A DNA stretch of 64,000 nucleotides from an uncultured Methanomassiliicoccales archaeon (GCA_963695345.1 OY968769.1:2432001-2496000); one strand, 5' to 3'. Counted from the stretch's first letter, positions 1-64,000 are shown. Numbers and translations are program-made. Notes: generated by a model from the letters alone, not told the origin.

Positions 1-1
1 C

Positions 2-1021
2 TCAAAGAGGTCGATTAGCATTGCCATAATTGGGCTTTTGTTAATTCCAACCTTGTTTCAGATGACTCTAGTATGTTCAGGAGAGGGCCAGTTTCTATTT
101 TCGGAGGATTTCGAATCATATTCTGGTGGATATTGCCCATCGGAATTCGAATTGAGAGGTACTGGAGCGGGTGTGAGTCGTCAAGTGGTCACTGAGAACT
201 ATGCCCATAGTGGTTATAGGTCATTCCAGATGCAAGGGGAGGCTGGGTCGGTTGTAAGCGTTGATCGACAATTCGTAAGCCCCAGCAATGAGAATTTGAT
301 AACTGCCCAGATCATGTCAGAAGATTACACTTACTCAAAGAATTCGGGGGGTTATTATAACACAAATATTGGAATTGGTTTCTCTTCCGTTAATGATACA
401 AAAATATTCGGATGTATATGGTTTGGCGATGATGGGAACATATACTTCGACGATGGCGAAAGTAGTATCACATTGAAGGCTTTCAACGCCTACAGTTGGT
501 ATAAATGTGATGTGTATCTCAATTCTACGAGTAATCGTGTAACTGCCTGGATTGACGACATACTTCTTGGCACAATGGACATACAACCAGAGAAACAAAT
601 TGATTGTGTTTCCATCATCGCTGGTGAATCTGGGGTCACCAGCTATATTGATGATCTCACATTATATGCATTTATCAGCAACATCAGCACCAATCATCAA
701 TCTGTTACTGATGCAAGTAATCTCTATCCCATCGTAATGATACCAATCGTGGCGTTGCTGATCGGAGTTCCAGGTCTTCTCTTGCTCCTGGAAGTAAGAT
801 CGTTCAATTCAATGCCCAAAAAGAACCTTAAGATTGAGGAAATACTAAAAGCGATTGGATTGGGATCTCCATTACTATCAATCGGTCTAGTATTGATCTT
901 GAACCATCGAACTTTTGGTGATCAGTATGGAGATATGATGATAATTGGAGGAGTTGTTACCTTGATCATAACCCTTATGATAGTTACTCATATCGTCATT
1001 CGATGGGAACATGAAGTCTAA
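2..1021 (+). CDS. Secreted/membrane protein with a concanavalin/LamG-like beta-rich domain and about 3 C-terminal TM helices (5' end outside the window)
   Basis: The frame is open from the window edge (SKRSISIAIIGLLLIP, signal-peptide-like). Motifs FSEDFESY...WYKCDV...YIDDL, then hydrophobic helices. AT-rich DNA. Confidence 0.6.
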   Translation, partial: SKRSISIAIIGLLLIPTLFQMTLVCSGEGQFLFSEDFESYSGGYCPSEFELRGTGAGVSRQVVTENYAHSGYRSFQMQGEAGSVVSVDRQFVSPSNENLITAQIMSEDYTYSKNSGGYYNTNIGIGFSSVNDTKIFGCIWFGDDGNIYFDDGESSITLKAFNAYSWYKCDVYLNSTSNRVTAWIDDILLGTMDIQPEKQIDCVSIIAGESGVTSYIDDLTLYAFISNISTNHQSVTDASNLYPIVMIPIVALLIGVPGLLLLLEVRSFNSMPKKNLKIEEILKAIGLGSPLLSIGLVLILNHRTFGDQYGDMMIIGGVVTLIITLMIVTHIVIRWEHEV

Positions 1022-1197
1022 TAGTATGTTGACCTGTTCGAAGACATCTTTCCAAAGACCTCGACCATGAATCCCAGCCAAAATCGAGAATAAGTCGGAT
1101 GTTTGAGATCGGCTATGAAAGATGAGCTGGACAAGTTATCAATTATCTTTCCTCAATAGATTTAATAATTATTCAGACCTAAATCCTATAAGAGGAC

Positions 1198-2565
1198 ATG
1201 AATGAACTCAAGCGGGCAGTGGGTTTTCCCAAGCTACTGATCTATGCCATTGGCGTGATCTTCGGAGCAGGTATCTACGCAATCATAGGGGAAGCAGCGG
1301 GAATCGCCGGACCTAGCCTCTGGCTTTCCTTTCTGCTAGCTGCTTTGGTCGCCTCTCTCACCGGCTTGAGCTATGCCGAGCTGGCCTCAATCAAGCCAAC
1401 CACGGCTTCTGAGTATCACTACGTCAAGCAAAGTTTCAACAAGCGATTTGCCTTTTTGATTGGCTGGATCCTTAATATCGTCAACACCATTGCGATCGCC
1501 ACGGTCGCCGTTGGCTTTTCTAGCTATTTCGTGGCTCTGTTCTTTCCGGGGGATTTGGGAACCGTTCTATTCAGTTCTTCTTTTCTGACCATTACCCCGG
1601 CGGTCTTCATAGCGATAATGGCCATCCTTGCGATGGCCTTGATCAACTACACTGGGATCGAGCAGTCAGCTTCTATCAATGTCGTGCTCACATTGGTAGA
1701 GACTGCGGGGTTGCTATTGATATTAGCGGTCGGTCTTGTTTACTTCGGAAACGGCGGAGCAGCCCCTAATTTGCTTGAGATGCCATTTGGATTCTCAGGT
1801 ATGTTCGGGGCTGTCGCCCTGGTTTTCTTTGCATACATCGGATTTGAAGGTCTGGTCAATCTCGGGGAGGAGGTTATTGAGCCTAAAAAGAGCATACCGA
1901 AGGCTATCGTTTATTCTTTGATCATAACAACCGTCGTGTACGTGTTGTTAGCGGTCGTAGCCATTAGCGTCGTTCCGTGGAATGAACTGGGTTCTTCCCC
2001 TGAGCCATTGACGGCTGTGGCAGAGGTTGTTCTAGGTTCGGAAGCAGGTGTTTTGCTTTCCTTCATAGCCTTGTTCGCGACCATCAACACCGTTCTTATA
2101 ATGATAACGGCCAACTCTCGTTTCTTGTATGGTATGGCAAAGGACAAGATCCTACCTTCTTTCCTGATAAAAGTAAGTGAGAAACGTAGGACTCCTTTCA
2201 ATGCAATAATCGTCGTTGCCACTGTCGGCTGCTTGTTCGTTCTGGTAAAAGATATCGGAACGCTTGCTGAGATGACCACACTAGGGATTTTTGTTGTTTT
2301 TGCAATGATAAATGCTTCTTTGATTAAGATGAGGATCAAGGATGACCTTCCGGAAGACCGGTTCAAGAGCCCGGTTAACATCGGCAAGTTCCCTTTGTTG
2401 GCTTTTTTTGGTCTTGTTTCCTGCATTTGGATGATTGGGACCTTTCTCATAAAACTCACTCCACAGGGGGTTTCGGTTGATTTTTCGAGCCCTGCTCTTA
2501 TTTTTTTAGTAATTGAAATGATATCTGGCTTTATTGCCTACGAAATATTGAAGGAAAAATCGTGA
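1198..2565 (+). CDS. APC-family amino acid permease
   Basis: GVIFGAGIY (TM1), SYAELAS and FFAYIGFE (TM6) motifs; about 12 TM helices. Confidence 0.92.
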   Translation: MNELKRAVGFPKLLIYAIGVIFGAGIYAIIGEAAGIAGPSLWLSFLLAALVASLTGLSYAELASIKPTTASEYHYVKQSFNKRFAFLIGWILNIVNTIAIATVAVGFSSYFVALFFPGDLGTVLFSSSFLTITPAVFIAIMAILAMALINYTGIEQSASINVVLTLVETAGLLLILAVGLVYFGNGGAAPNLLEMPFGFSGMFGAVALVFFAYIGFEGLVNLGEEVIEPKKSIPKAIVYSLIITTVVYVLLAVVAISVVPWNELGSSPEPLTAVAEVVLGSEAGVLLSFIALFATINTVLIMITANSRFLYGMAKDKILPSFLIKVSEKRRTPFNAIIVVATVGCLFVLVKDIGTLAEMTTLGIFVVFAMINASLIKMRIKDDLPEDRFKSPVNIGKFPLLAFFGLVSCIWMIGTFLIKLTPQGVSVDFSSPALIFLVIEMISGFIAYEILKEKS

Positions 2566-2589
2566 GGAAGCATTCTGGATCTCCACCAT

Positions 2590-2957
2590 CACGTTAATTT
2601 TTTGAACTTTGAAGGGGAGTTCCTGTCCTGGGTCGCGTTCGTGACACGGTTCGGGAACAGCTGAATTTCTGTCGAGCGGCCAGCTGTCCCTCCCTTCAGG
2701 GAACTCGATTCGGATATCGTGCTGCTCCAGGTCGAGGTCTCGGATGCGGCTCATGTGAATATCTGGAAGGCGTCTCACGGTCACTAAATATGGCGTGAAT
2801 GCCTCCCGGATCATTTATCTGCGCCAATCGATATCAAATTCGCTGAGGCCTCGAGCATCTTCTGCAGGTTCTTATCCTTGAAGGTGCGGATCGTTTCATC
2901 AATCTCCTCAGGCATCCTGAACCCTTTGGGTTTCAGCTCTTCCCCAATGACAATCAT
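2590..2957 (-). pseudogene. Degenerate tyrosine recombinase (integrase) fragment
   Basis: The minus strand reads PEEIDETIRTFKDKNLQKMLEAS...stop/shift...YLVTVRRLPDIHMSRIRDLDLEQHDIRIEFPEGRDSW. This resembles the TGLRxxE..L...DLD....I....PKG segment of integrases, with the catalytic residues decayed. Confidence 0.4.
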
Positions 2958-3013
2958 GATATACTCGTCAAGTCCAATTGAAATGGATGATTTTTTGGAG
3001 GAGAGTGTAAAAC

Positions 3014-3799
3014 ATGGTAAAATTTGCTGACGTTCCAGATGAACAAAAGTTCACCAAATTGAGGCGTTTCAACCTGATCGCAGGTTTCTTGCACCTCATT
3101 CAGGCGATGGTAATGCTTGTGATCGCTAACTATGCCGTGAAGATGTACTTCACCACTTCATATTACGATGCGACGAACGGATTTCCTCCTACCATTGCTT
3201 CAAACCCCAGTCAGTTCTTCTCCGTACCGCTCGGTCCCATGGTTGCGGCGTTCCTGATAATGTCTGCCATCGCGCATTTCTGTGTATCGACGTTCGGTTA
3301 TAGCTGGTATGTAAAGAACCTCAAGATGAACATCAACAAGGCGAGATGGTTCGAATATGCGGTCTCCTCTTCGTTCATGTTGATCGTCATCGCCTGGCTA
3401 TGCGGCATGTGGGACTTCGTCTCCATAATGCTGCTGTTCTCTCTGAATGCCTGCATGAACCTGTTCGGTTACATGATGGAGCTGCATAACCAGACAACGG
3501 AAAAGACCAATTGGACCTCCTTCATATTCGGTTGCTTCGCCGGTCTGGTCCCCTGGATCGCCTTGATGATGTACTTCACTGGCGTAAGGGGAGGAAGTCC
3601 TCCGCTATTCGTATATGGAATCATAATATCCATTGCCTTCTTCTTCAACATCTTCGCGGTGAACATGCTGCTCCAGTACAGGAAGAAGGGGAAGTTCAAG
3701 GACTACCTTTATGGCGAGTACCTATACATCGTCCTGAGCTTGGTGGCTAAAACTGCCTTGGCATGGCAAGTGTTTGCCGGTACCTTGCGCGGTGGTTGA
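3014..3799 (+). CDS. Heliorhodopsin (HeR)
   Basis: 7 TM helices; LRRFNL..GFLHLIQ, SAIAH, RWFEYAVSSS (counterion Glu) and LSLVAKTALAW (retinal Schiff-base Lys in the SLVAK motif). Confidence 0.95.
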   Translation: MVKFADVPDEQKFTKLRRFNLIAGFLHLIQAMVMLVIANYAVKMYFTTSYYDATNGFPPTIASNPSQFFSVPLGPMVAAFLIMSAIAHFCVSTFGYSWYVKNLKMNINKARWFEYAVSSSFMLIVIAWLCGMWDFVSIMLLFSLNACMNLFGYMMELHNQTTEKTNWTSFIFGCFAGLVPWIALMMYFTGVRGGSPPLFVYGIIISIAFFFNIFAVNMLLQYRKKGKFKDYLYGEYLYIVLSLVAKTALAWQVFAGTLRGG

Positions 3800-3805
3800 A
3801 AACCT

Positions 3806-3824
3806 CTTTCATCCTTTTTTTATT
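3806..3824 (+). terminator. Archaeal oligo-T terminator after the heliorhodopsin gene
   Basis: ctttcatcctttttttatt directly after the stop codon. Confidence 0.5.
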
Positions 3825-4097
3825 CCGGCTGGTAACGGTCAATTCGACCGAAGCTGGCCAATTTTTATTCATCCAGGATCGAGACTGCTCCATGACCGCC
3901 GCATATTGGTAGGTGTTTTTTCTTCCACGTTTTTTTAACCGCCCATCTTTCAGAAGCTGAATGAATATCCTATTCAAGATAAAACGGGATGTTTCTGGCT
4001 CCGGGCATAGCAATTTCTGTGACAAGGTCAGTGCGCGTTTAAGTCCGACTGAGAAGCGTCGTTCGATTCAAATATCATAAGAAAGCTAAAGCACTAA

Positions 4098-5390
4098 ATG
4101 CGATGCGAAAAGGGCTCTCCTTGGATAATGGAGATGGACAATGATCTGCGTTTTCCCGTGCTGGACCATGACCTCGAGGTGGATGTGGTCATCGTGGGAG
4201 GGGGGATTGCAGGCATGTCCACCGCCTACTACCTAGCGCAAGGGTCCGAACTTCGGGTCGCAGTGCTGGAAAAGAACCGGATCGGCCAAGGCTCTAGCGG
4301 CCGCAACGCAGGGCAGGGTTTGGCCGTTCTGGAGAAAAGCTTCGCCGACCTCATCAAGGATCACGATGGAGAACTTATCGCGGATATTCTGAACCAGCTG
4401 GAATCAGGCCATAAGCTCCTACGTGAGCTGTGCCAGGAGGTAGGCCATCGACCCGAGCCGATAGAGGGCGTGGTCTGGACTGGCCTCTCTGGCATCGAAG
4501 AGGTCAACGGCGCCTTGATCGAGCTGGAGCTGCGTCAAAGGTTCAAAGCGCCCTTACAATCACTATTTGTGGCGGAAGAGATCGTAGGGGGGCTACAAAT
4601 CCACTCCTCAATTAAGGACCTGGTGTCGACGGAGAAGGCTCGGCGGCTGCAGGAGGTGCTACGCACTAAGGATGACTATCTGGCCGCCTTCGCCTCCCCG
4701 GTCTCGCTGGTCAACAGCGGGAAGCTCTGTCAGTCCGTCGCCAGATATCTCATGCGCGAGCACTTCGGACGAATCGCTATCTTCGAAGGCAGCGCCGTAG
4801 AGGGGATCGATGGAGGGCCTGGACTCAGGGCACGGCTCGGAAGAAACAGCGTATCCGCGAGGGCGGTGGTGCTCTGTACCAACGGCTATCCGCTACCGCG
4901 TATTTCATCTGGCATGTTTCAGAAATCCACCGCCTCGCTCAAGCAGTATCTGGCATCCATGGTGGCATACGAACCCGCGGACAGACGGAGACCGGAGGCT
5001 TTCATCTATTACCATGAGGATGGTGACCCGCGCGAGGAGCCTTATTTCTACTTCACCCGAAGGCCTTTCGACGTGACCGGAAAAGATCTGATCGCAGTCG
5101 GAGGCCCCCAATTGCAGGTCGTAGGAGACCTAGATCAGGAGGCGGAGCTGCCGGAAGGAGTCTACGGTCGAATCGACGAATTCATCAAACGTTCTTCCCT
5201 CGACCCTCTGATGAACAGCAAGGCGAGGTGCTGGAATGGGCTGATGGCCTACACATCGGACAGTCTCAGATTGGTCGGGCCCGATCCTGAGGTGAAAGGT
5301 CTATGGTATAACCTCGGCTGCAACGGCGTAGGCTTGCTGCCCTCCTTGGTATCGGGGCGAAAGTTAGCAAGGCAGCTGGAATATCTTTAA
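4098..5390 (+). CDS. FAD-dependent oxidoreductase (DadA/PuuB-like, DAO family)
   Basis: VDVVIVGGGIAG Rossmann motif, GSSGRNAG, C-terminal LGCNGVG. Confidence 0.85.
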   Translation: MRCEKGSPWIMEMDNDLRFPVLDHDLEVDVVIVGGGIAGMSTAYYLAQGSELRVAVLEKNRIGQGSSGRNAGQGLAVLEKSFADLIKDHDGELIADILNQLESGHKLLRELCQEVGHRPEPIEGVVWTGLSGIEEVNGALIELELRQRFKAPLQSLFVAEEIVGGLQIHSSIKDLVSTEKARRLQEVLRTKDDYLAAFASPVSLVNSGKLCQSVARYLMREHFGRIAIFEGSAVEGIDGGPGLRARLGRNSVSARAVVLCTNGYPLPRISSGMFQKSTASLKQYLASMVAYEPADRRRPEAFIYYHEDGDPREEPYFYFTRRPFDVTGKDLIAVGGPQLQVVGDLDQEAELPEGVYGRIDEFIKRSSLDPLMNSKARCWNGLMAYTSDSLRLVGPDPEVKGLWYNLGCNGVGLLPSLVSGRKLARQLEYL

Positions 5391-5415
5391 GCATTCACAA
5401 ATCAGACCATGGTGC

Positions 5416-6123
5416 ATGGAGAATGCAGTGGATCGCTTCCTTAACCAGATCAAACTTAACTGGAAATTGAAGGTCGCGATCGTTGCTACTTGTCTCATCG
5501 AGCTAATGATCATCGGATCCAGCAATGTGGAGAAGTTCGGACCCATACTCGCCTACTGCTATGGCTCTATTCCCTTCGGATTCATAATCACAAAATTCTG
5601 GACCGGGAAGGACCTCTCCGCTGAGGGGTCCACCAACGTGGGTATGGCTAACTCCTATAACGTCGGAGGCATGGTCCCGGCCATCATTACTGTCACAGGG
5701 GAGATATCCAAAGCATTGGTCCCATTGGCCGTCTCCTATCTCTTCTTCGACTTCTCCCTTACCATCTCCTGCGCCCTGTTGGTCGGCTGCTACCTGGGAA
5801 CCAACTTCTCCATATTCCTCAATGGCAAGGGTGGGATGGGGACGACGATGATGCTCTGGTCCTTGATCTTCCTCTCTCCCTTCTCCGCCCTGGCATTACT
5901 CATCTTCATGGCCATCACTATGAAGCTGATGAAAGACTCCTACCATATGGCCCTGCTGAACTACGCGGTCGGGCCATTCCTAGTTGCCATCATCGACCAA
6001 CGCTTGGTGCTCATAGCCTTCGTCACCTTCGCCGCCTTCATCTATCTCATTAAACTGAAGCCGGACATGGACGATTTCGGTGTACGAAAAAGAATGATGC
6101 ATGGCCGGAGAAAGTCCTCATGA
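5416..6123 (+). CDS. PlsY-like (glycerol-3-phosphate acyltransferase family) membrane protein, catalytically divergent
   Basis: YCYGSIPFG...DLSAEGSTNVGMAN and SIFLNGKGGMG match PlsY motifs 1 and 2. Motif 3 (HxxN) is absent. Confidence 0.8.
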   Translation: MENAVDRFLNQIKLNWKLKVAIVATCLIELMIIGSSNVEKFGPILAYCYGSIPFGFIITKFWTGKDLSAEGSTNVGMANSYNVGGMVPAIITVTGEISKALVPLAVSYLFFDFSLTISCALLVGCYLGTNFSIFLNGKGGMGTTMMLWSLIFLSPFSALALLIFMAITMKLMKDSYHMALLNYAVGPFLVAIIDQRLVLIAFVTFAAFIYLIKLKPDMDDFGVRKRMMHGRRKSS

Positions 6124-8478
6124 GATCTTCTCCACCCGTACCTGCCCGCTGTACCCATCGACCACGATGATGCTACCCTCCGGTATGCTCATGGCGTCCT
6201 TCACCGATACGACAGCCGGTATTCCACACTCGCGAGCCACAATGGATGAGTGAGACAGCATACCTCCCGATTCCGATAGGACCGCTCCCGCCTTAGCGAA
6301 AATGCTGCTCCAGCTTACATCGCTGAACGGTATCACGATGACGTCACCCTTTTGCACCGAAGGGAAGTCAGCCAAGCCCCGCACCATCCTGGCCGGACCT
6401 CTATAATAACCACCCGAGCTCGCTATGCCGCGCAGGGATAGCGCATCAAAGCTTTGGAACGGTGGCTCTTCCTCCCCGAAGATCAGCTCGGGTAGACAGA
6501 CATTTTCGCTCCTGGACATCTCCAATTTTCGAGAGACGATCAGTGTCTTAAGGTCGTCGCAAGCGTCCATCTTCAGCGCTTTCCGCAGTTCCTCCAAGTA
6601 AAGATAGAAGATATCATCTGGTCGCTCTAGCAGACCTCTTTGCGATAACCTTGATCCGAGGGACAGGAAGTAGCGGCGGAATATGCCATACCCCTTGGTA
6701 TAGGTGGAGCTCATTCGCTCTCGAAGGTCAGAAAACAATGCCGCCCTCCGCCCGATGCCCTCAACATAAGTTCTGGACATCAATGACAGGTGCAGCTCTG
6801 AAAGCTCCTTCTTTTTATCCCTCGACCTGTCTTGAGGCTCCGCAATCATGATCAGCCTCCAGACCACCTCGGGTTGCTCCCGCCACGGCGACCTGCTGAA
6901 ATCGTTCCCGCTCTCACTGTAATGGCCGAACCTCTGGATGTGCGCATCGAACTCCTGGCGCAAAGCGGTTGCCGTCGGCTCATCGCTCAGACCCGTGTAT
7001 CCGATCTTGGCCAGTCTATCTTTGGCACCTTGGTCCAATGAGTCATACAGGTTCCTCATTCGCTCGATACCTTCGTGTGGGTATGTGTTCACAGAGCGCT
7101 CGTTCATTGAGAGCCATTCCACCTTGTCCACCGGCACCTCATATCGCTTCAGCGTTCTCTTAGCCATGCGATCGAACATCATAGCGAAGAGGATGGATAG
7201 AATGTTGTAGTAGACCGCTCTGCGATCATACTGGAATAACGAGTCTACCTTGGCTATGAGCTCAGTCTCCGAAAGGCCGGACAGCTCCTCCGCCACCAAC
7301 ATGTCGTAGTAGGGTTCAGCCTGTTCGATGAAGTCGTTGACCTCGTGCCTTACGTTCAACTTCTTCAGGGCCCAAAATGACATTCGCGGTGTCAGAGCGA
7401 GCATTTTGGGGTTAATTCTGAAGCGCAGCCCTTTCTGCCCAGACATCATCATCTCCAACGACTCCCGTGGTAGCCCCATCTGCTGGAAGACCTTGCCCGC
7501 CTCGCTCATGTTGAAGTAGGCGCGATAGTGGAAAGGTTTGGCCAAGGTCAGTGGATCCATGTCCCTGACCCCGGTCAGCTCCTTGAAAATGCGCACCCAG
7601 GCACCGTTCACCAGAGGGATGTTAACGCTCCAGACCAGGGGCTTAATCTGCCCTGGGAGCATCTCTTTGGCCAGGCGATTGGAATACATGGTCTTGCGCT
7701 GCACCTCATGCACCGGACGCACCTGCACCCACCACACCTTACTACCATCGAACACCCATTCCATGTCCAGGTCGAACTTCAACTGATCCCTGAACTGTTT
7801 GGTCTCCTTGGCCACCTGAGCGAGTAGCTCGGCGGGGATTCCATCCTCCGTTCCCGTGACCACGCCGTCCTCCCAGCGAGCTGTATCAGTACCTTTCTGT
7901 ACTAGCAGCTCCCCGCTCCCCCGCACCGCTTCCACCACCGGTCTGGAGATACCTGTGATCGGGTTGAGGCTGAACGATACGCCCGACACCTCTTGTCGGA
8001 CCATCTCCTGGATCACCACGGCCATCAACACCTTTTGCTCTGACTTCCCGGACCGGTCCATGTAGCTTATGACATCATCTTCCTGTGATGAGCCCCAGAC
8101 CTTGAGGATGGCATCGAGCAATGCTTCGGTCCCGGTGACATTCAATATCGACCGGAACTGCCCCGCGAAGGAAACGGAACTTAGGTCCTCAACGTTGGCG
8201 CTTGACCTCACTGCGAACGCAGTTTTCTTAGGCAGCTTCCATTCTAGCTCTGCCCTCAGTTGAGCCATCGTACCTTTTCGGTCTCTTAATTGATCTTCAT
8301 AAGCGGGTATTATAACGACCCAGCCCCTTGGCACAGGGGCACCCAGCTGTATCAGAGTGGCTAGACCTGTCGCCTTGGACCCGACCAAGGACCGATCGAT
8401 GCCTGGCTTAATCTCGATTAGTATCTCATTGCCAACTGCGGTCGGCGAATCCTTCCCATTGAGCATACGAGAGGGCAC
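6118..8478 (-). CDS. PEP-utilising/dikinase-family enzyme with RPH/PigC-type architecture
   Basis: N-terminal ATP-grasp (VGSKA, AVRSSANVED..SFAGQ, IQEMV, DMEW..WVQVRP), central helical domain, C-terminal phospho-His swivel domain (GGMLSHSSIVARECGIP). Confidence 0.88.
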   Translation of the reverse strand: MPSRMLNGKDSPTAVGNEILIEIKPGIDRSLVGSKATGLATLIQLGAPVPRGWVVIIPAYEDQLRDRKGTMAQLRAELEWKLPKKTAFAVRSSANVEDLSSVSFAGQFRSILNVTGTEALLDAILKVWGSSQEDDVISYMDRSGKSEQKVLMAVVIQEMVRQEVSGVSFSLNPITGISRPVVEAVRGSGELLVQKGTDTARWEDGVVTGTEDGIPAELLAQVAKETKQFRDQLKFDLDMEWVFDGSKVWWVQVRPVHEVQRKTMYSNRLAKEMLPGQIKPLVWSVNIPLVNGAWVRIFKELTGVRDMDPLTLAKPFHYRAYFNMSEAGKVFQQMGLPRESLEMMMSGQKGLRFRINPKMLALTPRMSFWALKKLNVRHEVNDFIEQAEPYYDMLVAEELSGLSETELIAKVDSLFQYDRRAVYYNILSILFAMMFDRMAKRTLKRYEVPVDKVEWLSMNERSVNTYPHEGIERMRNLYDSLDQGAKDRLAKIGYTGLSDEPTATALRQEFDAHIQRFGHYSESGNDFSRSPWREQPEVVWRLIMIAEPQDRSRDKKKELSELHLSLMSRTYVEGIGRRAALFSDLRERMSSTYTKGYGIFRRYFLSLGSRLSQRGLLERPDDIFYLYLEELRKALKMDACDDLKTLIVSRKLEMSRSENVCLPELIFGEEEPPFQSFDALSLRGIASSGGYYRGPARMVRGLADFPSVQKGDVIVIPFSDVSWSSIFAKAGAVLSESGGMLSHSSIVARECGIPAVVSVKDAMSIPEGSIIVVDGYSGQVRVEKIS

Positions 8479-8700
8479 GCCTTGATACTAGTCATCTTTA
8501 GAAATAAAATGATTCACTTGTCTGGTCTTAAAAGAACCCATGGCATGTCGTCCAATTCTTTGATGATATTCCTTATGAAAATCGCTCGACTGAATTAGAG
8601 TCCAGATAGTCACCAACCAGAATCACTATTGATAATCAAATAGGAAGTCTAATGATATGCAAAAGGCCTTCAAAAATTAGGGTTTGAATAGGTGTCAATC

Positions 8701-8868
8701 ATGGTCCATATGAAGGTCGGTTGCAAGTTCTGCCATAACACGGGAAAGGTAAGTCAGGTAACATCGAACGGAACCAGAACGGAGATCTGTTTCATGTGCC
8801 ATGGACGAGGCTTCACCGTAATGACGATCCGTCAGAACCAGTGCGCCGCGGTCGAAACGACCGGCTAA
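8701..8868 (+). CDS. 55-aa DnaJ-type zinc-finger microprotein (not in the ORF track)
   Basis: MVHMKVGCKFCHNTGKV...ICFMCHGRGF has two CxxCxxxG repeats. AGGTG RBS upstream; hairpin at 8897-8915 downstream. Confidence 0.7.
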   Translation: MVHMKVGCKFCHNTGKVSQVTSNGTRTEICFMCHGRGFTVMTIRQNQCAAVETTG

Positions 8869-9000
8869 ACCTCTCCAACAATCCTATTGTTTTACAATCA
8901 GGGGTTCGCCCTGATATCTTCATCTGAATGTCTAATAGTCATTCACTTTTGAACTCGTCGTTTTGAAATGCATATGGTGACGAGTCCCAAAATGAGGTTC

Positions 9001-9786
9001 TCATGACCAGGCCCACCATCGGTCATCATGCTGACATATCCTGACTGGCACCCTGAAAAGACTGGTGAGGTTCTTCTCATTGATCGCTTCAATCCCTTCG
9101 TCCAGGAAGATCTTGCCGTTCTTGACCATGACCACCCTGTCTATCTCGGGTATGATATCCGAAGGATCTTGCGTTACCATGATGAGGGCCTTTCCCTGAT
9201 TCACCGACCTGCGCATGGCCTCCCTTACAAGATGCTTCCCGGTAAGGTCCAATCCGTTCATCGGTTCGTCGAGTATCAGGGCTTCCGGCTCGTTCACCAA
9301 TGCGCGGGCCATGATGACCCTCCTTGCTTCACCCATCGACATTACCGACATAGGCTTCTTGGCCATTCGTTCAGACCCTACGACCGCCAGCGCCCCTCTC
9401 GCCCTCCGGCCCATCTCCCGGGTGACATTCTGCGATCGGTTCGTCCCTATCGAACCAAAGAATCCGGAAAGGACCACATCTAGCCCGTCCATATCCCGCC
9501 TGAAATCGTTCTGGACCTCACCAGAGACCAGTCCGAAGGCCCGATGGACATCATGGATGTCCCAGTATTCCGAACCCAGTATCTTGACATAGGAACGCTC
9601 GTTGGTGGTGTCATGTCGGTACTCCCCGGTAAAGGTCTTGATGAGCGATGATTTTCCGGAACCGTTTGGGCCTAGGATCACCAATCGTTCACCTGCCTCG
9701 ATCTTGAGCGTGATGTCCCTCAGTATCTTCGAATCGCCTTTGGAGATCGTGACCCTGTGCAATTCAATTATCGGTTCCGAGGACAT
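9001..9786 (-). CDS. ABC transporter ATP-binding protein (ModF/YlmA-like), orphan
   Basis: Walker A GPNGSGKS, signature MSMGE, Walker B LILDEP. Confidence 0.88.
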   Translation of the reverse strand: MSSEPIIELHRVTISKGDSKILRDITLKIEAGERLVILGPNGSGKSSLIKTFTGEYRHDTTNERSYVKILGSEYWDIHDVHRAFGLVSGEVQNDFRRDMDGLDVVLSGFFGSIGTNRSQNVTREMGRRARGALAVVGSERMAKKPMSVMSMGEARRVIMARALVNEPEALILDEPMNGLDLTGKHLVREAMRRSVNQGKALIMVTQDPSDIIPEIDRVVMVKNGKIFLDEGIEAINEKNLTSLFRVPVRICQHDDRWWAWS

Positions 9787-9907
9787 CAGCCCTTCAATCC
9801 AGAATGGATATTTCAGGGTGTTGAATGGAAGGGTCAGGGTTCTTAGATTGAAGTTAAACTATAGTAACTGAACACTTCCGTCTGATCCGGTGTTGGTGGT
9901 CGGAGGT

Positions 9908-10075
9908 TCAGACCGGACCCTTGACCTCTGTGACAGCGGATTTGCGTCTCCCGTTCACGCAGCCCAGAACCTGTCCCCTCTTTCCGTATAGGATCTCTCT
10001 GGGCAATGGAGGCACTGGAATGACACATTTCCATCCATTTCGGAAGCAACATTCCACGCATTCGATGACTACCAT
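9908..10075 (-). CDS. Possible 55-aa Cys-rich small protein
   Basis: MVVIECVECCFRNGWKC...GCVNG has 5 Cys including CxxC, in an otherwise empty interval. Confidence 0.4.
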   Translation of the reverse strand: MVVIECVECCFRNGWKCVIPVPPLPREILYGKRGQVLGCVNGRRKSAVTEVKGPV

Positions 10076-10425
10076 GGAATAACGATAGTGTTTTGCCCCT
10101 AATCCCATTATCGCACATACCAACCAATTCAACGTATGAAATGAAACAGTTAGAAATTTACCAAATAGGAACATAGGTGGAACCCGAACTGCCATAAAAT
10201 AACGAATCGGGTTCGTAATTGAAAGAACCCCATTCTTACGGGTCTGATCCTTTGAGTGTGCTCATGACATTCCGGTCAAATGCTACATCAGCCCGATCTT
10301 GTTATCACGATGAATATCCTGGCAAATAGCCATATCTAGGTCTATTTCAATTCTTTCAAGAGGCCAGAATCATTTCTGCTCATCAAGGACCTTACAAGGG
10401 ACGGTATAAGGCAACACGGCACACC

Positions 10426-11373
10426 ATGCCGCAGCTGGCCCGGTTCCATCGCTCCTACATTTTGGTGGTCTTTATCGTCCTGATGGGAATATCTCTGACC
10501 GTGGTCCCGGCGAGCGCCACGGCATCGGACGGGTCAGATACCCCAGATGTGGTGTATGTCGGTATCTACGTTAAGGACTTCAATGAGTTCAGCGTGGCCG
10601 ATGGGACCATCAAGGCCAGCTTCTATTTGACTTTGAGATCAGATACCAATGTGTCGATGGATGATCTCGAGATCACCAACGGAATCGCAACTTCCGTCGA
10701 CACCATTGACAATCAGACCAATGTGAAGGAATATCGCCTCACGGCAGAACTGAATGTCGATCCCGATCTGCACCGGTTCCCATTCGACCGCCATGTCATC
10801 CAGATCGAAATAGAACCCAAGAATCGCGACCAGAGGGAGATGGTCCTGGTCATAGAACAATCGGAGATCGGGAGGGATGTTGAGGCAGATCTTCCCGGGT
10901 GGGAATTCACCGATATGGACGCATCCATCGCGAACAAGACCTACACTCATGACGATATCTCATATTCCCGGGCGGTTTTCGTCTACGGGATCTCCAGGGA
11001 CGTCACCTCGACAGTACTGAAGTTCTTCCTTCCGATCATGCTCATCATCATCGTGGCTCTCTCCTCTCTGATGATAAAGATATCGTCCCGGCTGGGGCTC
11101 AATGCATCGATGTTCCTGGCAGCCGTTCTCATCCATTGGCGGATAGCCGACTCCATCCCCCTGGTGGCCTATGCGACCTTCCTCGATATGTTCATGATCA
11201 TCACCTATGCCACCTTGGTCATGGTGCTGGTCTCGGGACTATTGATCCTCAGGTCCACTGAAGCAAAAGATGTGGATCAGGTTAAGAGAGTCAATCGATG
11301 GTCGATAAAGATCATCCCGACCATCTCGCTGACCCTGTACTTTCTGCTCTTCATTTCACTGCTGGCGCAGTGA
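10426..11373 (+). CDS. Prokaryotic pentameric ligand-gated ion channel (Pro-loop, GLIC/ELIC-like)
   Basis: Signal peptide; VYVGIYV; DLHRFPFDRH (FPFD loop); LPGWEF; R before M1 (KFFLP); M2 SRLGLNASMFLAA; M2-M3 loop IPLVAYATFLD; 4 TM helices. Confidence 0.88.
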   Translation: MPQLARFHRSYILVVFIVLMGISLTVVPASATASDGSDTPDVVYVGIYVKDFNEFSVADGTIKASFYLTLRSDTNVSMDDLEITNGIATSVDTIDNQTNVKEYRLTAELNVDPDLHRFPFDRHVIQIEIEPKNRDQREMVLVIEQSEIGRDVEADLPGWEFTDMDASIANKTYTHDDISYSRAVFVYGISRDVTSTVLKFFLPIMLIIIVALSSLMIKISSRLGLNASMFLAAVLIHWRIADSIPLVAYATFLDMFMIITYATLVMVLVSGLLILRSTEAKDVDQVKRVNRWSIKIIPTISLTLYFLLFISLLAQ

Positions 11374-11431
11374 CAGGGGATGGAAGGTCGGGAATGATGT
11401 CTGATTGAAAAGAAAAGGAAATGAAAGGAGT

Positions 11432-11794
11432 TCAGGCGTGCTGCTTGGCCATCTCCATATACGCCGCCAGGTCAATGTCGTAAGAGGCATCCTGAGTGGT
11501 GCCGTCGATCATCTCGATCTTGGCCCTGATGTTGTTTCTTTCAAAGACTATCTGGGCGTTCTTCACGTTCGACTTGTAAACGCTTATCCTCTTTCCCGCC
11601 TGCGTCAGCTTCCTTTCCGGGCTGAACATGAGGCCAGATTCCTCGAGTAGTTTGATCTTGCGGTAACAGACAGCAATTGGGATACCGAGCATCTTGCTCA
11701 GCTCATACACGTCCTTCGGCTTCCCCATGGTAGCCAGGAGTATCTTCCCACAGTGCTCTTCGGTAAATAGTCTTGACTTTTCTAAAGCGTGCAT
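11432..11794 (-). CDS. Winged-HTH (ArsR-like) transcriptional regulator
   Basis: KPKDVYELSKMLGIPIAVCYRKIKLLEESGL HTH followed by wing strands. Confidence 0.8.
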   Translation of the reverse strand: MHALEKSRLFTEEHCGKILLATMGKPKDVYELSKMLGIPIAVCYRKIKLLEESGLMFSPERKLTQAGKRISVYKSNVKNAQIVFERNNIRAKIEMIDGTTQDASYDIDLAAYMEMAKQHA

Positions 11795-12184
11795 CTTTAA
11801 ACCACCCTAAGCAAAGAACGCCGATTCAGAGTATATAAACCAAATCAGGCTGTTATCATTATTGATTTTAGTAAATAATCCCTACCCAGATTGATTTACA
11901 TTATGCCCCGTCAATCAAAATGTGAATATTATAGACGGTCTTTTTATGGAAAAATGGATGACAAGGATTGACAAGGTCATGGGAATCCGGGTAGCGCATT
12001 CCAGATAATCCCCTATCTGGGGAGGTCAAATCGAGCAAAGCGTGAACGAAACCAATGAACGATCCGCCGAGGAGCAAGAAGATCATCGTCAGGTTCCAGC
12101 ACCCGGGAGCGAGATCCTTGCTTTGCGGCTCCTCTGAGGTAATTCACAAACGTTTTATCTTACCATATTCCTCGCCTGTGCATC

Positions 12185-13357
12185 ATGTACCTGACCAGAG
12201 AGGAGGAGTCCATACTTGCCGGAGAACAGGGCAATGGCAGGCGCAGGGCTATGGAACTGTTGGTCGCGGTCGGAAAGATATACGGCGCGGACAAGCTCGT
12301 TCCAATAAAATCAGCGCATCTATCCGGCGTATCGTACAAGACGATAGGCGAGGGAGGTATCGATTTCCTCCAGGAGATGTCGCAGGACAGCAATGTCTCC
12401 GTCATCACCACCCTGAACCCATCTGGCATGGACAGCGAGCGCTGGAAGGAGATGCACGTCTCCGAAGAGTTCGCCCGCAAGCAATTGGAGATCATCGAGT
12501 GCTATGGAAAGCTGGGCGTCAAGACGACATGCAGCTGCACACCATATCTCTCCATCAATGCACCAGGCAAGGGTGACACCATCGCCTGGGCGGAATCCTC
12601 GGCCCTTTCCTATGCCAACTCTGTGCTGGGGGCGAGGACCAACCGGGAAGGAGGCCCCGGGGCTTTGGCTGCTTCCATAATCGGCAAGACCCCGCTCTAC
12701 GGGCTACATCTGGACGCCAACCGCGTTCCAACCGTGGTCATCGAGGCCGAGATGAAGGAGGACCTGCTGGACTATTCGCTGCTTGGTCATGCCATAGGCA
12801 CCAGGATAGGCGGTGCCGTGCCGTTCATCAGGGGAGTAAGGCCGGGCAGCGACAAGCTCAAGATGATGGCCGCCGCGATGGCCGCGTCCGGTTCGGTGGC
12901 GTTGTTCCATGTGGAAGGGATCACCCCCGACGCCGATAGACAGGCAACCAATGGACTAGAGGTCATCAAGATCGACGAGAAAGAGCTCAGATCGTTCAAG
13001 GACAAGGTCTCCAGCGGCAAGGATCCGGACCTGATCGCCCTCGGCTGCCCCCATCTCAGCGAGGATGAGGTAAGACACCTGGCTAACGTCGTTAAGGGGA
13101 AGAGGAAGGTCAAAGACACCGATGTCTGGTTCTGCACTTCCCGGGCGGTCAAGGCCCGTTGCCCCAATGAGACCAAGGAGCTGGAGAGGATAGGCAAAGT
13201 GGTCTGCGACACCTGCATGATAGTCACCCCGATCGAGGGCGTCTACCGATGCACCGCCACGAATTCCTGTAAAGCCTGCAGCTACCTGCCATCCTTGTGC
13301 TCCCAGAAGGTGGTCTGTGAATCGGCCGAAACACTGTTGGGTTCGGTGATGCAATGA
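12185..13357 (+). CDS. Aconitase X catalytic subunit (phosphomevalonate dehydratase large subunit)
   Basis: MYLTREEE start, SAHLSGVSY, TTLNP, CSCTPY, AWAESSA, GARTNREGG, ALGCPH, DTC. Confidence 0.9.
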   Translation: MYLTREEESILAGEQGNGRRRAMELLVAVGKIYGADKLVPIKSAHLSGVSYKTIGEGGIDFLQEMSQDSNVSVITTLNPSGMDSERWKEMHVSEEFARKQLEIIECYGKLGVKTTCSCTPYLSINAPGKGDTIAWAESSALSYANSVLGARTNREGGPGALAASIIGKTPLYGLHLDANRVPTVVIEAEMKEDLLDYSLLGHAIGTRIGGAVPFIRGVRPGSDKLKMMAAAMAASGSVALFHVEGITPDADRQATNGLEVIKIDEKELRSFKDKVSSGKDPDLIALGCPHLSEDEVRHLANVVKGKRKVKDTDVWFCTSRAVKARCPNETKELERIGKVVCDTCMIVTPIEGVYRCTATNSCKACSYLPSLCSQKVVCESAETLLGSVMQ

Positions 13358-14130
13358 AGGGACGCTCAATATCCGGCGGCGAAGGAGAAGGCAAGGCGGT
13401 CATCCTCAAGGACGCGTTCAGCTTCCTTGGGGGAGTAGATTCCAAGACCGGCGAGCTTTCGGTCGCGACGGGAAAGGCAGGCACTTCGATCAAGGACAAG
13501 GTATTCATCTTTCCCAAGGGAAGAGGTAGCACCGTGGGGTCCTACACCATCCTCGACATGAAGAAGCACGGGACCCAACCGGCGGCGATAATCAATGAGA
13601 AGGCGGAGACCATCGTCGCCACCGGTGCGGTGATGGCCGGCGTTCCCATGGTCGATTCGGTGAACATCTCGCTCTTCCGCGATGGGGACGAGGTCTTCGT
13701 CGATGGCAACACCGGGGCGGTAAGCATCGCCGGCGTAAAGGAGAGCGAGGTCACCACCAGCATCCTGCGTTGCAAGGACAGGATACTCATTCTCAAGCGC
13801 AGTGACAAAGTGGGGACGAACAAGGGCAAGTGGGCCGGGGTGAGCGGTCACATCGAGCCCGGGGAGAACGCTGAGCAGACAGCGCCGAGGGAGATCCGGG
13901 AGGAGCTCTCCATCGACAGATTCGTGCTGATCGCCCAGGCGGCCCCGATCACCATACGGGAAGCGGGGCACATCTGGACCATATATCCGTTCCTGTTCGA
14001 GACCGAGAACGAAAAGGTGACCACGGATTGGGAGCATACGGAGCACAAATGGGTGCTGCCGGAAGAGGTCAAGGACTATGATGTGGTCCCCGGTTTGCTC
14101 GATCTATTGCATGACCTCAAGTTGACCTGA
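13354..14130 (+). CDS. Aconitase X swivel subunit (PMDh small subunit) fused to a Nudix hydrolase
   Basis: N-terminal FSFLGGVD..G...FPKGRGSTVGS; C-terminal Nudix box GHIEPGENAEQTAPREIREEL. ATGA overlap with the upstream gene. Confidence 0.88.
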   Translation: MKGRSISGGEGEGKAVILKDAFSFLGGVDSKTGELSVATGKAGTSIKDKVFIFPKGRGSTVGSYTILDMKKHGTQPAAIINEKAETIVATGAVMAGVPMVDSVNISLFRDGDEVFVDGNTGAVSIAGVKESEVTTSILRCKDRILILKRSDKVGTNKGKWAGVSGHIEPGENAEQTAPREIREELSIDRFVLIAQAAPITIREAGHIWTIYPFLFETENEKVTTDWEHTEHKWVLPEEVKDYDVVPGLLDLLHDLKLT

Positions 14131-14351
14131 GAGATGTCGTTCTGATATCGACGTTCAGACACATCCACCAGTAGTGACCGAACAAGGACAATAAATTGAA
14201 AACCTGGGCTCCTTTGGTCCGCCAATCTTCTATCGGCGGTCTTCGTGTGCACTAGAACAAAGGTCGATCTATCAGAAGGGTCGAACATTCACTGTTGAAT
14301 TGATTTTAGAGAAAAGAGCTGGCGGTCGAACAACCGCCATAAGAAGGTTGG

Positions 14352-17300
14352 TTAGAGGGCGATGTCGACCTCTTTCTCCAGAAGGTTCAGCTCGTGCGGG
14401 TCCAGCGTTGACGGGTTCACCGCCATGATCAGTATGGAGCGGTTTATCGCCACCTGGTCCCTGAGCGACTGGATGAACCTGAGGACGGTCAGGAAATTGT
14501 TGTTGGTTATGAGATACTCCAGCCCGTCCAAGAGGATCACCCCCGAGTTGTTGGCCAGGAACTGTTCGAGCGAGTAGCTCAATTTCTCCAGGTCCTTCGG
14601 GCGCAGCGACTCTTCCTTCCCCACGTTCGACAGCCAAAGGATCTGAGTGTCGCCCAGATTGTACTTCGACTTGATCTTCAGGGGATAGTTCCGGGTAACG
14701 CAGAAGCCCTTGAGGTCCTGTGTCAACGCCTTCTCGAAGTAGGAATAGGCCCTTTCGGACTTGTCCTCCTTGATCAGATAGGCATACGAACGCTCCAGTT
14801 CACCCACCGGCTTCGGTTTGACCTTCTCCTCTTCCTCTTCCTCGACCAGGTCATCTCTGAACGCCGTTCCGCAGGCAGGGCATTTGAGCTCGTCGGGCTG
14901 CAGCTCGGCCCCGCAGGATTGGCATTTCACCACCGCTTGGAAACCTCTGCCCTGGGCATATACCAGTAACGCGTCGATGGTCCTGGCGCCGAGCCCGCTC
15001 ACCTTGGCCAGGTCTTCCTTCCCGGCGGCCGTGATCTTCTCGATGCTGTCGAACCCCGCGTCATAGAGCATTTCTGCCTTGAGCCTGTTCATGCGGGGAA
15101 CGCGGAGCAGGTAAGGCAGGAGCCTTTCCTTGGGCGTACCCTTGTTCGACCTCGGGTCGCAGGCGGCGCATCTGCCGTCAGCATCCAGGGCCCCGCCGCA
15201 GTTATCGCACTTCCGACCCTCATCCTTCCTTATGAGATGGTTGAAGATGCGCTTGGCATCGGACCGGGTGAACCCCTCCAAGTTGCCGAGCTTGTCCTCG
15301 CCCAGGTTCTTCAGGTCATCCATCGTGCAGAACCCTTTCTCGGCCAAGCAAATGGCCATCTTCTGGGTCAGTCCGGGTATGCCGGTCAGCTTGGTGATGG
15401 CCTCTTTTATGTGGGTCGAGGCGAGGGCAATCTCCATCTTGTGCCCCTCCACCTCCCAGGTCACGTTGTAGGTGCCGTTGGGGTCGTCGACGAAGTCCAG
15501 CTTCTTGGCCCTGGTCTCCGACATGATGTGCTCCTTCCAGATCTTGAAGTACTCGGTGATCTTGGCGGGGGCGGTCACCTCCACCTTGACGAACTCCTCG
15601 ACGTCCAGCTTCATGTCCTTTCGCATTTGCTGGATGCGTCGGATGATCTCCCTGGCGAAGCCCTCGGCCTCTATCTCCTGGGTTATCTCGAAGTCCAGGT
15701 AGACCTCGCCACCGCTGAACTTGGCCCCCACCACATCGTTCGGTAGGGACGAGGTGAACGAGACCATGTTGGGCTCGATCTTCACCAGCTGGCCTTCTAT
15801 GCCGAGCGAGTACTCGCCCTTGTCTATGCTGTCCTTGATCTGCCTCGCCGGCCTGGATTTGAGCAGCACCGCTATCTTCGAGGACCATTGCCGGTAGACC
15901 TTGCCTATGGCGTGGGGGTTCGGGATCACGTTAAGGATCGTCTCCTCCCATTCCTGGCCCGGTTTTATGTACTGTACCGCTTTGGTGTTGGACTGGGCAA
16001 GCAGTATGTCGTCCAGCGCCATGATGGAGTCCATGGCCTCCTGGGTCGAGGCCTTGATGATGATGCGCTTCATGGGCCAGCGCAGCTTGACGTTGCGTGC
16101 CTGGCGCTCCCTGGTGATGATCTCCACCAGTTCCGCGCATTCCTTCATGGAGGTCTCGAGACGCTCATCCACCTTGGTGAGGTCGGCCGTCGGCCACTCC
16201 AGCATGTGGACCGATCCCTTGGTCCCGTCCAGGTGCTGGTATATGTCCTCGGTGGCGTGGGGGCAGAACGGCGCCAGCAACAGGTTCGTGGCCATTACCG
16301 AATCGAACAGGACCTTGTATGCGGCCAGCTTGTCCAGGTCGCCCTCCTCCTTCCACATCCTGTCCCTGATCAGACGCACGTACCAGCGGGAAAGGTCGTC
16401 CAGGACGAACTCCTCGATGGCCCGGCAGGCCTTGTGCAGGTCGTAGGTGTTGATGTTGCGGGTGACCTCATGCTTGAGCTTCTCGGTCTTGGAGATCAGC
16501 CAGCGGTCCTCGGAGCGCAGATGGCCCTTCAGCCGGTCATAGTCCACCAGGGCCGGGTCGAACTTGTCGATGGCCATGTACTGGGTGGCGAAGTTGACCA
16601 CGTTCCAGAAGACGTTGAGCATCTTTCTGGCGTTCTTCACTCCCTCCGTCTGGAAGGCGATGTCCTCCCAGGGGGCGGACGACCGCAGCATGTAGAACCG
16701 GAGCGCGTCCGCGCCGTATTCAGCGATGACCTTGCTCGGCTCGATGACGTTGCCCTTGCTCTTGGACATCGGCTGTCCTGACGGGTCCAGCATCCAACCG
16801 TGCATGAGCACGCTCTCGTAAGGCGCCCGGCCGAAGGCTATGCATCCGGCCGCCAGCTGGGAATAGAACCAACCTCTGGTCTGGTCCTGGGCCTCGGTGA
16901 TCCAGCGTCCCGGCCACCAGCGGTCGAACTCCGTCCGCTTGCCCGGGAATCCCAGCTGCGCCCAGGAGGCCACCGCCGAATCGAACCATACGTCCAGGAC
17001 GTCCGGGACCCGCCTCATGGTCTTGCTGCAGCGGGGGCATTCGCAGGTCACCGAGTCGATCCATGGCCGGTGCAGCTCCATGTCCTTCCGGTAACCGTCC
17101 AGCTTTCTCCAGCTCGGCCACCGAGCCGACTACCTTGATCTCGCCGCAGGCGGCGCAGGTCCACACCGGGATCGGTATGCCCCAGTATCTCTGCCGGGAG
17201 ATGCACCAATCCCGGGCGTTGAGCACCCAGTCGTACATGCGGGAGGAACCGGCCCAGTCCGGGGTCCAGCGGATCCTTTCGACCTCCTCGAGCATCAGGT

Positions 17301-18575
17301 TCTTTATCGGCGGTCACTTTGAGGAACCACTGCTGCGTGTTCCGGAAAATGACCGGCGTGTTGCATCTCCAGCAGTGTCCGAAACGGTGCTCGATGATGC
17401 CGCTCCAGAACAGGACGTTCTTCTCCTTGAGGTCCTCGATGATCAATGGATTGGCCTTTTTGATATGCAATCCCCGATATTTCTCTCCGACATCGGAGTT
17501 GAACTTGCCGTTGGCGTCCACCGGGCAGAACGGATCGATGCCGAACTCCTTGCCCAGCTCGAAGTCCTCCGGACCGTGTCCGGGCGCGATATGCACCAGA
17601 CCGGTGTTCTCGGGCTTCCACGGTCTTGGAGGGGATGACCTTATGCACCCACTTTCCGTTGACCTCCCTCTGGAAGGGTACCTCGTCGGCGAACGGCGAT
17701 ACATATTCCGTCCCCACCAGGTCGTCCCCCTCGATCGTTTCCAGGATATCGTACTTCTCCCAGCCGCCGATCTCCCGGATCTTCTCCACCAGCTCCTTCA
17801 GGACTATTACCGTCTCGGTCTCCCCGATCCGGCGGTAGCGGACCTTGTCATACTTGAAATCAGGATGGGCGGCCACCGCCATGTTCGCCGGCAAGGTCCA
17901 TGGTGTGGTGGTCCATATGAGCAGGGATACCTTCTCATCGTTCCTCAGGGGGAACTTGACGTAGATCGAAGGGTCCTTCTCGTCCGAGTACTCGATCTCC
18001 GCCTCGGCCAGCGCCGTTTCGCAGCGGGGACATCCGGGCAGCACCCGGTTCGAAGTGACCAGAAGGCCCTTGTCATGGGCCCGCTTCAGCGTCCACCAGG
18101 CCGCCTCTATGTAGCTCGAGTTGATGGTGAGGTACGGGTTGTCCCAGTCCATCCAGACGCCCAGTTCGGAGAACTGCTCGTTCATCTTCTTCTGGAAGCC
18201 CAAGGCGAATTCCTTGCAGGTCCCGACGAAGCGGTCGATGCCGTATTCCTCGATCTCCTTCTTGTTCTTCACACCGATGGACTGCTCTACCTTGACCTCG
18301 ATGGGCAGACCGTGCATATCATATCCAGGGGTGTCGGTGACATTGAACCGCTGCATCCTCTTGAACCTGATGATGGTATCCTTGATGGTCTTGTTCCACG
18401 CCGTTCCCAGGTGGATGTATCCAGTGGTGTAGGGGGGACCATCGACGAAGTAATAGTCAGGACCGCTCGCCCGGAGCTCCTTCGTCTTCTTGTAGGCATC
18501 GGTCTTGGTCCAGAATTCCCGGACCGCTTTCTCTAGTTTAGCAGGATTGTAACTGGCTTGGACTTGCTTTATCAT
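14352..18575 (-). CDS. ileS: Isoleucine--tRNA ligase with a C-terminal HhH/zinc-ribbon/DUF835 extension (3 apparent sequencing frameshifts near 17620, 17310 and 17105)
   Basis: FVDGPPYTTGYIHLGT (HIGH-like), GYDMHGLPIE, WTTTPWTLPAN, TGLVHIAPGHG, DWCISRQRYWG, DVWFDS, DQTRGWF, PMSKS. Confidence 0.95.
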
Positions 18576-18770
18576 CGCCGTCCCTTCTGTCGCCCAGATG
18601 CCGCCAGACAATATAAACTACATGGTCCAGAAAGCTGTGCTTCGTAACATCGGCATTGAGGGGACCGCAATAAATTGGCCGGTCATCTTATTAAGGTTCC
18701 TTTCCCAGGAACGGAAAACGAAATCATATGTCCGGAACAACGCGTTTGCCGATCATTTCCGGGACCCGGC

Positions 18771-19796
18771 TCAGAACATGTCCAGGCTGGACTGGTTCTT
18801 GGTCTCCTTCTTGACCTTCTTGGGGATCATCTTGTCCAGGGCGGAATTCACCCTTTGTTCCGAGAAATCGTATTGGCCGACCAACATCTCCACCACCTTT
18901 GGCCGGTCCGGCTCCTTCCATTCGAGGGTGTAGTTGTCGGTCTTCTCGAAATCCAGGAACAATCCCTTGACCTTGTCGTACTCGGGAAAGACCTTGTCGA
19001 TCGACCCCATGGCTTTCTCGAAGTTGCCATGCTCCCTGACCAGCTTCAGCGCGCGCTTGGGACCGATACCGCTGACCCCAACGTTGTAATCGGTGCCCAT
19101 CATGATGCAGAGGTCGATCAGCTGTTCCCGGGTTATTTCCAGTTCCCTCAGGGCCAGGTCCGCTTCGATGATCTCCATCTTCACGTCCCGGTACTCGTTC
19201 CGCCCGGGCATCTTCCGCCGCCCTGCCAGTGTCAGGTTCCGCAGCAGCCTCGGGGCGCCGAACAGCAGCGAGTCGAAATCCTGGGAGGATGCCGCCCAGA
19301 CGATGCCCTTCTGTGCCATATAGGCGGCCTGCGCCTCCCCTTCCTCCGCCGCCTGGACGACCGGGATGCCGAGATGGGTCAACAATATCCGCGAGGATTC
19401 CACGATCTCGTTCGTGATACGCGATGATTGGGTGGCCTTGGAGAATGCCTTTTCCGTCTCTCCCTTCTCCATCGAGGTCTGCCAATCCTGCTGGGCCTTC
19501 ACCCGGCGTTCGTGCCGGTCCTGGATCGTTCCGCTCTTCATCTCCGAGGGGATGCCGTCGAAAACATAGGCGGGGCGAACCCCCATCTCGATGAGGTTCG
19601 CGTTCCTGTTGAGCAGGCCAGACAGATGTGAGGTGATCCTTCCCTTGCCGTCCTTCAGAGGTGTCCCGTCTGGTTGGCGTATCACCGACAGGAACTGGTA
19701 GATGGCGTTATAGGCGTCGATGGCCACGCTCTTGCCCTGCAGCTCCTCCGGAGTGACATCCCTTGCCTTGATGATGTCCGCCAGGTTCACGCCCAT
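18771..19796 (-). CDS. fen: Flap endonuclease 1
   Basis: MGV start, AIDAYN..YQFL, EGEAQAA, SQDFD, GTDYN, C-terminal PIP box QSSLDMF. Confidence 0.96.
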   Translation of the reverse strand: MGVNLADIIKARDVTPEELQGKSVAIDAYNAIYQFLSVIRQPDGTPLKDGKGRITSHLSGLLNRNANLIEMGVRPAYVFDGIPSEMKSGTIQDRHERRVKAQQDWQTSMEKGETEKAFSKATQSSRITNEIVESSRILLTHLGIPVVQAAEEGEAQAAYMAQKGIVWAASSQDFDSLLFGAPRLLRNLTLAGRRKMPGRNEYRDVKMEIIEADLALRELEITREQLIDLCIMMGTDYNVGVSGIGPKRALKLVREHGNFEKAMGSIDKVFPEYDKVKGLFLDFEKTDNYTLEWKEPDRPKVVEMLVGQYDFSEQRVNSALDKMIPKKVKKETKNQSSLDMF

Positions 19797-20001
19797 TCCG
19801 TGCCGCCTCCTTTAGCCGTCAATCCTGAGCCCTGCCCTCTGAATCATCCACTGGAATTATAACCATTTCGTGGAACGGTTCTTTGATGATATCGGGGTTC
19901 TTGACATCCTCTGACCCTAAATCCAGCCAGCATTGACCCGGCCATGAAAATCCGGCTATGATGCAAACAATTATTATCCGACCCTTACCTAGTTTATCGC
20001 C

Positions 20002-20214
20002 ATGGAGTACTCGGGAGGTTCCAAGGAGAAGAAACCGGTGGAGGAAGGACACACATACACCGTAACGATTTCTGACATCGGGTCCCAGGGTGATGGAGTT
20101 GGGAAGATCGAGGGGTTTGTCATCATTGTGCCGGACACGAAGATCGGCGAAACGGTCCAGGTCCGCATCAACCGGGTCAGCAAGAAGGTGGCCTTCGGCA
20201 CGTTGGTGAAATGA
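20002..20214 (+). CDS. Stand-alone TRAM-domain RNA-binding protein
   Basis: KPVEEG..Y.V.I.DIG.QGDGVGKIEGFVIIVP pattern. Confidence 0.9.
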   Translation: MEYSGGSKEKKPVEEGHTYTVTISDIGSQGDGVGKIEGFVIIVPDTKIGETVQVRINRVSKKVAFGTLVK

Positions 20215-20397
20215 TCATTCCTTGAACTGGGGCATGTACAGCAAGACCATCGCGATCCCGATCCATACCAGGATGGCCATGAATACGCAGATCCCCGCAT
20301 TGAAGGCCATCGCCAATACCAGAAGAATCAGGGGTAGGACTACTGTAAGCAGTATCAGCTGGTGTCTCTTCGTGAATTCCATGAGGCCACTCAGCAC
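20215..20397 (-). CDS. Small 2-TM membrane protein
   Basis: Two hydrophobic helices in about 55-60 aa. Confidence 0.55.
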   Translation of the reverse strand: MLSGLMEFTKRHQLILLTVVLPLILLVLAMAFNAGICVFMAILVWIGIAMVLLYMPQFKE

Positions 20398-20495
20398 GGA
20401 ATGAGAGGGGGCATTTATTTACCTTTCCCCTTCAAAATGATTCCAGATGCGCTCCCGGCCGATTTCAACCGATGCGTTCTGGCGGAAACCGGGGT

Positions 20496-20906
20496 TTAGT
20501 CCTTCTCCTTGGCCTTGTTGACGAACTTGAGCCCAGACCACGTGTCATCGATGGAAGACACCTTGACATCGACCATTCCGTTGGTGACTCCAACCTCGCG
20601 CACCATCGCGCCGGTTAGGTCCGTCTTCATCTTGGAAGAGCCTTTCGGCCAACATACCCAGATGATGCCCTCGTGCTTGATGGACTCGAGGAGCTTGGGG
20701 AACGTGGTGTCCACTTCTTTCTTGCTCTTGCTGAACATCTGCACAAAATCAAGCTCTTCGGTGATATCATCGACCACCACAACGTTCTTTGGAAGCCTGC
20801 CGAGGACCTCGTCGAATCCCTGGGGTGAGTTGATGAACAGGAGTTTCATCCCGTCCTTTATTCCAAGCTTTGTGACCAATGATTTCTTAGATCCAATTCG
20901 GGCCAT
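20496..20906 (-). CDS. DUF3052-like protein
   Basis: LVTKLGIK...GIIWVCWPK...GMVDVKVSSIDDTWSGLKF. Confidence 0.8.
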   Translation of the reverse strand: MARIGSKKSLVTKLGIKDGMKLLFINSPQGFDEVLGRLPKNVVVVDDITEELDFVQMFSKSKKEVDTTFPKLLESIKHEGIIWVCWPKGSSKMKTDLTGAMVREVGVTNGMVDVKVSSIDDTWSGLKFVNKAKEKD

Positions 20907-21049
20907 GGGATTTCCTTTCGGGGAGCGGGTATCACCTAAAGTAGCATTTGACTTTTGGTATACGAGCCCGGAGATAGCGTTCATCATTAATAAAATGTCG
21001 ATTCTCTTGGAGACTCAAAATCGACTATTATTTGGATGTCTGGGTATCC

Positions 21050-21697
21050 CTAAAACTTGTGCCAGGCTCCTATCTCGGCCTTCATGTCCTTGGAACCGAA
21101 GAGCGCGCTGCCCGCGGCCAGGGCGGAAGCACCCGCCCGGACACACCTTGAACCGGTGTCGGCATTGATGCCCCCGTCGATCTCAATATCGAATCCCAGG
21201 CCGTTCTGGTCCGCATAGTCCCGGGCCATGGTTATCTTGGGGACCACCTCTTCCATGAAGGATTGTCCCCCGAAACCGGGATGGACGGTCATGATCAGCA
21301 GGAGATCGATCTCATTCAGATAGGGCAGCACGGCCTCGAAGGGCGTCTCCGGGTTGATGGAGATGCCCGCCCGCTTTCCCATCGAACGGATCTTGGACAG
21401 AGTCCCGGAGATATGGTCCGAGGCTTCGACATGGATGGTGATGAAATCGGCACCGGACCGGGCGAACGCCTCAATGTAGCGTTCCGGTTGGACTATCATC
21501 AGGTGCACATCGAAAGGGAGCTTGGTATGCGGCCGGATCTTCCTGATGACCTCTGGCCCTATGGTGATGTTGGGGACGAACATACCGTCCATCACGTCGA
21601 CATGGACCCAGTCCGCACCCGCCTCCTCGATCCTCCGCACCTCGTTCGCCAGCGCCCCGAAGTCTGCCGAAAGAATGGATGGAGCTACCTTGATCAT
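21050..21697 (-). CDS. rpe: Ribulose-phosphate 3-epimerase
   Basis: IKVAPSILSADF, HVDVMDG.FVPN, DVHLM, MTVHPGFGGQ, IEIDGGIN. Confidence 0.96.
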   Translation of the reverse strand: MIKVAPSILSADFGALANEVRRIEEAGADWVHVDVMDGMFVPNITIGPEVIRKIRPHTKLPFDVHLMIVQPERYIEAFARSGADFITIHVEASDHISGTLSKIRSMGKRAGISINPETPFEAVLPYLNEIDLLLIMTVHPGFGGQSFMEEVVPKITMARDYADQNGLGFDIEIDGGINADTGSRCVRAGASALAAGSALFGSKDMKAEIGAWHKF

Positions 21698-21714
21698 CTT
21701 GACACGCCTCCTAC

Positions 21715-22134
21715 CTATGGGACCACCATGACCGGCACTTTCGAGAACTGGACCACCCGGGAGGAGACGCTTCCCATGAGGAAGCGCGCCAAACCGCTGA
21801 TGCCCCTGGAACCTACGATCACCAGGTCATAATCCTTCTCTGAGAGGTCCAGGATGGCCTCTGCCGGATTGCCCAGCATTACCTTCTGGAGCGTCCTCAG
21901 GCCGGCCTCCTCACAGACCATCCTTGCCTGATAGAGCTTCATCTCGCCCTTGGCCTGTTCCGCCTCCTCCGTCGTCGGCATCCCGGTGTAGTAGGCCGAC
22001 TCGGTCGGTTGGAGCACATGAAGGAGGGTGATCTCGGAATGGAACGGGGCGGCGATATCTGCCGCCATCCGTGCCGCGCGGAGCGAGTTCTCAGAACCGT
22101 CCACTCCGACCAATATCCGGTTGAGCACAGTCAT
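21715..22134 (-). CDS. Universal stress protein (UspA family)
   Basis: ILVGVDGS, DLVIVGSRG...GSVS..V....PVMVV. Confidence 0.92.
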   Translation of the reverse strand: MTVLNRILVGVDGSENSLRAARMAADIAAPFHSEITLLHVLQPTESAYYTGMPTTEEAEQAKGEMKLYQARMVCEEAGLRTLQKVMLGNPAEAILDLSEKDYDLVIVGSRGISGLARFLMGSVSSRVVQFSKVPVMVVP

Positions 22135-22234
22135 TCGATCGTCCGGTGATGGAACCAGACGAACATAATGTTGTCGATGTTCGGGCGATACTCAGGGCAA
22201 AACGTTAAAATGAAGGTGAGCGAATGCCAGACTC

Positions 22235-22447
22235 ATGGCAGAGACCCACCATGCGGTAGAGAAAGAGGAACCCTGTGACGTCGCAGGATGCGGAAAACCG
22301 GCCGAGAGGTCAATTTCGCAGAACAGCGCCCAAGAGGCAGGGCTCGCTGTCGATGAGGACCTGAAACGGGTCCATCTGTGCAAGGAGCACTACAAGTCCT
22401 ACAAGAAAGCGACGAAGACTGAGAGAAAGATCGGCTCCATACGTTAG
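22235..22447 (+). CDS. Small zinc-finger protein
   Basis: CDVAGC...HLCKEH ligands and a basic C-terminus. Confidence 0.7.
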   Translation: MAETHHAVEKEEPCDVAGCGKPAERSISQNSAQEAGLAVDEDLKRVHLCKEHYKSYKKATKTERKIGSIR

Positions 22448-22498
22448 ACGGTAACAAACCCGGAAAGGATTAAGGCCTGCGAAGGTTTCCACCGGTGG

Positions 22499-23599
22499 AT
22501 GAAGGTCGCGTGGATCCAAGTTCTATCCAGCGCTGGGCTTTCCGGCTCCGCGTTGCTGATCCCGAACATGCTTCGGGGGGATTTTGGCGCCAACACCATC
22601 GAGATCGGCCTCATCACCGCAGTTTTCAACGCCGCCGTCTTCTCCTCCTCATGGATATTCGGCAGGGCCACCGACGTACACGGTAAAAGACGCATATTGC
22701 GGATGGGGCTGCTGATAACCTCCATCGCCCTTATCCTTCAGGTATTCGCCCACGACACCATGATGCTGGGCCTTTCCCGGATATTCGTGGGAATGGCCTG
22801 CGGCATCTATCCCTCCGCCCTGCTTTGCCACGTATACGAGAGCGACAAGAAGGTGGGCAAGTTCAGTGCCTTCGGCAGCCTGGGCTTCGGTGTCGGAACC
22901 TTCCTGGCAGGCGCCATCGGGATATATTACGGCATATTCATCGTGAGCGGGGCCATGCTCTTCCTGGCGTTCCTCATCTCGCTCTATCTGCCGTTCCATG
23001 CGGAGCGTTGCCATAAGGTACCATATTTCCCGGCGAAGATAATCAGGCGCAATTTCCCGGTGTACATTTCGGTCATGTTCCGGCATATCGGCGCCAACAT
23101 GATATGGGTGGTTTACGCGCTGTTCCTGGCCGACCTGGGGGCGGACCCGCTATTCATCGGTCTGGTCTACGGCATCAATGCCGGGGCCCAGTTCGTTTTC
23201 ATGAACTTCGTCGATCGTTTCGGGTCGAGGAGGCTGGTGCTCTTCGGGTTCATATTCTCCATGCTGACCTTCCCATCGTACACGCTGGCCACCAGCTACT
23301 GGATGATAATCCCGAGCCAGGTGATGATCGCCGCCTCGTGGTCCTGCCTCTATGTGGGCTCGGTCAAATACATCATGGAGCGGAACGAGGAGAAAGGGAC
23401 CAGCGCCGGACTGCTGCAGTCCTTCCTCAGCATCTCGGCGATCGCCGGGGCATTGATCGGAGGAATGGCCACCTTCAGCCTGGGATATCATGGGACCATG
23501 TACTTGGCCACGGTAATGGCCGTGCTGGGCCTGGTAGTGTTCTTCTTCAGCAACAAATGGATGGAGCGCCACGACGCAAAAGAGCTTAATGCATCATGA
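22499..23599 (+). CDS. MFS transporter
   Basis: GRATDVHGKR and VDRFGSRR motif-A repeats; about 12 TM helices. Confidence 0.9.
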   Translation: MKVAWIQVLSSAGLSGSALLIPNMLRGDFGANTIEIGLITAVFNAAVFSSSWIFGRATDVHGKRRILRMGLLITSIALILQVFAHDTMMLGLSRIFVGMACGIYPSALLCHVYESDKKVGKFSAFGSLGFGVGTFLAGAIGIYYGIFIVSGAMLFLAFLISLYLPFHAERCHKVPYFPAKIIRRNFPVYISVMFRHIGANMIWVVYALFLADLGADPLFIGLVYGINAGAQFVFMNFVDRFGSRRLVLFGFIFSMLTFPSYTLATSYWMIIPSQVMIAASWSCLYVGSVKYIMERNEEKGTSAGLLQSFLSISAIAGALIGGMATFSLGYHGTMYLATVMAVLGLVVFFFSNKWMERHDAKELNAS

Positions 23600-23600
23600 T
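23576..23600 (+). repeat. 25-bp direct repeat, left copy (attL-like)
   Basis: GCAAAAGAGCTTAATGCATCATGAT, identical to 24692-24716; contains the MFS stop codon. Confidence 0.95.
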
Positions 23601-24076
23601 TTGACTGGCTCAGGGGCTTCGGGGCAAGCTTGTCCATCGCTGCGGCAAGACGGTCCTCCGTCACACCGATATAGCACTTGAAGGTCGTGTTCGGGTTGTC
23701 GTGCCTCATCAGCAAGGCGATCGTCTCCAATTCTACACCCTGCTCCCAAAGCCGATATCCGAATGTCCTCCGCATGTCGCGGGGGCGGAACTTCACTCCT
23801 GACGCCTGCGAAATCTCCGCCACTTGATGCCTCGTCGACTTGGTTCATTGGCTTCGGGCCGAATTTCCCCGTCCACATGAGGAAGGTCCCGTTCGCCAGA
23901 AACTTCGCTGCCCGTAGCTCCATGGACTGCTCGATGTATGCCTTGGCGTACTTGTTTGCCTTCTGCCAGGCGACTTTCCCACCGTTCCTGCCCTTCCCCC
24001 GGATCATTGACCCATTCAGGGACAGGAATTCCAAGGCGTTCACCTGTGTTAGCCTGCACATGTCGACCGGACGCAA
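23594..24076 (-). pseudogene. Tyrosine recombinase C-terminal fragment (frameshifted, no N-terminus)
   Basis: RPVDMCRL (Arg I), IRGKGRNGGK (Lys), then after a shift RPRDMRRTFG...LMRHDNPNTT..Y (HxxR-like motif, His, Tyr). Confidence 0.85.
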
Positions 24077-24077
24077 C

Positions 24078-24444
24078 CAATATCATCGGAGCGGCACCGG
24101 GAACGCACTACCTCGACATCTCCGCCGACGGCAACTGGACTGTGACTATCGAGCAACCGAGGACGAGCTCGGCTCCAGCAATACCGCAGACCCTCACAGG
24201 GACGAGCGACGACGCCAAGGCGGTCATGCTGACGTCCGGGGCGATCAAGTTCGACATGAGCTATATCGGGGACGGCAACTTCATCGACCTGGTTTACGAC
24301 GCTGATGGTAATGCTGAGGGGTTGCTCGCCAACGAGATCGATACGTACTCCGGATCGAAGTCCATCAGCGTGACGACGCCCGGGATACACTACCTCTACA
24401 TCACCGGCATCGGCTCCTGGAGCATCACCGTCACGCATCTGTGA
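24078..24444 (+). pseudogene. C-terminal fragment of a beta-sandwich surface/lipoprotein
   Basis: GTHYLDISADGNWTVTIEQ...LLANEIDTYSGS...PGIHYLYITGIGSWSITV is an internally repeated module with no start; it abuts the integrase fragment. Confidence 0.6.
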
Positions 24445-24691
24445 ATGGAATTTCGGGATAGCTCCAAACCTCAAATCTATCGACCAAAGTGGAGTTCCTG
24501 CTTCTTCAGGCCGTGCTTCCCGTTGAGGGCCGAATTGTCGGCAATTATGTACTCATCGCAGAAGTGACAGAGGTTGTGCTGTCTATTACCACAATGTTGC
24601 CCCGCCTTTGGTCAACACCGGCCATCTCCAAGAGTGAAAGGACCTGTTCCCGGACCTTGCCCCTTCCGTCCAATCCAGTCAGACGGACCGG

Positions 24692-24716
24692 GCAAAAGAG
24701 CTTAATGCATCATGAT
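24692..24716 (+). repeat. 25-bp direct repeat, right copy (attR-like)
   Basis: Identical to 23576-23600; ends 13 bp upstream of the rnz GTG. Confidence 0.95.
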
Positions 24717-24729
24717 ACGATGAGGGGCC

Positions 24730-25704
24730 GTGGAAATCGTCTTCCTTGGGACTGGAGGTAGCGTACCGACCAGAAATCGCAACACCAGCGCTACCGCGGT
24801 CCGGGTCGGGTCGGAGATATTGCTGTTCGATTGCGGTGAGGGGACCCAAAGGCAGCTGATGAGTTCCACCGTCTCCTTCATGAAGATCACCAGGATCTTC
24901 ATCACCCATCTACACGGAGATCATTTCCTGGGCCTGCCCGGTCTGATCCAGTCGATGAACTTCGCCGGACGGCTGGAGCCTTTGGAAATCTACGGTCCGG
25001 AAGGAACATCGACCACCGTCGACACGATACTGAACCTGGGTTATTTCCAGGCCGGGTTCGAGGTGGTCGGCCACGACGTCGCTGACCTTGACGCAGTTCA
25101 TGGAAAGGGCTATACGGTCAAGGCGGTAAGGACCGACCATAGCATTCCCTCGTTCGGTTTCGTTCTCAGCGAGGATGTCCGGCCAGGTAAGTTCAACAAG
25201 GCGAAGGCGATGGAACTGGGGGTGCCCGAGGGCCCTTTCTATTCCAAGCTGCAGTCCGGTTCCAGCGTCAATGTCGATGGCAGAACGATATCGCCGGAGA
25301 TGGTCATCGGCGACCCCCGGCCCGGGCTCAAGGTGGCATTCTCCGGAGACACCAGACCGAGCGAGCATTTCATGGAATCGGTCCTGGGATGCGACCTGCT
25401 GGTGCACGAGGCGACCGCTGACGTCTCGTTGCAGGAGAAGGCGAAGGAATTCGGCCATTCCACCGCCCGGGATGCGGCCACCATCGCCCTGTTGGCCGGT
25501 GTCAAGGCCCTCTACCTGAATCATTTCAGCGGCAGGTACGAGGACGTCGGCCTGCTGGTGGATGAGGCCCGGGACATATTCCCGAACACCTTCGCCTCCG
25601 AGGACCTCATGGTCCTGCAGGTCAACTATGACGGGACGGTCACCTCAAAGCAGCTTCAGCACGTCCGAGCTGGTTATGATCCCGACGATCGAGCCCTTCC
25701 TTGA
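24730..25704 (+). CDS. rnz: Ribonuclease Z
   Basis: FLGTGGSVP..RN, FDCGEGTQRQ, THLHGDH, exosite GVPEGP, SGDT, HEAT, HFSGRY. Confidence 0.95.
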   Translation: MEIVFLGTGGSVPTRNRNTSATAVRVGSEILLFDCGEGTQRQLMSSTVSFMKITRIFITHLHGDHFLGLPGLIQSMNFAGRLEPLEIYGPEGTSTTVDTILNLGYFQAGFEVVGHDVADLDAVHGKGYTVKAVRTDHSIPSFGFVLSEDVRPGKFNKAKAMELGVPEGPFYSKLQSGSSVNVDGRTISPEMVIGDPRPGLKVAFSGDTRPSEHFMESVLGCDLLVHEATADVSLQEKAKEFGHSTARDAATIALLAGVKALYLNHFSGRYEDVGLLVDEARDIFPNTFASEDLMVLQVNYDGTVTSKQLQHVRAGYDPDDRALP

Positions 25705-26208
25705 TACGAGCACGGCGTTGGAGGCCGACAGCAGCGAGGTCACCACTTCGACGGCGGCCTCCTCGCTGACTATGGGAAAGGAATCCATCATGATGGAGCC
25801 GACGCTCTGTTCTCCGAGGTCCTCCATCTTGGTGCCGTCCCGGAGCATGCTCAATATCTTGAACTCGCTGATGCTCCCGACATGCTGGACACCGTTGAAG
25901 ACCGGAAGCTGCGAGTAGCCGCTCTCCCTCATGACCTCGGTGGCCCGCTTGACCTTCTCATTGGACTGGATGCTGATGATGTTGGTGGAGGCGACATCCT
26001 TTGCCCTCATCCCCTCGCGCCTCTTGCTCATCTCCTCCTGCAGGACCTCGAAGATCCTGACAACGGCAGCATAACTCCCCTTGATGCTGCCCCTTTCCAT
26101 CTTGGCAATGGTCGATTGACTTACACCGGATAGCGAGGCCAATTCGGACTGGGTGATGTCCAGGCTCTTCCGCAATTTCTTGATCTCGGTCTCATCAGGG
26201 AACTTCAT
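25645..26208 (-). CDS. Cro/C1-type HTH plus CBS-pair transcriptional regulator
   Basis: LRKSLDITQSELASLSGVSQSTIAKME HTH; YSQLPV and VGIITSSD CBS motifs. Confidence 0.88.
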   Translation of the reverse strand: MKFPDETEIKKLRKSLDITQSELASLSGVSQSTIAKMERGSIKGSYAAVVRIFEVLQEEMSKRREGMRAKDVASTNIISIQSNEKVKRATEVMRESGYSQLPVFNGVQHVGSISEFKILSMLRDGTKMEDLGEQSVGSIMMDSFPIVSEEAAVEVVTSLLSASNAVLVSRKGSIVGIITSSDVLKLL

Positions 26209-26366
26209 GGCAATACCCACATGTTATTAGTCATATATGAATAATTGAGTCAATAGGGCTTATATGACCGAACCAATTACAAGCGCCTAGCTCAGTTCCC
26301 GGCCAGACCTTGTCATCCATTTGTCTGGTCAAGGGATTGTGATTACATAACGAACAGGTGACCATC

Positions 26367-27650
26367 ATGGCATCCAAGCCGATCAAGAAGACCACAGCAA
26401 AGAAGCCAGCGGCAAAGAAGATCCAGAAGAACATCATTATCGAGAGCTTGAACCTGACTCCCATCGAGAAGCAGAGGGTAGAGCTCGTTGAGCGCAAGGG
26501 CCTGGGACACCCGGACACGATCTCCGACGGATTGGCAGAATCGGTCAGCCGAGCGCTCTGCAAGATGTACCTGGACCGGTACGGGGAGGTCCTCCACCAC
26601 AACACCGACCAGAACGAGGTAGTGGGCGGACAGAGCGCCCCCAAGTTCGGCGGCGGAAGAATGCTGGAGCCCATATATATCGTCCTGATCGGCAGGGCCA
26701 TAACTCAGGTGGACGGCGAAAGGCTCCCGTATGCCACGACCGCCATCGGAGCGGCCAAGGATTACCTGAAGAACTTCCCGCACCTGGACGTCAACAACGA
26801 TGTCATTGTCGACTGCAAGATCGGGAAGGGCAGCATCGACCTGATCAAGAACTTCGAATCCCTCGCGGACAAGTGCAAGATCAACGGCAACCAGAACAGC
26901 TGCATGCTGGCCAACGATACGTCCTTCGGATGCAGCTTCGCGCCGCTCTCCCAGACCGAGACGGTTACGCTCGAGGTCGAGAGGTACATCAACGGCGCGA
27001 TGAAGAAGAAACTGAAGGAGACCGGTCAGGACGTCAAGGTCATGGCCGCCAGGAACAACGACAAGATCACCCTGACCATCGCCTGCGCCATGGTGGACAA
27101 GTTCGTCCCGGACGCCGACCACTACGTCAATGTCGTGCAGGAGATGACCGAGCGGGTGTCCGACTACGCCTCGAAGTTCACCGAGTACGATGTCAAGGTC
27201 GACATCAACCACGCCGACGACTACAAGAACGGCAACTACTACCTGACCGTGACCGGCCTCAGCGCGGAGAACGGGGACGACGGCTCTGTGGGCCGCGGAA
27301 ACCGGGTCAACGGCCTGATCACCCCCTACCGCTCCATGAGCATGGAGGCGTCCGCCGGAAAGAACCCGATCACCCACGTCGGCAAGATGTACAACATCCT
27401 CGCCAACTGGATCGCCCGGGACATAGTCAAGGAGGCCGGCGGGGACGTTCAGGAAGCCCAGGTCAGGATCCTGTCCCAGATCGGAAGGCCGATCAACGAC
27501 CCGCAGACCTGCAGCGTCCAGCTTATCCTGGGAGATGGTGTTAACTTCGAAAAGACCCAGAAAAAGGCCCTCGCGGTGGCCGACAACTGGTTCGAGAACA
27601 TCAACAAGGTCACGGAGAAAGTTGTAAAAGGCGAAGTAACGGTATTCTAA
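26367..27650 (+). CDS. mat: S-adenosylmethionine synthetase (archaeal type)
   Basis: ELVERKGLGHPDTI, LHHNTD, ANDTSFG, GDDGSVGRGNR, GKNPITHVGK. Confidence 0.95.
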   Translation: MASKPIKKTTAKKPAAKKIQKNIIIESLNLTPIEKQRVELVERKGLGHPDTISDGLAESVSRALCKMYLDRYGEVLHHNTDQNEVVGGQSAPKFGGGRMLEPIYIVLIGRAITQVDGERLPYATTAIGAAKDYLKNFPHLDVNNDVIVDCKIGKGSIDLIKNFESLADKCKINGNQNSCMLANDTSFGCSFAPLSQTETVTLEVERYINGAMKKKLKETGQDVKVMAARNNDKITLTIACAMVDKFVPDADHYVNVVQEMTERVSDYASKFTEYDVKVDINHADDYKNGNYYLTVTGLSAENGDDGSVGRGNRVNGLITPYRSMSMEASAGKNPITHVGKMYNILANWIARDIVKEAGGDVQEAQVRILSQIGRPINDPQTCSVQLILGDGVNFEKTQKKALAVADNWFENINKVTEKVVKGEVTVF

Positions 27651-27653
27651 GCG

Positions 27654-28238
27654 ATGAAACTCGTTGATTTGCCCAGATATGGTCCGGTGCACCGGTTCGC
27701 CGATTACCACGTCTTCAAAACCCTTTCCATCCTATCCGATGGGAAGCGCAAGGGGCGCAAGCAACTTGCAGACATGGTCAATGTGGGCGAGGGCAGCATG
27801 CGGACCATCATCGAATACCTGCGCGACCGGGAGATGATCGATGTCAAGCAGACCGGCGTCAAGATCTCCAGCAAAGGACACGAGTTCCTCGGCAACCTTC
27901 CCATCTACATGGAGAGGGTCGAGCCTACCGACAGTACGCTGGGTGAGAGGAGCGCGGCGGTGCTGGTCAAGGGCCAAAGCATGAAGATCAAGTTAGGGGT
28001 CGAACAGAGGGACAGCGCCATCAAGGCCGGGGCGGAGGGGGCGACCACCATCATCGTCTCCGGTGACCACCTGATCGTCCCTCCGGATTATGATCTGGAT
28101 GTCGAACGGCCGGAGTTCACGCAGACGCTGAGGAGACTTCTGGCACTGAGCGAGGGCGATGTGATAATCATCGGCACCGGGAAGACCTACGATAGGGCGG
28201 AGGACGGTGCCCTGGCGGCCGCCTTCGAACTGATCTGA
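27654..28238 (+). CDS. wHTH protein, DUF2111/DUF4443-like
   Basis: GRKQLADMVNVGEGSMRTII HTH; GVEQRDSAIKAGAEGATT. Confidence 0.75.
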   Translation: MKLVDLPRYGPVHRFADYHVFKTLSILSDGKRKGRKQLADMVNVGEGSMRTIIEYLRDREMIDVKQTGVKISSKGHEFLGNLPIYMERVEPTDSTLGERSAAVLVKGQSMKIKLGVEQRDSAIKAGAEGATTIIVSGDHLIVPPDYDLDVERPEFTQTLRRLLALSEGDVIIIGTGKTYDRAEDGALAAAFELI

Positions 28239-28696
28239 CAATGCCCCGCCCATAGACCATTTGGAATAAACGGGTTCTCGGGGTCAATCCGCCTCGCGCA
28301 TTCCGCCCCATCATCTCTTTCCCTCGCGGTCAGGATATGGAAATGCCATATGACCGTTCCACTGGCTGTTTTTGATGGATGGGGGCCGTTGTCGGAATTT
28401 CCCATTAACAAAACAGACGACTTGTGCAGCAGGCCGTCCCGATGATCATTGTCTCACTAACGTTACAGAATTTCACAAGGTAGCCTTTTCTGAGGCCATC
28501 GGTCAACACATTACCTGGGGATTACTCGATCCAGAAAACGAGACCAGATGGTTCGTCGATTCGTCAGGAATTGACTGGCGGAAGCGAACGGTCCGAATAT
28601 GTGAATTCTGACAATTCCTCGTTGGACGAGGGTTGAAATATTGGATAATACATCCAACTACTAGGACCGGTCAAAAACCGGCGGGTGGAGTTTGTA

Positions 28697-30587
28697 ATGA
28701 ATGTGAAAAGCATCATCGCATGTTTCATGGTTATTTCCTTCATGTTAATGAGCGCAGTTCCGGTCAACGCGGCATCGTCCCAAGCGACCGCGGCAGTACT
28801 GATCGATTTCGGCGATGGCACCGCCTATTGGGCGGACGTGCCGGTCGGATCGGATATGAACGCGTTCAATCTGACCACTGAGGCTACCACAGCATTGAGC
28901 CTCCCGATCGACTATACGGTCTTCTCCTGGGGAGTATCGGTCAACTCGATAGGTGGGTATACTGGGGGCTGGCCTAACGAATGGTGGCATTTCTGGACCT
29001 GGAACACGACCACCAGCTCCTGGAGCATGTCCATGCTCGGTGCCTCCAGCGTCAATGCATCAAGCTACACCGCATACGCCTGGAGCTATGTCCAGGACAG
29101 GCCGGACTATTCCGCTCCCCTGCCCCAGTCCGACCCGGTGAACCGTTACAGCTGGGGACAGAGCAGGCACGATAACCTCAACACCGGTTACAGCAACATC
29201 ACCACCAGCATTTCCAATGACACGGTCTTCACGACCAACCTGAACAACGGCAAGATCGACCCGACCATGGTGGTCAGCGGATCGCGCATCTTCGTCGTCA
29301 CCGAGGGGATCTATAATTACACCACCTACTCGTACGACAAATCCCCCAAGGTATTCTGCCTCAATCTCGCTGGATCGATCGTCTGGTCCGCCAACATCTC
29401 CGGTGGCGGCTGGCAGCTGGCATCGGCCGTGGTCGCAGGAGACCAGCTCATCGTCCCGTCCACCGACTGTAACGTGTACTCGTTCAGCGTTACGAACGGT
29501 TCCTTGCTCTGGACCTATGCACTGCCCTTCTCATGGACCGGGATCACTTCCTCGCCCATAGTCTATCGCGACCAGATCATAATTGCCAGCGGTGACGGAA
29601 ACGTAACTGCGCTGGCCTTGAACGGCACCAAGCTCTGGAACACCAAGATAGCGTCTTCGATCTACTTCTCTGCCCCGTCCGTGAAGGATGGAGTGATCTA
29701 TGTCGGTTCCGAGGACAGCAAACTGCACGCAGTGAGTGCCAACGGTTCCGGGGAGGCATGGAACGTAACCGTGCCCGGTAAGGTCCGCAGCTCGCCTCTG
29801 CTGCTCGGAGACAAGATCGTGATCACATACGCTGTCTACAGCGGAATGGTGGCCATTGATGGAGGGGTCGCAGCATACAACTATACCGGTGTGCAAAAGT
29901 GGAACGTGAACATTAATTCCACCTCCTCTTCGGTGGCATGGACGCCTAAGGGCATCATCGCCACAAGTGTGACCGGTGCGACCATGATATCCGAGGAGGG
30001 AGCCGTGCTCTGGAGCAAGGACCTCGGCGTGGTCAAGAGCTCGCCCGGCGTGAGCCGGTCCGGAATATACCTGGTCAGCTACGGGACCCCGGCTACCCTG
30101 ACCATGCTGGACTTCAACGGCACAATGCTGTTCAACAAGACCCTTTCACCATCTGACTATTCGATGGTTTCACCGACGATCGCGAATGGAAGGGTCTATG
30201 TGGCCGCAGACAACGGTTACGTCTACTGTCTGGAGAACCTGCCGCCCGTGCTGACCCTGTCCAGCGCCGTTGTCGATCAGCATGAAGGTGACGTTCACCG
30301 CCCAAGCCATAGATGCGGAGGCGGTCACGGTGACCTGGGACTTCGGCGATGGCAACACCAGCACAGGCTTGGTGGTCAACCACACCTACGCAAAGGCCGG
30401 CAACTACAGTGTCGCCTTCTGGGCAACGGACGCACAGGGAGGAAATGCCCATGAGGTGTTCACGGTGAACGTGGCAGCGATCGCTGCCGAGACCGACAAC
30501 ACCTTGCTGTACGGCGTAGTGGCCATAGTGGCCATCGTCCTCGTGGCGGGTATCGTGGTCTTCTTCATGAGGGGCAAGAAGAAGTAG
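28697..30587 (+). CDS. Cell-surface protein: DUF4430-like domain, PQQ-type beta-propeller, PKD domain and C-terminal TM anchor (frameshift near 30275)
   Basis: Signal peptide; IDFGDG..VNSIGG..WWHFW; repeated SSP....IYVGS.D..L.A...G...W blades; WDFGDG..NHTYAKAGNY PKD motif; TM helix plus KKK tail. Confidence 0.8.
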
Positions 30588-30595
30588 GTGGTCAA

Positions 30596-31102
30596 ATGAA
30601 AAAAACAACACTGGTGGTCATTGCCGTCGTCGTGCTGGCAGCGGTGGTGCTGGTGAGCGGCATGGGGCTTTTCCCCGGCAGCTCCAGCAACGGCGCCAAG
30701 AACAAGACCGCGACCATGACCATCAGCTTTTCCGATGCCTCGACCAGTCACTTCCGGGGCAACGTCACCACCTGGTCCAACGCGTCCGGGAGCTGGACCT
30801 ACGAGACCCATGCCAGCGGCGACGGGACCACCCGGTTCGTGTTCGAGAACATGAGCTTCGGTTCGAACGTGATGGACCTGATGATGGAGTGTTCCAAGGT
30901 CGGCGATTTCACGGTGGTTCGGCAGGCCTACGTCGGGATGGGGACGATAATCCAGAGCTTGGACGGCGTCGCCAATGAGAATCCGGGAAGGGGCTGGCAG
31001 TACTACGTGAACGGGACCTATGCCCTGATCGCGTGCGACAAGACATTGCTCAACGGCGGAGAGGTCATCGACTGGAAGTTCGTCACGCTACAAGGAAGCT
31101 AG
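30596..31102 (+). CDS. DUF4430 (transcobalamin C-terminal-like) membrane-anchored protein
   Basis: IIQSLDGVAN...GWQYYVNG...ACD..LNGGEVIDW. Confidence 0.8.
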   Translation: MKKTTLVVIAVVVLAAVVLVSGMGLFPGSSSNGAKNKTATMTISFSDASTSHFRGNVTTWSNASGSWTYETHASGDGTTRFVFENMSFGSNVMDLMMECSKVGDFTVVRQAYVGMGTIIQSLDGVANENPGRGWQYYVNGTYALIACDKTLLNGGEVIDWKFVTLQGS

Positions 31103-31104
31103 AA

Positions 31105-31973
31105 ATGATATTCCCGTATAAGGACACTAACTCAAGGATCCATAAGTTGGATGCCCGGCCCAAGATCGTGTTCGTACTGGCAATGTTCGTGATGTCCGTG
31201 CTTCTTTCGGACATCGTCTACCTGGTGATCCTGTTCCTTTTCATCCTGGTGGTGGCGCTCGCCGGCAGGGTGCTCCGCTCCACATTGTCCCTTCTCAAGT
31301 ACACATCGTTCATGATCCCGTTCATATTCCTTTTCAACGTGCTGTTGTCCCAGGGCTATGACGTGATATTCAGCTACGGGATAATCAGGATCACGTCGGA
31401 ATCGATATGGTTCGCAACCAGCATGTGCTTCCGGCTGTTCGTGGCGGTAGGCTCCTTCTCGCTGCTCGCCTTCATCGTGCATCCGGACGAAGCACTCCGG
31501 GCCATGTCAAGGTTCGGCCACAAGACCACAACGTCGTTCTCCCTGGCCACCAGGATGTACCCCACCATAGCGACCGATTCGAAGAACATCATGGACGCCA
31601 TGCGGGTAAGGGGGGTGGAGTTCGATGAGGGGGGAGCGCTCAAGAAGGCCCAGGCCCGCTCACCGGTGGTAATGCCCCTGTTGATGAACTCTCTCGAGCG
31701 GTCGGTAGGGATATCAGAGGCCATGGAGGCGCGCGGATTCGGGTCCGGCAAGAGGACGGCCTACATCATCGCCATGATCACGCCCCGGGAGATCGCCATG
31801 GTGGTCTCGTTCTTCGCGGCGATGGTGTTCGCCGTCGCCATGTTCATACTGGGATATGGACAGGTCGATTACCTGGCCGGTGAGATGACCAGGCCGACCC
31901 TGACCGACTTCGAGATCGTCGGCGTCATATTGCTGTTGCTGGTACGCCAATATTCCTGGGGGGAAAGAAATGA
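31105..31973 (+). CDS. ECF transporter T component
   Basis: HKLDAR.K, AMRVRG and AMEARGF conserved Arg motifs; late frameshift. Confidence 0.88.
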
Positions 31974-33431
31974 TAGAGGTGGATCGGCTCTCTTTCCAGT
32001 ATGTCGGCGCGAGCACCAACTCATTGAGCAATGTGAACCTGCGGATAAAGGAGGGGGAGTTCATCCTGGTGCTGGGTAAATCCGGTTGCGGCAAGTCCAC
32101 CCTTTGCCGTGCGCTGAACGGCCTCATCCCCCATTTCTACGGCGGAAGGATCTCCGGTCACGTGGTCGTCGATGGCATGGACACCAGGCAGCATTCCACC
32201 TGCGACTACGCCAACCTGGTGGGCATGGTGTTCCAGGACCCCGAGAACCAACTGGTCATGACCAATGTGGAGAACGAGATGGCGTTCGGGATGGAGAACA
32301 CCTGCGTTCCCACCGCGATCATGAGGGAGAGGGTGCTCCAATACTCCGAATACCTGGACCTGACCCAGTTCCTGACCCGTTTCATCCCCGAACTGAGCGG
32401 GGGGGAGAAGCAGAAGGTGGCCATGGCATCCATCCTGGCCATGCGGCCGAAGTACATTGTGCTGGACGAACCGACATCCCAGCTGGACGGGGACAATGCC
32501 GTTCTGTTCCTGGAGTTCCTCAAGCAGATGAACCGGGAATTGGGGATATCGGTCATACTGGTCGAGCACCGGGTCGAACGATGCATAGACTATCCCGACA
32601 GGATAATCGTCATGGACCAGGGCTCCATCGTGAAGGATGGACCGCGGGACGAGATGATCGAGTACATGAAAGGAATGGGTCTGCTGAACGCGCCGGAGGG
32701 CCGCAATGTGGCCATCCCCGATGGCAATCCGGATATCATCGAGGCGGAGAACATCAGTTTCGGTTACGAAGGCCGGGAAGTGCTCAAATGCCTGGGACTG
32801 AAGGTGAAGGCCGGAGAGCTGGTCTCCATCACCGGTGACAACGGGAGCGGCAAATCCACCCTGATGAAGAACCTCAATGGACTGCTGCGGCCAAGGACCG
32901 GCGACGTGAAGGTCAACGGCAAGAGCATCTCCGGAATGACATCGGCGTCGATCGCCAAGACCATCGGCTATCTGGGGCAGAACCCTAACGACTACCTGTT
33001 CGAGGAATCGCTCGAGGCGGAGCTCATGTTTACCCTCCGTAACCTCAAGGTGGACCAGAGGGAATGGGATGAGCGGATCCACTGGGCGCTCGGGATCCTG
33101 GATATGGAACGATATCTGAAGCGGTTCCCCCGGGACCTGAGCTGCGGCGAGAGGGAGAGGGCGGCGTTGGCATCGATCCTGGTGGCCAGACCCAAGGTCC
33201 TGATACTCGACGAGCCGACCAGGGGTCTGGACCAGTGGAACAAGGCCAAGCTGGGGGATATCCTCGGCAAGCTCCGCTGCAGAGGGGCAGACCACCATCC
33301 TGGTCACCCACGATTACCGTTTCATCGCCGAATACTCCAGCCGGGTGCTCCGTTTGAAGGACGGGTGCCTGACGGAGATCTCCCTGGACGACATGATGGC
33401 CATGGCCAGGGAAGAGCTGGGGGTGGTCTGA
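31970..33431 (+). CDS. ECF transporter tandem ATPase (A-A' fusion; frameshift near 33290)
   Basis: Two ABC cassettes: GKSGCGKST/FQDPENQ/LSGGEKQ/LDEPT and GDNGSGKST/QNPND/LSCGE/LDEPT. Confidence 0.9.
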
Positions 33432-34216
33432 ATGGAGACCGATACGATGGATACCGTGAGCGTCAGGACGCATTCGCGGGTCACCTACAAGTCATTGGTC
33501 CCGACCTTCGCGACCATCATCGTGGGGGCGTTCATTCTCTATCTCACGTTCGTCAACTCATCGGAGCTGAAGACCTATGCGGCCTTGCTCACGAACGCCT
33601 TCATGCTGCTCCTGCTGATCACGTTCTTCGGCCGGTTCGAGGAGACGTCGGTAAGCTCGAAGGAGGTGGCCCTGATCGGCATCCTCGGAGCCATCATCGC
33701 CGCCTCCCGCATCCCGTTCGCAGCCATTCCCAACGTGCAGCCGTGCACCTTCCTGATCATGGCGGTCGGTCTGGTCTTCGGACCGCTGGCCGGGTTCATG
33801 GTGGGGGGCACGACCGCCATCGTCTCCAACCTCTTCCTCGGGATGGGGCCCTGGACGATCTGGCAGATGGCGGGATGGGGCTTGGTCGGCTTCGTCTCCG
33901 GACTCATCGGAAAGAAGAAGCAAGGAAATGAGCGTGGCCAAGATGGCCATCCTCTGCTTCGCGCTCGGCTGGATGTACAATGAGGTGCTTGACTTCAGCA
34001 GCTGGGTTTGGTTGTATAACATGGACCTGGCGAAGTTCCGTTTCATGTTCGGCGCAGGGCCTGCCTTTCGGACTATTGCACGCCGGAGGCAACGTCGTCT
34101 TCACCTGCGCTATCGGAAAACCGGTCCTGCGCGCGTTCCGTCGTTTCCAGTCCCGGTTCCAGGTGACCTACGTGGACAAGGTCCGTTCGCCCGCCGTCAT
34201 TCCGGATGAGGTTTGA
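33432..34216 (+). CDS. ECF S component, CbrT-like (cobalamin); frameshifted
   Basis: SSKEVALIG...R......PNVQP...SNLFLGMGPWTIWQM is characteristic of the CbrT-type S component. Confidence 0.78.
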
Positions 34217-36309
34217 CCGCCGGCCTTAGCATGTCCATGAGCTCGTCCAGGTCATGCGTCGGTTTGAGACAGCTGCCGTTCTGGCACAGATAGGCGGTCG
34301 GTCTTCCCGTCGATAGGGACCTTGTCCCTCAGGCTGGAGAGGTTCTTGCACTCGGCCAGTTTCTTTTCCCGAACCGGATGGAGCATCACGATCGAATAGG
34401 GAAGGTAGATGGAATTGACCGCGTCTATCATCGCCTTTGTCCGTTTATCGCCCGGGTCGCCCGCTATGACCAGTACCTGGGCTGGCTTCAGCATCATCCT
34501 CAGCCCCATGATGAAGAAGGACAATGCGTCGGGGACCTTGGACAGGTAGAAATCGTAGTACCTGGCGGAGCTAGTCGCCGCCTCGAGCAGCTTCTGGTCG
34601 TCGATCATCGAGGAAAGCAAGGCAAGGTCATAGGCCATGACCGAATTGGCCGAAGGCACGGCACCGTCGGATATCTCCTTGCTCAGATAGCACCAGGTCT
34701 TCCTTGGCCATGGAGTTGTAGAAGCCTCCCCTTTCGTCGCCGAACAGATCGATGGTCCTCCTCGTGTAATCGACCGCCCGGTTCAGGTAACGTACCTCGA
34801 AGGTGGCCTGGTAAAGCTCCAGCAGCCCCCAGATGTAGTAGGAATGGTCGGAGAGCATGCCGTTGACCCTCGCCTCCCCGTCACGGTACATATGGAACAG
34901 GCCGCCCTCCGGTGACGCCAGGAACCCTTCGATCGCATCCACCGCCCGCTTGGCCGCCTGCAGGTAACGTTCCTGCCCGAAGGCCCTTCCCGCTTTGGCC
35001 AAGGCGGCGATCATGAGGCCGTTCCAATCGGTCAGGACCTTGTCGTCACGGGCCGGCCGGATCCGCAGCTCGCGGACCGCCTTCAGCCTTTCCACGCATG
35101 TTTCCAGGTAGTCGGTCAGCTCGGCCGGGCTCATGTCGAACTTGGCCGCCAGGGTGGCAATGGTCGGCGGTCAGGTGCAGGAGGTTGCGATCGATGTCGC
35201 CCTCCCTGCCAGAACCGATGGTTCCCTCGGGATGCACATCGAAGCATTCCATGAAGATCTCGGGCCTCAGGTCCTTCAGCACATCCTCGATCTCTTCGTA
35301 GGTCCAGGTGTAGAACTTTCCTTCCACGCCCTCGCTGTCGGCATCCTCCGAGGCACAGAAGGCCCCCCTGCTCGGAAACCAGGTCCTTGAGGACATACTC
35401 GATCGTCGTCCTCTGCGACCTTCTTGAAATCGTCCTTGCCGGTGGCCTGATATGCCTCCACGTACGCGATGCAGATCAATGCCTGGTCATAGAGCATCTT
35501 TTCGAAATGAGGCATGATCCATTGTTCGTCGGTGGAATATCGGTGGAATCCCCCTCCGATATGGTCATGGATGCCCCCCAAGCATCATGTTGGTGAGGGT
35601 CCAGTCGGCCATTCTCAGGGCTTCGGCATCACCGGTGTCATGCCAATAGCGGAGAAGGAAGATGGATTTGTGCGGGATCGGGAACTTGGGCGACTTCTCG
35701 AATCCTCCGATACTTCTCCTCGTACGTCTTCTTCAAACCCCTAAAGGCATCATCCAGATAGTTGACGCTCGGCTCGCCCGGCCTGACGATCTCCATGGCG
35801 GCGATGTCCTTGACGATGGTCGAGGTGATGGATTGGATCTCTCCCTGCTCTTCCCTCCAGGCGGCGGAGATGGCATTCAGTACGGTGATTATATCCGACA
35901 TTCCGAACTGTCCGTTCCTGCGGAATGTAGGTCGCGGCGAAGAAAGGTATCTTCTCCGGCGTCATTACGATGGTCAGCGGCCAACCTCCGCCTCCGGTCA
36001 TGGCCTGGCATGCCTTCATGTAAAGCTCATCGATGTCCGGCCGCTCCTCCCGGTCGACCTTGATCGCCACATATTCCGCGTTGAGCGTTCTCGCGACCTC
36101 CTCGTCCTCGAACGACTCCCTCTCCATGACGTGACACCAATGGCAGGCCGAATAGCCTATGGAAAGGAAGATCGGCCTTCCGGTCCGCTTCGCCTCCGAG
36201 AAGGCCTCCTCACCCCAAGGATACCAATCCACCGGGTTGTGGGAGTGCATGATGAGATATGGGCTCTTCTCGTTCACAAATGGTTGGAGTGTTGCGGCTT
36301 CGGCTCCAT
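34197..36309 (-). CDS. Thioredoxin domain plus six-hairpin glycosidase-like protein (YyaL/SSP411, DUF255); several frameshifts
   Basis: [76 protein letters not shown]. Confidence 0.9.
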
Positions 36310-36931
36310 GGACTACCTTCAGGGGAAGATTCATCAAATGAATAAATTAACCTATGTATGCTGGATGATAGAAAGAGTGATTGTTCTAGGTCAAATAATC
36401 TAAAAAGGTAGAGGTCACGTGGGACCTCATACCTCGGTTTAGAAGGCGTTTGGAGTTGGTTGGGCCGGTGGCTCACCGCTCCTATGCGATCCTCTCCTCC
36501 TAAGAAAGTCCGCTTTTCGTTACCTCGAACGATTGCCAGTCTATCTTCGTCGGCTGGCTAACAAAGCCAATGCGTTGGTCGATATTTATGCTTTTCCGGC
36601 TTTCTTGGGTCGATTGGATTATGTTGACGTGTTTTTATTTGAAATATTTTCAGATCTGGCTTGTGAATCTGTGGATGGATTAACCATCCCGTTATTCGAT
36701 AATTATAGTTACTATAATATTAATGTGTGCATACGAACGAAGAAAAACGATCAGAGCATTTGGACGATATCCATTGGTTGTTCAAGGCATATTTTCCAGA
36801 TGCGCGGTCCTGACATGGCCTCGGCCGCTCAGATCAGGAGTCAATCCCTCTCCGATCGTCCGCCTGATCTTCTTCAATCTCGCGACCGCATGAAGGGGAT
36901 GTGCAGAGATGGACGCGGCTCGGTCATGAGC

Positions 36932-38386
36932 TCAGCGGGTCACTCTGTCAATCAGTTGCTTCTCCTTGTTATAGACCGAGATCTCCAGAGGCATCTGACC
37001 GACTGCGAAGTGGGTGGCGCACCCGAAGCAGGGGTCGTAGGCCCGGAAGGCCATCTCCACCTTGTTCAGTATGTTCTCGTCCACCTTTCCTCCGTGTATC
37101 AGGCCCTTGGCGGCATCGCGGATGCTCATGCAGATCGCCGGATAGTTGTTGGTGGTGGCGACGATCATGTTGACGTTCCTGCACCAGGGCGTTCTCGTCC
37201 AGCCGGTAGTGGTGGATGAGCGTTCCTCTGGCCGCCTCGACGATGCCGACACCCTCGCCTGGCTCTCCCGGCTTGTTCCGTACGTCGGTGCTGGTGATCT
37301 CCGGGTCGCTCGCCAGTTCGACGGCGCGTTCGGCCGCGTACAGCAGCTCGATGAGCCGGGCCCAGTGGAAGACCAGGGTGCCATGCGCCGGCTTGCCCAG
37401 CATCGCGAACATCCGCTCGTACTCCTGCCTGAGCCAGGGGTGTGGCCATCCCGTCCGCGGCGTTCAGCCGGCCAGGGGACCGACCCTGTAGATGCCATTG
37501 TCCGGTCCGTCGGTGAAGCCGTTCCACCCGACCTTCCGCAGGAAGGGGAACTTGGAGTAGGTCCACTCCTCCGAGCGCTCCTCGATATGCTCGGCGTAGT
37601 CGGCCGCCCCGAACCGGGAGAACTCCTTGCCTGAAGGGTCGACCACCCGGACCTCGCCATCGTAGAAGTTGACGCGGTTCTTCGCGTCCACCATTCCCAT
37701 GTAATAGGTCCTCATGGTGTAGGCGTCGCTCTTGATCATGTCCAGGTACTTCGGGTTGTCCAGCACCAGGTCGTGGAACAGCTGCAGCGTGAACTGGGCG
37801 AAGTTCACCGAGGACTTGGCCATCTCCAGTATGGCGAGTCGGATCTCCTCGCTGAGCGGCTTGCTCATCCCGCCGGGCAGTCCGCTGACCGGATGGGTGG
37901 CCTTACCGCCGATGATCTCGGTGATCTTCTGGCCATAGGCGCGGTGCTTGATCACCTCCTTGGCGACGTCCAGCCCCGCCTTCTCGATCACGCCCAGGAT
38001 GTTGCGCTTCTCCGCCGGCGCATCCGGTCCGACGATGAAGTCCGGTCCGCCCAGATAGTAGAAGTGCAGCGTATGGTCGTAGATGATGTAGCCCATGTAC
38101 TGGAGCTCCCTCAGCTTCTTCGCGGCCGAAGGCGGAGTCGACCTGGAACGCCGCGTCCAAGGCCTTGACCGAGGCGTAGATGGTGGGCCACCGGGCACAC
38201 CCCGCATATCCTGGTGGTGATGATGGGCATGAGCTCGGCTGGGCGGCCGACGCAGAAGGCCTCGAAGCCCCTGAGCTCAGGGACCTTGAGGTATGCGTTC
38301 TCCACCTCACCATCGTCGTTGAGGAAGATGGACACGCTGCCGTGCCCTTCCAGCCTGGTGATCGGGTCGATGTTGATCTCCTTCAT
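36932..38386 (-). CDS. mvhA: [NiFe]-hydrogenase large subunit, group 3c (MvhA-like); frameshifted
   Basis: IDPITRLEGHG, L1 motif RICGVCPVAH, EAARGTLIHHY, L2 motif RAYDPCFGCATH with a cleavable C-terminal tail. Confidence 0.92.
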
Positions 38387-39361
38387 TCTTTCATCACCTT
38401 CCTTTGCAGGATGGACGCCGGCAGGCTGTACATGTAGAATATGCCCACCGGGTCCTTGATCTGCGATATGAGCTTGGTCGACTTCCTCGTCAGTGTACGT
38501 TCCCGGCTCCTTGTCCAGGTTCAGGATGGAGGCCAGTGCCGTGATCATTCCCGCTCCCATGTCGGGCTGGTTGGGCGCCGCACCGCCGCAGCCGGTGCAG
38601 GGCATGTCCACCTTGAGGCACTGGGCTCCGCAGCCGCTGCGGGTGGCCATCCCCATGCATATGATGCCCTGCTCCATCAGGCAGCGCTCCGGTTCCGGGG
38701 TGATCTCGTACACCCGGTGGATGCTGGAGATCTTCTTGTTCTCCCGCTTGCGGGGGCATTGGTCGCACACCGCCGGCAACGGCGCCAGGACCGAGCCCTT
38801 GGGAGGCAGTTCGTTCTTCACGATAGCTTCCAACGCCTTGTTGATGAGAACGACCGGCGGCGGGCAGCCAGGCAGGAAGTAGTCGACATCGACGGTCTGG
38901 TCCAGCGTCCTGACGGTATCGTAGAACATCGGAATGTCGAAGCGTACCCTCCTTCACGGCGGTCTCGGCTCGGGATAATGCGCCGTCGTCCGTGAACTTC
39001 GTTGCGAGTAGACCTGCTCCAGTATGCCCTTGGCATCGCTGAGGTTCGCCAGTCCGGGCACGGAACCCTCGTTGGCGCATGATCCGAAGGCGACCAGGGT
39101 CTGGGATTTGGAGCGGAGCAGCTTCGCCATGTGCTCCTGCTCGCTGTTCCGTATCGAGCCGTTGAAGAACGTGATGTCGATGTGACCGTCCGGCATCGCC
39201 TCGACGTCCTTGTACTTGACGTCCATCGCCACCGGCCAGAAGACGATGTCCACCGACCTTGACGACATCGAGAATCGTCTCGTTGATGTCCAGGACGGCT
39301 ATCTCGCAGCCGCCGCAGCTGGCCGCCCAGTAGAACGCTACTCCTCAGTTTCCGGTCGATG
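38383..39361 (-). CDS. mvhG: [NiFe]-hydrogenase small subunit (MvhG-like); frameshifted
   Basis: FYWAASCGGCE, AFGSCA, PGCPP, CDQCPR, CLMEQGIICMG.ATRSGCGAQC..PCTGCGG. ATGA overlap with mvhA. Confidence 0.9.
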
Positions 39362-39362
39362 T

Positions 39363-40805
39363 TCACTCCCCCTCTTGTGCTCTCGTTCATGAGATATTCG
39401 TGCATCGCCTTGGCAGCACGCTTCCCTGCCCCCATGGCACTGATGACGGTGGCAGCACCGGTGGCCACGTCACCGCCGGCGAACACGCCCTTCAGGTTGG
39501 TCCGTCCCTCTGCATCGACGATGATGGTGCCGTTTCGCGGATTGGTCACCAGCCCCTCGGTGGTGCGCTGGATGATGGGGTTCGGCGTCTGGCCGATGGC
39601 GACGATGACGGTATCGGCCGGGATCTCGAAATCCGAACAGACAATGGGCTTGACACCCTGCCTGCCCCTGTTCGTCCGGTTCTGTCAGCTCCATGCAGGT
39701 GCATCTCATGGACTTGACCCAGCCCTTCTCGTCACCGTAGAACTCGATCGGGGCGCTGAGGAACTTGCACATCAACCCTTCCTCCTCGGCGTTCTCGATC
39801 TCCTCCCTCCTGGCTGGCAGCTCGTTCCGCGAACGCCGGTAGTTCAGGCAGACCGTCGCCCCTAGCCTCATGGATATGCGGGCGCAGTCCATGGCCACGT
39901 TCCCTCCGCCGATGACGACCACGTGCTTGCCGATGCGGATCGGGGTGTCCTTTTCCGGGAAGTCGTAGGCCTTCATCAGGTTGACCCGGATGAGGAACTC
40001 GTTGGCCGAGTAGATGCCGCCCAGGTTCTCACCGGGGCATCCGGTCCACTGCGGGAGGCCGGCCCCGCTGCCGATGAATATCGCATCGTAACCGTTCTCC
40101 AACAGTTCCGGGATGGTGTGTATCCTCCCGATGAGATTGCCCAGTCGCAGGTCCACCCCCAGCTTCTGCACGTACTCGATCTCCTTCTGGACGATCTCCT
40201 TGGGCAGACGGAACTCCGGGATGCCATAGCTGAGCACACCGCCGGCCACATGCAGCGCCTCGAACAACGTCACCTCATGACCTAGTCTTGCCAGGTCGGA
40301 TGCTGCCGTCAATCCCGCCGGGCCGGCACCGATGACCGCCACCTTCTTTCCGGTTGGAGGCACCTTCTCCGGGATCTGCACTCCATGCTCCCTCTCCCAG
40401 TCGGCCAGGAACCTCTCGAGGCGTCCGATGTTGACCGGATCGCCCTTCTTGCCCTTAATGCACTTCATCTGGCACTGCTCCTCCTGCGGGCAGACGCGTC
40501 CGCAGACGGCGGGAAGGGCGTTCTTTGACTTTATGATCGCAATGCCTTCGGCGTACTTTCCCTCAAGGATGCAGTCGATGAACTCCGGGATAGGCACGTC
40601 CACGGGGCAGCCTTTCCGGCATTGGGGGTTCTTGCACTTGCAGGCACCGGGCCGCCTCTTTCAGGGCCATCTCCTCGGTGTAGCCAAGAGCGACCTCGCT
40701 GAAGTTCTTGACCCGCTCGTCAGGCTCCTGCCTCGGCATCGGCACGTCCTCGTCCGTCGTAGCCCGGGCGCGTCCTCTCTTCTTCTCAGGCTCAGTACCG
40801 TTCAC
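39363..40805 (-). CDS. nfnB: NfnB/SudA (GltD-like) FAD/NADPH flavoprotein with 2 [4Fe-4S] clusters; frameshifted
   Basis: NFSEVALGY..EAARCL.C....C..GCP, CGRVCPQEEQC, GAGPAG, YGIPEFRLPK, GGGNVAMD, YRRSR, FAGGDVATGAATVI. Confidence 0.88.
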
Positions 40806-41638
40806 ACTTGCAGCCTCCGTTCGTTTCCCAAAGCATGGAACTCAACCTCTCTTCCGGGAGCATGGTGCGCTGGCGTTTGATGAGCTCGTCGAAGTTGGTC
40901 TCGTGCCCGTCGAACTCGGGGCCATCCACGCAACCGAACATCATCTTGTCGCCCACGGTCACACGGCAGACACCGCACATGCCCATGCCATCGATCATGA
41001 TCGGGGTCAAGGTCACAATGGTCGGGATGCCGTAGGGGCTGGGTCATCTCGCTCACCTCTTTCATCATCACCACCGGTCCCATGACCACGCACCGGTCGA
41101 ATCTCTCCGTCTGGAGGAGATCGTTCAGGAAAGCCAATCCCATTTTCCCCGCAGTCCCATCGTCCGAGGCGATGTGGACCTGATCGCTGTTTGCCATGGC
41201 CTCCTCCTTCATGAAAAGCAGATCGCTGCTCCTGCAGCCAAGGACCGTAGTCACATGGTTTCCTGCCGCCTTCAAGGCCTTGGCCTGAAGCAGCAACGGG
41301 GCGATCATTATGCTTCCGCCCACGCACAGCACCTTCCCGAAAGTTCCTGATCTCGGAAGGATTGCCCAACGGTCCGGTGACGTTGAACAGGCAGTCGCCC
41401 TGGTTGAACGTGCCCAGCTCCTTGGTGGTCTTGCCGACCTCATGGAAGGCGAATGAAACCGTTCCTTTCTCCGCGTCGTAATCACAGATGGTAAGGGGTA
41501 CTCTCTCCCCTCCCGTTTTCGCTATGACGATCAGGAATTGCCCCGGCTGAGCTTTGGCGGCGATCTCCGGGGCCTCGACCTCGAACAGGGTCATCTTGTA
41601 GCTGAGCGCCTTTTGGACAATATCTTGTATGTCATCAT
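40792..41638 (-). CDS. nfnA: NfnA/SudB (FNR-family FAD plus [2Fe-2S] subunit); frameshifted
   Basis: AQPGQF, GERVPLTI, GPLG, MIDGMGMCGVCRV...CVDGPEFDGH. Confidence 0.88.
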
Positions 41639-42850
41639 TCCGCCTCCCTTTGTAGCGGTATCTTTGGCATACGGCATGGTTGCGATCCTCTCGAAGAAAG
41701 CCTCGAACTTCTGGCTGAATTCGCCCTCACATCTCGGCGAGAGCTCGTGTATCTCGAACCGATCGAGCAATCCTGCTTCTTCAGAAAGGCTGTGAGGACC
41801 TCGAGCTGCCTTTCTGAGGTGTCTCTTCCCTGCTGGAGCTTGCAGTCCTTCGCCGAGCAGACTACCGCCATGACGCCGTCGAAGCCCTGCTCGAAGGCGC
41901 TAACCACCTGCACCGGGTCCATTCCCTTGAAGCAAGGTACCTCCATGACAAGAGCGTTCTTCCCTTGGAGCATCTTCTCCGGATCGTCCAGAGCTGAGTA
42001 CTCCGACCACTGGCAGCTGAGGATCAAGATGGCAGGTCTGCCGTCTCTGGCCCTTATCCTCTGTGCCGCGGCTCCATAGGATGCGATGAGATCTTTGAAC
42101 TCATATCCTTTGACGTGGATGGCGTTGTGCGGACAGACCAGCTGACAGGCACCACAGCCCATGCATTTCTCGGCATCCGTGGAAGGCGTGGAGAACGGTT
42201 CTGACTTGATGGCTCCGTAGGGGCATACGAACACGCATTTGCCGCAACCGACGCACTCACTGTTGTTCCTGACCACCTTTCGAGAATACTTCACGACCTT
42301 CAGCGCATCATCGGGATAGCCGAGCTGCTTGATGACCGCCTCGCCAAGTAGCATGCGCCTTGTCCCGATCCCGGTGCCTTCCTTCATACGGCAGAATCCG
42401 TCATGGCACTGGATAGAGATGATGTTCTTCACGCCCGACTTCAGGGCATTGAAAATGAAATCCGTCGGGATCCTTCCGGCGCATGGGATGCGCAAGGGCA
42501 GATAACCCTCCACCTTCAGGCCCCTGTCCGGCAAGGATGTCCTCGACCTCGCCGCTGCTGGGCGAGTTGCCCCTGCACATCATAACCAGCGTATCCGCGC
42601 ATAGGTTCTTTCGTGCCGATATGACGTAATCGAGCAGGTCCCCATAATCGTAGTATGACATCTCGATGGCCGAGACGGGACAGGCACTATAGCATATCCC
42701 GCAGACCTGACACTTTTGGATGTCTATGCTCAGTTTACCGCCATCGGGCTGACGGTCAATGGCCTCGAACGGACAAAGCGAGAAGCAAACCGTGCATCGG
42801 CTACAGAGGTCTTGGTCAATTCTAACGGCTGCAAGGCAGTTATCGTTCAT
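41635..42850 (-). CDS. Tandem (2x[4Fe-4S] ferredoxin + MvhD-like) x2 iron-sulfur protein; frameshifted
   Basis: Four CxxCxxCxxxCP motifs and two MvhD-like units (MMC..RIPCAGR..QCHDGFC; LSCQWS..VPCFKG..VCSAKDC). Confidence 0.82.
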
Positions 42851-43222
42851 ACCTGATATCCCCCTCAGGGTCGAAGAAATTCTGTGGCCGGGACATGTAA
42901 TCCAGACCGTAGAGGGCGCATAGACATCAACTTATTTATTGGATAGCTTTGGTCCATCCGCCGTTCACTGCAAAAGAGTCCTCGCGGAATCTTTACAGTA
43001 GCAGAGGTTGGATAATGGGTAGATTATATAATGAGTACTATCGAAGGTTCGTGAATGGTTTAGGTTACATTATTATGTGTCGAAATATTTCCTGGATATG
43101 GTAATAAAAATATATGCGTGGCTAAAATTAAATAGACGCATAAACATTAATTATATGAAAATTGAGACATCTATCGCGTAATTGCCGTAAGGAATCATTC
43201 AAAGCACCGTTTTTGAATAGAT

Positions 43223-43231
43223 ATTATATAA
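43223..43231 (+). promoter_or_regulatory. Probable TATA box for gdhA
   Basis: ATTATATAA about 40 bp upstream of the ATG. A second palindromic ATTATATAAT lies at 43023-43032. Confidence 0.5.
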
Positions 43232-43269
43232 GAAAAATTCCATTCCGAATCTTGTAGGAGCGTCATTAG

Positions 43270-44609
<1,340 letters not shown>

Positions 44610-44644
44610 ACAGTATGTTTAGATGATCAGCGCACAAAGCTTGT

Positions 44645-44701
44645 CCCGCCCCGCTCAGACATAATCGGTCTAGGGCGGGCCGAGCCCCTTATTCATTTTT
44701 T
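44645..44701 (+). terminator. Hairpin plus T-tract terminator after gdhA
   Basis: cccgccc...gggcggg stem followed by ttcattttttg. Confidence 0.55.
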
Positions 44702-44958
44702 GACAATTTGAACTATGGGGAGATCCCTTTGATCTCGCTGGCCTTCCGTCGATCGGCAGATGATCCGATAGGGCCTCACCGCCAAACCTCATTCGTGTCT
44801 TGACGTTCTGCCTAATGGATCCATCCCCAAACTGGCCAGGTCCATCTTATATGGAATGTGCCCGTCAGCAACCATTGGGATACGATGCCTGCACAAATAT
44901 CAGGACGACATTTTAATAGTCTAGCTAATACTATACACCTAGCCGAGGAGGGTTCACC

Positions 44959-45492
44959 ATGCCAGACATCAGGCAGAAGGTTGAGGAAGACCGGGGGCTG
45001 ATCAAGAAGATCCAGCTGATGGTCCCAGGATATCGCGGATACAGGCTCAGGGACGACCTTAGGGACTCGGACAAGATCCTGAGGGTCGAGCTCGGGAAGC
45101 GACTGGCGCTTCAGCGCAAGGAACTGGAGGAGTTCCGGCAGACGATGGTCACGAACAATCCCATGTCGAAGAACCTTCAGCCGATCGGCGGCATCATCAA
45201 CCAGTACAAGAAGGTCGAGGGCCTGATGGCCCATGGCGAATCGGGATACTCGGGCATCTCGGCGGACATCCGCATCGGCGTACCGGAGCTGAACAGCTCT
45301 ACGAGTACGATGCCGGAATGGTCGAGAGCATCAATTTCATCGAGCAATCCATCGGATTGCTGCGGAGCGGCCGTGGACGACAAGGACGATTTCAAGGTCG
45401 CCGAGCATCTCAAGAACGTCAAGATGCGCATCACCGGTTTCGAGGAGAAGTTCGCCAAGCGCATCTCCACCATCCAGGGAATAGGAGTGTGA
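44959..45492 (+). CDS. Conserved helical hypothetical protein, first gene of the SPFH cluster (local frameshifts)
   Basis: IQLMVPGYRGY..RDDLRDSD..LR...GYSG; the alternative frame gives LYEYDAGM. Confidence 0.7.
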   Translation: MPDIRQKVEEDRGLIKKIQLMVPGYRGYRLRDDLRDSDKILRVELGKRLALQRKELEEFRQTMVTNNPMSKNLQPIGGIINQYKKVEGLMAHGESGYSGISADIRIGVPELNSSTSTMPEWSRASISSSNPSDCCGAAVDDKDDFKVAEHLKNVKMRITGFEEKFAKRISTIQGIGV

Positions 45493-45498
45493 TTCTGA

Positions 45499-46622
45499 AT
45501 GAGCTTAATCGGCGCGGACACCTTCAAGTGGGAGGACCAGGACAAGCGTCTCAACATCATGTTCCGCATGAACCGGAACATCAAGTATGGCGACAACGTC
45601 GTGGTCCGGGAGGACGAGATCGCCGCGTTCTACCGGGACGGAAAGGTCCTGACCTACATGGACCGGCCGGACCGGTACGCGCTCACCGACCTGAACGCCC
45701 CCATCGTGGGCAAGCTGGTCAAGGCCTTGTCCGGTGCGCAGCAGCAGGCCGAGGTCATCTACCTGCAGAAACGCGCCTTCGACGGCAAGTTCGGCTCCAA
45801 GCAGCCGTTCCAGTTCCGGGACAAGGAGTTCGGGATGGTCAACCTCCGGGTGTTCGGCGAGTTCCGTTACAAGGTCTCGAACCCGGAGAACTTCGTGAAC
45901 CAGTTCGTCGGTACGCTCAACTTCGCCACCAGCGCCGAGATCGAGGAGCGCATCAAGGAGCAGATGGTGCTCCTGATCTACTCCGCCATCGGCGACATGA
46001 AGAACCAGGGCATGGGAGTGGCGGATCTGGCCAGCAGCCTGACGAACATCGAGCAGGTGGTCCTGTCCAAGACCAACGACCATTTCGACCTCTACGGCGT
46101 CGGCATCGACAAGATATCTGGACTGTACATCTCCCTGCCGGATGAGGTGCAGAAGGCGGTGGACACCCGGGCATCCATGCAGATAACCGGCACCAACTAT
46201 GCCCAGTACCAGAGCGGACAGGCCATGCGGGAGGCGGCCTCGAACCCCGCGGGAGGGGCGGCCGCGGCCGGTGTCGGCGTCGGCGCCGGTATCGGCATGG
46301 GCTACACCATGGTCGATTCGATGAGGAGCGCACAGCAGCAGCCCGCACCGGGAGCGGCAGCCGCCGGCACCGCAGCAGGTCCTGCTCTGCCCCAAGTGCG
46401 GGGCAACGAACAACGTCGGTGCGAAGTTCTGCAACTCATGCGGAACGAAGCTCACGGTCGAGACGGTCCCCTGCCCCAAGTGCGGCAGCAATGTGAACAT
46501 CGATGCCAAGTTCTGCCCCGAGTGCGGCAACGCGATGAAGGCAACCAAGAAGTGCCCCAAGTGCGGCACCGAATCCGCCGCGAACGGCAAAGTTCTGCCC
46601 CGAGTGCGGAACCACCTTCTGA
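45499..46622 (+). CDS. SPFH/Band-7 (YdjI-like) protein with C-terminal zinc ribbons
   Basis: VVREDEIAAFYRDGK, FRDKEFGMVNLRVFGEF, GAAAAGVGVGAGIGMG. After a shift near 46380 come three CPKCG..KFCxxCG ribbons. Confidence 0.85.
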
Positions 46623-46632
46623 GGGCGTACTG

Positions 46633-47382
46633 ATGGCCACCATCAAATGCCCCAAGTGCGCGGCACCGGTGGAGTTCGACGCCAAGGACAAGTTCGTCCA
46701 GTGCACCTACTGCGGTTCGTTGATCTATATCGACCGGAGCGGGGCCGGGTTCTACTACGCGGTCCCGTTCATGATCGACCAGAACAACGCCATCGGCACG
46801 TTCCGGCGATGGGCCAGCGGACCCACCAAGGCCAAGGACCTGGACAAGTCGGCGCAGGTGGTGGGAGCGAAGAAGGAGTATTTCCCGGTGTATCTGTTCA
46901 AGCGTGACGTCGACGGCGTCGAGCAGGTGCTGGTGGAACCGGCCGGATCGACGACGCTGCCCGGGCTGCACAGCCTCAAGGTCCCGGCAGGCGACATGAA
47001 GGTGTTCGACAGCACCTTCGACACTGGAGGGGCCGAGATGATCAAGCCGGACATCGAGATGACCTCCTACCTGGGCACACTGCCCGGGAAGCCGAAGGAG
47101 CAGGCCCTGGTCTACTTCCCCATATGGACGATAGACTATGTCTTCGAGCAGAAACGGTACAGCGTGGTGGTCAGTGCCACCTCCGGCGAGGTGTTCGCCG
47201 CCGAGTTCCCCACCCGGAGCTCCGCCTCGTACCTGCTGGTGGCCATCGTCGGTTTCGTGGCCTTCTTGGCCGAGGGATTCCTGGCCTCTAGGACCGGCAT
47301 GTTCGGATTGGCCGTGATCATGATGCTGGTGACAGTTCTGGCGGTGTTCGGGATCGCTTATTACGTGGCAAAGAGGATGTGA
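46633..47382 (+). CDS. Zinc-ribbon membrane protein
   Basis: CPKCAA..CTYCGS; YFPVY...VYFPIW..Y...ATSGEV; 2 C-terminal TM helices. Confidence 0.78.
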   Translation: MATIKCPKCAAPVEFDAKDKFVQCTYCGSLIYIDRSGAGFYYAVPFMIDQNNAIGTFRRWASGPTKAKDLDKSAQVVGAKKEYFPVYLFKRDVDGVEQVLVEPAGSTTLPGLHSLKVPAGDMKVFDSTFDTGGAEMIKPDIEMTSYLGTLPGKPKEQALVYFPIWTIDYVFEQKRYSVVVSATSGEVFAAEFPTRSSASYLLVAIVGFVAFLAEGFLASRTGMFGLAVIMMLVTVLAVFGIAYYVAKRM

Positions 47383-47384
47383 AC

Positions 47385-48399
47385 ATGGGCATCGAGGTAG
47401 GTCTAAACTGTCCCGCGTGCGGCGGTGCCATCAAGGTCGTCGAAGGTGAGAACACCGTCAACTGCCAGTATTGCGGTTCGATGCTCTTCGTCGAAGGGGA
47501 CGCGGGCGTCACCACGGTCTCCTTCAAGAACATGATCACCCGGGAGGCCGCGGTGACGGCCTCGGCCGACTGGTGGAGGAAGGGATTCAAGGCCCGGGAC
47601 CTGAAGAAGGATCGGACAGGTGACCGAATGCTATCCCATCTACATCCCGTTCTGGAGCACCACGACACGGGTCGCCGGATGGATATGCGGATACGAGGAA
47701 AGGACCCACAGCGACGGCAAGCGCACCTACACCGAACGGATCCCGAAGGAGGAGATGGTGCTGCGCGATTACCGATTCTCGGAGATAGCCTGCGACCCGG
47801 GGGACCTGGGCATCAGGAAGCTGAGGAACATGGACGGGGAAACGACCCTGACCGATTTCCAGATGATCCCGACCTTCGAGTCGACCACCAGCAGGGACGA
47901 TGCGACCGACGCATGCCAAGGAGAGCGCGATGGCGAACGCCCGGTCCGATGCCCACGTGCCTCACATCACGTTCGAGAACGTGCATGTCTTCCCGAAGTC
48001 GATGTCCATGATCTACTATCCGGTCTGGGTGGTCCGCTACACCTACCGCGACAGGATGTACCTGAACACGGTGGACGGCGTCACCGGAACGGTCCTTTCC
48101 GGGAAGGGCTCCCGGGCGATCCGCTGTTCCAGAGCCTGGCGGTGACCGCCGGGACGTCCATCGGGGGCTTGCTGGCGGCAGCCGGAGTCATCGTCGCCAG
48201 CTCTTCGGCGGAGGTGGCGGTCGGATGCTTCATCGTGGGGTTGATCATCATGATCGGGACCTATCTGTTCTTCCGGCACGGTTCGGAGATAACCGAGGGG
48301 GAATTCTCCGACCGGGGGTTCAGGCTCGGCGACCTCAAGGGCGTGGCCTCGCAGCTTTCGCAGGGACGCGTCGGCGGCAACAACTGGGGTGATATCTGA
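47385..48399 (+). CDS. Zinc-ribbon membrane protein (paralogue); frameshifted
   Basis: CPACGG..CQYCGS; IYIPFW...IYYPVWVVRY..VDGVTG; 2 TM helices. Confidence 0.75.
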
Positions 48400-48987
48400 T
48401 GCAGGTGATACAGGTCAAATGCCCCAAGTGCGGGAACCCGATCTATTCGAAACAGAAGGACACCGTGTTCTATCTGCATCAACTGCAACACGATGCACAT
48501 CCGGAACGGCGGGATCCAGGTCTTGGACGTCGAGATCGGGGACTTCAACAAGAGCGCCTCCCAGGACCGGGTGTACGTCCCGTTCTGGCGCATGTACTCC
48601 ACGGTCGTGGTCAACAACTCGCGTTCCGAGGGAGGAGGATTCCATAAGCTGGCAAGTGGTTCAGCGGGGACAGCAATTCCGGAAATATCTTCATCTGGGT
48701 CCCGGCATCGGAAATGGACATCGACCGGTTCAAGGGCATGGCCATGGACTTCACGCTCAACCCGCCGCCGTACAGCACCAGGATGGATTTCGGCCTGGTG
48801 CCGAGGCTGCCCACGGTCATGAAGCGAGGCGGAGGCGATGGAGATGGCCGATTTCGTGGTGGTGACGATCGAGGCGGAGAAGCCGGGCGTCCTGCAATCC
48901 CTGGACTATTCCCTCACCGTGCACGATGCCAAGCTGATCTATCTGCCGTTCGTGAGCACGGAGCGCGGACTGATACCGGCGTTCTGA
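48399..48987 (+). CDS. Zinc-ribbon protein (paralogue, soluble); frameshifted
   Basis: CPKCG..CINC; VYVPFW...LIYLPF. TGATG coupling with the upstream gene. Confidence 0.7.
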
Positions 48988-49073
48988 TCGCCCCACAAAC
49001 CCCACCGACTTCCTTTCCATCGTGGATGAATTAGCAGATAAGTTTGATAACGGCAGACTGTCTACTCCTGGCC

Positions 49074-49665
49074 ATGGCAGAGGGGTCTGGCATCAACAAA
49101 AGGACCATTTACAAGATCGTCGCGGTCGGACGTGATCGTCATAATCCTGCTGTGGACGGTCCTGGCGTACAATGGAATCGTGGGCAAGGACCAGAACGTC
49201 AACTCGAAGCTGTCGGAGATAAAGAACCGATACACCGTGAAGCTCAATGTGCTGCCGGCGATGCTCTCGACCCTGAACAACTACACGATCTACGAGTCCG
49301 GTCTGCTCACGAACATCACTGCGCTGAGGAGCCAATGGATGGCGGAATCAAGCAGCAGGGGCCTCCGCGACCAACCTCTCGAACACCAGCGAACAGCTGG
49401 ACACGACAGCTCAGCCAGATAGTTCTGACCTGGGAGAACTACCCGATCTCAAGGCGGACTCCCTTGTTCAGCCAGTACATGGGTGAGATAGTCAACCAGG
49501 AGGAACAGCTGTCATATTCCAGGACGAACTACAATACGGCGGTGCGGGACTACAACACGGCCATCAAGTCCTTCCCCAACAACCTGCTGGCCGGATCGTT
49601 CGGTTTCGGCGACAAGATCGTATTGGGGCACAGGGATCGACGACGGAACGGCGCTCAACCTGTGA
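49074..49665 (+). CDS. lemA: LemA-family protein; frameshifted
   Basis: N-terminal TM plus YN, YE..LL..IT.LRS, ENYP, R..YN.AV.DYN..IK.FP.NL.A..FGF. Confidence 0.82.
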
Positions 49666-49674
49666 CGGGTCGGG

Positions 49675-50430
49675 ATGAACCGCTCCACGAAGATCGCCGC
49701 CATCGTCGTGTATCGTGGTAATGGCGATTATCTTCTCGATAGGGGCGTACATCATCCTTCAGCCTTCGAACAATGATGATACCAGTTGGGTCCCCGAGCT
49801 CGACTTCCTACGTCACGGATGATACCTACGTTCTCTCGGACACGGACTACTACGACCTTCTTGACTTCTGTGCCGCGGTCGAGCACGAACAATACCTGCC
49901 AGATAGCGGTTTTGATCGTCAACGGCACGAACTACAATGGCGTCCACGTCGGGGTCAATGACCTGGCCGTCAAGGTCTTCGAAAAGAACGGGATCGGCCA
50001 GAAGGGCAAGGACAATGGCGTTCTCTTCGTCCTGTCGACAGCCGACGAGAGCTGGCGGGTGGTCACCGGAAAGGGCGTGGAAGGTATCCTCAGCGGCGCC
50101 AAACTGACGGAACTCCAGAACGCCTACCTTGTACCATACCTCGACACTCCGGGCAATTATTCCACTGGTATCACGCTGTTCGTCTACTCGATCGGACTGG
50201 AGCTGACCGATCACTATATCAATACCGGTCCGGCACCCAGCCCCTACCCGATCGACTTCATCCCCCTGAACGGCTTCGAGCTGGCGATCGCCATTGCCGT
50301 TTTCATCGTACTGATGATAATCACCCGGGGAAGGGCCATACTTTGGATCGGTCTGCTTTTCGGTAGGGGCGGAGGCGGCGGCTTCGGCGGCGGCAGTACC
50401 GGAGGCGGCGGGTCCAAGGGACGTTTCTAG
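49675..50430 (+). CDS. TPM-domain (YgcG-like) membrane protein; frameshifted
   Basis: YVTD...LS, QIAVLIV, GIGQKGKDNGVL, TGKGVEG, Gly-rich tail GGGFGGGSTGGGGSKGRF. Confidence 0.85.
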
Positions 50431-50614
50431 GAAATTAGAAAACGGAGTTGAGAGAGCTTCGGCTAATTTGTTTTCGGATTCCATCGATTTCATTCCTTTT
50501 TTCCGGCGAACGAACGGAGCTGATTATCAGCGTCCAGGCAATCAATATTCCGAAATGGTTTTAAATGGGATGCTCACTTGATGCCCATTCTGTATCGATG
50601 GAGATGGTCGTACT

Positions 50615-51356
50615 ATGAAATCCTGGCAGTTACGGCTCGGTTTGTTATTGGTGTTCCTTTCCGTACTCACATACGTGCATGCATTACCTGCTCTTCAATG
50701 ACCTGCACCATATCCTGATCTATTTCGTCGGGGATATCGCATTTGTATTCATCGAAGTGCTCCTGGTAACATTGATAATTCATTCTCTCTTGGATAGAAG
50801 GGAGAAGGCGAATATTATCGGCAAGATGAGCACGGTGATCGGGGCGTTCTTCAGCGAACTTGGCAGGCCCTTGATCGTCCTACTCATGAAGCATGGAGTG
50901 CGCGAGGAGGCACTGGGTGTCGACCTACGGTTTAACAACAATTGGACCGATAGCGATTATAGAAATGGCGGTCAAAGCATTGTCAGAAAAAGGAAGTATC
51001 ACTCAAGCTTGATGCGACCGACATGGCGGAGATCAAGAAGCTGCTGACCGAGAAACGGGATTTCCTATTGGGCATGATGGAGAACCCGAACCTGCTGGAG
51101 CATGAGAAGTTCACGGAAATGCTGCTGGCCCTGTTCCACGTCCAAGAGGAGCTCATGTTCCGGGGCGACTCGAACGCTCTGCCGAAATCGGACATTGCCC
51201 ATCTGAACAAGGACGTCAACCGTGCTTTTGGATTGATCATCCGGGAATGGATAATGCACATGAGACACCTTCAGAACAACTATTCCTACTTGTTCTCGTT
51301 GGCCACAAGGACGAACCCCTTCGACCCTCGAGGCGGAGGCAATAGTGAAGGAATGA
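50615..51356 (+). CDS. Conserved hypothetical membrane protein; frameshifted
   Basis: GDIAF..IEVLLVTLII..LL..RE, IGAFFSE.G, ENPNLLEHE.FT, EW..HM.HL...Y.YLFSLA.RTNPFD. Confidence 0.7.
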
Positions 51357-51482
51357 GGGTAATCACTTCATGGAGTAGAATGGAAAGACGGATCGCCCTC
51401 CAATCGAATGTTACGATTCAGATGAAGCTCAGGCGAAGGTTAATGAGAGCATTCGCGCCTTAGTCTGGAAAGGGGATCGTAC

Positions 51483-52295
51483 ATGGGAAGGCTCTCAAGA
51501 GGATGGCAGCTCACCAAGTTGAGTTTCAACGTAATCAGAAAGGACAAGGAGATCTTGCTGTTTCCGATCATCTCAGGAATAGCGCTCATCCTGATGGCGG
51601 CATCGTTCTTCGGAACATACTACTTCGCTTTCGGATTCGACAATATCAACACCTACCTGCTGGCGGCATTCTTCATCGCCTTTTACTTCGTGTCTGCCTT
51701 CATTGTCGTCTTTTTCAACGTAGCTCTAGTCTCATGCGCGATGCTCCGCCTGAACGGCGGGGATCCCACCTTCTCGTACGGGATCAAGATGGCGACCTCA
51801 CGCCTGAAGTATATCCTGGAATGGGCACTTCTTTCGGCAACGGTCGGACTGGTGCTGCAGGCGATCAGCTCCAGATCAGGGGTCATCGGAAAGGTCATCA
51901 TCGGGATGATCGGCTTCGCCTGGTCGGTGGCTACTTACTTCGTCGTGCCGATCATCGCGTTCGAGCAGATGGGGCCGTTCAAGGCGATCAAGCGCAGCGC
52001 CTCCATCCTGAAAGGCTCGTGGGGAGAGGCGTTGATATCGAACCTCGGCATAGGACTAATCTTCTTCTTGCTGGCGCTGGTAGGGCTGATTCCCCTGATC
52101 ATCGGGTTCGTCATCGGGGTTTCGTTCGCCATCATCGCCGGTATCGTCATTGCGGTGGTCTACTGGCTTTGCCTGGCGGTTCTGGCATCGGCGGCCAGCG
52201 GGGTATTGTTGACCGCTCTCTACCGTTACGGGACCACCGGGAAGCTGTCGGAGTACTATTCCGAGCAGGTCCTGCAGAATCCCTGGAGACAGTAG
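51483..52295 (+). CDS. Multi-pass membrane protein (DUF6159-like)
   Basis: MGRLSRGW.L.K.S..V...DKE..LFP; TYFVVP....E..GP..AIKRS....K..WGE. Confidence 0.75.
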   Translation: MGRLSRGWQLTKLSFNVIRKDKEILLFPIISGIALILMAASFFGTYYFAFGFDNINTYLLAAFFIAFYFVSAFIVVFFNVALVSCAMLRLNGGDPTFSYGIKMATSRLKYILEWALLSATVGLVLQAISSRSGVIGKVIIGMIGFAWSVATYFVVPIIAFEQMGPFKAIKRSASILKGSWGEALISNLGIGLIFFLLALVGLIPLIIGFVIGVSFAIIAGIVIAVVYWLCLAVLASAASGVLLTALYRYGTTGKLSEYYSEQVLQNPWRQ

Positions 52296-52310
52296 TCCCA
52301 TGACGAGCGA

Positions 52311-52339
52311 GGGGACGGCGTCCCCCTTTACTGTTCTTT
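52311..52339 (+). terminator. Hairpin plus T-rich terminator
   Basis: ggggac-ggc-gtcccc followed by ctttactgttcttt. Confidence 0.5.
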
Positions 52340-52403
52340 GACGATCTAGTCGGCAGGTCCGCCTAGCGACAATTAGTTATCCGACAGTGCGTAATTGCGT
52401 CCT

Positions 52404-52970
52404 ATGACCTCGAACACGTGCCTGTCCTGCGGCAGGGAAATGGCCAAGGACATGATGTTCTGTCCCTACTGTGGTTCCAAGATACAGGCGGAAGGCTCTC
52501 TGGCCGATGCCGGCGAACAGGAGCGGATTGAAGGGGTTATCCCTTTGGCCAAATGGAGGGGGGAAACGGACCAAGGAACATTGTCGACTCTCGTCATCAC
52601 GTCGACCAGTGTCATTATCGCCAAGGTCAAGGAGACAGATTCGGACAAGATAAGAAAGGCCACCGGTTCGCTGTTCATGGGAGGGGCGAATCTGGACCCA
52701 GAGCGCCACAGAAAGAGCCTGGGTGCCTATTCCAGTCGATACCTGACGATGGATCCGGGAACGATTCTGGCTGAATCGTCAAGCAACGAATCGATCAGAA
52801 TAACCGATGTGAAGGCGGTCCGGATTTCTTCCGAGGACGATTCCGAAGGCGATCAGTATTACATACTGGCAATTGAAACGGATCGAGGGATAAGGACGGT
52901 CCAGATCCCGGCAGACAGGGATTCCAGGGATCTGATCATTTCGACCTTCGGCCCTAAGGTACATTGGTGA
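52404..52970 (+). CDS. Zinc-ribbon domain protein
   Basis: CLSCG...FCPYCG N-terminal ribbon and a beta-rich C-terminal domain. Confidence 0.72.
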   Translation: MTSNTCLSCGREMAKDMMFCPYCGSKIQAEGSLADAGEQERIEGVIPLAKWRGETDQGTLSTLVITSTSVIIAKVKETDSDKIRKATGSLFMGGANLDPERHRKSLGAYSSRYLTMDPGTILAESSSNESIRITDVKAVRISSEDDSEGDQYYILAIETDRGIRTVQIPADRDSRDLIISTFGPKVHW

Positions 52971-53095
52971 TGGCGGTCATGCAAACAACCGATTCTACTG
53001 TGCCAGGTGGATTCCGGCAGTAGGGTCGACTCATCAGGTAGCTAAAAGTAGGAATGGAACAGGACAGGATTCCGGACCGATTTCCGAATAGCAGA

Positions 53096-53359
53096 TCAAG
53101 CGTATGTCGAATCCATCATCTCGTCCTTTAAGATGCCCTTCATTTCTGTCACCGTTGGCACCCGACCTTCGAGGATCAGCTTGTTGTTTATGAACAAGGC
53201 GGGGACTCTGGACACCCCCCTCTCCTTGGTATAGATGGCATCATGTATGTTCTTGATGTCCGCTTCTATGTCCATCTCCTGGATCGCAGTCCTGACGACG
53301 ACATCCAGCATTTTGCATTTAGCGCAGGTGGATGTAAAGACCTCGACTTTCAGAATCAT
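53096..53359 (-). CDS. Small redox-active disulfide protein (MTH895/Thioredoxin_3 family)
   Basis: CAKC; GV..VPAL.IN.K...EGRVP. Confidence 0.85.
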   Translation of the reverse strand: MILKVEVFTSTCAKCKMLDVVVRTAIQEMDIEADIKNIHDAIYTKERGVSRVPALFINNKLILEGRVPTVTEMKGILKDEMMDSTYA

Positions 53360-53645
53360 ATTAGACCTCTGGTCGGGACCACAGCGCTGTCAATGGTATT
53401 TGAATATGACCAACTCATTTCACATTCGGGATAAGTAACTGCCATTCCGCATAGGATGTAACTTTTCTCTTTCTTTCTGAGGTTGGATCGGAATCGTGAC
53501 CAACAATTCTTTTCTGCGAGGTTTGGTCTGCTGGAGGGAAGAAACGGATGCGACGAGATCCAATATTTTGAAGCATGTTCACTTTCAAAACACCCCAGGA
53601 AAAATAGATAACTCAATCGGGCGTATTTTTCGTGGGGAATGACAT

Positions 53646-54116
53646 ATGGTGAAACCCAAGTTCGAGGAAAGAAAGGAAGGCGATCTGGCTTACATCGAAT
53701 ACACAGGCAGCTACGATAGTGTGCCCTGGGACGAGCTCATACCGAAGCTCTATGGTTGGGCCAAGGGGCAGAAGGTGATGCCTGGGTTCCACCCGATGGG
53801 CATTTTTTATGACGACCCGAGTCAGGTCCCGGCGGAGAAATGCAAGAGCGAGATAGGGATAACGTTCAAGGGCCCGGGGAAGGAGGCGGATGGAATCAAG
53901 ATCAGGCATATGCCGCCTCAGAAGGTGGTTGCTGTATCGTTCAAGGGTCCGGGGAGCGAGTATCAGCGGACGTATCAAGAATTAGGGAGATGGATCGATG
54001 AGAACGGTCATAAGGTCACCGGCCCCAGCATGGAGATCTACTCGAAAAAGCCGGAGATGATCGACGGCGTCATGATACTCTATTCGAAGATACTCATGCC
54101 GGTCGAGGCGAAATGA
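53646..54116 (+). CDS. GyrI-like small-molecule-binding protein
   Basis: YTGSY, IFYDDP, FKGP..Y...Y..L..WI..NG....GP..EIY. Confidence 0.85.
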   Translation: MVKPKFEERKEGDLAYIEYTGSYDSVPWDELIPKLYGWAKGQKVMPGFHPMGIFYDDPSQVPAEKCKSEIGITFKGPGKEADGIKIRHMPPQKVVAVSFKGPGSEYQRTYQELGRWIDENGHKVTGPSMEIYSKKPEMIDGVMILYSKILMPVEAK

Positions 54117-54165
54117 TATCGGCCGAATCGAAAGCGTGATAACCGCGACCGCCGTTGCCCGTCCA

Positions 54166-54441
54166 ATGGAAACATGGACGGTGCTCGGTCTACTAGCGGG
54201 GATGCTTACCACGGTCGGGTTCATTCCTCAGATCGTCAAGGGGTACCGCACGAAACAGATGAACGACGTATCGTTGACCATGCCGATCCTGCTGAGCGTA
54301 GGGATGGCGTTGTGGTTCTTCTACGGCGTGATCTTGGAAGACGCCCCGATAATGATCTGGAACCTGATAGCGCTGGTCCTGAACTTGACCGTCATTTACC
54401 TTATTCTCAGTTTCCGCCGGAATAACTCCCCCCCAAAATAG
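54166..54441 (+). CDS. SemiSWEET (PQ-loop) transporter
   Basis: LTTVGFIPQIVK.YRTK...DVS, LWFFYG...D.PI..WN; 3 TM helices. Confidence 0.88.
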   Translation: METWTVLGLLAGMLTTVGFIPQIVKGYRTKQMNDVSLTMPILLSVGMALWFFYGVILEDAPIMIWNLIALVLNLTVIYLILSFRRNNSPPK

Positions 54442-54886
54442 TTCGATAAGCGTCCACAGGCTTCTCCGACGCTGGCCGGGATAGCGATGCTCAGACGATT
54501 GTTCAGGGCGGTTTCTCGGCCAAAAAAGAGGGTGTCAGGGCAGGTTGATAACCCAGAGGAGTTGTTAGGGGGTATTATTATTCCGGACCTGACGAAATAT
54601 CTTTCCTTGGAATCGTATAAGATGGTTGTCATCGATAGGGTCGGATAAATCGCTGGTTTATTGCGATTCCAGCGGATATTATTCGCTCTAAGGAATAGGT
54701 AGGGATCCGTCGGTCTCGTAACCGATGATTGTCGAAGTGCCACCCAACTCCAATAATTGCATTGGATTCTATTCCCTGAACATGCCTCATGATCAAATAT
54801 CACCTACGGGAGGACATCGTCAAAATGCCGGTCATTTTGATTCGATTGTCGCCATGATGTTCGGGCCATCGAGGTAGGTCGATCCT

Positions 54887-55369
54887 TCATATGCCGCAGG
54901 TTCGCATCTTGTGTTTTTCGAAGTACCTCTGGTGGTATTCCTCCCCCCTCCAGAATTTCATGGCAGGAACGATCTCGGTGACAATCGGTTTGTCATATTT
55001 CCCCGATTTCTCCAGCCTTTCCTTCGACTCTTCAGCGGCCTTCCTCTGCTCTTCATCGAAGTAGAAAATTATCGATCGATATTGACTGCCCTTGTCTGGA
55101 CCCTGGCGATTCAGCTGGGTGGGGTCGACCATTTCCCAGAACGCATCGAGCAGATCCTTATATGTGACCATCGCCGGATCGTAGGTAAGCTCGACGGTCT
55201 CAGCATGACCGGTCTTTCCGTCGTGGGTATCTTCATACCTGGGATTCGGGAAGTTGCCTCCCTCATAACCGACGGCCGTATCAACGACCCCTCTGATCTT
55301 CCGGAAATCGGCCTCGACATGCCAGAAACATCCACCGGCGAAGGCCGCTTTGCGTAGTTTTTCGTCCAT
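54887..55369 (-). CDS. msrA: Peptide-methionine (S)-S-oxide reductase
   Basis: AGGCFW, TGHAE.V, DPTQLNRQGPD.G.QYRS, EEYHQ.Y, C-terminal Cys. Confidence 0.93.
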   Translation of the reverse strand: MDEKLRKAAFAGGCFWHVEADFRKIRGVVDTAVGYEGGNFPNPRYEDTHDGKTGHAETVELTYDPAMVTYKDLLDAFWEMVDPTQLNRQGPDKGSQYRSIIFYFDEEQRKAAEESKERLEKSGKYDKPIVTEIVPAMKFWRGEEYHQRYFEKHKMRTCGI

Positions 55370-55719
55370 AGCTCAACCTCGACCATATTTGGAGCGGGCA
55401 GTCCATATATTTTCTGGTTGACGTGTCATTTCAGTCATGACCTATTTTCCAGACTGATCATCAATTCCTAGGCTTCTAATCAAGTGTCCCTGTACCAGAG
55501 ACAATGAACCATGAGCGTCCGGAAATCATTGTGAAACATCATTTCTCATCGATATTAAAACACGATTGGCACACCACCCGATGTCTCCTCATCACAGGAC
55601 AGCAAGTTCATGGTCATTGAACCGCGATGTGAACTGCCAAGTTGGTCTACTTGCGGAGATGTAATTCAGACCGACCCGCCTTTATCAAGAGATAATTTTT
55701 TACCAATGAGGGTCAGATA

Positions 55720-56130
55720 ATGCCAATCATGACCGTGAGGAACGAAGGAAATCGGGTGGAATTCTTCGGCGGCAGTGAGGAGATCCAAAGATACTTGGCC
55801 GAACTCAAGAAGATCCATGTCAATATCAGCAGGTTGTCTGGAAATTACATCAATAACATGACCACAGGCGAGAGCGGTCTCGAGGTATCATTTTCTTGCA
55901 AGACCGACGAGGGTGACATCGTGGCGACATATCACGAAGAAACACCATCATGCGCCTCGATCGACGAGGCTGAGGAGATGAGGGTCTTCAAGAAGATGAC
56001 CATCAAGGTTCCGCAGGCGGTCTTCGATCGAGATAAACACAAGGATATCATGGACCTGGCCAAGAAATGGCTTGGCGATGTGGGGGTCTCCGTCGAATTG
56101 ATAGTCACGAATAGTGTCGAGATTGACTGA
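55720..56130 (+). CDS. Hypothetical protein
   Basis: Clean 136-aa ORF with gene-like codon use; no motif recognised. Confidence 0.6.
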   Translation: MPIMTVRNEGNRVEFFGGSEEIQRYLAELKKIHVNISRLSGNYINNMTTGESGLEVSFSCKTDEGDIVATYHEETPSCASIDEAEEMRVFKKMTIKVPQAVFDRDKHKDIMDLAKKWLGDVGVSVELIVTNSVEID

Positions 56131-56301
56131 GCAACCATCTCGACCGCTTATCTTTCATTTTCGCACATCTTCCGGCCCCGATGCTCAATGCGGTATGCGG
56201 TCATTATTATTCATTAAAAAAAGGGAATGGAGGGGCTCGTAATCCTCTGACATGAACCCCTTGGTATGGAAGACCGACGAACGGCATTTCGTTGGTATTC
56301 C

Positions 56302-56757
56302 TTATTTCCATCTTGGCTGCGGCTGCTTCTCATGCTCTTTGTGGCTGCTGGAATTCGCCTTTGCCTTCAGCTCTGTCTTCTTGAGCTCCATGGCAGCCTC
56401 CGCCCTTCGTTCCTTGGCGTTTAGCCTTTTAACGGCCGGGGTCTCTTTGGCGGAAGCGGCCATTTTCTTGGCCTCCATCTCTTCCTCGCCTTTTCGGTAA
56501 TTTGCATCCGCCAGTTTCCTGGCCTTGATCTTCTCGATGGCTTTGGTCGCCTTGGCGGTGGATTCCTTCTTGACCTTTGCCTTAAGGGCAGCCTTGGATT
56601 TCGCCGCCTCATCTTTCACCGTTTTGGATTTCACGGCGGTCTTCTTCGCACCTACCGTCTCTTTCTTGACCTGCGTGACGGCTTTCTTGCTCTTTGCCGG
56701 GTTCTTGGTCTCTGCCTTAGCCGATTTGGCTTCTACCTTTGGCGTCTTCGGTGCCAT
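56302..56757 (-). CDS. Lys/Ala-rich basic protein (histone H1-like composition)
   Basis: MAPKTPKVEAKSAKAETK...AKKTAVKSKTVK; highly basic and low-complexity. Confidence 0.65.
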   Translation of the reverse strand: MAPKTPKVEAKSAKAETKNPAKSKKAVTQVKKETVGAKKTAVKSKTVKDEAAKSKAALKAKVKKESTAKATKAIEKIKARKLADANYRKGEEEMEAKKMAASAKETPAVKRLNAKERRAEAAMELKKTELKAKANSSSHKEHEKQPQPRWK

Positions 56758-56928
56758 ACGACCACTGTTTAGGCTCTCGTCGTAGTTATATTGTATCCTC
56801 AAGTCAAAACGAGATTTTCATAGCTGCACGTCAGAAAACTCAATAACAGATAAGAATGGATGACTTCCGACGTTGAAGATCACTCCGCGGTCCTGCATTA
56901 GATACAGGTCCGAATATCGACTGGGATT

Positions 56929-57192
56929 TCAGGCGTACGTAATGTCGTTCATGGCATCTCTGATGATGTCCATCGTCTCCCGGATGAGAGGAACTCTGCC
57001 TTCGAGGACAAGCCTCCCATTGACGAATAGTGCCGGTGCCCGCGTCACCCCTCGCTCCCTGACCTCGATACCATCCTGGAGCTTGACGATCTCCGCATCC
57101 AGCTTCATTTCGTCGACCGCCTCATGAACGACCTGTTCCAGTTTCTTGCATTTGCCACAGGTGGATGTGAACACTTCGATTTTGACCGTCAT
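56929..57192 (-). CDS. Small redox-active disulfide protein (paralogue of 53096-53359)
   Basis: EVFTSTCGKC; ERGV.R.PALF.N..L.LEGRVP; 87 aa. Confidence 0.85.
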   Translation of the reverse strand: MTVKIEVFTSTCGKCKKLEQVVHEAVDEMKLDAEIVKLQDGIEVRERGVTRAPALFVNGRLVLEGRVPLIRETMDIIRDAMNDITYA

Positions 57193-57298
57193 GGGTAACT
57201 CTCCGACCTCATAAATGGGAGCATCAGGTTCATGTACTCTCGCATAGGCGTTTCCAAATAACATATTAAGGCCAGATACTCCAGGTACCCTTATACGG

Positions 57299-59062
57299 TC
57301 ACTCGTTCCTTGATTCCTCGTTCCTGGTCTCCATTGACCTGGAGAGTGCTGCTGCAACCCGATCATACCTCCGGTCGATGACGTCCCATGCCAACCAGGA
57401 CACGATGATCACACCAATCACCAACTCAAACGAGGAGACCGGCAATCCCTGATAGGAGGGCAGCAGCGGGAATATCAGGAGGATTAGCAAGACGAAAGAA
57501 ATGGCCGAGCCGATGTTCATGAAGAGACGGTAGGTGCGGAGCATTGCCGCAAGGCTATGCTTCCCTTCAGCATTGGAGGACATAGCCAGGGTGATCGCGA
57601 TCACGCTAATCCGCTTCACCAGATGGATCATTGCCGGGATAATTACGCTCAGAGCGATTATGAGCTGCACCAGAGAAGCTATCGATTCGTTCCCAGTTGT
57701 CGCATGGACATATTCCTCGATGATCGTAATCAGATCCAGTGCCAGAAGGGTTGCTATTATGATCACGAAATCGATGAATATGAGATATATCTGCTTCCGA
57801 ACGGTCAAACGGACCTTTGAGGAATGTGCCATCCTTTCCCCGGCTTCGAGACGGGATTCCTCCACGATGGTCAAGTCCCCGATTATCTTGGTCGGTATCT
57901 TGCCTAAAAACCAGTTGAAGATCCTCGGAGAGGACCGAGAAATGTATGGGAGCAGAACCATCGTGATGACTGCTGCGCCGATCACTGAAGAATAGATATC
58001 CGTGCCGATCAGCTCCCCATCCAGGGCCACCTTCGCAACCACGAAAGTGAACTCCCCCATGGCGACCATACTGGTGGCGATCAGGAAGCTGGAGCGGGCC
58101 TTGAAGTTCGCTGCATAACAACCAATTATTATGCTAGTCATCTTTCCCACGATGAAAATCGCCGCCACCATCATGGCCAGGGGGAGGCCAGTCCACATCA
58201 GCTCAGGGTCTAATTGCAGGCCGATGGAGATGAAGAATATGGCCATGAACATCTCCTTCATCGGCTCAACTTTCCTCTCCACTACGTTGCAGCACGTGGA
58301 CTGTGAGATCAATATACCAGCTAGGAAAGCACCTATGGCGACAGAAAGGCCGAGGGCGCTGGAGATCAATGAAAGGCCAAACCCGATCCCCACTGCCACC
58401 AGGAACAGGGTTTCACCCGAGTAATGTGTGTTAACCCAGTCCATAAATCTTGGGAGCACGGCGAGTCCCATGACGAATGTTATCCCTATGAATGAGACGA
58501 CTATGATGAGTGTTTCGATCAAGGAGGATGAGGTCGTACCGCCTATGATAGGGGTTGCCAGTGCCAGAATGACGATCAGCCCGATATCTTCCATGATAAG
58601 GATTCCTGTGACCGCCTTGGACAACTTCCCCTGCATGTGTTCGTTGTCTTTCATCACTCCCAGGACGACTGCCGTGCTGGCACAAGAGATGGTGACGCCG
58701 AGGAACAAAGCCTGGGCGCTGTCCATTCCCAGTCCCAGACCGAGCCCATAACCGATCACGACCATCATGGTCATCTCAATGGCGACGATGATTGCCGCAT
58801 ATGACGCTACATTCTTCAGACCCCGGAGGTTGAGCTCCAGGCCGATGAAGAACATCAACAGAACGATACCCATGCTAGCGAAGACGGTCACGGTGGATTC
58901 TTGAATGACGACTTCGGGGAATATGTGAGGTCCGAGAAGGAAGCCAGCAATCAGATAACCGATGATCGTGGGCAGCTTCAGTTTCTTGAGGACTATGGAA
59001 CATACGCCTGCCGCTATCAGCATCAAAGTGATGTCGAACAGTAGGACGGTCTCGGCGCTCAT
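57299..59062 (-). CDS. Cation:proton antiporter (CPA2/KefB-like)
   Basis: IIGYLIAG..LGP, GIVLLMF.IGLE, STAVV, GILIMED, GAFLAG, FFISIG, MGEF; extra C-terminal TM helices and no RCK domain. Confidence 0.9.
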   Translation of the reverse strand: MSAETVLLFDITLMLIAAGVCSIVLKKLKLPTIIGYLIAGFLLGPHIFPEVVIQESTVTVFASMGIVLLMFFIGLELNLRGLKNVASYAAIIVAIEMTMMVVIGYGLGLGLGMDSAQALFLGVTISCASTAVVLGVMKDNEHMQGKLSKAVTGILIMEDIGLIVILALATPIIGGTTSSSLIETLIIVVSFIGITFVMGLAVLPRFMDWVNTHYSGETLFLVAVGIGFGLSLISSALGLSVAIGAFLAGILISQSTCCNVVERKVEPMKEMFMAIFFISIGLQLDPELMWTGLPLAMMVAAIFIVGKMTSIIIGCYAANFKARSSFLIATSMVAMGEFTFVVAKVALDGELIGTDIYSSVIGAAVITMVLLPYISRSSPRIFNWFLGKIPTKIIGDLTIVEESRLEAGERMAHSSKVRLTVRKQIYLIFIDFVIIIATLLALDLITIIEEYVHATTGNESIASLVQLIIALSVIIPAMIHLVKRISVIAITLAMSSNAEGKHSLAAMLRTYRLFMNIGSAISFVLLILLIFPLLPSYQGLPVSSFELVIGVIIVSWLAWDVIDRRYDRVAAALSRSMETRNEESRNE

Positions 59063-59334
59063 TCATTTATCCCTTTACTACCAGGTCAATACTGGCTTAC
59101 TTGATATTTATTTCCGAGAGAACCCCGATGGGGCATAAGCGATCCATCCCAGACCAGAAAGCAAACCTTATGAAAATGGATTCTGGATCAAGCAATCCCT
59201 GGTTTGGAAGGCTAAGTACTGAGACAATGACCCAATGGCAATGGCCGATTACCTAGGCTAGGTCAATCCTCCTGAGGTTGCGCAACTTGCGAAACAGACC
59301 ATGTTTGAATTCTTGCTGTTTTGCAGACCGTCCC

Positions 59335-61290
59335 TTATACCGGGTCACCGCTTGCCCTGGCGCAAACCTTGATCCAATTCGAGCTTTTGTTGAGCAAGAC
59401 GGAATCCTTGCTCTGTCCTCCCTCGTAGGCTTCCACCATGACCTTGACGTCCTTGGCGCCGGCCAAGGCCGCTCGGTCCATCACATAAGTGGTGGCCATC
59501 TCCTTGGCCCGCAGGACGGCATCCTCCTGGGTATCGAATTTCTGGGGATCGGTTATGGAGGAGAAGATCCAGAAGTGACTGCCCCTGGGATATACCTGCA
59601 ACGTGACCGATTCCGATACCTTGCTGCACACCGCCCCTACCGCATTTCCCACATCCGCGTGGGGCGGAATGACCACCTTGACATCCAAACGCTTCTCCAG
59701 TTCCGGGACGAAAATGTGCGCCGGTGCCCCTATGCCCACGATCGGGCGGTCGAGCATCGCGTGGATGGACATGGTGCGGAAGCCTGCCGCTCCCAGGCTG
59801 GCACGGATCATATAGTCTAGAGAGCGGGAATTGGTGAGCTCTCCGGCCTCGTCATAGATCAGCTTCTTGATGATCTCGGCGCCCACTCGGGTCACCATCT
59901 CCGACATGAATATCTCAATGAACGCCGCTGGAGTGACCCCCAGGCGGTTCGCGAATATCTCTATGCCTTCCATCGAAGCATCCACATCTCCCGACACGTA
60001 GACCCCCTTCGCGTGCATGATATCGGTTGGCGTGAGCCCGGTCTGGGAGATGTAACCCTTGGCCTTCAGCGATTTGATGTTCTCGGGCACATAGGTACGG
60101 TCCTCCAGCGCGTCATGCAGCTCGTAGAGCGTGCAGAGCCCGAACGTCTTGATGTAATCGTACACCAGCGCATCCTCCCAGCACAGCCCGGAAGGGTCCC
60201 TTTCGTACCAGGTATAGAACGTGGTGATCCTGGTCGTCTTGATCTTCTCCAGAACATACGGGTTCCGTTTTGAGGCGACCGCTAGAGGGGTCACTCTGTC
60301 CGGCCCGATCTCGATACGCCCATGGCTGTCCATCTGGACGTCCGAATCGCCTCCGAGCCCGCTGGTCCAAATGTCGATGGCCCTCACCCGGGTCCTCCAA
60401 TTTCCCACCGTCGCCCCTTCCTTGGTTATCCGGGGAAATCCCTTGTCCAAGTAGGCGATGTCGGTGGAGGTCCCACCGATGTCCAGCACGATGCAGTTGT
60501 CCAGGCCCGATAGCAGGCGCCCGCCCATTAGGCTGGCGGCCGGTCCGGAGAGGATGGTCTCGACCGGCCTTTCCCTTGCCACGGAAATGCTCATCATCGA
60601 TCCGTCACCCTTGAAGACCATTATCTGGCCCAATATGTTCCTCTTGCGAAGCGAGTTCTCGACACCGGTCAGGAACTCACCGATTATGGGGATGAGCTTG
60701 GCGTTCAAGATGGCGGTGACTGTCCTTTCCGCCACCCCAAGTTCCGATGTCAGGTCGTGACCCGCCACCACCAACCGGTCCGATTTCTCCAGGATCATTC
60801 TGCGGGCGATCTCCTCGTGCTCCGGGTTATGGACGCTGAATATGCTGGATACGACGATCGCGTCCACGTTTCCGACCATCAGATTGATGGCGTGCTCCAT
60901 CTGGAACATGTTCAAGGGTGCCTTTTCCCTTCCGCTTACCGTGTGCCCTCCCACGACCGAGTGTACCACCTTGGCTCCGAGATCGCATTCTGGGTCTGGG
61001 ACCCATCCTATGCATATGAGGCCGACAGAACCTCCCTTCCCGGTCAGAATGGAATTGGTCGCCAATGTCGTGGAAAGACCTACCAGTTGAATCTCATCGA
61101 CAGAGAATGTACCGGAGGAGAGAACACCGTCCACCGCCCCCAGCATCCCAATGGATAGGTCAGAATAGGTAGTCGGTGATTTTGAAGTGGCCAGGACCTT
61201 CATGGACCCCATATCCACGATGGCCGCATCGGTGAATGTTCCCCCAGTATCGATCCCTAGGCCTAGGGTCCTGTGACTTGCTGAAGCCAT
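59335..61290 (-). CDS. Hydantoinase/oxoprolinase-family protein
   Basis: GIDTGGTFTD, STTLATN, ERTVTA.LNA, TILSGPAAS, DIGGTSTD, GLGGDS, NAVGA. Confidence 0.88.
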   Translation of the reverse strand: MASASHRTLGLGIDTGGTFTDAAIVDMGSMKVLATSKSPTTYSDLSIGMLGAVDGVLSSGTFSVDEIQLVGLSTTLATNSILTGKGGSVGLICIGWVPDPECDLGAKVVHSVVGGHTVSGREKAPLNMFQMEHAINLMVGNVDAIVVSSIFSVHNPEHEEIARRMILEKSDRLVVAGHDLTSELGVAERTVTAILNAKLIPIIGEFLTGVENSLRKRNILGQIMVFKGDGSMMSISVARERPVETILSGPAASLMGGRLLSGLDNCIVLDIGGTSTDIAYLDKGFPRITKEGATVGNWRTRVRAIDIWTSGLGGDSDVQMDSHGRIEIGPDRVTPLAVASKRNPYVLEKIKTTRITTFYTWYERDPSGLCWEDALVYDYIKTFGLCTLYELHDALEDRTYVPENIKSLKAKGYISQTGLTPTDIMHAKGVYVSGDVDASMEGIEIFANRLGVTPAAFIEIFMSEMVTRVGAEIIKKLIYDEAGELTNSRSLDYMIRASLGAAGFRTMSIHAMLDRPIVGIGAPAHIFVPELEKRLDVKVVIPPHADVGNAVGAVCSKVSESVTLQVYPRGSHFWIFSSITDPQKFDTQEDAVLRAKEMATTYVMDRAALAGAKDVKVMVEAYEGGQSKDSVLLNKSSNWIKVCARASGDPV

Positions 61291-61575
61291 TTGTCTACAC
61301 CTGTTAATGCTCCATTTCACAGAGGGATTCAATATACTTTCTAAAACTCATACGCCTAAGTCAGAAGACATTTCCGAAACGGTACTTCTTGGCCAGAAAC
61401 ATCATTTCATGAACATCGATCAAGGGGGGCATTCCGTGGGTAATTATGTCGTCGTTGATTTTCATTAAAATATTTTACTCATTTTAATATTATTAGGTCA
61501 TCAAGAATGCCGCCTCATGTGAATGGCAAGATTACCTTTTTAAGGAGGCAGTCCAGTATTTAATATGACTCGGTT

Positions 61576-64000
61576 ATGAAACTAAGGACCAAGACCATCA
61601 TCACATTGATCCCGATGGCCATTCTGTTCGTTCTCCTGACGAACTCCCTAGGTTCCAGCATAATCGTCGGAGAAGCATTAAAAGAGGACAATGCCAGGGC
61701 TGAAGTGGCATCGAAAGAGATCAATCTCGGGCTTGATGACAAGGTTTCCCAATTGGATATGTTCTGTGCCGACTGGGGCATTTGGGACGAAGCCTGGTAC
61801 TTCGTCCAATTTCATAACTCTAGCTTCGCCGAGCAGGTCCTGAACCCAGATTCGATGTCGGCCGGCGATCTAGGCGCCCTCTTGTTCTATAATGTGACCG
61901 GAAAATTTGTCGATGGACTCGCCCTCGATAAGGTCAATGGCACTGTAATCGAGATTCCTGTAGACCTGCTTTCGATTATCGAGAATGATACGACCTTGCA
62001 TTTGAGGACGGACATCGAAGATCATCGATTGGGAATTCTTTCCCTGGGGAACGGCACTGCCATGTTCTCATCAAGACCTGTGGTCAAGACCAGTATGATA
62101 GGTCCGCCGATGGGCAGCATCATCATGATCGTCTATGTTGACGAGGATACGATATCCTCATTGTCGGCGCTGTATGGGGCAAAGCTCTCGCTAGGTTCAG
62201 ACGTCCTGGACCAGGAGATGTTTGGCAACCTGGGAACCGACAATGTGGTTATTGATATGCTGAACGATTCCACCATAGCTGCCTCCTGGTTTGTCCAGGA
62301 CATCTATGGCCAGCCAGCGCTATCCCTAACGATTGACGTCCAAAGAACCGCCTTTTTGAACGTCCAGGATTCGACAGTATACATGAGCATCGCCGTTTTA
62401 GCGGCAGGCCTGGGCAATTTCTTTCTCATGCTGGTTTTCGTGGATAGGGGGATCCTATCGCACCTTCACAAGGTCATGGATGACATAAACGGGATTGGAA
62501 CCGGAAAAAGGAAGGAAAGGCGGGTCCGGGTTATGGGGGATGATGAGCTGAGGGACCTCAGCATACAGGTGAACGTCATGTTGGAGTCCCTTGACCGTTC
62601 GGACAAAGAAATGGTCCATAAGGAGAAGAAGTACAGGACCATAGTGGAGGGCTCTTCGAACGCCATACTGATCGTAGGAAGGGAAGACCAGAGGATAATC
62701 GATGTGAACCCTGCCTTCCTTAAGATGACTGGAAAATCCGTGGAAATGCTTAACACCCTCAAGATCGGGGACGTCCTCATCACTCCGGAACAATGGTCCA
62801 GACCATCATCCCCTGATTCTTCCGCGGAAGAAGGGTACGGGTATATTATCCACACCGATTCGTCAACCTCGGAGGTGGAATTGAGCAGGTCCTCTCTTCT
62901 GCTGGATGGGACTGAGGTGGACTGCTATATCGCCAAGGACGTGACCGAAAGGAGAAAGGCCGAGAGGGAGAAGGAATCGATACTGGACCAGCTCCAGAGG
63001 GCCAATGAGAAGTTGGAGATCACCCTGAGGTCCATCGCCGACGGTGTGATCACCATCGATGGCCAGGGAAACATCATTCTCGGTAACCGGGCGGCGGAAG
63101 AGATGATGGGCCGAAAGATGGATTCTATCACTGGCCATAGGATCAAGGAGGTCTTCGACCTTCCCGACAACCAATGGAAAACGATCACATCGATCACTTC
63201 CGGCGGTCCATTGAGGAACGAGACCCGGAATCCCGACGGTCTCAACTGGCTAATGGAGTACAACTTCACCACCTTGAGGGGTGAGAAGGACGAAGCGATA
63301 GGCAAGGTGTTCGTGTTCCGGGACATCTCGCAAAAGGTCAGGGCGGAGATCGCCGAGGCCAACGCCGACAGGCTAGAATCGATAGGTACATTGGCGGGAG
63401 GCATTGCCCACGATTTCAACAACCTGATGACCTCGGTCATGGGCGAGATGTTCTTGCTGCGAGCGGAGATAGATCAAAGCGAGAATTCGATGAAAAGGTC
63501 GTTGGGCCGTATCGATGAGATGGAGACCGCCATGGACCGTGCCAAGTTCGTCGCCCAGGAACTGCTTTCCCTTTCAAAGGGCGGTTCGCCCATCCAGAAG
63601 CCTACGGTAGTAAAGGGGCTTCTAGAGGACACCGCCAGGCTCGCCTTCACCGGATCGAACCTGAACTGGATCTTGGAATGCCCCGAGGACCTGTGGGCCG
63701 CGAACATCGATTCCGGACAGATGAACCGGGCCTTCCTCAACATACTCTTCAACGCCCAGGAGGCCAGCCCTACCGCGAGCACGGTGAGGATGGTCGCCCG
63801 TAATTTCGAAGGCGTCCCGCCCGGTCTAGCCAAAGGTAGATATGTTGTACTCGATTTCATCGATCAGGGGGTCGGTATTCCGCCTGAGGTCTTACCAAGG
63901 ATATTCGATCCTTACTTTACCACAAAGGAAACCGGTTCGGGCCTGGGCATGACAGTCACCTACAGCACGGTAAAGCGTCATGGCGGATCCATCGAGGTCG
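61576..64000 (+). CDS. Membrane sensor histidine kinase CHASE4-HAMP-PAS-PAS-HisKA-HATPase (runs off the window; not in the ORF track)
   Basis: MKLRTKT plus TM; DWGIWDEAWYFV (CHASE4); GDDELRDL...VN.ML (HAMP); two PAS domains; LAGGIAHDFNN (H box); D.G.G, IFDPYFTTK, GSGLG. Confidence 0.9.
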   Translation, partial: MKLRTKTIITLIPMAILFVLLTNSLGSSIIVGEALKEDNARAEVASKEINLGLDDKVSQLDMFCADWGIWDEAWYFVQFHNSSFAEQVLNPDSMSAGDLGALLFYNVTGKFVDGLALDKVNGTVIEIPVDLLSIIENDTTLHLRTDIEDHRLGILSLGNGTAMFSSRPVVKTSMIGPPMGSIIMIVYVDEDTISSLSALYGAKLSLGSDVLDQEMFGNLGTDNVVIDMLNDSTIAASWFVQDIYGQPALSLTIDVQRTAFLNVQDSTVYMSIAVLAAGLGNFFLMLVFVDRGILSHLHKVMDDINGIGTGKRKERRVRVMGDDELRDLSIQVNVMLESLDRSDKEMVHKEKKYRTIVEGSSNAILIVGREDQRIIDVNPAFLKMTGKSVEMLNTLKIGDVLITPEQWSRPSSPDSSAEEGYGYIIHTDSSTSEVELSRSSLLLDGTEVDCYIAKDVTERRKAEREKESILDQLQRANEKLEITLRSIADGVITIDGQGNIILGNRAAEEMMGRKMDSITGHRIKEVFDLPDNQWKTITSITSGGPLRNETRNPDGLNWLMEYNFTTLRGEKDEAIGKVFVFRDISQKVRAEIAEANADRLESIGTLAGGIAHDFNNLMTSVMGEMFLLRAEIDQSENSMKRSLGRIDEMETAMDRAKFVAQELLSLSKGGSPIQKPTVVKGLLEDTARLAFTGSNLNWILECPEDLWAANIDSGQMNRAFLNILFNAQEASPTASTVRMVARNFEGVPPGLAKGRYVVLDFIDQGVGIPPEVLPRIFDPYFTTKETGSGLGMTVTYSTVKRHGGSIEV

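What the first reader, a model, noticed from the sequence alone, without database searches (positions are those of the whole stretch)
36932..42850. Hdr-less Mvh hydrogenase operon with NfnAB inside it: a candidate H2-fed bifurcating NADP/ferredoxin complex
Seen: five tightly coupled minus-strand genes, in the order (Fd-MvhD)x2, nfnA, nfnB, mvhG, mvhA, with overlapping or abutting start/stop codons and no hdrABC. Established: group 3c MvhAGD normally passes electrons to HdrA, and NfnAB is a separate flavin-bifurcating enzyme (NADH + reduced Fd to NADPH). Inference: MvhD-like domains dock the hydrogenase on NfnAB, so H2 replaces NADH as the high-potential donor (H2 + reduced Fd to NADPH, or the reverse). 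This would give a methanogen an NADPH source that needs no F420 route. I know of no characterised complex with this composition, but I cannot search to confirm.
Basis: partly seen in the sequence, partly recalled or inferred. Interest (0 to 1): 0.88.

Follow-up and report, generated by a model that had tools for sequence, protein, structure and literature searches.

The report
Hydrogenase wired to NfnAB in methanogens
A methanogen operon joins a hydrogen-splitting enzyme to an NADPH-making flavoprotein through a tandem iron-sulfur adaptor protein, which may show how methanogens without coenzyme F420 make NADPH from hydrogen.

Summary
The five minus-strand genes are there, in the stated order: one gene for a tandem (ferredoxin + MvhD) x2 protein, then nfnA-like, nfnB-like, mvhG-like and mvhA-like. 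In the window every gene carries single-base indels. gdhA and the genome's canonical hdrA/mvh locus are broken the same way, and related contigs lack these indels, so this is assembly noise. The operon is intact in relatives, with 4-base overlaps at all four junctions in G007. It recurs in Methanomassiliicoccales: mvhG directly follows nfnB in 19 of 19 loci with room. These genomes also hold a separate canonical hdrA-mvhDGA. The adaptor-nfnA-nfnB trio is also universal in the Bathyarchaeia loci found (55/55, 52/52). There the orthologous hydrogenase usually lies elsewhere, beside hdrC/hdrB-like genes. Adaptor-linked NfnA has Met where canonical NfnA has a glycine of the dinucleotide-binding motif (66/67 and 18/18). 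NfnB keeps its NADPH site and bifurcation-type arginine. CofD was not found in any of six genomes searched, nor Fno in the five searched for it. The most likely reading is an H2-dependent NADP+ reductase, possibly confurcating with ferredoxin. A linear H2:NADP+ enzyme is a close rival. I found no published description. Binding and activity are untested.

The parts
41639..42850 (-). Gene for the tandem adaptor FdMvhD2. It encodes two modules, each a 2x[4Fe-4S] ferredoxin domain plus an MvhD/FlpD [2Fe-2S] domain, and is 403 aa in relatives. It is frameshifted here. The start ATG at 42850 is preceded by a GGGGG Shine-Dalgarno-like stretch. The 3' end is approximate.
   Evidence: Intact orthologue: L013 5350-6561. 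23 Cys are invariant and a 24th is present in 66 of 67. A profile of the family matches the HdrA C-terminal ferredoxin domain and MvhD in PDB. The model's best fold match is MvhD, 5odc_D.
40804..41638 (-). nfnA-like gene (small Nfn subunit with FAD and a [2Fe-2S] cluster; 277 aa in relatives). It is frameshifted here; coordinates are approximate.
   Evidence: The orthologue scores 347.7 bits on NCBIfam PRK06222 (cut-off 220). PDB: 5jca_S 3.5e-80, 4ylf_A 1.6e-72. Motif GGSIMIAP replaces GGGVGIA.
39364..40808 (-). nfnB-like gene (large Nfn subunit with 2x[4Fe-4S], FAD and an NADPH site; 478 aa in relatives). It is frameshifted here; coordinates are approximate.
   Evidence: The orthologue scores 600 bits on TIGR01316 (cut-off 471.75). 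PDB: 4ylf_B 1.1e-159, 5jca_L 2e-150. R331, Y321-R322-R323, eight Cys and E107 are invariant in 67 of 67.
38383..39367 (-). mvhG-like [NiFe]-hydrogenase small subunit (328 aa in relatives). It is frameshifted here; coordinates are approximate.
   Evidence: NCBIfam VhuG 198.5 bits, below the cut-off of 450. 47% identical to the canonical MvhG of G007.
36932..38386 (-). mvhA-like [NiFe]-hydrogenase large subunit (483 aa in relatives). It is frameshifted here. 36932 is the last base of the stop codon.
   Evidence: NCBIfam VhuA 436 bits, below the cut-off of 800. PDB: 7t2r_D 391 bits, 5odc_F 383, 5xf9_D 343, sulfhydrogenase 112-115. 51.5% identical to the canonical MvhA of G007. The N-terminal RICGVCPVAHH and C-terminal DPCFGCATH motifs are readable.
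42851..43269 (.). AT-rich intergenic region between the operon and the divergent gdhA, with several TATA-like boxes. It is the presumed divergent promoter region; this is an inference.
   Evidence: sequence read directly. No archaeal promoter scan was available.
43270..44606 (+). gdhA (glutamate dehydrogenase), divergent neighbour, also frameshifted (3 frames). It is context only: a likely NADPH consumer. Cofactor preference is assumed, not tested.
   Evidence: gdhA lies upstream of the operon in 14 of 21 Methanomassiliicoccales loci.

Best explanation
The operon encodes a soluble five-subunit complex. An Mvh-type [NiFe]-hydrogenase (MvhA/MvhG paralogues) oxidises H2. Electrons pass through a dedicated adaptor made of two repeats of 'HdrA-type ferredoxin domain + MvhD'. 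That adaptor is predicted to carry four [4Fe-4S] and two [2Fe-2S] clusters. The electrons enter an NfnAB flavoprotein, which reduces NADP+ at the NfnB FAD.

NAD(H) is probably not a substrate, because the NfnA dinucleotide motif is altered. The favoured mechanism is Nfn chemistry with H2 in place of NADH. One electron comes from H2 through the adaptor and the NfnA [2Fe-2S]/FAD branch. The other comes from reduced ferredoxin through the two NfnB [4Fe-4S] clusters. Together they make NADPH: H2 + Fd(red) + 2 NADP+ gives 2 NADPH.

Its likely role is anabolic NADPH supply in H2-dependent methanogens in which CofD and Fno were not found.

Shown here: gene content, conserved order, conserved cofactor ligands, the altered NfnA motif, and the separate canonical Mvh/Hdr locus. 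Inferred: that the five proteins bind each other, where the adaptor docks, the direction of electron flow, and ferredoxin as co-substrate.
For: 1. Tight operon. All four junctions overlap by 4 bases in G007. In Methanomassiliicoccales loci, nfnA follows the adaptor in 20/20, nfnB in 20/20, and mvhG lies within 150 nt of nfnB in 19/19 loci with room. Six genomes from five genera were checked individually.
2. Adaptor and NfnAB are inseparable in a second phylum. In Bathyarchaeia-labelled loci the figures are 55/55 and 52/52. In another 18 of 66 metagenome loci NfnA directly follows a distant family member.
3. Each adaptor module matches the HdrA C-terminal ferredoxin domain and MvhD, the two pieces that connect MvhG to the HdrA flavin in the solved complex. 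All 24 Cys are conserved. Family members also sit between mvhA and hdrA (L131, L125). This fits a role as a hydrogenase-to-flavoprotein wire.
4. NfnB meets the published criteria for a bifurcating NfnB: nfnA upstream, a long N-terminus, and the Arg333 equivalent (PMC12221290, section 14 read). R331 is present in 67/67 and the NADPH-site YRR in 67/67.
5. NfnA keeps its FAD motif and its Asp/Cys3 [2Fe-2S] ligands in 67/67. It has Met at position 111 in 66/67 and in 18/18 further loci. Gly is kept in stand-alone NfnA of L018 and L148, and in T. maritima NfnA and P. furiosus NfnI.
6. The same genomes hold a canonical hdrA-mvhDGA, so this hydrogenase is a second, dedicated copy.
7. F420 route. CofD was not found in six genomes searched (five relatives plus the window's own). 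Fno reached its cut-off in none of the five relatives searched for it. Three control genomes exceeded the cut-off in each search.
8. Neighbours use or interconvert NADPH: gdhA, a TrxR-type ferredoxin-NADP reductase homologue, and in Bathyarchaeia a true CxxC thioredoxin reductase in 53/59 loci.
9. Thermodynamics (my calculation from the Nernst equation; the in-situ H2 levels are recalled). At about 1-10 Pa H2 the H+/H2 couple lies near -270 to -300 mV. That is too positive to reduce NADP+ alone, but it is adequate when paired with ferredoxin.
Against: - There is no direct evidence of complex formation, transcription or activity. No RNA run was available.
- In Bathyarchaeia the orthologous hydrogenase is adjacent to nfnB in only 1 of 49 loci. 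In 5 of 5 genomes checked it lies elsewhere. The 3 of those 4 fetched loci that were read show it directly after hdrC-like and hdrB-like genes. This hydrogenase clade is therefore not specific to Nfn by ancestry.
- The adaptor family is generic. It precedes MetV-like genes in 44 of 66 metagenome loci and HdrA in 4 of 66.
- P. furiosus NfnII has an occluded NAD site and was shown to be non-bifurcating (PMC12506544, passages read). Loss of the NAD site therefore need not mean that a new third substrate has taken its place.
- The role of the Gly-to-Met position in NAD binding is inferred from the FNR/PyrK family motif, which I recalled. It was not tested.
- The adaptor's ferredoxin-like domains could equally dock at the ferredoxin site of NfnB.
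- The window copy is frameshifted. Its maturation protease lies about 43 kb away rather than adjacent.
Confidence: 0.4

Rival explanations
1. Linear, non-bifurcating H2:NADP+ oxidoreductase. The adaptor's ferredoxin-like domain acts as a tethered ferredoxin at the distal [4Fe-4S] of NfnB, so electrons run H2 to MvhAG to adaptor to NfnB clusters to FAD to NADP+. NfnA is structural or vestigial and its NAD site is closed. Functionally this equals a group 3b/3d hydrogenase built from different parts.
For: NfnII of P. furiosus has a blocked NAD site and is a monofunctional Fd:NADP+ reductase; NfnB subunits alone catalyse that reaction (PMC12506544 passages; PMC12221290 section 15). The adaptor contains four ferredoxin-type clusters. 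The Gly-to-Met change fits a closed NAD pocket.
Against: NfnA cofactor ligands are invariant in 67/67, and NfnB keeps the arginine that the authors of PMC12221290 tie to bifurcation. NfnA has Thr, not the His of NfnII, at the position above the flavin, and it lacks the NfnII insertions (alignment). At low in-situ H2 a linear reaction would be endergonic (my calculation; the H2 levels are recalled).
Confidence: 0.3
2. The adaptor-NfnAB unit is an NADPH-handling module. Like FlxABCD or MetFV-MvhD, it plugs through its MvhD domains into HdrA/HdrBC or another partner, and the hydrogenase is a second input to the same supercomplex. The physiological reaction would then involve a disulfide acceptor, not simply H2 and NADP+.
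For: In Bathyarchaeia the orthologous mvhGA directly follows hdrC-like and hdrB-like genes. Some trio loci are flanked by an HdrA-MvhD fusion, an HdrC/B-like fusion and an HdrA-like gene. Family members precede HdrA or MetV in 48 of 66 metagenome loci.
Against: The Methanomassiliicoccales operon contains no Hdr gene, and no CCG-domain gene lies in the 64-kb window. These genomes have their own canonical hdrA-mvhDGA with its own MvhD.
Confidence: 0.12
3. The complex is the same but its physiological direction is reversed. It acts as a redox valve that oxidises NADPH and evolves H2, possibly bifurcating to ferredoxin. This is more relevant to fermentative Bathyarchaeia than to methanogens.
For: Nfn and group 3 hydrogenases are reversible (established knowledge). 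Bathyarchaeal loci sit among acyl-CoA synthetase and aldehyde:ferredoxin oxidoreductase genes.
Against: The host has McrA and a canonical Mvh/Hdr locus. By what I recall of its order, it is an H2-consuming methanogen. The neighbours gdhA and the FNR-like gene fit NADPH demand.
Confidence: 0.08
4. In this particular genome the operon is a decaying pseudogene cluster without function.
For: Every gene has frameshifts. The maturation protease is not adjacent and an AT-rich gap follows mvhA.
Against: The same density of frameshifts affects gdhA and the essential canonical hdrA/mvh locus. Within frames, amino-acid identity to G007 is 62-99%. Related contigs lack the indels at 8 of the 12 listed positions. 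The protease is intact elsewhere at 80% identity.
Confidence: 0.05

Closest known systems
MvhAGD-HdrABC, the group 3c [NiFe]-hydrogenase / heterodisulfide reductase complex (PDB 5ODC)
   Same: The large and small subunits are paralogues of MvhA/MvhG: 51.5% and 47% identical to the canonical copy in G007, and 383 bits against 5odc_F. The adaptor reuses the MvhD fold and the HdrA C-terminal ferredoxin domain.
   Different: The operon has no HdrA, HdrB or HdrC. The flavoprotein partner is NfnAB. MvhD is duplicated and fused to ferredoxin domains in one 403-aa protein. The acceptor is presumably NADP+ rather than a heterodisulfide.
[quoted passage not shown]
   Same: Both subunits are full-length homologues (E 1e-159 and 3.5e-80). 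The nfnA-nfnB order is kept, all cluster ligands are kept, and so are the NADPH site and the Arg333 equivalent.
   Different: The NfnA dinucleotide motif GGGVG is replaced by GG[SG][IV]M. The genes are embedded between an Fe-S adaptor gene and hydrogenase genes.
P. furiosus NfnII ('Xfn'; PDB 5VJ7)
   Same: It is an Nfn homologue that does not use NAD(H) and is thought to make NADPH for biosynthesis (PMC12506544, PMC12221290).
   Different: NfnII is blocked by an extra loop and an Arg, and has His over the flavin. The protein here lacks those insertions and has Thr at that position. NfnII has no adaptor or hydrogenase partner and was shown to be non-bifurcating.
NAD(P)-coupled group 3b (sulfhydrogenase) and group 3d (Hox) [NiFe]-hydrogenases
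   Same: The expected net chemistry is the same: H2 with NAD(P)+. The 3b gamma subunit is a distant NfnA/PyrK relative (E 9e-12).
   Different: The large subunit scores only 112-115 bits against sulfhydrogenase structures, versus 383-391 for the Mvh-type. The diaphorase here is GltD-type NfnB plus NfnA, not AsrA/AsrB-like or NuoEF-like.
Electron-bifurcating NiFe-HydABCSL of Acetomicrobium mobile (PDB 7T2R)
   Same: It is the best PDB match for the large subunit (391 bits). It is a soluble NiFe hydrogenase joined to a bifurcating flavoprotein module. That entry's function is recalled, not read here.
   Different: Its flavoprotein module is HydABC (Bfu-type, NAD+), not NfnAB, and it has no MvhD-type adaptor.
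MvhD-adaptor systems (MetFV-HdrABC-MvhD of Moorella; FlxABCD-HdrABC) and the HdrA-NfnB fusions of ANME-1
   Same: MvhD serves as a plug between redox modules. Members of the adaptor family precede MetV/MetF-like genes in 44 of 66 metagenome loci. ANME-1 HdrA with an inserted NfnB shows that Nfn and Hdr/Mvh parts can be combined (PMC9012536, passages read).
   Different: Those systems centre on HdrA. Here NfnAB is the only flavoprotein in the operon.

Membership tests
NfnAB (bifurcating NfnB-type, criteria of PMC12221290 section 14) | An nfnA homologue lies immediately upstream of a Fer4_20 + Pyr_redox_2 gene | tested here: met
   G007: nfnA 6558-7391 and nfnB 7388-8824, a 4-base overlap. Pfam Fer4_20 + Pyr_redox_2. 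TIGR01316 scores 600 bits against a cut-off of 471.75, and PRK06222 scores 347.7 against 220.
NfnAB (bifurcating NfnB-type) | Extended NfnB N-terminus and an arginine equivalent to PfNfnI-B Arg333 near the bifurcating FAD | tested here: met
   The alignment to 5jca_L places R331 at Arg333. The first cluster Cys is C53, against Cys42 in Pfu. R331 and R198 are invariant in 67/67.
NfnAB | Cluster ligands: NfnB 2x[4Fe-4S], one with a Glu ligand; NfnA [2Fe-2S] with Asp + 3 Cys. The ligand assignment is recalled from the T. maritima structure. | tested here: met
   C53, C56, C61, C65, C100, C104, E107, C110 and C114 in NfnB, and D216, C221, C224 and C236 in NfnA, are invariant in 67/67. Which residue binds which cluster was not tested.
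NfnAB | NAD(H) site on NfnA: the glycine-rich GGGVG motif seen in T. maritima NfnA and P. furiosus NfnI | tested here: not met
   The motif is GG[SG][IV]M-[IV]-A-P. Met is at position 111 in 66/67 and Leu in 1/67. Met is present in 18/18 further adaptor-linked NfnA. Gly is kept in 4ylf_A, 5jca_S, L018 and L148.
NfnAB | NADH-dependent Fd(red):NADP+ activity | not testable with these tools
   This needs an enzyme assay.
Group 3c [NiFe]-hydrogenase (Mvh/Vhu) | Large subunit with an N-terminal RxCGxCxxxH and a C-terminal DPCxxCxxH Ni-Fe binding motif, plus a cleavable C-terminal extension | tested here: met
   RICGVCPVAHH and DPCFGCATH followed by about 24 residues are read in L013 9804-11255. A HycI-type protease gene is adjacent in relatives.
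Group 3c [NiFe]-hydrogenase (Mvh/Vhu) | Phylogenetic placement in 3c rather than 3a, 3b or 3d | tested here: inconclusive
   The best NCBIfam model is VhuA (436 bits, below its cut-off of 800). PDB scores are 7t2r_D 391, 5odc_F 383, 5xf9_D (Hox) 343, Frh about 120-150 and sulfhydrogenase about 113. In a 28-row tree it forms a clade with the Bathyarchaeal copies, apart from the canonical MvhA, but no outside reference groups were included. HydDB was not available.
Group 3c [NiFe]-hydrogenase (Mvh/Vhu) | An MvhD subunit, and association with HdrABC | tested here: not met
   MvhD is present only as two domains of the fused adaptor. There is no Hdr gene in the operon or the window. The canonical hdrA-mvhDGA lies elsewhere.
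Group 3b NADP-coupled sulfhydrogenase | HydA/HydD-type subunits with an AsrA-like beta and an AsrB-like gamma subunit | tested here: not met
   Sulfhydrogenase models score 135-198 bits against cut-offs of 700-880. The partner is GltD-type NfnB, not AsrA-like.

The most novel reading that the evidence does not exclude
This is a previously undescribed class of flavin-based electron-confurcating or bifurcating enzyme: an 'Mvh-Nfn' hydrogen- and ferredoxin-dependent NADP+ reductase. A tandem ferredoxin-MvhD adaptor has taken over the place of NAD(H) on NfnA. A distinct, widely distributed NfnA subfamily, marked by the Gly-to-Met change, has co-evolved with that adaptor. The module is shared between Bathyarchaeia and Methanomassiliicoccaceae, where it supplies NADPH in methanogens in which CofD and Fno were not found.
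Probability: 0.35. Interest if true: 0.85.

Novelty: new variant of a known kind. Interest (0 to 1): 0.72.

Why it matters
Methanogens normally make NADPH from reduced F420. CofD was not found in any of the six Methanomassiliicoccaceae genomes searched (five relatives and the window's own), and Fno in none of the five relatives searched for it. Their source of NADPH is therefore unresolved by these searches.

A hydrogenase hard-wired to NfnAB would answer that question directly. It would add a new partner to the short list of things that Mvh-type hydrogenases feed. It would also give Nfn enzymology a natural case where the NAD(H) branch is replaced by a protein wire.

This bears on the unresolved question of what Nfn homologues with a closed NAD site are for. 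The adaptor-NfnAB trio is very common in Bathyarchaeia, an abundant sediment lineage. There these genes are currently annotated as 'sulfide dehydrogenase' and read as sulfur metabolism (PMC11631310, passages read). That reading may need revision.

The hypothesis is directly testable with five co-expressed proteins.

Tried and rejected
- **Complex prediction.** NfnA + NfnB + adaptor residues 1-192, each given as a 67-row alignment, scored 0.00 in both runs. The verdict was 'no answer', which is neither support nor evidence against. Only the N-terminal half of the adaptor fitted under the size limit; the C-terminal half and the hydrogenase were not tried.
- **Expression.** No RNA holder was listed, so nothing can be said about transcription. 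One DNA run (X1, contigs) held a tenth of the sampled words. I used it only to compare indels. Its contigs are mostly 85-95% identical relatives, not the same strain.
- **Fusion reading rejected.** In L040 a 756-aa reading frame joins the thioredoxin reductase to the adaptor. The joining stretch is the translated intergenic spacer, and the genes are separate in L059, L092 and L097. I treat it as an error, not a Rosetta-stone fusion.
- **Neighbour re-assigned.** The 309-aa neighbour in G007 is not a thioredoxin reductase. It lacks the CxxC motif, and its best PDB matches include the TrxR-type ferredoxin-NADP+ reductases.
- **Group 3b rejected**.
- **Literature.** Nine full-text searches combined Nfn/NfnAB/NfnB, MvhAG/MvhD, group 3c, Methanomassiliicoccales/-coccus, Bathyarchaeia, sulfide dehydrogenase and glutamate synthase. 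None returned a paper describing this gene cluster. I read passages only of PMC6405883, PMC12054007, PMC6085437, PMC9012536, PMC9723716, bioRxiv 2020.03.09.984617, PMC11631310, PMC5736913 and PMC12506544, and sections 14-15 of PMC12221290. Subscription papers and supplements were not searchable. Gene-neighbourhood tables in supplements may mention the cluster.
- **Large-subunit tree.** It has no outside reference sequences and a long-branch outgroup. I use it only to say that the Nfn-linked copies group apart from the canonical MvhA.
- **Search sensitivity.** The genome-contig scan relies on two exact peptide patterns and kept 80 of 108 hits. Its counts describe what was found, not the full distribution.

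Full report
**1. What is in the window**

Pfam finds Fer4 and FlpD/MvhD domains twice, Fer4_20 plus Pyr_redox_2, and NiFeSe_Hases in the reading-frame fragments.

The window is G000:C1:2432001-2496000 of a 2.56-Mb single-contig genome scored 85% complete. The genome encodes McrA. Record titles of the closest named loci place it in Methanomassiliicoccales.

A complete same-genus genome (G007, locus L013) carries the operon intact:
- a 403-aa tandem (ferredoxin + MvhD) x2 protein, which I call FdMvhD2 or the adaptor;
- a 277-aa NfnA-like protein;
- a 478-aa NfnB-like protein;
- a 328-aa MvhG-like protein;
- a 483-aa MvhA-like protein;
- a HycI-type maturation protease.

All four internal junctions overlap by 4 bases. 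tblastn of these proteins lays them end to end on the window from 42850 to 36935.

**2. The frameshifts are assembly noise**

Each window gene is split over two to four frames. Against G007 there are 44 indels, mostly single-base insertions, and a net +13 bases.

The damage is not specific to this operon. gdhA next door lies in three frames. The genome's canonical hdrA comes back in at least seven pieces, and its mvhA and mvhG in two pieces each.

Related contigs of one public DNA run were laid on the region. Table 4 of that output lists 12 indels (16 more were not shown). Eight of the twelve fall within 4 bases of frame-breaking indels inferred from G007: 39664, 39380, 39344, 38482, 38177, 38140, 37473 and 37422. 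Those contigs come from relatives, so this is good but not final evidence.

The protease is not adjacent in this genome. An 80%-identical copy lies at G000:C1:2518001-2518492 beside a TrxR-type FNR homologue, about 43 kb away. An AT-rich gap follows mvhA.

**3. Family assignments**

- **NfnB-like.** It exceeds the TIGR01316 cut-off (600 against 471.75 bits). It matches T. maritima NfnB at 1.1e-159 and P. furiosus NfnI-L at 2e-150.
- **NfnA-like.** It exceeds the PRK06222 cut-off (347.7 against 220 bits). It matches NfnI-S at 3.5e-80.
- **Large hydrogenase subunit.** It is nearest VhuA/MvhA-type proteins and far from sulfhydrogenase. Scores are VhuA 436 bits; PDB 7t2r_D 391, 5odc_F 383 and 5xf9_D 343; sulfhydrogenase about 113. 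It is 51.5% identical to the canonical MvhA of G007, and the small subunit is 47% identical to the canonical MvhG.
- **Adaptor.** Each module matches the C-terminal ferredoxin domain of HdrA followed by MvhD. An AlphaFold model (pLDDT 80.5) finds MvhD of 5ODC as its best fold match. Across 67 orthologues, 23 Cys are invariant and a 24th is present in 66. That is enough for four [4Fe-4S] and two [2Fe-2S] clusters.

**4. Conservation of the arrangement**

Close orthologues of NfnB (81-91% identity) occur in 17 of 24 other genomes of the same family. None occur in the 16 genomes of the other families of the order that were searched. Four further family members have a stand-alone NfnAB at 56-60% identity.

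Six genomes from five genera showed the complete operon. Two others (L016, L018) showed nfnAB beside gdhA with no adaptor and no hydrogenase.

A scan of species-representative genomes for the adaptor returned 80 loci. Counts are:

| Feature | Methanomassiliicoccales-type (21 loci) | Bathyarchaeia-labelled (59 loci) |
|---|---|---|
| nfnA follows the adaptor | 20/20 with room | 55/55 |
| nfnB follows | 20/20 | 52/52 |
| mvhG within 150 nt of nfnB | 19/19 | 1/49 |
| mvhG 3.1-5.5 kb downstream | 0/15 | 6/45 |
| mvhG absent from the flank | 0/15 | 39/45 |
| hypF in the flank | 0/15 | 29/45 |
| hypD in the flank | 0/15 | 24/45 |

A true CxxC thioredoxin reductase precedes the adaptor in 53 of the 59 Bathyarchaeia-labelled loci.

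Five of five Bathyarchaeal genomes without a linked hydrogenase encode an orthologue (71-74% identity) elsewhere. I fetched four of those loci and read three. In each, the hydrogenase genes directly follow hdrC-like and hdrB-like (CCG) genes, and a protease and an aldehyde:ferredoxin oxidoreductase gene come after them.

In a 28-row tree the Methanomassiliicoccales Nfn-linked large subunits (17 rows, support 100/100) group with a Bathyarchaeal-type copy (L101). They stand apart from the canonical MvhA of the same genomes. That tree has no outside references.

**5. A separate canonical Mvh/Hdr exists**

G007, G014 and G015 each have hdrA-mvhD-mvhG-mvhA elsewhere. The window's own genome has it at G000:C1:652000-670000. 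None of the genome's 14 CCG-domain hits lies in the window. The Nfn-linked hydrogenase is therefore a second copy.

**6. Signature in NfnA**

T. maritima NfnA and P. furiosus NfnI-S have GGGVG(I/V)A. The adaptor-linked NfnA proteins have GG[SG][IV]M(I/V)AP instead. Met occupies that position in 66 of 67 aligned orthologues, and Leu in one. Met is also present in 18 of 18 adaptor-linked NfnA from independent metagenome loci.

Gly is retained in three cases:
- the stand-alone NfnA of L018;
- an NfnA whose adaptor lies downstream of nfnB rather than upstream (L148);
- the two solved bifurcating enzymes.

L016 has a different, also non-canonical, motif.

By what I recall of the FNR/PyrK family, this glycine starts the helix that binds the dinucleotide pyrophosphate. 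I infer that NAD(H) binding is impaired; this was not tested.

The rest of NfnA (the FAD motif R46-x-P48-L49 and the ligands D216, C221, C224, C236) is invariant. So are NfnB's eight Cys, E107, the YRR of the NADPH site, and R331. R331 is the equivalent of PfNfnI-B Arg333, which Huang et al. tie to bifurcating NfnB (PMC12221290, section 14 read; alignment).

**7. The adaptor family is a general connector**

A profile search of 1.84 billion representative proteins found 59 hits at E <= 1e-30. They include about 15 deeply divergent full-length double-module lineages, 29-48% identical to each other, and all keep the cysteines.

Eighty metagenome loci were found with one such distant member (P0003). 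Of the 66 with room downstream, the next gene is MetV-like in 44 (with MetF following in the locus I checked), NfnA in 18, and HdrA in 4. In L131 the adaptor sits between mvhGA and hdrA.

The family therefore links modules that are known or proposed flavin-based bifurcation units. That supports the wiring role here. It also means the adaptor's presence does not by itself identify the partner.

**8. Physiology**

CofD was not found in five relatives or in the window's genome. Fno (TIGR01915) reached its cut-off in none of the five relatives. Three control genomes exceeded the cut-off in each search.

Neighbours of the operon are gdhA (14 of 21 loci) and a TrxR-type ferredoxin-NADP+ reductase homologue in the window's genus.

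**9. Mechanism**

I favour a complex that reduces NADP+ with H2. The Nfn chemistry would be retained, with H2 entering through the adaptor in place of NADH and reduced ferredoxin as the second donor (confidence about 0.4).

The main rival is a linear H2:NADP+ enzyme in which the adaptor acts as a tethered ferredoxin on NfnB (about 0.3). NfnII of P. furiosus also lacks a usable NAD site and was shown not to bifurcate (PMC12506544, passages read).

Against the linear model:
- the NfnA cofactor sites are conserved;
- NfnA has Thr rather than the NfnII His above the flavin;
- at the low H2 levels these organisms are reported to live at (recalled), H2 alone is too weak a reductant for NADP+.

Lesser rivals are a larger Hdr-containing supercomplex, a reversed H2-evolving role, and true pseudogenisation.

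**10. Novelty**

Nine full-text searches found no description of the cluster. The nearest published ideas are these:
- HdrA-NfnB fusions in ANME-1 (PMC9012536);
- the open question of a third substrate for NfnII (PMC12221290, PMC12506544);
- annotations of the Bathyarchaeal genes as sulfide dehydrogenase (PMC11631310).

Supplements and subscription journals could not be searched. I rate this a new variant of known kinds: known modules in a new, conserved combination with a diagnostic sequence signature. Binding, transcription and activity remain untested. The single complex prediction gave no answer, and no RNA data were available.

Noticed in passing
window 43270-44606 (+): gdhA (glutamate dehydrogenase) is divergent from the operon and split over three frames, like the operon genes. 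In two genera that lack the hydrogenase and the adaptor, a stand-alone nfnAB sits directly beside gdhA (L016, L018).
   Followed up: partly
window about 36500-36930, and G000:C1:2518001-2520062 (outside the window): An AT-rich, apparently non-coding stretch follows mvhA where relatives have the HycI-type protease gene. In this genome the protease (80% identical) and a TrxR-type FNR homologue (70% identical) lie together about 43 kb away. This suggests a rearrangement or a misassembly.
   Followed up: partly
window about 35400-36480 (-): The frame translations show a frameshifted gene with a thioredoxin-like CxxC stretch, reminiscent by recall of DUF255/YyaL-type proteins. It was not run against any family library.
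   Followed up: no
L013 4021-4950 (-), the G007 neighbour of the operon: This 309-aa 'thioredoxin reductase-like' protein lacks the redox-active CxxC. Its best PDB matches include the TrxR-type ferredoxin-NADP+ reductases (2zbw, 3lzw, 6gas). It gives a second possible ferredoxin-to-NADPH route next to the operon.
   Followed up: partly
L118, L119, L120 (Bathyarchaeal genomes G044, G043, G042): A conserved cluster runs: ADP-forming acyl-CoA synthetase with GNAT domain, hdrC-like, hdrB-like (CCG), mvhG, mvhA, protease, aldehyde:ferredoxin oxidoreductase. It has no hdrA or mvhD of its own. Its MvhD-type partner may be the adaptor encoded with nfnAB elsewhere.
   Followed up: partly
L161 2408-13904 (metagenome contig), with similar loci L166, L171, L175, L180, L186, L194, L200: The order is mvhG, mvhA, a 731-aa fusion of a response-regulator receiver domain with a GltD/NfnB-like Fer4_20 + Pyr_redox_2 + Fer4 protein, protease, mvhD, a double-module adaptor, a MetV-like gene, hypF, hypD. 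This is another hydrogenase joined to an NfnB-like flavoprotein, with an unusual receiver domain.
   Followed up: partly
L128 7971-10816 and 43 other metagenome loci: Distant members of the tandem Fd-MvhD adaptor family are directly followed by a MetV-like (PF12225) gene. In L128 a MetF (MTHFR) gene follows that. This recalls the MetFV-HdrABC-MvhD complex of Moorella.
   Followed up: partly
L040 7960-10230: A single 756-aa open frame joins the thioredoxin reductase to the adaptor by reading through the intergenic spacer. It is probably a sequencing or assembly error, because the genes are separate in L059, L092 and L097.
   Followed up: yes
L110 (G019:C6:476000-485000), 4041-5315: A 424-aa [NiFe]-hydrogenase large subunit is only 28% identical to MvhA. 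It has 649-aa and 292-aa genes upstream and looks like a different group 3 enzyme. I used it only as a long-branch outgroup.
   Followed up: no
window 1-4000: GC content is 0.44-0.47 at the start of the window, against 0.55-0.62 over most of it. This was not examined.
   Followed up: no
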